32,000 bases of DNA from NCBI GenBank assembly GCA_030616775.1, contig JAUWWQ010000046.1, positions 1 through 32,000 on the forward strand. The letters are read 5' to 3'. Source of the stretch: Planctomycetota bacterium (GTDB lineage Bacteria > Planctomycetota > Phycisphaerae > UBA1845). The notes below the pieces were generated by a model. It saw only the letters and a program-made list of their open reading frames with translations. It searched no databases and was not told where the DNA came from. The position numbers and the translations under genes are program-made. Below, one piece after another: positions 1-32,000 of the stretch (its first letter is position 1; each line of letters begins with the position of its first letter).

Positions 1-48
1 CCAGAGCTCGTCCGTGAGCAGTGGCTTGGCCATTGGTTCGTCCTCCAT
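1..48 (-). CDS. Possible 5' end of an IS5/IS4-type (DUF4096-like) transposase gene, cut by the window edge
   Basis: A reverse-strand ATG at 48 (second ATG at 33) opens MEDEPMAKPLLTDELW and runs off the window. A P-L-L-(T/S)-D-E-L-W opening is typical of IS5-family transposase N-termini. Only 16 codons are visible. Confidence 0.3.
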   Translation of the reverse strand, partial: MEDEPMAKPLLTDELW

Positions 49-200
49 GACAACCAAGGAATCGAAATCGCTGCGCACTCATCGGTTCACCTGCTCATCG
101 AACATGACGTTTTGTTAGACGGTCTAAGTCTCAGCCTCCGCAGCGCCATGTGAGCTGAAGGCTTGCAGCGCGCTCGAAGCGAAGCGGGGCGACATGTCGG

Positions 201-2408
201 GTGACCTCCGCTATTGTACGTTGTATGGATCGCGGAGAGATATGCAGCCGGTTTCTGGACGCCGTCGAGTACGAACTCTATCCGTTCCAGGAGGAGGCCC
301 TGCTGGCCTGGTTCGAGTCGGAGGCCGGTCTTTTGGTCACGGTTCCGACGGGGATGGGCAAGACCCTCATCGCCGAGGCGGCCATCTTCGAGGCCCTCCA
401 CGCAGGTCAGCGCCTCTATTACACCACACCGCTGATCGCCCTGACCGACCAGAAATTCCGCGAATTCCAGGATCGGGCGGAGGCATGGGGCTTTCCTCGC
501 CAGGAAATCGGGCTGATCACCGGCAACCGCCGGGTCAATCCCGACGCTCGAATCCGCATCGTGGTGGCCGAGATTCTGCTCAACCACATCCTGGCCGGCC
601 AGGAGCAGCTCGACGACGTGAGCAGCGTGGTCATGGATGAGTTCCACTACTTCAACGACTGGGAACGCGGCGTAGTATGGGAGCTGTCGCTGGTGCTGTT
701 GCCGGCACCCATACGGCTCATGCTGCTGTCCGCCACGGTGGGCAACCCGGTGGAGTTCATCGGTTGGATCAGTAAGGAACACGGCCGCAAGCTCCGACTT
801 ATCCAAAGCGATCAGCGGCAGGTCCCGTTGGAGTTCCTCTGGGTCGGTGACAAGCTGTTGACCGAGCACCTGGTGACCATGCTGGACGACGATGACGCCG
901 AGAATCGCGCCCCGGCGCTGGTCTTTTGCTTCAACCGCGACGAGTGCTGGGAGGTGGCCGAGCGTCTCAAGGGTCTCAAGCTTATAGGCCAGGCCACCCG
1001 GGCCGAGGTGGAAAGACATCTCGACAATGACGCTTTCGCTCGAGGTGCCGGCCCCAAGCTCAAACAGATGCTGATTCGCGGCGTGGGCGTCCACCACGCC
1101 GGGGTGCTGCCCAAGTACAAGCAAGTCGTCGAGGATCTGTTCCTCAAGAAGCTGATCCCCTTCGTGGTGTGCACCGAGACACTGGCCGCCGGTGTCAACC
1201 TGCCGGCGCGATCCGTCGTGGTAAGCACGCTTCTTAAAGGCAAGCGCGGCGAGAAGAAGCTCGTGCCGCCCTCGTCCGGGCATCAGATGTTCGGTCGAGC
1301 AGGCCGACCACAGTTCGACACCAAAGGCTTCGTTTACGCTCTGGCCCACGAAGACGACGTCAAGATCCACAAGTGGCGCCGGAAGTACGACCAGATCGAT
1401 CCGACCTCGAAAGACCCGGGTCTTATGAGGGCCCGCAAGAACCTCGAACGCAAGAGACCCACGCGTCGAAAGACCGAGCAGTATTGGTCCGAAGGGCAGT
1501 TCAAGACGCTCATCCAGGCCGGCCCGGCGAGACTGGCCAGTCGATCCATGATTCCGTATCAGGTGTTGATCTACCTGCTCACCAGGAAGGGGACGCTGCA
1601 TACCGCCCGCGAGTTTCTGTCCAGGCGTTTCAACAAACCCGAAACACTAAAGAAGTTTCAGGATCAACTGGAGCACATGATCGGCAACCTGGAGACCTTC
1701 AGCTTCTTGACCAGAACCGACGACGAGGACGAGGACGCCGTAATCCTCAATGACAACATCTATGCGCTGCTGAACTTCCGAAGCGTCGACCCGCTGTACG
1801 GCTCGTTTCTGATCGGGAAGTTGTCACGGAGCAGCTTCGAGGAAAAAATGCTTGCTCTGGAATCCGTGCTTCCACTGCCGCCGGTGGTCGAGCGGAAGGT
1901 GTGCATCCCCGAAATGGACCCCGGCCCGCTGCAAACCCAGGTGCTGGAGCCGCTGCTCATACAGATGGGACTTGCCACGGTGCGCCCCGAAGGCGGTATC
2001 GCCGCGGTGTTCGAGACCGAGGGCGCGGATTACTGGCAAAGGGAGGACGACACCAAGCCCGCTCTTACCCTGCCGGAAATGCTGAAGATCCTTTTTGACG
2101 CCAAGCTCAAAACGCCGGAGGCTGTTTTTGTTCAGCCCAAATGGGTCGCCGGGGGGATCTTCGAATTCGACTGCGATTTTCACAAGTTCGTACGTGCCCG
2201 CGACATGGTCAAGAATGAGGGCCTGGTCCTTCGACACCTGCTGCGACTTGTCATCCTCACAGGGGAGTTTTTCGCGCAGAGTGATGGCGACCCCGACTAC
2301 GAACGGATCGGTGAACTGGCCACACAGGTCTGCGAACAGGTCGACCCGAGATACACGGATCGTTTCCTGGCCGGCGAGAAAGAGGCGATCAAGCTGGCCG
2401 AGCTGTGA
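201..2408 (+). CDS. Superfamily-2 DEAD/DEAH-box helicase, Ski2/HelY-like
   Basis: 735-aa ORF with a GTG start at 201 (alternative ATG at 225). Contains Walker A/motif I VPTGMGKT, motif II DEFH, motif III SAT, and motif VI-like QMFGRAGRPQFD. The long C-terminal helical region is typical of Ski2-like helicases. Confidence 0.9.
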   Translation: MTSAIVRCMDRGEICSRFLDAVEYELYPFQEEALLAWFESEAGLLVTVPTGMGKTLIAEAAIFEALHAGQRLYYTTPLIALTDQKFREFQDRAEAWGFPRQEIGLITGNRRVNPDARIRIVVAEILLNHILAGQEQLDDVSSVVMDEFHYFNDWERGVVWELSLVLLPAPIRLMLLSATVGNPVEFIGWISKEHGRKLRLIQSDQRQVPLEFLWVGDKLLTEHLVTMLDDDDAENRAPALVFCFNRDECWEVAERLKGLKLIGQATRAEVERHLDNDAFARGAGPKLKQMLIRGVGVHHAGVLPKYKQVVEDLFLKKLIPFVVCTETLAAGVNLPARSVVVSTLLKGKRGEKKLVPPSSGHQMFGRAGRPQFDTKGFVYALAHEDDVKIHKWRRKYDQIDPTSKDPGLMRARKNLERKRPTRRKTEQYWSEGQFKTLIQAGPARLASRSMIPYQVLIYLLTRKGTLHTAREFLSRRFNKPETLKKFQDQLEHMIGNLETFSFLTRTDDEDEDAVILNDNIYALLNFRSVDPLYGSFLIGKLSRSSFEEKMLALESVLPLPPVVERKVCIPEMDPGPLQTQVLEPLLIQMGLATVRPEGGIAAVFETEGADYWQREDDTKPALTLPEMLKILFDAKLKTPEAVFVQPKWVAGGIFEFDCDFHKFVRARDMVKNEGLVLRHLLRLVILTGEFFAQSDGDPDYERIGELATQVCEQVDPRYTDRFLAGEKEAIKLAEL

Positions 2409-2504
2409 TTTCCTGCTCGTCCGACAGCCCTGAATTAATCGCTGATTTTCGCGGCTGCGGCTTGACGCTCAAGACTAACTTGGTAGCCCCGGCTTAACCT
2501 GAGC

Positions 2505-3368
2505 TTACTTATCCTGCCCTTGTTTGACTGGGTTGAGCAACCGCTTCTTCATGATTTGGGCAATCGGGACCCACTCGCCGGGGTTGTTGGCGGCGAACTC
2601 GTCCATGTCCCGGCCGTCAACGGCGATAAGCGCATCGGCAAGCTTGGAGCAGAATTTCCGGTCACACAGATGAAACGGATCTTTCTGCGCTAAACGGATA
2701 TGGTCTCGCATTCGCTGTAGCTCACGAGAACAACCCGGGTTTGTATCCACGAACGCCGCAATCTGTTCGAATACTGTGCTGTGCTCTTCGAAGAACGTAT
2801 GAACTGTACATTGGACGTTATCGCGTTTGCATTGGTGAATGACAACATCGAGGGAACCGTTCGGTCTCTCGCGCGGCGGCTCAGACGCTCGTATACATCC
2901 CGTTCCATTGAACTCGCCGGTGATCATGTCGCTCAGCGCCGCAAACGTGTCGAGTACAGCCCTCTTGCAGTGCGCACGCAACCGTACAATCATAGCACGT
3001 TCCGTTATACCCGCTTTCTCGTCATGCAAGAAGCGGCTCAGGGCTTGGAGACACGTGCGGGCAGGGCGTAGCTGTTTTGGATTAACCAGCCGCCTTTCTA
3101 TCTTGTCGTAGACATCGACAATACCCGCAGTGTCACGCTGCTGGCAAAGACTGTAGATGTATGCCAAAGGCTGAACCCAGGCATTTTTAATCTCAAGTCG
3201 TGAGTACGTGGACGCTCCTCTGAATCTGTACGTCGACAGAGCGTGTTTGACAGGAGCAGCATGACGCGGGCCCTTTTGCTGTTCGATCAAAAGGGTCGTG
3301 TCAACAAGAACCGTTCGAGAAGCAGGGCTTGGCTCAGCAGGTCTACTGATCCTACGTCCCCTGTTCAT
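2505..3368 (-). CDS. Hypothetical protein, split PIN-like nuclease candidate with a Cys/His-rich insertion (third gene of the 3-gene operon)
   Basis: 287-aa ORF whose ATG lies 5 nt after the stop of the upstream gene. The N-terminal strand TVLVDTTLLIE (D23) and STYSRLEI (E59) resemble PIN motifs 1-2. LADALIAVDGRD (D245/D251) resembles the C-terminal PIN acidic motifs. The roughly 185-aa insert carries H-Q-C-x6-C-x2-H and H-L-C-x4-C. Confidence 0.7.
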   Translation of the reverse strand: MNRGRRISRPAEPSPASRTVLVDTTLLIEQQKGPRHAAPVKHALSTYRFRGASTYSRLEIKNAWVQPLAYIYSLCQQRDTAGIVDVYDKIERRLVNPKQLRPARTCLQALSRFLHDEKAGITERAMIVRLRAHCKRAVLDTFAALSDMITGEFNGTGCIRASEPPRERPNGSLDVVIHQCKRDNVQCTVHTFFEEHSTVFEQIAAFVDTNPGCSRELQRMRDHIRLAQKDPFHLCDRKFCSKLADALIAVDGRDMDEFAANNPGEWVPIAQIMKKRLLNPVKQGQDK

Positions 3369-3373
3369 GGTTG

Positions 3374-3937
3374 CTACCGAGTCTCGTCCATGTCTTCGAT
3401 AAACGCAAGTGCTGTGAATCCTTGTCGGAGGAACTCGGCGCGCACGACCTCGGCATTCTCTCGCACCAACCGCGACTGCCCAAGATCGTTCAACGCCTCG
3501 CGAAACGCCGCAAGTTGCCCTTGTTTCACCGAACCGGTCTGACCAGCGATCCGCACACCATTCTCAAGTACTGCGAGGATCTCCTGGTGCGATTCGCTAC
3601 AGTCACATGCGCTTTCCCACATCCCCGCTACCACGCCTCTCAAGCCTTCAAGGCCCAGCTGCGCCTCGAAGTTGTCCACGGGGTCAATGCTGTCAACTAG
3701 CTCCCGCGCTTCCTTCAACAAATCCATGTCCAACATCTTGTCGGTACGACGCTGAGGTGCCCAACCGCCGTGGCGAACCGGCAAGTCTCTACTGCGCTGG
3801 GTGAGTCCGGAATCCCGCGTCTCCTGAGCTGGAGTCTCCCACTCCTGACTTACACCCGTGGTCCCTGGGCCGGAGGGCATGCTGGACGATTCTCGGCTCT
3901 TCACTACCTCAATCTCAGATGCGCTTGCTGTTTCCAA
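3374..3937 (-). CDS. Hypothetical protein (middle gene of the 3-gene operon); low-complexity N-terminus and helical C-terminal half
   Basis: 187-aa ORF with a TTG start at 3937. A GGAGG lies 7-8 nt upstream, embedded in the last codons (..cgg agg taa) of the upstream gene. Gaps to both neighbours are 5 nt. An internal ATG at 3736 is an alternative start. No recognisable catalytic motif. Confidence 0.65.
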   Translation of the reverse strand: METASASEIEVVKSRESSSMPSGPGTTGVSQEWETPAQETRDSGLTQRSRDLPVRHGGWAPQRRTDKMLDMDLLKEARELVDSIDPVDNFEAQLGLEGLRGVVAGMWESACDCSESHQEILAVLENGVRIAGQTGSVKQGQLAAFREALNDLGQSRLVRENAEVVRAEFLRQGFTALAFIEDMDETR

Positions 3938-3942
3938 GATGA

Positions 3943-4737
3943 TTACCTCCGAGTACTAAGAACTGCTGCCTGGAATCGACTTGCTTCCTGCTTCGCTTCC
4001 CGCAAGAAATCTTTGACCTTCGCTTCCTGCGGCGGCCAAACCCAATAGTAGTCAACATCGATCACGAACCCCGCTTCGGGCGATTGTTCTCGCTGCTTGG
4101 CACGCTTGAGCTGATCGAGAAGCGCTTCCCGTTGCCCCTTGGGAAGCAGGTGCGGAGGCGACTTCAGTCGTTCGTCCAGTTGGGCTGGCGCCCACATGCG
4201 ATGGAACGGTCCCGTTCGAACACTGGCGCCTTTCGAGCGATCCGGCAACTCAAAGATGTATGTTGAGCTATACTGGCGAGCCGTAAAACCCGACTCATCG
4301 GATCCCGGGACTCGCCAATCGCTTGAGGGTGCGTATTTGAGAGACAACGCTTCTGCCTCATCGATCGAATCGGTCCCGAGCACGTCGACGTGTCTACTCC
4401 CAAATCGACGCCAATCACGAAGGTCGAATCGCCCCGTGATTGTAGCTAACGTCGTCACCGCAATCGCGTCAAAGTCGCAAAAACGATCTCCGATAGGATT
4501 ACAATCGACGACCAGCCGTTCCGAGTGGAATGCAATCGCCAAGTTCAACTCTGGGCAAATGATCCTAGCTCCTGCAGGGGCAGTCTCTTGCGGCATCCAA
4601 GGATGATTCGTCTCTTCGGCAAGGATCTTCTCAAGAATCAGCATCACCTCACCGCAACGATCAAGATAACGATAACCACGTTCGTATCGGGCTTCGAAGA
4701 TCCGCTGCCGAGGAATAGGGTCTCGTGAAGAAGTCAT
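3943..4737 (-). CDS. Hypothetical protein, reminiscent of the uncharacterised TIGR04255 family (first gene of the 3-gene operon)
   Basis: 264-aa ORF with an ATG start. The opening ..RIFEARYERGYRYLDRCGEV.. and the later ..WRRFGSRHVDVLG.. resemble, from memory only, the two half-domains of TIGR04255-type proteins. No HMM check was possible here. Confidence 0.75.
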   Translation of the reverse strand: MTSSRDPIPRQRIFEARYERGYRYLDRCGEVMLILEKILAEETNHPWMPQETAPAGARIICPELNLAIAFHSERLVVDCNPIGDRFCDFDAIAVTTLATITGRFDLRDWRRFGSRHVDVLGTDSIDEAEALSLKYAPSSDWRVPGSDESGFTARQYSSTYIFELPDRSKGASVRTGPFHRMWAPAQLDERLKSPPHLLPKGQREALLDQLKRAKQREQSPEAGFVIDVDYYWVWPPQEAKVKDFLREAKQEASRFQAAVLSTRR

Positions 4738-5238
4738 TCTCGTTCAGCCAATCCGCAGATTCGTCGGCCTAAGGCGATCTGTCGCCCAGGCGATGATCGC
4801 TCCGATCTCTAAGTATACTCCCGTTGAACAGACAGCTCCAGCACGGAGCCTCTCTATCTTATAGGACGCCCGGGGCGCCTACAAGAACTTCAACAACGAC
4901 CGCTCGTTGATCAGCTGCGAGCGATCGCCGCTCCTGGGGCAAGAACGCACTCTTCTCGTTGCAATACACACTCGTCTCAAGCGACCGTTCGGCAAGGATC
5001 GTCACCCCTTGGGCCTGCACCGGAATAGATACTACATCCAGGATGCCGCCACCAGCGAGGAAACGCTGCTCCGTCGACTTCGCCGCGCGGCAGGGAGCAC
5101 CGCAAGCCGTGGGGCGCCTGTCAGGGCGTAACGTGGGTGTAACATGGGAGCTGCTGCAACAACGTCGCCGCTCTCGCCCCTCTCAGCGGTCAGAGTCGAA
5201 GGCGCATTGCCCTGCGCATGACAAGACAAGCAGCGCCG

Positions 5239-6051
5239 CTACTTGCCCTTGGTGCAGCCAGCGTGTTCCTTATTCTCATGACCGGCGTGGCCGGCATGGC
5301 CCTTGCTTTTTTGATGGCCGCACCCCTCATGCCCGTCATTCTTGTCGTGGGCGAATCCACCGTGTTCTTTGTCTCCGAGACCGGCGCAGCCGACATGCTC
5401 ATGACCAGCGCCGCCCCCGCACCCCAAAGCGCCATGATGTTCATCCACGAAGACGCGCATCTCATCTTCACTCAGCGTTCCGTCGCCATCGGTGTCGGCC
5501 TCAGGATTGTGCTCCAGCATTCTTGCACGGTGCTCCGCCATCTGTTGCGCCCTGAAGGTCTCGAACTCGGCCAGGGACAGCACGCCGTCCTGATCGGTGT
5601 CGGCCTCGAGATGATGCTCCATAACCATCGCACGGCGTTCCTCCATCCGTTGTGCTCGGAAGGCTTCAAACTCAGCCTCGGAGAACACGTCGTCGCTGTC
5701 GCTGTCGGTGTCGGCGGCGGGGTGATGCTCGAGCATCTTCGCACGCTGCTCGTCGGTCATCTTTCCGTATTCCATGCGTCCCATCATTCCGTGGTGCTTG
5801 CCTTCCATACATCCGGGTTTTCGGGCTTCGCCGTGACCGTGCTTCGCGGCGAAGAACGCCTTGATCTCCTCGCGGGTTAGAACACCGTCGCTATCGGCAT
5901 CGATACCCTGATCGCCGAAGCTCTCCAGCAGCTTGGCATGCCCAGATGCAGGGATTGGCTCAGTTGGCTCACCGGCGACGAAGACAACACCCACAGACAC
6001 CACGGAAATGGCGGCTGTCGCGACCACCAACTTGTACACTCGCATCCTCAT
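5239..6051 (-). CDS. Secreted or anchored EF-hand repeat protein with a His/Cys-rich C-terminal tail
   Basis: 270 aa. AAGGAGAA lies 6 nt upstream of the ATG. Hydrophobic N-terminus KLVVATAAISVVSVGVVFVAG. Four DxDxDG-type loops (DADSDGVLTREE, DTDSDSDDVFSEAEF, DTDQDGVLSLAEF, DTDGDGTLSEDEM). Three tandem MLEHHP-x-ADTD...FRAQ modules. Tail GHEGCGHQKSKGHAGHAGHENKEHAGC. Confidence 0.85.
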   Translation of the reverse strand: MRMRVYKLVVATAAISVVSVGVVFVAGEPTEPIPASGHAKLLESFGDQGIDADSDGVLTREEIKAFFAAKHGHGEARKPGCMEGKHHGMMGRMEYGKMTDEQRAKMLEHHPAADTDSDSDDVFSEAEFEAFRAQRMEERRAMVMEHHLEADTDQDGVLSLAEFETFRAQQMAEHRARMLEHNPEADTDGDGTLSEDEMRVFVDEHHGALGCGGGAGHEHVGCAGLGDKEHGGFAHDKNDGHEGCGHQKSKGHAGHAGHENKEHAGCTKGK

Positions 6052-6361
6052 CGTTCGTTCTCCTTGTCATGTTGAAGCAACCGGGACTCCGCGCTGTTGC
6101 GTGCCCCTCCTTGGCGAACCTCTCATTATACTCATTCGGCGTTCTGTCATCCAGCATCCAACTCGGCTATCGAAGGTGGCCCACCTGTGTGAACCATTGG
6201 CCCTTGAGACGTGGATGGGGTAGCTGAGGCTGCCATGAACGGCCGTCCCCGGGGCCCGCGCGGCGAAGCCGCTGGGGCTCGGTACGGACTCCGAGATCGA
6301 ATGGCCAAGCAATATCGTATCCTGCGGCAGGTGTTGGTGCAGCCGGCGGAGAACTTAGATG

Positions 6362-6397
6362 AAAAAAACAGGCGCCGACCCCCAAGGGCCGGCGCCC
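6362..6397 (-). terminator. Rho-independent terminator of the molybdopterin oxidoreductase operon
   Basis: An 11-bp GC-rich stem (6371-6381 pairs with 6386-6396, 10/11 bp, CCAA loop) is followed on the minus strand by UG + U7 (6362-6368). It lies about 120 nt downstream of the Fe-S subunit stop. Confidence 0.75.
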
Positions 6398-6515
6398 TGA
6401 CACGTAGAGAATTCCTGCTATTGCAGAAACTCACGTCACACAAGGCTGCAAGGCCCGGCTTCGGAACGCGGGTTCGCCAAACCGCACACGACCAGCGAGC
6501 GCGTTGCGACCCGGA

Positions 6516-7253
6516 TTACGCAGTAAGATCTACCTCAGCGCCCACCTCGAACACGTAGATCCACGACGTTCCGTTCCCCGCAGGATCGCTGCGCGCAACG
6601 GCATAGCCGTCCGCCTCGGCCTGGTCGGCCAATGCCTGGATGTTCTCGAGCGTGTCAAACTGCAGGGCCCCGGTCGGGCACGTGTCGACGCAAGCCGGCG
6701 CCCGGCCGTCTCTCGTTCGTCCGTAGCAAAACACGCACTTGAGAACCTTGTTCTCGTCGGTGCTAAACTTCGGTACACCGAACGGACAATTGTTGACGCA
6801 CATCTGGCAGCGTATGCAGTTATCGTGATCCAGCACGACCGGACCATCGGCGAGTTTCTGCATGGCTGGCGTGTCCGTCCCGTTTTGCGGGCAAACGTTC
6901 ACGCAAGTCGGATCCTCGCAGTGCATGCACTGCCGTTTGGTGAATACGACGTTCGCGTCGCCTGCGTCATAACTGCCCGACTCATGTTCCCCGACATAGC
7001 ACCACGTTTGCGGTGTGAAGTCGGTTTTGAACGTTGTGGGGTCCGTCTCGTTGTCCCACCAGCTCTTGCAAGCGATGTGGCAGGACTTGCAGTTGACACA
7101 GCGTCGCGTGTCGACAAGGACGCCGTACACCGTGGCGGTTGTTTCCTGGGCGTTGGCTGCGGTCTTGGACAGTGCAGCCGGGGCGGCCACAGCGGCGCCC
7201 GCGCCAATCCCTACCGTCTTGATGAAGGTTCTTCTTTGCATATCTGTATTCAT
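6516..7253 (-). CDS. 4Fe-4S ferredoxin-type electron-transfer subunit of a DMSO-reductase-family enzyme (ArrB/PsrB-like), with a Tat signal
   Basis: Start chosen at ATG 7253 (MNTDMQRRTFIK); an AGGAG 8 nt upstream overlaps the stop of the catalytic-subunit gene. Twin-arginine QRRTFIK. Four Cys clusters: CVNCKSCHIAC, CMHCEDPTCVNVCP, CIRCQMCVNNCP, and CVFC..ACVDTCP. Confidence 0.9.
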   Translation of the reverse strand: MNTDMQRRTFIKTVGIGAGAAVAAPAALSKTAANAQETTATVYGVLVDTRRCVNCKSCHIACKSWWDNETDPTTFKTDFTPQTWCYVGEHESGSYDAGDANVVFTKRQCMHCEDPTCVNVCPQNGTDTPAMQKLADGPVVLDHDNCIRCQMCVNNCPFGVPKFSTDENKVLKCVFCYGRTRDGRAPACVDTCPTGALQFDTLENIQALADQAEADGYAVARSDPAGNGTSWIYVFEVGAEVDLTA

Positions 7254-7264
7254 GGAGCCAACTC

Positions 7265-9625
7265 CTAGGCTTTGTAGACTCTTACGCACACATCCGACAT
7301 CCGGGCGCCCGCAGACCAGTCGCCATTGTCGATACAGCTCTGTTCAGGCCGGTCCACGATGAGGACTCCGTCACCTTGGTCCGCGAAGGTGTTTGTGAGC
7401 CCGTCCATTGTGTGGCCGTAGTTGTGATTGGTAAGGACACAATCGGGCCTGATCCGTTCGGTGAGGACCGCCTGCACCTTCATCTTGCCGTTGGCGGATT
7501 CGATCCACACGGTGTCGCCGTCCGCGATGCCCAGATCGGCGGCGGTGTCCGGATGAATCTTGGCTACCGGCCCCGGGAAGGCGTCCAGAGAATACCGGTT
7601 GTCGGACGTAAGCGGTGCGCTGTGTTTCAGGCCAGCCCACCGCATTAGCAGCAGGTAAAGCGGGTATTCAGCATCTAAAGCTGTGGCCCGCGCGATCCAC
7701 GCGGGAAGCGGCCCGTAGCCCGCTGCCTCCATCTTCTCGCTGTAGATCTCGATCTTGCCGGAGGGCGTGCTGTAGTCGGACTTGGCGGTGTACGGGGCGT
7801 CTTCGGCCCACACGCCGTTTTCCACCGCGAGAACGTCATCCAGCGTCCAACCCTCCACGATGTCGCTCGCCATGGAGTTCTTCTCATCGGAGCTGGTGAC
7901 CCAATCACCACCGGCGAGCTTGAAGTAGTTCGTTCCACGCAGCTCATCGAGCTTCTTACCGAGAGTCATGGCGATGCCGGTCCAACCCTTGGTGTCACCC
8001 AACGGCTGGACGGCACGGTTCCCGGCCATAACAAGCTTCTGCCCTGGTGTGCAGAACTTGCGGTACGAGATGTAGTTGTTCTCGAGGAACATCGGCTGCG
8101 GCAGGACGAGATCGGCAAACCACATCGCCTCCTTGGGCATCGTGTCGGCGAAGACAACATAGTCGAGGGTGGACAGAGCCTCGGCAATCCTCGTTGGATT
8201 CGGGAATGAGAGGAGTCCGTACCTGTAGAGGATCGCCATTTTCAGCCGGTAGGGATCCTGGTCCAGAATCCTCTGCGCTAAGTTCGCGAAAATGCCCCTA
8301 TCCGTTGTGAGGTCCCTGACCAACGGGAAGTTGTGCTTGCCATCGATCGCCCCCTTCTCATCGATCAGCGTCTTGAGATCCTTGGGTGGATTCTCCTCAA
8401 AAGTCAGATGCGCTTTGGGTTTCCAGCCGAACGCCAGGCATGCGTCACCACCATCCCGATCGATGGCACCGACGAATGCGTTGAGGATCAGAGACGCGTG
8501 GGCGGTTTGGAAGCTATTAGCATAGTTCGGTCCGCCAGCGCCATCGCGTTTGTGGATCGGAATGATCGCGGGCTGGTTGGCCGGGTCCGTAAACTCCTCC
8601 GCCAGTCGTATAATCGTTGCGGCGGGCACCCCACATTGGCTTTCAGCCCACTCCGGTGTGTAGGCGGCAAAGTTGGCGCGGATGTCCGCCTCATGGTCGG
8701 CGAAGTTCGTTCTGGCCACGGCCGTCGCGTCATAGAGATCGTTCGTCAGTATGTGGTTTATCATGCCCAGCATCACGGCCAGGTCGGTGCCCGGCATGAT
8801 GGGGATCCACTCGTTAGCTTTCGCGCCGACGACCCCTTGCCACGGGTTCAGACACACGACTCTTGCGCCATTCATCCGCGCGTTGCTGAACTGGCCAGTG
8901 GGCTGGTTCTTGGACCGCTCGGGTTGATCCCAGCCAAAGCTGAGGATGTACTTGGCCCCGGCTAGGTTGGTCCACGGAAGGCTTCCGGTTAGCGCCTTTC
9001 TTGCTACGAATGACGTCGAGAAACATGTATCGTAGTGTGTTATGAGGTTGGGCGACCCGATGGCAGTCAAGAGTTTGGCACCCCAGTCGTACGCACCGTG
9101 CGTGATCAATGCAAACGCTTCGCCGTTGGCGAAGTCAGCAGCGCCTGGCGCCGACTCGGTCGCCGCGGTGATTTGCTCGATCATGGCGTCATACGCCTCG
9201 TCCCAAGTGATCTCCTCCCACTGCGGGTCCACACCGATGCCCTTTTCGGGATTGGTGCGGCGGAGCGGAACCATTAGTCGGTCCGGATTGTACAGAAACC
9301 CGAGAGCCGCTTTGCCTTTGGGGCAAAGATGGCCGTTGTTGAACGGATCGGCTGGGTTCCCCTCGACGTAGACGGCCTCGCCGTCCTTGACGTAGACCTG
9401 CATGCCGCAACGGATCATACAAATCCCGCAAGCGTTGTAGACCATGTCGTCATAAGCCAGCTTGGCGTTCAACGGCGGCTCGTAGCCGTCGGGTCCGGGC
9501 CCAGGTTGCGGACCGGGTCCAGGCCCGGGGTCTGGGGGTTGGAATCCGCAGCCCCCGACGGCGCCAAGCGTGAACGCGGCCGCCCCTGCGGTTTTAAGAA
9601 AATGTCTCCGGGTTTCGTCATCCAT
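7265..9625 (-). CDS. Molybdopterin (bis-MGD) oxidoreductase catalytic subunit, ArrA/PsrA-like, Tat-exported with a lipobox-like Cys
   Basis: Start chosen at ATG 9625, with GGAG 7 nt upstream; the ORF track start is 9667. Consensus Tat motif TRRHFLK. VGGC is followed by a PPDPGPGPGPQPGPGPDG linker. The N-terminal FeS motif is C-x2-C-x3-C-x27-C (CGICMIRC...HLCPKG). About 786 aa, typical of the DMSO reductase family. Confidence 0.9.
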   Translation of the reverse strand: MDDETRRHFLKTAGAAAFTLGAVGGCGFQPPDPGPGPGPQPGPGPDGYEPPLNAKLAYDDMVYNACGICMIRCGMQVYVKDGEAVYVEGNPADPFNNGHLCPKGKAALGFLYNPDRLMVPLRRTNPEKGIGVDPQWEEITWDEAYDAMIEQITAATESAPGAADFANGEAFALITHGAYDWGAKLLTAIGSPNLITHYDTCFSTSFVARKALTGSLPWTNLAGAKYILSFGWDQPERSKNQPTGQFSNARMNGARVVCLNPWQGVVGAKANEWIPIMPGTDLAVMLGMINHILTNDLYDATAVARTNFADHEADIRANFAAYTPEWAESQCGVPAATIIRLAEEFTDPANQPAIIPIHKRDGAGGPNYANSFQTAHASLILNAFVGAIDRDGGDACLAFGWKPKAHLTFEENPPKDLKTLIDEKGAIDGKHNFPLVRDLTTDRGIFANLAQRILDQDPYRLKMAILYRYGLLSFPNPTRIAEALSTLDYVVFADTMPKEAMWFADLVLPQPMFLENNYISYRKFCTPGQKLVMAGNRAVQPLGDTKGWTGIAMTLGKKLDELRGTNYFKLAGGDWVTSSDEKNSMASDIVEGWTLDDVLAVENGVWAEDAPYTAKSDYSTPSGKIEIYSEKMEAAGYGPLPAWIARATALDAEYPLYLLLMRWAGLKHSAPLTSDNRYSLDAFPGPVAKIHPDTAADLGIADGDTVWIESANGKMKVQAVLTERIRPDCVLTNHNYGHTMDGLTNTFADQGDGVLIVDRPEQSCIDNGDWSAGARMSDVCVRVYKA

Positions 9626-9757
9626 ATTCTTTCTCCGTGTCTCCTTGTGACAATAGGGCCCACGCATGCCAAGCTACGGCGTATCCCATCCTCGCCGAGG
9701 GTGCTCAGATTTCGCCGTGCCTACCGGTTCTTGTCCGGCGATGTTGGCCGCGCGCTT

Positions 9758-9773
9758 ATGGCAATAGTGCCAT
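9758..9773. promoter_or_regulatory. Palindromic operator-like site A (ATGGCAATAGTGCCAT) upstream of the oxidoreductase operon
   Basis: 16-bp ATGG-N8-CCAT palindrome located 133 nt upstream of the catalytic-subunit ATG and just downstream of a sigma70-like promoter on the minus strand. It matches the reverse complement of site B at 14/16 positions. Confidence 0.45.
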
Positions 9774-9785
9774 TAGCGAATTAGA

Positions 9786-9814
9786 CCATTAGACCAAAAA
9801 GCGATTGATGTCAA
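9786..9814 (-). promoter_or_regulatory. Sigma70-like promoter candidate for the oxidoreductase operon
   Basis: The minus strand reads TTGACA (9814-9809), N17, TAATGG (9791-9786). An alternative is TTGACA-N15-TCTAAT, using the GGTCTAAT GGTCTAAT tandem. Confidence 0.3.
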
Positions 9815-10256
9815 GATGACGGGTAGGAATAGCGTTATGCTTTTGAAAACATATTGCCTTGGCTCCGTGACACCGGTTTGTACCCGCTCGACCGGTGACC
9901 AAGTCGGCAAGTCGTAGCGTACCCGCCGCGGCGACGAAGGACCGGGCAAAGCGTCGAGCCAGGCGCGCCCGGGGAAGGTCACGCTCTTGTAACACCGCGG
10001 TCCACGGCACCTCGTCCATCTGGCCGGCTGTGGCGAGGCGTGAAAGGAAGTGTCTCCCCAGCTCACCGAGTCCCGGGGAGCAGGAAGAAGACGTATAACT
10101 TGTTTATTCGCAATGGCTTACGCGAATCAGCAATCTCGGTCGAGGTCACAATCTTGTGGCTCCACCGCCGTCGGCGCATGGCCATATCGCCCCTGGCGGC
10201 GGGCGTGGAGGGGAAAGAGTTCGGGACAGACCGAAGAAATGAAGTGAGCTGCGAGC

Positions 10257-10284
10257 TTGACGGCGTCTGAACTCATGGTAATAT
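10257..10284 (+). promoter_or_regulatory. Sigma70-like promoter candidate for arsR (short-leader or leaderless transcript)
   Basis: TTGACG (10257-10262), N16, TAATAT (10279-10284). The -10 element lies inside palindrome B, and the arsR ATG is at 10297. Confidence 0.45.
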
Positions 10285-10290
10285 TGCCAT
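10275..10290. promoter_or_regulatory. Palindromic operator-like site B (ATGGTAATATTGCCAT) overlapping the arsR -10 region
   Basis: 14/16 self-complementary. It ends 6 nt before the arsR start codon. Confidence 0.5.
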
Positions 10291-10296
10291 AGACGT

Positions 10297-10620
10297 ATGA
10301 AACGCAAGCCGATCCAACACTACGAGGCGCGAGCGGCGGTTGCCAAGGCCCTTGCCCACCCCAGCCGGCTATTGATGCTCGACGCGCTGGCAAAAAAGGA
10401 GATGTGCGTTTGCGACCTGACTGAGCTAGTCGGGGCCGATCAGTCGACCGTGTCGAAGCATCTCGCTGTGCTTAAACACGCAGGGATTGTCGATGTTCGA
10501 AGAGACGGAGTCATGACGTATTACAGGATGAAGATCCATTGCCTTGAAGGCTTTTGGAAGTGTGTTGAGTCCGTGCTCAGGCAGAACCTGAAGGATCAGA
10601 GCGCGGCGCTGGGCGTGTAA
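10297..10620 (+). CDS. arsR: ArsR/SmtB-family metalloregulatory transcriptional repressor
   Basis: 107 aa. Contains the HTH plus metal-site motif ..LAKKEMCVCDLTELVGADQSTVSKHLAVLKHAGIV.., including the canonical CVC As(III)-site triad region. Confidence 0.9.
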   Translation: MKRKPIQHYEARAAVAKALAHPSRLLMLDALAKKEMCVCDLTELVGADQSTVSKHLAVLKHAGIVDVRRDGVMTYYRMKIHCLEGFWKCVESVLRQNLKDQSAALGV

Positions 10621-10644
10621 GGATTCTCTCTTTTTCGTCAATGT

Positions 10645-10660
10645 ATGGTACAATGCCCAT
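10645..10660. promoter_or_regulatory. Palindromic operator-like site C (ATGGTACAATGCCCAT) upstream of the permease gene
   Basis: Same ATGGTA....CCAT frame as site B (12/16 identical). It contains a -10-like TACAAT and ends 6 nt before the ATG at 10667. Confidence 0.4.
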
Positions 10661-10666
10661 AAAGCA

Positions 10667-11995
10667 ATGAATGGCGGGGTCTCAGTCTCGATGAAACAGT
10701 GGAAGATATTTGCCGCGTTCGTAAGCATTTTCCTGATCGCTTACTACCTCCCGCTCGCCAACCTCAAGGTGACCGCGGCAATCCTCGAAGCGTTTAAGAT
10801 GCTCCAATGGTACGCCAGGAACCATACCTTGGCGTGTGTCGTTCCGGCGCTGTTCATTGCCGGAGGCATCATCACTTTCCTGTCAAAGGAGGCCGTCCTC
10901 CGGCACCTTGGCCCCAAGGCCAACAAGGTCGAGGCGTACTCGGTCGCCTCGGTATCCGGGACCGTTCTGGCGGTTTGCTCGTGCAGCGTGCTGCCGATGT
11001 TTGCGGGCATCTACCGGATTGGTGCGGGACTCGGTCCCGCGTCCGCCTTCCTCTACTCCGGGCCGGCGCTCAACATACTGGCGATCTTCCTCACTGCGCG
11101 CGTGCTGGGCTTTCAGATCGGCGTGGCCCGGGCGGTAGGTGCGATCGTCTTCGGCATCATCATTGGGCTCATCATGGCCGTCGTGTTCCGGAAGGATGAG
11201 GAGGTTCGCATGGAAGCAGCGGCCGCCACGCCCGAGCCGCCCCCCGCCCGGCGGTCCCTCTGGCAGACCGTCTTGTACTTCGCGTGCATGATGGCCTTTC
11301 TGATCTTCAGTGACTGGTACAACCCGGGCAACGTGGTCGTACACAGGACCGACGGCTCGGAGATTCCGGCTGTGCTGTTGCAGGAGACGAAGGACGAAGT
11401 GCTTGTGCAGGTGGATCGTCCCATCGCCGGTATGAAAGTCGGCGAGAAGATCGCGCTTGCCAAGATCGACATTGTCCGCATGGAGGAAGCGCAAAGCTGG
11501 GTAATGACGATCTATCACGCCAAGTGGTACCTGGCCGGTGCGATGGGCCTGGCGGTGCTCTTGATGGTGTGGCGGTGGTTCGATCGTGAGGAAGTTGCCG
11601 AATGGATGCACAACACCTGGGACTTCGCCAAGCTGCTGGTGCCCCTGCTGTTCGGCGGTGTGTTCATCGTGGGATTTCTTGGCGCCCTTCTGCCGGATAA
11701 GCAAGTGGCCGCACTTGTCGGTGACAACAGTCTCCAGTCAAACGTGATCGCCTCGGTTATCGGATGCCTGTTTTACTTTGCCACATTGACGGAGATTCCG
11801 ATTCTGCAAGCACTTTTTGAGCACGGGATGCATCAGGGACCGGCCTTGGCGCTGCTGCTGGCCGGTCCGGCCTTGTCATTACCCAGCCTGCTGGTAATTC
11901 GTTCGGTCATAGGTAACAAGAAGACAGCCGTGTTTACCGGTTTGGTCGTGGTGATGGCCACGATTGTCGGGATGATCTACGGTACAATTGCTTAG
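10667..11995 (+). CDS. ArsP-type (COG0701/DUF318) membrane permease with a central soluble insertion
   Basis: 442 aa and multi-TM. Motif GTVLAVCSCSVLPMF is typical of this permease family, and the C-terminal half has LAGPALSLPSLLVIRSV. The classic gene order ArsR, permease, mini-thioredoxin is present. Alternative start at 10691. Confidence 0.8.
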   Translation: MNGGVSVSMKQWKIFAAFVSIFLIAYYLPLANLKVTAAILEAFKMLQWYARNHTLACVVPALFIAGGIITFLSKEAVLRHLGPKANKVEAYSVASVSGTVLAVCSCSVLPMFAGIYRIGAGLGPASAFLYSGPALNILAIFLTARVLGFQIGVARAVGAIVFGIIIGLIMAVVFRKDEEVRMEAAAATPEPPPARRSLWQTVLYFACMMAFLIFSDWYNPGNVVVHRTDGSEIPAVLLQETKDEVLVQVDRPIAGMKVGEKIALAKIDIVRMEEAQSWVMTIYHAKWYLAGAMGLAVLLMVWRWFDREEVAEWMHNTWDFAKLLVPLLFGGVFIVGFLGALLPDKQVAALVGDNSLQSNVIASVIGCLFYFATLTEIPILQALFEHGMHQGPALALLLAGPALSLPSLLVIRSVIGNKKTAVFTGLVVVMATIVGMIYGTIA

Positions 11996-12006
11996 GGAGG
12001 TGCACG

Positions 12007-12267
12007 ATGAAGATCGAAGTTCTGGGACCAGGGTGCCCGAAGTGCCGGGCACTGGCGGCCGGCGTCAAGGCCGCAGCCGACCGGCTCGGTCTGGAGTACG
12101 AACTGAACAAGGTCACGAACATCATGGAGATCACCAAACACGGTGTCATGGTCACTCCGGCCCTGGTGATCGACGGCGAGGTCAAGCTATCCGGCAAGGT
12201 AGCCAGCGAGGCGGAGCTGACAACGATACTGACCGCCGCCCAGTCAAAGGAAGGCGGTAGCCAATAG
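12007..12267 (+). CDS. Small thioredoxin-fold protein (redox-active disulfide protein 2 type)
   Basis: 86 aa, MKIEVLGPGCPKCRAL..., with a CPKC active site and VMVTPALVIDGEV. GGGAGG lies 6 nt upstream of the ATG. Confidence 0.9.
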   Translation: MKIEVLGPGCPKCRALAAGVKAAADRLGLEYELNKVTNIMEITKHGVMVTPALVIDGEVKLSGKVASEAELTTILTAAQSKEGGSQ

Positions 12268-12482
12268 TCGTCGTCTTGACCCCGGAGGTGTCGCCGCCTT
12301 GGGCTGTTGAACTGCGTCTGGCAGGCGCCCGAATTAGCAGAGATTCCGGACTTCGTGCCCTTGCACGTGACAGGCCCGGGCACGCCAAAGGGAGAGACGA
12401 CTATGGTGACTGAGGTCTTGACACGGCCGACAGAGGGAGCCGGGGCGCTCCCGAATGTAAACGGGAAAGGAGACAAGAACCC

Positions 12483-13016
12483 ATGAAAGCCAAAACGATC
12501 GTATCAACGGTTCTGCTGCTCTTCGTTGCAGCGAGCGTGGCATACCTGGTGGTGAACGAGTCCCGGTCCCAGCCGGAGGCTGACCAGGGCGTTCAGAATG
12601 CCGGGGCAACGCAAACGACATCGCAGCAAGCTGTAGCGGAGTCGGCCGTCATTGCTGATGAGGCCAACGATACGGGACACAAACTGATAGCCTACTACTT
12701 CCACCGAACCCAGCGCTGCCGAACCTGCCTGGCGATGGAGGCATACGCTGAGGCAGGCCTGAGAGATGGGCTCCCCGATGCGTTCGAGTCGGGCGAGCTG
12801 GAATGGCGCGCAGTTAACGTCGAGGAGCCGGAGAATGAGCATTTCGTGGAGGAGTACGGGCTTACTGCGAGTGCGCTCGTGATGGTGTTGCTCGAGAACG
12901 GCGAGCAGAAGCAATCGAAGAACCTGGAGCGCGTCTGGGAACTCGCCCGCGACGAGTGGGGATTCAAGGATTATGTCCGCGACGAAGCGTTGACTTACTT
13001 GGAGGACGGTTCTTGA
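12483..13016 (+). CDS. Membrane-anchored thioredoxin-like CxxC protein (ArsF-family-like by recollection)
   Basis: 177 aa. N-terminal TM segment IVSTVLLLFVAASVAYLVV. The motif YYFHRTQRCRTCLAME (CxxC) sits in a thioredoxin-like context. It is followed 8 nt later by a DsbD-like permease gene. Confidence 0.65.
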   Translation: MKAKTIVSTVLLLFVAASVAYLVVNESRSQPEADQGVQNAGATQTTSQQAVAESAVIADEANDTGHKLIAYYFHRTQRCRTCLAMEAYAEAGLRDGLPDAFESGELEWRAVNVEEPENEHFVEEYGLTASALVMVLLENGEQKQSKNLERVWELARDEWGFKDYVRDEALTYLEDGS

Positions 13017-13024
13017 CAGGCGAG

Positions 13025-13705
13025 ATGGTTCTCGGGATGTCGTCCGCGGCCTGGCTCGGAATTCTGACTTCCATCAGCCCGTGTCCGCTGGCCACAAACA
13101 TCGCCGCGATCTCGTTTATCGGCAGGCGGGTCGGGAATCCGAAGGCCGTAGTCGCCACCGGGCTTCTGTATACCGCCGGGAGATCGCTGTCCTATGTTGT
13201 CCTGGCGATGATCCTTGTCACCAGCCTGCTGTCCGCGCCAACCGTATCCCATGTCCTGCAGAAGTACATGAACAAGCTTCTCGGGCCGATCCTCATCCTT
13301 GTGGGTATGCTTCTGCTGGAACTCATTCAGTTCAGAGTCCCGGGGATCGGTGTTAGCGAGAAGATGAGCAAACGGGTCGAAGGGTGGGGCATATGGGGAG
13401 GTCTGGTTCTCGGCGTGATATTTGCTCTGTCCTTCTGTCCCGCCTCGGCGGGTCTGTACTTCGGCAGCCTGATCCCGTTATCCGTCAAGTGCGAATCCAG
13501 CGTGCTGCTGCCTTTGCTGTTTGGGATCGGTACTGCACTCCCAGTGTTCGTTTTTGCAATTCTCATTGCGGTCGGAACTCAAGCGGTTGGCCGGGCATTT
13601 GAGAGGATAACTCAGTTCGAGTGGTGGGCCCGTCGGATCACCGGGACGATTTTCATCGTAATCGGCGTCTACTTCTGTCTGATGTTCATCTTCCGTGTGT
13701 TGTAA
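13025..13705 (+). CDS. DsbD/CcdA-fold transmembrane protein (ArsG-family-like efflux permease or thiol-disulfide transporter)
   Basis: Start chosen at ATG 13025; the ORF track start at 12956 overlaps the previous gene. Six predicted TM segments. Paired motifs SISPCPLATN and LSFCPASAG are typical of the DsbD/CcdA superfamily. Confidence 0.75.
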   Translation: MVLGMSSAAWLGILTSISPCPLATNIAAISFIGRRVGNPKAVVATGLLYTAGRSLSYVVLAMILVTSLLSAPTVSHVLQKYMNKLLGPILILVGMLLLELIQFRVPGIGVSEKMSKRVEGWGIWGGLVLGVIFALSFCPASAGLYFGSLIPLSVKCESSVLLPLLFGIGTALPVFVFAILIAVGTQAVGRAFERITQFEWWARRITGTIFIVIGVYFCLMFIFRVL

Positions 13706-13749
13706 TGATGGCGACACGCGCCCCCTGGCTGATCTCGGTTCCCTAACGG

Positions 13750-14049
13750 TTACTCGCAACACGTCGCGTCTGCGGAACAGTCACAGGTCGGCTCGCTGCC
13801 GCGCAACATCCCATTGAGCACTGCGGTCGCGCAGCCTACGCCGGACCGTACGGAAATGGCCTCGGTTATGCAGTTTAGAGCACAAGCCCCACATTCCATG
13901 CACGCGTCTCGGTCGGCAATCCGGGCCTTTTGGCTCTCAATGACCAGTACACCATGCGGACATACTTCCGTGCACACTCCGCAGCCGGTGCATTTTTCAC
14001 TATCCAAGATCAGTGTCACGACATTGGGGAGATAACGTAACCGTGTCAT
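13750..14049 (-). CDS. hgcB: Mercury methylation ferredoxin HgcB
   Basis: 99 aa, opening MTRLRYLPNVVTL. Two CX2CX2CX3C motifs (CTGCGVCTEVCP, CMECGACALNC). The conserved GVGCA cysteine and a C-terminal vicinal CC (..ATCCE) are present. GGGAGG lies 5 nt upstream of the ATG, and the gene is immediately downstream of hgcA. Confidence 0.9.
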   Translation of the reverse strand: MTRLRYLPNVVTLILDSEKCTGCGVCTEVCPHGVLVIESQKARIADRDACMECGACALNCITEAISVRSGVGCATAVLNGMLRGSEPTCDCSADATCCE

Positions 14050-14160
14050 TTGTGCCTCCCGGGTTGCAGGCCCTCATGCGCCGGGCGCCGTCGATCGTCT
14101 CTCTCACGTCGCTGCCGTGGGCGTTGCCTGCTCCGCATAACCGCTGTCCGTCGTCGCTGC

Positions 14161-21828: not shown

Positions 21829-23547
21829 TCAACCCCCGGCCCGTCGCAAGATTGTGATCGTGGGGCTGATCTTGCCGGGGACCGGGGCGCCCCAACCGGC
21901 GAGGCTCAACCAGGAAGAGCCTGTACCGAGATAATGACCCTTGAATGTCGCGACAGGCTGGTAGCCAAACCGACCCGCAAGCAGATCTTTCATGCAGGTC
22001 CTTTGCTGGCTGTTGAAGTCGTCGTAGTTATAGCTCGTCAAGATCAGATAGTCGGGCTGAGGTCTCTCAAAGGCATCGCGGGTCATGGCTACTGAATACG
22101 TCGGGCAGCCAAGGTCACCGAGCCGCGGCAGGTATTGCGGCTTGGAAAACGCGCCCACGCTCGAGGACGGCTCGACATTATCTGCGAGCCAGGCCTCCGC
22201 CGCGTATCGGGAATCTCTGAGCATCTCTGCATCGATTGCCGCCGCATAGCCGATCGTAAGCAAGAAGATCATGCATGGGACGCCCCAGCGGACCTCCGTG
22301 GCCACGTCCTTCCACCGAAGCCACGCCGCTGTGGTCACGCCCACTAAAACGCAGACCAAGGCCATCGGCGGAAACAAGAAACGCGCGTAGACAAAGTTGA
22401 TCTGGGCGATGACGGCCACATAGTAAATTGCAGCCGGAAGCAGCATCACTAATGTCAGCCGGACGTGTCTGCGCACGGCGTACACGACGGCGACGATCAT
22501 GACCGCCAGCATCGGCCAACCCACCCCGCCGGCGGCAAAGTGCAGCGTTCCCAGCAGAAGCCCAAGCTGATTGGGATACCGGTATTCCCCGGCAAGCACG
22601 GAATCAGAGGCGGGAGCAACCCAGTATCTGATCCGTGCGAGGTAACCATCCGGGTTGTCAAGAACGCCGTTGATGACCAGGTACGGCAAGGCAAATGCAG
22701 CCAGCCCCACAACCCATCGCGGCTGCAACAGGACCGAGGTCAGGGCGCGCCACCATGGTCGGGTTATCCGCCGTCGGTGCGTCTCGGCTATGAGCAGGAC
22801 AATCGCCATACCGGGAAAGACGGCGGCCGCGGCATCTTTCGTACACGCCGCCAACGAGGCAAACAAGCCAAGCCACAGGCAGCTCACCCACGAAGACGAC
22901 TGGACCGCTTTGGCGTAGAAGTACACGCTCCACGCAAACCAGCACATAGACGGGATGTCCACGTTTCCCAGATGCGCGAAATAGGTAAACGCGGCGCCGC
23001 TGATCAGCGCTACCGCGGCTGCCAGCGCAGCGGTGTCATCGCAAGTAAGCTGCCGCGTCGCCGCCCACAGGCCCAGCCCGGTCGCGATCGCCATTGCCAC
23101 TGTAATGGCCCGGGCAATCAGAATCAGCAAGCCCACCTTCGGGGCGTGGGGCGGTTTGAGCACCACCCGACCGGTCTGAGGATCAACGACCCGTTGTCCG
23201 GTGTGCTCCCAATACTCAAGGACCGGTTCGTAGGCGGCTCGCAGTATCAAATAGTGCAGTGGGGGATAGCGACCCTTCCATTGATCCGGCCAGCCCTCCA
23301 CCGCACCGATTGCACGATAGGCTGCGATCGTATCCTGGCTCCACGAGCTGGTACCCGGCAGGCCCCAGGTTATGCCAGGCAAGTAAAGAGCCAGTCCGAG
23401 AATCACAATCGCCAAAGGGGCGGCAAACCGGCGTAGGTTTACGGTGTCAGCCAAACGGCTCGAAGCGCCTTTTGAAGAGCCGTTGTTCGACGATTGTCGT
23501 GTCCGGACCTCGTCACTCATACGGTGCGCATCGGTCAACCGCTTCAT
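21829..23547 (-). CDS. Polytopic ArnT/PMT-like (GT-C fold, GT39-type) glycosyltransferase
   Basis: Start chosen at ATG 23547, which overlaps the dipeptidase TGA as ATGA. The ORF-track N-terminus (to 23865) lies inside the dipeptidase gene. About 572 aa with many TM helices. The N-terminal loop has LYLPGITWGLPG..SWSQDTIAA. Confidence 0.75.
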   Translation of the reverse strand: MKRLTDAHRMSDEVRTRQSSNNGSSKGASSRLADTVNLRRFAAPLAIVILGLALYLPGITWGLPGTSSWSQDTIAAYRAIGAVEGWPDQWKGRYPPLHYLILRAAYEPVLEYWEHTGQRVVDPQTGRVVLKPPHAPKVGLLILIARAITVAMAIATGLGLWAATRQLTCDDTAALAAAVALISGAAFTYFAHLGNVDIPSMCWFAWSVYFYAKAVQSSSWVSCLWLGLFASLAACTKDAAAAVFPGMAIVLLIAETHRRRITRPWWRALTSVLLQPRWVVGLAAFALPYLVINGVLDNPDGYLARIRYWVAPASDSVLAGEYRYPNQLGLLLGTLHFAAGGVGWPMLAVMIVAVVYAVRRHVRLTLVMLLPAAIYYVAVIAQINFVYARFLFPPMALVCVLVGVTTAAWLRWKDVATEVRWGVPCMIFLLTIGYAAAIDAEMLRDSRYAAEAWLADNVEPSSSVGAFSKPQYLPRLGDLGCPTYSVAMTRDAFERPQPDYLILTSYNYDDFNSQQRTCMKDLLAGRFGYQPVATFKGHYLGTGSSWLSLAGWGAPVPGKISPTITILRRAGG

Positions 23548-24737
23548 ATAGAAGGGTGCGTACCTTGCAGTCTCTGGGCGCATTTCTGACAGGAATCCAT
23601 CACCCGCAGCACGTTTTCGCCGAGCATCTTCCCCAGGTCCACTTCGCCATATCCACGGCGAAGCAGCTCGGCCGTCAGATTCGCCAGCTTGGAGCAATCC
23701 TCCATGCCCGCCGGTAAGGCCGGCACCCCGTCGAAATCCGACCCGATGCCTACATGGTCCGGACCGATCAGTTGCATCGCATGGTCGAAATGATCGGCGA
23801 GCACGGACAAAGGAGTGACATGCCCTGACACCGGATTGCGTGAGAGACCACCGCTGGCATGCCATTGTCGAACCACGTCCGGGTCAATCGGTGGACACTT
23901 CGGATCGACAAAGGGCACCGAGAAGTTGATCTGAACGACACCGCCGGATTCGGCGATCGCCCGCATCATCTCGTCGGTCAGGTTACGGCGATGCGGCGAC
24001 ACCGCACGGCAGGACGAATGGGTCGCCACGATAGGAGCGGCCGACGTTTTGACAACATCCCGGAACGTATCATCGCTGACGTGTGACACGTCCACCATCA
24101 TGCCCAGCCGGTTGAGCTCCCGCACCACACTCCGCCCGAACGAGGTGAGGCCGTCGTGCAGCGGCGCGAGTGGCTCATGCACACCGGATGAATCCGCCCA
24201 ACTGGTATGAACCGCGTGGGTCAGCGTCAGATAGGCAGCACCCAGACTATGATACTCGCGCAAGATATCCAACGAGTCCTCGATGAGATGGCCACCCTCT
24301 ATGGCGACAATAATGGCGATGCGCCCATCATCCCCGGCCTTTCGTACCTCCGCCGCGGTTCGCGCAGAGGAGAGGTGAGCATTGTGACGACGAATGGTGT
24401 CGTGGATCCGCTCGATCTGGGCCTGGGCGGTGGTATACCCCATGCCGGGTTCGAGGGGTGCGGGTGCAAAGACCGCAAGGAACACGGCGTCAATGCCTCC
24501 CGCCTGTAAGCGCGAGATGTCGACGTGGCCGGCCTGGTGGCGCTCGGCGAAGTCAAAGCCGTCATCCATGAGTCGCTGCGTGGTGTCGCAGTGGGTGTCC
24601 ACAACGACCACGCTTTCATGCAGGCGCCGCGCACGGATGAGATATTCGTCCATCGTGCTGTCCATGAAGGCGGATTGTAGCACCTTTGCACATGGCCGTA
24701 TCGATACTGGGAAGACGGTCCGGGGGTTTGCAGACAT
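23544..24737 (-). CDS. Membrane dipeptidase, peptidase family M19
   Basis: 397 aa. VVVVDTHCDT, GGIDAVFLAVF, AIEGGH, and SHVSD..ATHSS motifs are typical of renal-type dipeptidases. An internal alternative start is possible (MDSTMDEY). Confidence 0.88.
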   Translation of the reverse strand: MSANPRTVFPVSIRPCAKVLQSAFMDSTMDEYLIRARRLHESVVVVDTHCDTTQRLMDDGFDFAERHQAGHVDISRLQAGGIDAVFLAVFAPAPLEPGMGYTTAQAQIERIHDTIRRHNAHLSSARTAAEVRKAGDDGRIAIIVAIEGGHLIEDSLDILREYHSLGAAYLTLTHAVHTSWADSSGVHEPLAPLHDGLTSFGRSVVRELNRLGMMVDVSHVSDDTFRDVVKTSAAPIVATHSSCRAVSPHRRNLTDEMMRAIAESGGVVQINFSVPFVDPKCPPIDPDVVRQWHASGGLSRNPVSGHVTPLSVLADHFDHAMQLIGPDHVGIGSDFDGVPALPAGMEDCSKLANLTAELLRRGYGEVDLGKMLGENVLRVMDSCQKCAQRLQGTHPSI

Positions 24738-24949
24738 AGCGTACCTGTGCTGGCGAGGCCACCCTTATTGGACCTTTATAGCCTTCGGTCGCCAAACCAC
24801 ACAGCCCCGCGGCGACCGATAAATTTGCGAAGGTTAGCGGTCATTCTGCTCGATATGTAGAGCGGTAATAGGACCAAGAGGAGCCCGGCTCGGTTCTATC
24901 CGTCCGGGAAGAGTCCCCGATTTGCCGACTGACACCAAGGAGCTTACAG

Positions 24950-25471
24950 ATGTTGGGAACGTACCGTCTTCTAATTGTGGTAGCGACACTGCCGGCAGCG
25001 GCCGCCGCCTGTAACAAGCTGCACACGACCACAGACTTGCAGACCTCGCGCATGGATGACTCGCGTCAGGCTTACGGAGCGCATCTTACCTACATGGTCG
25101 ACAACGCCATGCTGCATGACATGTCGGTGGCGGATATCCACTTTATCCCGCACACCGGCGAAATCAGCGGTGTCGGCGAAGTCAGACTCAACCGGCTGGC
25201 GAAACTCCTCAACACTTACGGAGGTACGCTCCGTTACGAAACGCTGCTGGATGATGAAGCACTGGTCAAGCAGCGACTTGAACACACCCGCGAATACCTG
25301 GCCCTGACCGGGTGCGACATGGAGCGCGTCCAGGTAGTCGTAATGATGTCGGGCGGACGGGGCATGCCCGGTGACGAGGCCGTCGAGAAATTCGAGAAAG
25401 GCACCGAACAAGAGACCGACAGCGGCTCATCCCCCCTGACGCTAGTCCCAGGTTCATCAGGCAACCAGTAA
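24950..25471 (+). CDS. Hypothetical secreted protein or possible lipoprotein
   Basis: 173 aa. Signal-like LLIVVATLPAAAAAC followed by a soluble domain. No family recognised. Confidence 0.65.
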   Translation: MLGTYRLLIVVATLPAAAAACNKLHTTTDLQTSRMDDSRQAYGAHLTYMVDNAMLHDMSVADIHFIPHTGEISGVGEVRLNRLAKLLNTYGGTLRYETLLDDEALVKQRLEHTREYLALTGCDMERVQVVVMMSGGRGMPGDEAVEKFEKGTEQETDSGSSPLTLVPGSSGNQ

Positions 25472-25479
25472 GGAAGAAG

Positions 25480-27846
25480 GTGACGCCGAACATGCTACGA
25501 GACCGAAGAGCGATCGTTCCAGTGATGGTGACGCTAATCGCAGCCGGATGTGCCGGCTCTGACTATAGGGTATCTCGCTATGGAAAGGAGACCTGGCGGC
25601 CTGTCTCCGATGCTGCCGTCGCCAAGGCGCGGGAAGCTCGGGTCCCGAAGATTCTTCCCGAGACCCACTTCGCCGCAGCCCGGTTGTTCGAATCGCAGGG
25701 CGACTTCCGCAGGGCAGTCACTCAGTATCGCAAGGCCATCGCGGTGAACCACAGCTACGTTGAGGCTTATCACCGTCTTGGTCTGCTGCTGAGCATGACC
25801 GGCCAGCGCCAAGAGGCCGTCAACACTCTTCGTCGCGCCGTTGCACTCAGACCCGACAGCGCAATCCTGCACAACAACCTGGGTTTTGAGCTGGTGCTTG
25901 GCAGACGTTGGAGGGAGGCACAGCGCGAGTTCTTGCGGGCGATCGAACTGCAGCCCGACTTCGCTCGCGCATATATCAATCTGGGGATCGTCCAGAGCAA
26001 ACTGGGGCGGTTTGACGATGGTGTAGCAAGTTTTCAGGCCGTTCTTCCCCAGGCCGACGCGTATTATAACCTGGGCCTGATGTACCGCGGCCAACGGCGC
26101 TACAGCGAGGCAACAAAGGCGTTCCAGTGGGTTCTGTCGCTCAATCCCGACTTTATCGCAGCCCAAAGACAGTTGGATCAGATCGCATCGCACACCGGGC
26201 CCGAAGGGCTGCCTGAGGGTGAGACCCGCGTGGCTGAACTTCCGTTCGATGCGGTAAGCGCTGCCCCGCCGACCCAAGCAGCACCCCAAAGACAACTGAC
26301 CACGGCGGAGGCCTTCGATGAAACGGTCGAAACAGAAGGTGCTCGAGCACCAACACCAACAACGGTAGCGCACCGCGCACCAGACGCATCGTCGTGGAAC
26401 CGGGTTCTCGCCCGGCTGGAAGAGACCCTTCCGCCCTCCGACGGCGCTAGTACGGTGCGGCCGTCGTCCCATACTGACAGAACAAAGAGGAACCAGACCG
26501 TCAGACCTTGGACAGTCGATCAGCCGAGGTCCCCTTCACCGGTCAATAAGGGCAGATCGGCGGGACCCCGTGTCGATTCTGAGCAAACGTGGGCCGACTT
26601 CGAAGCCTTGGCCTTCGCCAGCGAGGCCGAAGACGCGGTCTCTCAAGAAGTATGTTGGGGGGAACCGGCCACGCCCGCCTGCGACGCGACAGCGGTGGAT
26701 GAGTATACGTCAAGGGACTTCTTCAGCAATAGACCTCTGAGCATTACCGAGCCGAGGGAAGCGGACGTGGTGGGAGACTGGCCCGAGGCTGCCGCCTGGG
26801 CGACGGAACCTTGGATGGATGAGGAACCGTGTGAGGAAGATGTTCTCCTGGTCGACGCGGACGCGGCGATGTTCCTGGCCCTGCGGCCAAGTTCCGAGGG
26901 AGCACCAGCGATCCCCGGCATTCACGAAACCGTAACCCCGGTCGAGACATTCGAGCCGTTTGAAGCGGACCAACCCGCGCCGGACTTCTATGCCGCAGAG
27001 CGTACCTCGACGACTAATGACCAAGTGTCGTACGCTGAGACGGAGTTTGGGATGAGCACCGCTGATGCCGGCGAGGCAGGCGTGTGTCTCCTGGAGCCTG
27101 CCGATGAGCAGCCCGCCGCGCCGACCAGTTGCACAGACTCGTGGGCCCTTTTTCGGGAACTTGAGGACCAGTTGACGATCGTGCGCAACGAGATCGCCTG
27201 CTTGGATCAGTCCGGTGCGATGGTTGAAGCGATCACCTCGGCAGAGTCGACGGAGGTCCCAGCCACCGCTGCGTTTCCACCGATCTTGGGTACGGAGGAC
27301 GATCAGTTCATAGGTCCGCCGGCGGAACTGGCTCGCACACCCGAACTCACCCGGCGGAAGGCACGGCCGGCCCGGCTCGTCTCCGACGTGGCCAACGACG
27401 AAGCACGCAAGCAAAGCGATAGAGCCAAGCAGACCCGTAAACCGACCACCGACCTCAAGCGCAGGAGTCCGGTGGATAGGCAACATCCCGAACAGGCCGA
27501 CAGGCCGGCAGAAGACAAGCCCGCAAAAAGAAGAACTCCTACTGCGCGTTCAATGAGCCGGCGTGGGACGTTCCAGAATCTGGAACATGGATTCACGACC
27601 TTCCGCCACGAGTCAAGCGACTGGAATGCGACCGGTGCTTACGGATTCCCCACGGCAGCGCCTTTCGCCATTCTTGACATCGACGCCGATTTGCACCCGG
27701 AGCGAACCCCCAGAAGGATGTTCGGCTGGACCTGCCAACTACCGAAACCGTCTGATAACGCCGAGGAGTCCACGGTCCCGACGATGGATTTGTACTACGA
27801 CATTCGCGGGACCTGTGGCCACCACATCGGCCCATTGCCGGATTAG
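25480..27846 (+). CDS. TPR-repeat protein with a long acidic low-complexity C-terminal region
   Basis: 788 aa. Signal-like VMVTLIAAGC. About 6 TPR units span residues 60-260 (e.g. AYHRLGLLLSMTGQRQEAVNTLRRAVALRPD). The remaining roughly 500 aa are rich in E/D/P/A/T. Confidence 0.85.
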   Translation: MTPNMLRDRRAIVPVMVTLIAAGCAGSDYRVSRYGKETWRPVSDAAVAKAREARVPKILPETHFAAARLFESQGDFRRAVTQYRKAIAVNHSYVEAYHRLGLLLSMTGQRQEAVNTLRRAVALRPDSAILHNNLGFELVLGRRWREAQREFLRAIELQPDFARAYINLGIVQSKLGRFDDGVASFQAVLPQADAYYNLGLMYRGQRRYSEATKAFQWVLSLNPDFIAAQRQLDQIASHTGPEGLPEGETRVAELPFDAVSAAPPTQAAPQRQLTTAEAFDETVETEGARAPTPTTVAHRAPDASSWNRVLARLEETLPPSDGASTVRPSSHTDRTKRNQTVRPWTVDQPRSPSPVNKGRSAGPRVDSEQTWADFEALAFASEAEDAVSQEVCWGEPATPACDATAVDEYTSRDFFSNRPLSITEPREADVVGDWPEAAAWATEPWMDEEPCEEDVLLVDADAAMFLALRPSSEGAPAIPGIHETVTPVETFEPFEADQPAPDFYAAERTSTTNDQVSYAETEFGMSTADAGEAGVCLLEPADEQPAAPTSCTDSWALFRELEDQLTIVRNEIACLDQSGAMVEAITSAESTEVPATAAFPPILGTEDDQFIGPPAELARTPELTRRKARPARLVSDVANDEARKQSDRAKQTRKPTTDLKRRSPVDRQHPEQADRPAEDKPAKRRTPTARSMSRRGTFQNLEHGFTTFRHESSDWNATGAYGFPTAAPFAILDIDADLHPERTPRRMFGWTCQLPKPSDNAEESTVPTMDLYYDIRGTCGHHIGPLPD

Positions 27847-27887
27847 CGGACCGGTGTAAACCGAGAATCACGCGTAGGAACGGTCAA

Positions 27888-27919
27888 AGCGGGCACGCCT
27901 CAACATGGGTGTGCCCGCT
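27888..27919. terminator. Hairpin between convergent genes (possible bidirectional terminator)
   Basis: AGCGGGCACGCC / GGTGTGCCCGCT forms a 12-bp stem including one G-U pair, with an 8-nt loop. It sits between the TPR gene stop (27846) and the Sir2 stop (27946). There is no strong U-tract. Confidence 0.4.
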
Positions 27920-27945
27920 CTCATTTGCGCACATAGGACGCTCGA

Positions 27946-28698
27946 CTACGAGCTGACCTCGCAGCGTTCCAAGACAGCCCGCATGGTCTCCCCGATCGGC
28001 TCGCGGATTATCAGATCAGCCAGGTAGTCAAGTGGGGTTTCGGTATTGTTGATGATGGCCAGCGTGGCCCCGTGTTCCTTGCCCAGCCGCGGCAGAGACG
28101 CAGCCGGCTCGACAACCAGTGAGGATCCGATCGCCAGGTATACGTCGGCCTCCATCGACAGCCGGGTCGCCTCCTCCATCTCGCGCTCGGGCATGGGCTG
28201 GCCAAAAGAGACGGTCTTCGATTTGAGCGGTGCTCCGCACTCGTCACAGTCTGGTGCTTCGTCGCCGGCCTCGACCCGGACCAGCACCTCGGCAGGCGGC
28301 CATTCCTTACCACACCCGATGCACTCGACCATGCGGGCGGTGCCGTGAAGCTCGATAACTCGCCGGCTGCCGGCCTGCTGGTGCAGACCGTCGATGTTCT
28401 GCGTGATGACGGCGACGATCTTGCCGAGTTCTTCCAACCGGGCGATGGCCCGATGACCGTCGTTGGGCTCGGCCTGGCCGAACTCGCGGTGGAGCTGGAC
28501 ACGCATTTTCCAATAGCGCACCCGGGCCTCACGTGAGGCCAGAAACTCGTGATACATCACCGGCTTGTGCTTCGACCACACCCCGCCCGGACTGCGAAAA
28601 TCCGGTATCCCACTCTCCGTACTGATCCCCGCACCGGTAAAGGCAATACCCACCTGTGCGTTCTTGACAAGTCGGGCTAGGGTCTGAACCGTGGACAT
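27946..28698 (-). CDS. cobB: NAD-dependent protein deacylase, Sir2 family
   Basis: GAGISTESGIPDFRSPGGVW, QNIDGLH, and the Zn ribbon CIGCG...CDECG. Start chosen at ATG 28698 (250 aa); the ORF track start is 28758. Confidence 0.9.
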   Translation of the reverse strand: MSTVQTLARLVKNAQVGIAFTGAGISTESGIPDFRSPGGVWSKHKPVMYHEFLASREARVRYWKMRVQLHREFGQAEPNDGHRAIARLEELGKIVAVITQNIDGLHQQAGSRRVIELHGTARMVECIGCGKEWPPAEVLVRVEAGDEAPDCDECGAPLKSKTVSFGQPMPEREMEEATRLSMEADVYLAIGSSLVVEPAASLPRLGKEHGATLAIINNTETPLDYLADLIIREPIGETMRAVLERCEVSS

Positions 28699-28944
28699 AC
28701 GACATGCATGATAGCAGGTCCCTGCCGTAACCGCAGCGCCCATCCATAACCGGATCAAAATGGTTGGGTGCGGTCCTGAAGTCTCCTGCTCGCGTGTGAG
28801 GCCCCAAAGCGCCCGATGTGGCGGAGCCTAACGTATCAGTGATAGGTCTTTTGCGAACTGTCGCGCTTCTGGAAAACGAGCCTTGAGCTGCGGCTTCGTC
28901 TCAGCGAACTCCTCTGCGAGCGTCTTGCCCGTCGCTCCACGTGA

Positions 28945-30918
28945 ATGCAGAAACACCAGGGTGGTTCGGCACTCACTGTGGCGGGAGGCGGGGTCGGTCT
29001 GCTAAGATGGGCGGCGATGGTCGAGCACGCAAGAGCCGTTGGACAGTCGGAGAGTAGTGGCAGTCGTGGAGCTGGAGTGCCACGCACTGGCATTGGGCGC
29101 GGCGACCGACGGAGGGCGTGGGCGGTGCTGGCCGTAGTGGCCGTGGCAGTGACTGTGCGACTGAGCTTCGAGATCGAAACGCATGATGTGCCAACAGTGC
29201 GTCACTTGGTCGGTGACGCGGCCGGATACTACCAGTGGGCGACGAAGATAGCGAGCGGCGAGTGGCTGGGGGATGAGTCGTTTTATCAGGCGCCATTGTA
29301 TCCGTATGTGCTGGGATTGTGGCTAAGGCATGCTGGGTGGGAGATAGGCGGGATTCGGCTATTGCAAGCGCTGTGGGGAGCGTTGGGAGTATGGTGTCTG
29401 TGTTGTGGCACGGCGCGGATATTGGGGTGGAGGACGGGGATTGTTGCGGGGGCGATGTTGGCAGTGTACGCCCCGGCAGTATTTTTTGACGGCATCGTGC
29501 AGAAGACCTCTTTGGGGTGTTTGCTGGTGTGTGTGCTGCTGGTGGTGATGGGATGGGCAGAGCACGCGAAAAGAGGCTACGTGGCGGCGGTGGTGATGGG
29601 CGCTGTGGCCGGATTGCTGGTGCTGACGCGCGAGAACGCGATCGTGTGGCTTCCGCTGGTCGGGATCTGGCTGTTAATGAGGGGAGGAAAGGTTACTGGC
29701 ACCGTGTCCAGTCGGAGGTTTTCGGGCAAGGGAGTGCTTCGGACTCTCCACGGCCGGCACGGGGACCGGCGGCTACACCGGGCATCGGACTCGTCAACGG
29801 GAAGCGGCACTGGGCGGAAGAGACTGGTGCTAATTGGAGGGTACACTCTTGGCTTAGCGGTGGTTCTTACACCTGTGGGCATACGAAACAAGGTGGTCGG
29901 TGGTGAGTGGTCGTTGTCCACGTTTCAGGCGGGGCCTAACTTCTACATTGGCAACCATCGCGGTGCAGACGGGCGGTATCAGCCGCTGGTTCGGGGGCAT
30001 GAAACGCCGGCGTTTGAGCGACAGGACGCCACGGTCTTGGCAGAGCGTGACTTGGGACGGACGCTTTCGCCACGGGAGGTTTCGCGCTACTGGATGGGGC
30101 GGGCGATGGGGGATATCCGGGATAATCCGCTACGGTGGCTGGGGTTGACGATTCGGAAGATGTTGATGGTCTGGAATCGTTATGAGGTTTCGGATGCGGA
30201 GAGCCTGGAGGTCTACAGAGACGACTCCGTGACACTGCGTGTGCTGGGCTCGGTATGGCACTTCGGGATTTTGTGTCCCCTGGCGGCGGTCGGGGTGGTG
30301 GCCACACGAAGTCAATGGCGGCGTCTGTGGATTTATTACGCGCTGATAGTGTCGATGGCATTGGCAGTTGCGCTGTTTTACGTGATGGCCCGCTACCGGT
30401 TTCCACTGGTGCCGCTGTTGATTCCCTTTGCAGCAGCCGGGTGCGTGGAGCTTTGGGATCGAATGCGTATACGGGCGTTTCAGCGGCTACTGGGGCCAGT
30501 CACTGTCGGACTGGTGGTAGCCGCTGTTGTGAACTGGCCGGTGCACGATGAGAAACGGCTCAATGCCATGGCCTGGATGAACGTGGGTGTAGCCTTGGCT
30601 CAGCAGGGTGAGGTGGAGGATGCGACGCATTATTTCCGCAAGGCGGTCAACGATCATCCTGAATCCGCGGAAGCCAACAACAATCTTGCTCAGGCACTGG
30701 CCCTTGGTGGAGACTACGCCGGGGCGATTCCACACTATCAGGCTGCACTCGCGGCAGAGCCGACGTTGATGGGCGTGGACTACAACCTGGCCGTGGCTTT
30801 GGAGCGGGTCGGTCGGTTGGACGAGGCACTGGTGCACTATCAGCGAGCTGTCGAGCTTGATCCGTCAGACAATGATGCCCGGGCGGGAATTGGGCGCCTG
30901 CGAGCGGATCGGCGCTAG
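28945..30918 (+). CDS. ArnT/PMT-like GT-C glycosyltransferase fused to C-terminal TPR repeats
   Basis: 657 aa. The N-terminal polytopic domain has DAAGYYQWATKIASGEW..FYQAPLYPY. The C-terminus has about 4 TPR units (NVGVALAQQGEVEDATHYFRKAVNDHP...). The exact start is uncertain (several in-frame M/V). Confidence 0.8.
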   Translation: MQKHQGGSALTVAGGGVGLLRWAAMVEHARAVGQSESSGSRGAGVPRTGIGRGDRRRAWAVLAVVAVAVTVRLSFEIETHDVPTVRHLVGDAAGYYQWATKIASGEWLGDESFYQAPLYPYVLGLWLRHAGWEIGGIRLLQALWGALGVWCLCCGTARILGWRTGIVAGAMLAVYAPAVFFDGIVQKTSLGCLLVCVLLVVMGWAEHAKRGYVAAVVMGAVAGLLVLTRENAIVWLPLVGIWLLMRGGKVTGTVSSRRFSGKGVLRTLHGRHGDRRLHRASDSSTGSGTGRKRLVLIGGYTLGLAVVLTPVGIRNKVVGGEWSLSTFQAGPNFYIGNHRGADGRYQPLVRGHETPAFERQDATVLAERDLGRTLSPREVSRYWMGRAMGDIRDNPLRWLGLTIRKMLMVWNRYEVSDAESLEVYRDDSVTLRVLGSVWHFGILCPLAAVGVVATRSQWRRLWIYYALIVSMALAVALFYVMARYRFPLVPLLIPFAAAGCVELWDRMRIRAFQRLLGPVTVGLVVAAVVNWPVHDEKRLNAMAWMNVGVALAQQGEVEDATHYFRKAVNDHPESAEANNNLAQALALGGDYAGAIPHYQAALAAEPTLMGVDYNLAVALERVGRLDEALVHYQRAVELDPSDNDARAGIGRLRADRR

Positions 30919-31185
30919 CCTGGATTTTCGCCCGAGGGGATTCGCTCCCAATCCATTTGACCGCGCGGGCTCGTTGTTCGCACGGTATCCCGCTTTTTCG
31001 CCGGCGTAGGCAGATCCGTGGGCCTGTTCAGGAAGTGGGCGAGTATCGCTTCGCGTGATACCTGTGACCGGTCGTGCCCGTCTGCGTCTTGGTTCTTCAT
31101 CTCGGCTACTGAGTATTCTATCTGGATTTCTACGCGTAGCGCCAGCTCGGTGTGGCCCCACGGGCGGTCAGCAACCCGAGTCCCC

Positions 31186-32000
31186 TTACTCCTTCAGCGC
31201 ATACTTGTCGGTATCCGCAAGGAACTGTTCACGCCGTCTCCAGCTGGAGAACCAGTACCGGCGACCGAGATAGTCAACAGTAAACTTATCTTTGCCCTTC
31301 ATGTCCATACCCCTTTCTGCCTTGAAAACAGGGCAGTGCCCGTTGAGCGCGATATCTGCGCTGCTGTACTTGGACGGGTCAGACATGAACAGTCTCTTAT
31401 GCTCCGCTGATGAGAACACGTACATGCGATGTCCGTGCCACAGATGATAGTCAGGGATGCCAGGTACATCTTTGTGCTCTTCGACCTTACAGACAACGCA
31501 GTTCCCCCAAAGTACCGGAGAGAATGCGGCAGGACTCGCGCCGAAAACGGCTTTTTCACCAGTGGACGGAAAGAAATAGCGATGGGCGTCATAGATGCTC
31601 ACTATATCCGGTTTGCCGGGCAGCACTCTGTCGTGGCTGCGCATGCTGACGGGACAGTTGCCACCGAGCGCAAGGTCGGCGTCAGCATACTTCTCCGGTT
31701 CAGCCTGGAACATCTTCTGCTCTCTAGCCGATGGGAAGAGGTAGAGACGAGCGTCATGAACAACATGAAACGCGGCCTTGCCCGGAACGATGCGTCCTTC
31801 TTCTACCTTGCACACAACACAGTTTCCGCCTAAGGCTGGAACGTATGCGGTCTGGTTTGCATCAAACATCTTCTTCTTCTCGGCCGACGGGAACAGGTAG
31901 ATGCGGCTGTCATAGGTTGACGAGAACTCTGTGTTACCTTCAACCAGGATGCCCGTTGTGATGAGGGACACCGGACAGTAACCCTCAAGTGCGGGTGTGC
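31186..32000 (-). CDS. Tandem-repeat protein with YHS-like Cys modules (5' end beyond the window)
   Basis: The reading frame stays open to the window edge (..TPALEGYCPVSLITTG..). There are five modules of about 55 aa. Each contains G-(N/H/Y)-C-(P/V)-V ... Y-x-F-(P/S)-S ... F ... P-x-(K/A)-(Y/F). Modules alternate between CPV(S/F) and CVVCKVEE types. Confidence 0.8.
   Translation of the reverse strand, partial: TPALEGYCPVSLITTGILVEGNTEFSSTYDSRIYLFPSAEKKKMFDANQTAYVPALGGNCVVCKVEEGRIVPGKAAFHVVHDARLYLFPSAREQKMFQAEPEKYADADLALGGNCPVSMRSHDRVLPGKPDIVSIYDAHRYFFPSTGEKAVFGASPAAFSPVLWGNCVVCKVEEHKDVPGIPDYHLWHGHRMYVFSSAEHKRLFMSDPSKYSSADIALNGHCPVFKAERGMDMKGKDKFTVDYLGRRYWFSSWRRREQFLADTDKYALKE

Follow-up and report, generated by a model that had tools for sequence, protein, structure and literature searches.

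The DNA examined here carries a block of three closely packed genes (A, B and C) that are passed on together, with a fixed order and with translational coupling, and that represent an undescribed family, mainly confined to the PVC superphylum. Within this family A is the constant component, as it occurs in both branches, where it is the partner of two alternative pairs: a protein B together with a PIN-like C, or a different middle protein B' together with a ComEC-like metallo-β-lactamase (MBL) protein. By analogy with characterised systems, we consider it an evenly balanced proposition that the triad is a self-contained, horizontally mobile conflict cassette, i.e. of an anti-phage/abortive-infection or a toxin-antitoxin-like type. 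None of its members is found in PADLOC or in curated families, and the term 'defence' is therefore based on context and on analogy.

Soils, sediments and waters harbour abundant PVC bacteria (Planctomycetota, Verrucomicrobiota and relatives). To our knowledge, their defence and toxin repertoires have barely been charted, almost every validated system having been found in Proteobacteria or Firmicutes. The cassette defines several unannotated protein families: that of A comprises at least 116 clusters, that of C comprises 379 (50% identity, exhaustive search), and B is of two kinds.

Organisation and surroundings of the three-gene block

In the window, i.e. the whole stretch of 32,000 nucleotides that was analysed, the three genes are located on the minus strand. 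According to the ORF list, gene A (3943..4737) encodes 264 aa from an ATG start, gene B (3374..3937) 187 aa from a TTG start and gene C (2505..3368) 287 aa from an ATG start. A first-pass annotation, made from the sequence alone, had described three minus-strand ORFs of these lengths with gaps of 5 nt, and its coordinates were reproduced exactly: the A/B gap (3938-3942) and the B/C gap (3369-3373) each measure exactly 5 nt. Read directly from the sequence, the A/B junction (3938..3951, minus strand) consists of a GGAGG, the TAA stop of A, the 5-nt spacer and the TTG of B; the 3' end of A reads ...ACT CGG AGG TAA, such that the GGAGG is indeed contained in the final codons of A, as had been noticed earlier, and precedes the TTG of B by 8 nt. 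Judging from this arrangement, the GGAGG is a translational-coupling signal. At the B/C junction (3369..3373, minus strand, likewise read from the sequence) the spacer leads from the TAG of B to the ATG of C.

The non-coding borders, estimated before at about 100 and 500 bp, measure 96 bp downstream of C (2409-2504) and 501 bp upstream of A (4738..5238, minus strand), the latter being the presumed promoter region. Manual reading of this region revealed a putative promoter, in which TTGTAG (4884-4879) is separated by 15 nt from TATAAG (4863-4858) and the spacer holds a CGCCC-C-GGGCG palindrome, while a consensus scan of 4738..5238 yielded no canonical sigma-70 site. The 501-bp region has no match in Rfam and shares no nucleotide similarity with other triad loci.

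In terms of composition, the block has a GC fraction of 0.53-0.59 (500-nt intervals), while the mean over the window is 0.594 and the flanks lie at 0.58-0.63. This difference of about 5 points has comparable counterparts elsewhere in the window. The deviation is clearer at third codon positions, where GC3 amounts to 0.55 for A, 0.65 for B and 0.58 for C versus 0.67-0.79 in 16 of the 17 other window genes measured, the YHS gene (0.63) being the sole exception. The low GC content put forward earlier thus holds as to its direction and is marked for GC3, whereas the range given for it (42-57% against 58-65%) was much overstated.

The block adjoins, as had been stated, a helicase gene (201-2408, plus strand), the product of which is DEAD/Hel308-like with a DUF3516 domain and matches HamB-like helicase models generically in the PADLOC scan. 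The helicase was rejected as a component of the system, since its gene is convergent and is missing from every other triad locus. On the other side lie genes for a Mo-oxidoreductase/4Fe-4S protein, an ArsP permease, a DsbD_2 protein and an SBF/Acr3-like protein, which makes the proposed metal-resistance island a roughly correct description; the IS element that was suspected nearby did not materialise, as neither an IS element nor a transposase was detected within the window. Boundaries of an integrative element were not found either: the block is bordered by no tRNA gene, by no meaningful direct or inverted repeats and by no excess of promoters or terminators, and Rfam gave no match.

Predicted proteins of the two branches

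Full-length homologues were recovered for each of the three proteins (116 for A, 4 for B and 16 for C), and the ORFs are therefore not chance readings. The window proteins are without match in PADLOC-DB v2.0 (5027 models, E<=1), Pfam and NCBIfam, which agrees with the earlier description of a compact, coupled and uncharacterised three-gene unit that could not be matched to a named defence system. In the case of C, the blank Pfam result (E<=1) means that the protein stays below the threshold of the PIN family (PF01850).

Protein A is characterised by a near-invariant motif, GYRYLDRCG (residues 21-29), by an invariant set in its alignment (A3) of G21, R23, D26, R27, G29 and Q202, and by conserved charged residues that alternate along the strands (E15/R17, R111/R115, D227/D229). 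In its AlphaFold (AF2) model (pLDDT 94.2, pTM 0.90), A is a duplicated beta-alpha-beta4-alpha (TBP-like) fold, i.e. a pseudo-dimer. Foldseek matched the model to the viral protein A0A515MGR4 (E 3e-7, TM 0.53/0.67) and then to TBP-like proteins; further matches include AdoMetDC/prozyme (E 8e-5), RepDE (E 4e-4), TBP and, weakly, inovirus Rep. The similarity to solved structures is low (TM about 0.3) and a profile search retrieved no significant PDB relative. The possibility that A is a pyruvoyl enzyme related to AdoMetDC was rejected because there is no Ser among the invariant residues. The first-pass annotation had likened A to a sporadically distributed family (TIGR04255), which does not hold: the model matches neither A of the window (E<=1) nor any of 108 family members (E<=10), the NCBIfam scan of these 108 relatives gave no consistent match of any kind, and no mention of TIGR04255 was found in the full-text literature.

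Protein B is the fast-evolving member of the triad. Its residues 1-70 show little conservation and a low complexity, and this N-terminus is likely disordered; composition and conservation both agree with the earlier characterisation of the middle protein as small and partly disordered. Residues 71-187 form a conserved domain, probably small and helical, with W107, S109, A110, S114, H117, E125, R146, D151, R166, F169 and G173 as the invariant residues (alignment A2). A relative in the PDB was not found, nor was a recognisable DNA-binding (AbrB, RHH, HTH, PHD) or inhibitor domain. Among the PIN-type triads the B types are linked via the type from Omnitrophota (hhalign, E 9.7e-5 and 7.6e-4), the direct homology between groups G1 and G2 not being significant.

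Protein C is, as its sequence features indicate, a PIN-like (VapC-type) nuclease that is predicted to be metal-dependent. Catalysis is predicted to involve D23, E59, D245 and E265, a tetrad that is intact in the window protein and aligns with D7/E42/D98/E119 of VapC, together with N261/N262; the motif ANN..EW corresponds to the TNN..EF-like C-terminal motif of VapC. Over 109 diverse members D245 is invariant, E59 is at least 90% conserved and D23 is the majority residue; in the set of 16 close homologues E265 is invariant and D23 at least 90% conserved. The tetrad conservation and the VapC alignments bear out the previous reading of the last protein as PIN-like, with D23 and D245 as catalytic-type residues and with a Cys-bearing insertion. 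This insertion is helical, comprises about 155 aa (about residues 80-235) and is where we place the four conserved cysteines (C158, C180, C187 and C240). The PIN family is the commonest Pfam match among the relatives of C (14 of 109, best E 1.3e-5), and in hhalign comparisons with VapC the P-value per segment was 0.005-0.05. Neither Foldseek with the model of C (for PIN matches) nor a PDB profile search gave anything significant.

In the sister branch (type II; loci L035, L036, L041 and L051-L082) A is strictly paired with B' and a ComEC-like MBL protein, and PIN is absent. B' (160-185 aa; group G3) is unrelated to B of any other group and has no significant PDB relative in a profile search; the product of the third gene matches PDB entry 9ic4 (E 8.9e-7). 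The type of the middle gene co-varies strictly with the type of the nuclease. With just two nuclease types, this amounts to a dichotomy and not to the wide effector shuffling that is typical of many defence families.

Inheritance, mobility and possible roles

About 110 loci, distributed over Planctomycetota, Omnitrophota, Verrucomicrobiota and Victivallales, carry the triad, and the order A, B, C is kept in every one of them that is long enough. The flanks of these loci are unrelated, so that the suggested check for co-occurrence with a shared gene order in unrelated genomes had a positive outcome. The divergence of A correlates with that of C (r=0.92; Mantel 0/2000). At the stop of A the frame of B is open in 87 of 95 loci, for which the probability by chance is about 1e-37; the start-stop overlap of A and B has a median of 4 nt across the family, and in the homologues the overlap between B and C measures 14-32 nt. 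The triad loci contained no VapC-like ORF that could enrich a PIN template alignment, and no earlier description of the triad came up in full-text literature searches on PIN and MBL proteins, TBP-like folds, Planctomycetes and anti-phage systems. In public records, the N-termini of the triad genes are systematically mis-annotated.

Several lines of evidence point to mobility. Different loci have no flanking gene in common, and no Pfam family recurs among the neighbours in more than 2 of 106. One copy from Sedimentisphaerales and one from Pirellulales are nearest neighbours, at 62%. Two triad copies reside inside (pro)phages, namely a Mu-like prophage and a viral contig in which the triad sits as cargo between integrase/replication and portal/protease genes, and several copies have decayed into pseudogenes. 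The horizontal acquisition that had been proposed for the block is thus supported by GC3, by the patchy distribution, by the cross-class nearest neighbours and by prophage carriage. Some loci have defence-type neighbours (GmrSD+HNH, EcoRII-type, type II R-M, NERD-kinase, and matches to PDC-S01, mad6 and MkoA) and some have mobile-element neighbours (Tn7-like, IS genes, prophages); these loci are a minority, most neighbours being ordinary metabolic or housekeeping genes, and an enrichment beside defence genes is suggestive.

If the triad is a conflict cassette, C would be its effector, a Mg2+/Mn2+-dependent nuclease for which RNA is the likelier substrate because of the VapC-like features, DNA being possible as well. 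B would be a nuclease-specific regulator that is made in a fixed ratio and probably keeps C inactive via its folded C-terminal domain, while its disordered N-terminus may confer lability or act as a tether, for which RnlB and type II antitoxins offer parallels. A would bind nucleic acid or another ligand through the exposed face of its beta-sheets, which is rich in Arg and Asp. A could bring the substrate to C, as TBP-like domains do in RnlA and RNase HIII, or could alternatively sense an infection or stress cue and free C from B. Activated C would then degrade nucleic acid, with arrest of the cell or of the invader as the result. A more specific version, which we put forward tentatively, is that of a new class of immune system specific to PVC bacteria, in which A may sense a structure in phage nucleic acid or a phage protein and control a latent nuclease of either of two unrelated kinds, an insertion-bearing PIN or a ComEC-like MBL protein, each gated by a dedicated adaptor/inhibitor with a disordered N-terminus. 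Were this true, both the sensor family and the gating logic would be undescribed and distinct from the activation of MBL effectors by proteases.

The same architecture could also belong to a tripartite toxin-antitoxin module that serves addiction or the stress response and has no dedicated phage sensing, with C as a PIN toxin, B as a labile antitoxin and A as an accessory factor (a chaperone, transcriptional regulator or substrate-specificity subunit, cf. TAC and omega-epsilon-zeta). A small and partly disordered protein right upstream of a VapC-like PIN protein is the classic type II layout, and the tight coupling of the genes, their sporadic and mobile distribution with decayed copies and the observation that most triad neighbourhoods are not defence islands fit such a module as well. 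We nevertheless hold it to be rather unlikely, as A is conserved at least as well as C and is strictly required by the architecture of either branch, something seldom seen in an accessory regulator, as B contains no recognisable DNA-binding domain and as C is double the size of VapC. Moreover, this explanation overlaps with that of defence, many toxin-antitoxin modules being anti-phage (RnlAB, PMC8266594).

A role in the cell proper, i.e. as a complex of PVC bacteria for nucleic-acid processing or repair (RNA maturation/turnover or DNA repair/uptake) in which A binds the substrate, C is the nuclease and B the scaffold, would be in line with the TBP-like domain that serves as substrate-binding module in the housekeeping RNase HIII (PMC3710099), with the function of ComEC-like MBL domains in DNA uptake, with the RtcB-archease pair that adjoins one close homologue and with the adjacent Hel308-like helicase in the window. 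It is made very improbable by the rarity of the triad (a pattern-based scan of 185,579 species representatives yielded only 36 loci), by flanks that vary in every locus, the helicase never being conserved, and by the atypical GC3, the prophage carriage, the pseudogenised copies and the fast evolution of B. We likewise attach little weight to a function for mobile elements themselves, such as replication, recombination or anti-defence of a phage or integrative element, in which A would be an initiator (Rep-like or DNA-binding) and C a resolvase or processing nuclease. The two (pro)phage copies between replication and packaging modules, the weak similarity of the A model to rolling-circle RepDE and inovirus Rep and the transposase and Tn7-like neighbours of some loci agree with it, but the position within the phages is typical of accessory cargo, the invariant set of A includes no HUH or other Rep motif, and most loci, the window among them, are devoid of phage or element genes, integrase, terminal repeats and tRNA target. 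In addition, a tblastn search with A found no match in the 50,697 phage records of INPHARED or the 72,556 plasmid records of PLSDB.

Should the triad be an immune or toxin-antitoxin system, it would introduce a new sensor or specificity module that binds nucleic acid by means of a TBP-like fold, a new four-Cys, insertion-bearing PIN nuclease, and a single conserved partner that governs two unrelated nucleases through matched adaptors.

Comparison with known systems

RnlA is an anti-phage toxin, and TBP-like domains bind the substrate in both RnlA and RNase HIII (PMC8266594, PMC3710099). The RnlA-RnlB and LsoA-LsoB systems of E. coli, which act against T4, resemble the triad in combining two TBP-like domains, a ribonuclease-type module and a small inhibitory partner (putatively so in the triad) in a tightly packed operon, and in their location in prophages (CP4-57 for RnlAB; some copies of the triad). 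In the triad the TBP-like domains are predicted, and their association with the nuclease is of a genetic kind. RnlA, however, consists of TBP1, TBP2 and a HEPN RNase, whereas the nuclease of the triad is PIN (or MBL) and not HEPN with Rx4-6H, its TBP-like part is a separate polypeptide and the gene order is A-B-C instead of toxin followed by antitoxin. Homology was rejected on the basis of hhalign (alignment A3 versus E. coli RnlA, E 0.45; alignment A2 versus RnlB, E 0.49), and RnlA is absent from the best 50 Foldseek matches of A. By its layout, the triad is thus an architectural analogue of RnlA-RnlB and not a homologue. The N-terminal domain of RNase HIII has the same beta-alpha-beta4-alpha fold, which in A is predicted, and is a nucleic-acid-binding module that accompanies a nuclease (PMC3710099, PMC8266594), but there one repeat is joined to a housekeeping RNase H, whereas A is a stand-alone double repeat.

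The triad has in common with VapBC the VapC-type acidic tetrad of the nuclease and a small, partly disordered protein that is encoded directly upstream and coupled. It differs in the size of C, which with 287 aa, and an insertion of about 155 aa with four conserved Cys, is twice as large as VapC, in the absence from B of an AbrB, RHH, HTH or PHD DNA-binding domain, and in an obligatory, equally conserved third gene (A), VapBC being an operon of two genes.

The ComEC-like MBL protein of the type II triads, finally, belongs to a class for which a role as latent DNase effector against phages has been proven, the published nucleases being latent DNases that are released by a co-evolving partner (PMC12799240). 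A ComEC-like MBL protein is also what links the type II triads to the nuclease-protease pairs (trypsin-MBL, HamM, Canu), and in the triads the middle gene strictly co-varies with the nuclease, which fits such a co-evolving partner. Unlike in these pairs, the triad partners include no protease (neither A nor B' has a protease signature or domain), A does not correspond to any known sensor (such as STAND, Hachiman or Argonaute), and the copy in the window has PIN and no MBL gene. In an immune or toxin-antitoxin system, the logic of one partner with two nucleases would complement the ComEC-like MBL effectors with protease gating that were described recently.

The triad at its locus

Genes A (3943-4737, 264 aa, ATG start), B (3374-3937, 187 aa, TTG start) and C (2505-3368, 287 aa, ATG start), called as ORFs on the minus strand, constitute a real cassette that is conserved as a unit. 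Their positions and sizes are those reported in the first-pass annotation, as are the 5-nt spacers that can be read from the sequence at both the A/B and the B/C junction, the GGAGG within the final two sense codons of A (...ACT CGG AGG TAA; 8 nt ahead of the TTG of B) and the non-coding stretches that bound the block (96 bp downstream, 501 bp upstream). That annotation had recognised no named defence system, and likewise none of the three proteins matched PADLOC, nor Pfam or NCBIfam, at E<=1; a comparison with PDB sequence profiles gave no match either. Chance ORFs are excluded, as each gene has full-length homologues: in a word-indexed search these form 116 clusters in the case of A, 16 in that of C and 4 in that of B, and for C an exhaustive profile search recovered 379 (clustered at 50% identity), almost all of them 260-300 aa long.

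Homologous loci were fetched via A from species-representative genomes (36), a viral collection (1) and metagenomes (80), further loci were added by exact-protein look-ups, and the gene order was read from six-frame ORFs searched with the A, B and C profiles. The order A-B-C and the strand are kept in every sufficiently long locus, and the pairwise divergences of A and C are correlated with r=0.92 across 26 loci (Mantel test; 0/2000 permutations reach this r). The frame of B is already open at the stop codon of A in 87 of 95 loci, and the first start codon of the B frame lies, in the median, at -4 from that stop, which is the classic 4-nt start/stop overlap; translational coupling is therefore a property of the whole family. 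Chance would leave the weakly conserved 5' part of B open with a joint probability of only ~1e-37, so the N-terminal region of B is translated. Residues 1-70 consist for 69% of S/P/G/Q/E/T/R/K, with few hydrophobic residues, and their conservation is 0.37 versus 0.63 in residues 71-180; the conserved domain of B is made up of the C-terminal ~115 residues. No relatives of B were found among protein families and the PDB. The public records of the window genes (P0001, P0017 and P0133; 2505-4737) are N-terminally short (C 220 vs 287 aa, A 233 vs 264 aa, B 117 vs 187 aa) and would lose D23 and E59 of C, the first strand of A with its GYRYLDRCG motif and the probably disordered region of B. Conservation among the homologues supports the long forms.

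The block had been described as low in GC. Its overall GC makes a weaker case than stated (0.53-0.59 against a window mean of 0.594 in 500-nt windows, with comparable dips at other sites in the window), whereas GC3 does set the genes apart: it amounts to 0.55 in A, 0.65 in B and 0.58 in C, compared with 0.67-0.79 in 16 of the 17 other genes measured, the sole exception being the YHS gene (0.63). The triad lies between a DEAD/Hel308-like helicase gene with DUF3516 (201-2408, plus strand, by profile matches) and, directly upstream, a minus-strand gene for a 270-aa EF-hand repeat protein (5239-6051), which has internal tandem repeats of 105-111 nt at 5473-5754 and a His/Cys/Gly-rich C-terminus. 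Beyond the latter we found, in rough agreement with the metal-resistance island of the first-pass annotation, an arsenic/metal-type cluster (6516-17021) that encodes a 4Fe-4S dicluster protein (6516-7289), a molybdopterin oxidoreductase (7265-9667), an ArsP permease (10667-11995), DsbD_2 and CdhD-like proteins and an SBF/Acr3-like transporter (15945-17021); the EF-hand protein may reside in the periplasm, bind metal or Ca and be tied to this cluster. The IS element suspected nearby is not there, as neither IS nor transposase was found anywhere in the window, and near the block we found no tRNA gene and no bounding repeats.

Three further features were recorded. A promoter-like element (TTGTAG, 15 nt, TATAAG; 4858-4884, minus strand), read by hand, is located ~120 nt 5' of the ATG of A and was missed by the sigma-70 scan because of its 15-nt spacing; within the spacer is a palindrome, CGCCC-C-GGGCG, that could serve as an operator. 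GC skew is strongly positive (0.18-0.41 in 500-nt windows) at 28750-30500, inside a TPR/PMT_2 gene (28945-30918), and far exceeds that anywhere else in the window. A 270-aa SIR2-family protein (27946-28758, minus strand; Pfam E 2e-45), likely to be a deacetylase of the CobB type, is encoded 23 kb from the triad and has no link to it.

Predicted folds of A and C

The highly confident AlphaFold model of A (pLDDT 94, pTM 0.90) consists of two beta-alpha-beta4-alpha repeats. Foldseek related it in the PDB to AdoMetDC/prozyme (E 8e-5), RepDE and many TBPs; in BFVD an unnamed protein of viral origin (E 3e-7, TM 0.53/0.67) ranked ahead of TBP-like proteins. Within the family alignment G21, R23, D26, R27, G29 and Q202 are invariant, and near-invariant Arg, Asp and Glu residues alternate along the strands (E15/R17, R111/R115, D227/D229). 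We infer that the conserved residues line one face of the sheet, as would suit a surface that binds nucleic acid or a ligand. The absence of a conserved Ser excludes a pyruvoyl enzyme. The resemblance to TIGR04255 proposed in the first-pass annotation found no support, with 0 of 108 family members matching.

In the case of C, the 16 close homologues share the N-terminal motif VLVDTSLLIEQQK, the stretch LADALIAVDG...FAANNDREW near the C-terminus and four invariant cysteines (C158, C180, C187, C240). Widening the set to 109 diverse members leaves D245 and C240 invariant, with E59, C158, C187 and N262 conserved in 90% or more. The Pfam family that these members match most often, by a wide margin, is PIN (PF01850; 14/109, best E 1.3e-5); by score, C itself falls outside the curated Pfam family. 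An authentic Shigella/E. coli VapC (100% identity to an annotated toxin) aligns co-linearly in two segments, the first pairing D23 with D7 and E59 with E42 (P=0.005), the second pairing D245 with D98 and N261-N262..E265 with N116-N117..E119 (P=0.007-0.05). All four acidic residues (D23, E59, D245, E265) are intact in the window protein, which has P263 at a non-catalytic position where most homologues have D. The AlphaFold model (pLDDT 89, pTM 0.83) has a PIN-compatible order of strands and helices, interrupted by a mostly helical insertion of ~155 aa that carries the Cys ligands, and Foldseek returned only weak PIN/HARP matches in the PDB. From alignment and model we conclude that C is a predicted metal-dependent nuclease of the PIN-like, VapC type whose large insertion has four conserved Cys, in keeping with the PIN-like motifs seen in the first-pass annotation.

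Two predicted nuclease branches and a patchy distribution

All loci classified fall into two types, and no mixed combination or other third gene was seen among them, so that the dichotomy is strict. Type I, which combines A, a probably helical B and the PIN-like C, accounts for ~40 of the 80 metagenome loci and most genome loci. Type II (~30 loci; Verrucomicrobiota, Victivallales and many soil or peat metagenome contigs) combines a clear homologue of A (E 1e-17 to 1e-23 to the A profile, same GYRYLDRCG motif) with a middle protein B' of 160-185 aa, which has an 'NQPFEMDE' motif and a low-complexity N-terminus like that of B, and an MBL protein of ~345 aa with THPHxDH. The latter matches Lactamase_B weakly and, as a family, the ComEC beta-lactamase-like domain (9ic4, E 8.9e-7; 30bt, E 7e-5). 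The type I B sequences form Phycisphaerae-, Gemmatales- and Omnitrophota-type groups, of which the last forms the bridge between the first two (hhalign E 9.7e-5 and 7.6e-4); B' is unrelated to these groups (hhalign E 0.5). Hence A stays constant, and the middle protein changes in step with the nuclease. In the alignment of type II MBL proteins (e.g. L035:11171-12214, L051:3087-4133) four Cys towards the C-terminus are likewise conserved (C283, C314, C336 and C339 in alignment numbering), a parallel to the four-Cys site of C that may reflect a feature common to the two nucleases and dependent on a metal or Fe-S, or else the same mode of docking.

The distribution is patchy, with 36 pattern-matched loci in 185,579 species representatives from several PVC classes and phyla. 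Nearest neighbours of A cross classes (Sedimentisphaerales vs Pirellulales 62% identity, against ~45% within class), for which mis-binning of MAGs is a possible cause. None of the window's flanking genes recurs in other loci, and no Pfam family is seen more than twice among 106 immediate neighbours in 30 loci. The triad is carried by an IMG/VR viral contig (integrase, replication initiator, triad, portal, head protease) and by a Mu-like prophage in a 5-Mb Phycisphaerales genome; no copy was found in INPHARED phages or PLSDB plasmids, collections that are poor in PVC hosts. An Omnitrophota locus encodes a GmrSD-type (DUF262) + HNH type IV restriction endonuclease (L022:8712-9920, plus strand) in the orientation of A and 66 nt upstream of it, and another locus (L047) an EcoRII-type R-M system (C5-methylase, HhH-GPD, EcoRII-C) ~2 kb upstream of A. 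Other neighbours include a NERD-kinase with TniB/rve genes, a DDE transposase, a type II R-M pair and PDC-S01, mad6 and MkoA matches, and many loci have metabolic or housekeeping neighbours only; enrichment in defence islands is suggested at most. Several copies are decayed or frameshifted, some of them in long-read assemblies where sequencing error is possible: in a Kuenenia MAG the A gene is spread across three reading frames (L040:4347-5185), four metagenome contigs (L083, L084, L088, L089) hold N-terminal A fragments only, and the MBL gene is frameshifted in L073 and L081. A ~1.1-kb insertion separates B' from the MBL gene at L077:7310-8413.

A candidate conflict module and its precedents

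By these features the triad belongs, as a candidate, to a known kind of system, the small mobile nuclease-effector conflict modules; new are the protein families of A and B, the unusual PIN variant and the distinctive two-nuclease dichotomy. The first-pass annotation can be upheld in its core intuition; its GC argument, its link to TIGR04255 and its IS element cannot. A literature search found no published account, which later or uncovered papers could hold. A tripartite toxin-antitoxin or addiction module that does without phage sensing would overlap with the conflict-module reading, and we consider it rather unlikely. Less probable still is a cellular complex for the processing or repair of nucleic acids, against which argue the patchy distribution, the varying flanks, the atypical GC3, the carriage by a prophage and the decayed copies. 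We give equally little credence to a function of the mobile element itself: the weak Rep-like fold matches and the phage contexts speak for it, but element genes are absent from most loci.

Alongside the observed architecture, coupling, conservation of catalytic residues, folds and co-variation, we infer the roles of A, B and C, a substrate and a biological trigger. By analogy, C (or the MBL protein) would be the effector nuclease and B (or B') its dedicated gate or inhibitor, which coupling would keep in a fixed ratio and which the disordered N-terminus may render labile. A would be the subunit that binds nucleic acid or a ligand and thereby provides either recognition of the target or the activating signal. 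The favoured substrate would be RNA for the VapC-like PIN protein and DNA for the ComEC-like branch.

ComEC-like MBL hydrolases are established latent anti-phage DNases that are unlocked by a co-evolving partner (PMC12799240). [quoted passage not shown] A and B have no sequence homology to RnlA and RnlB, respectively, and the triad, which is not a member of RnlAB, would at most resemble that system in its way of working.
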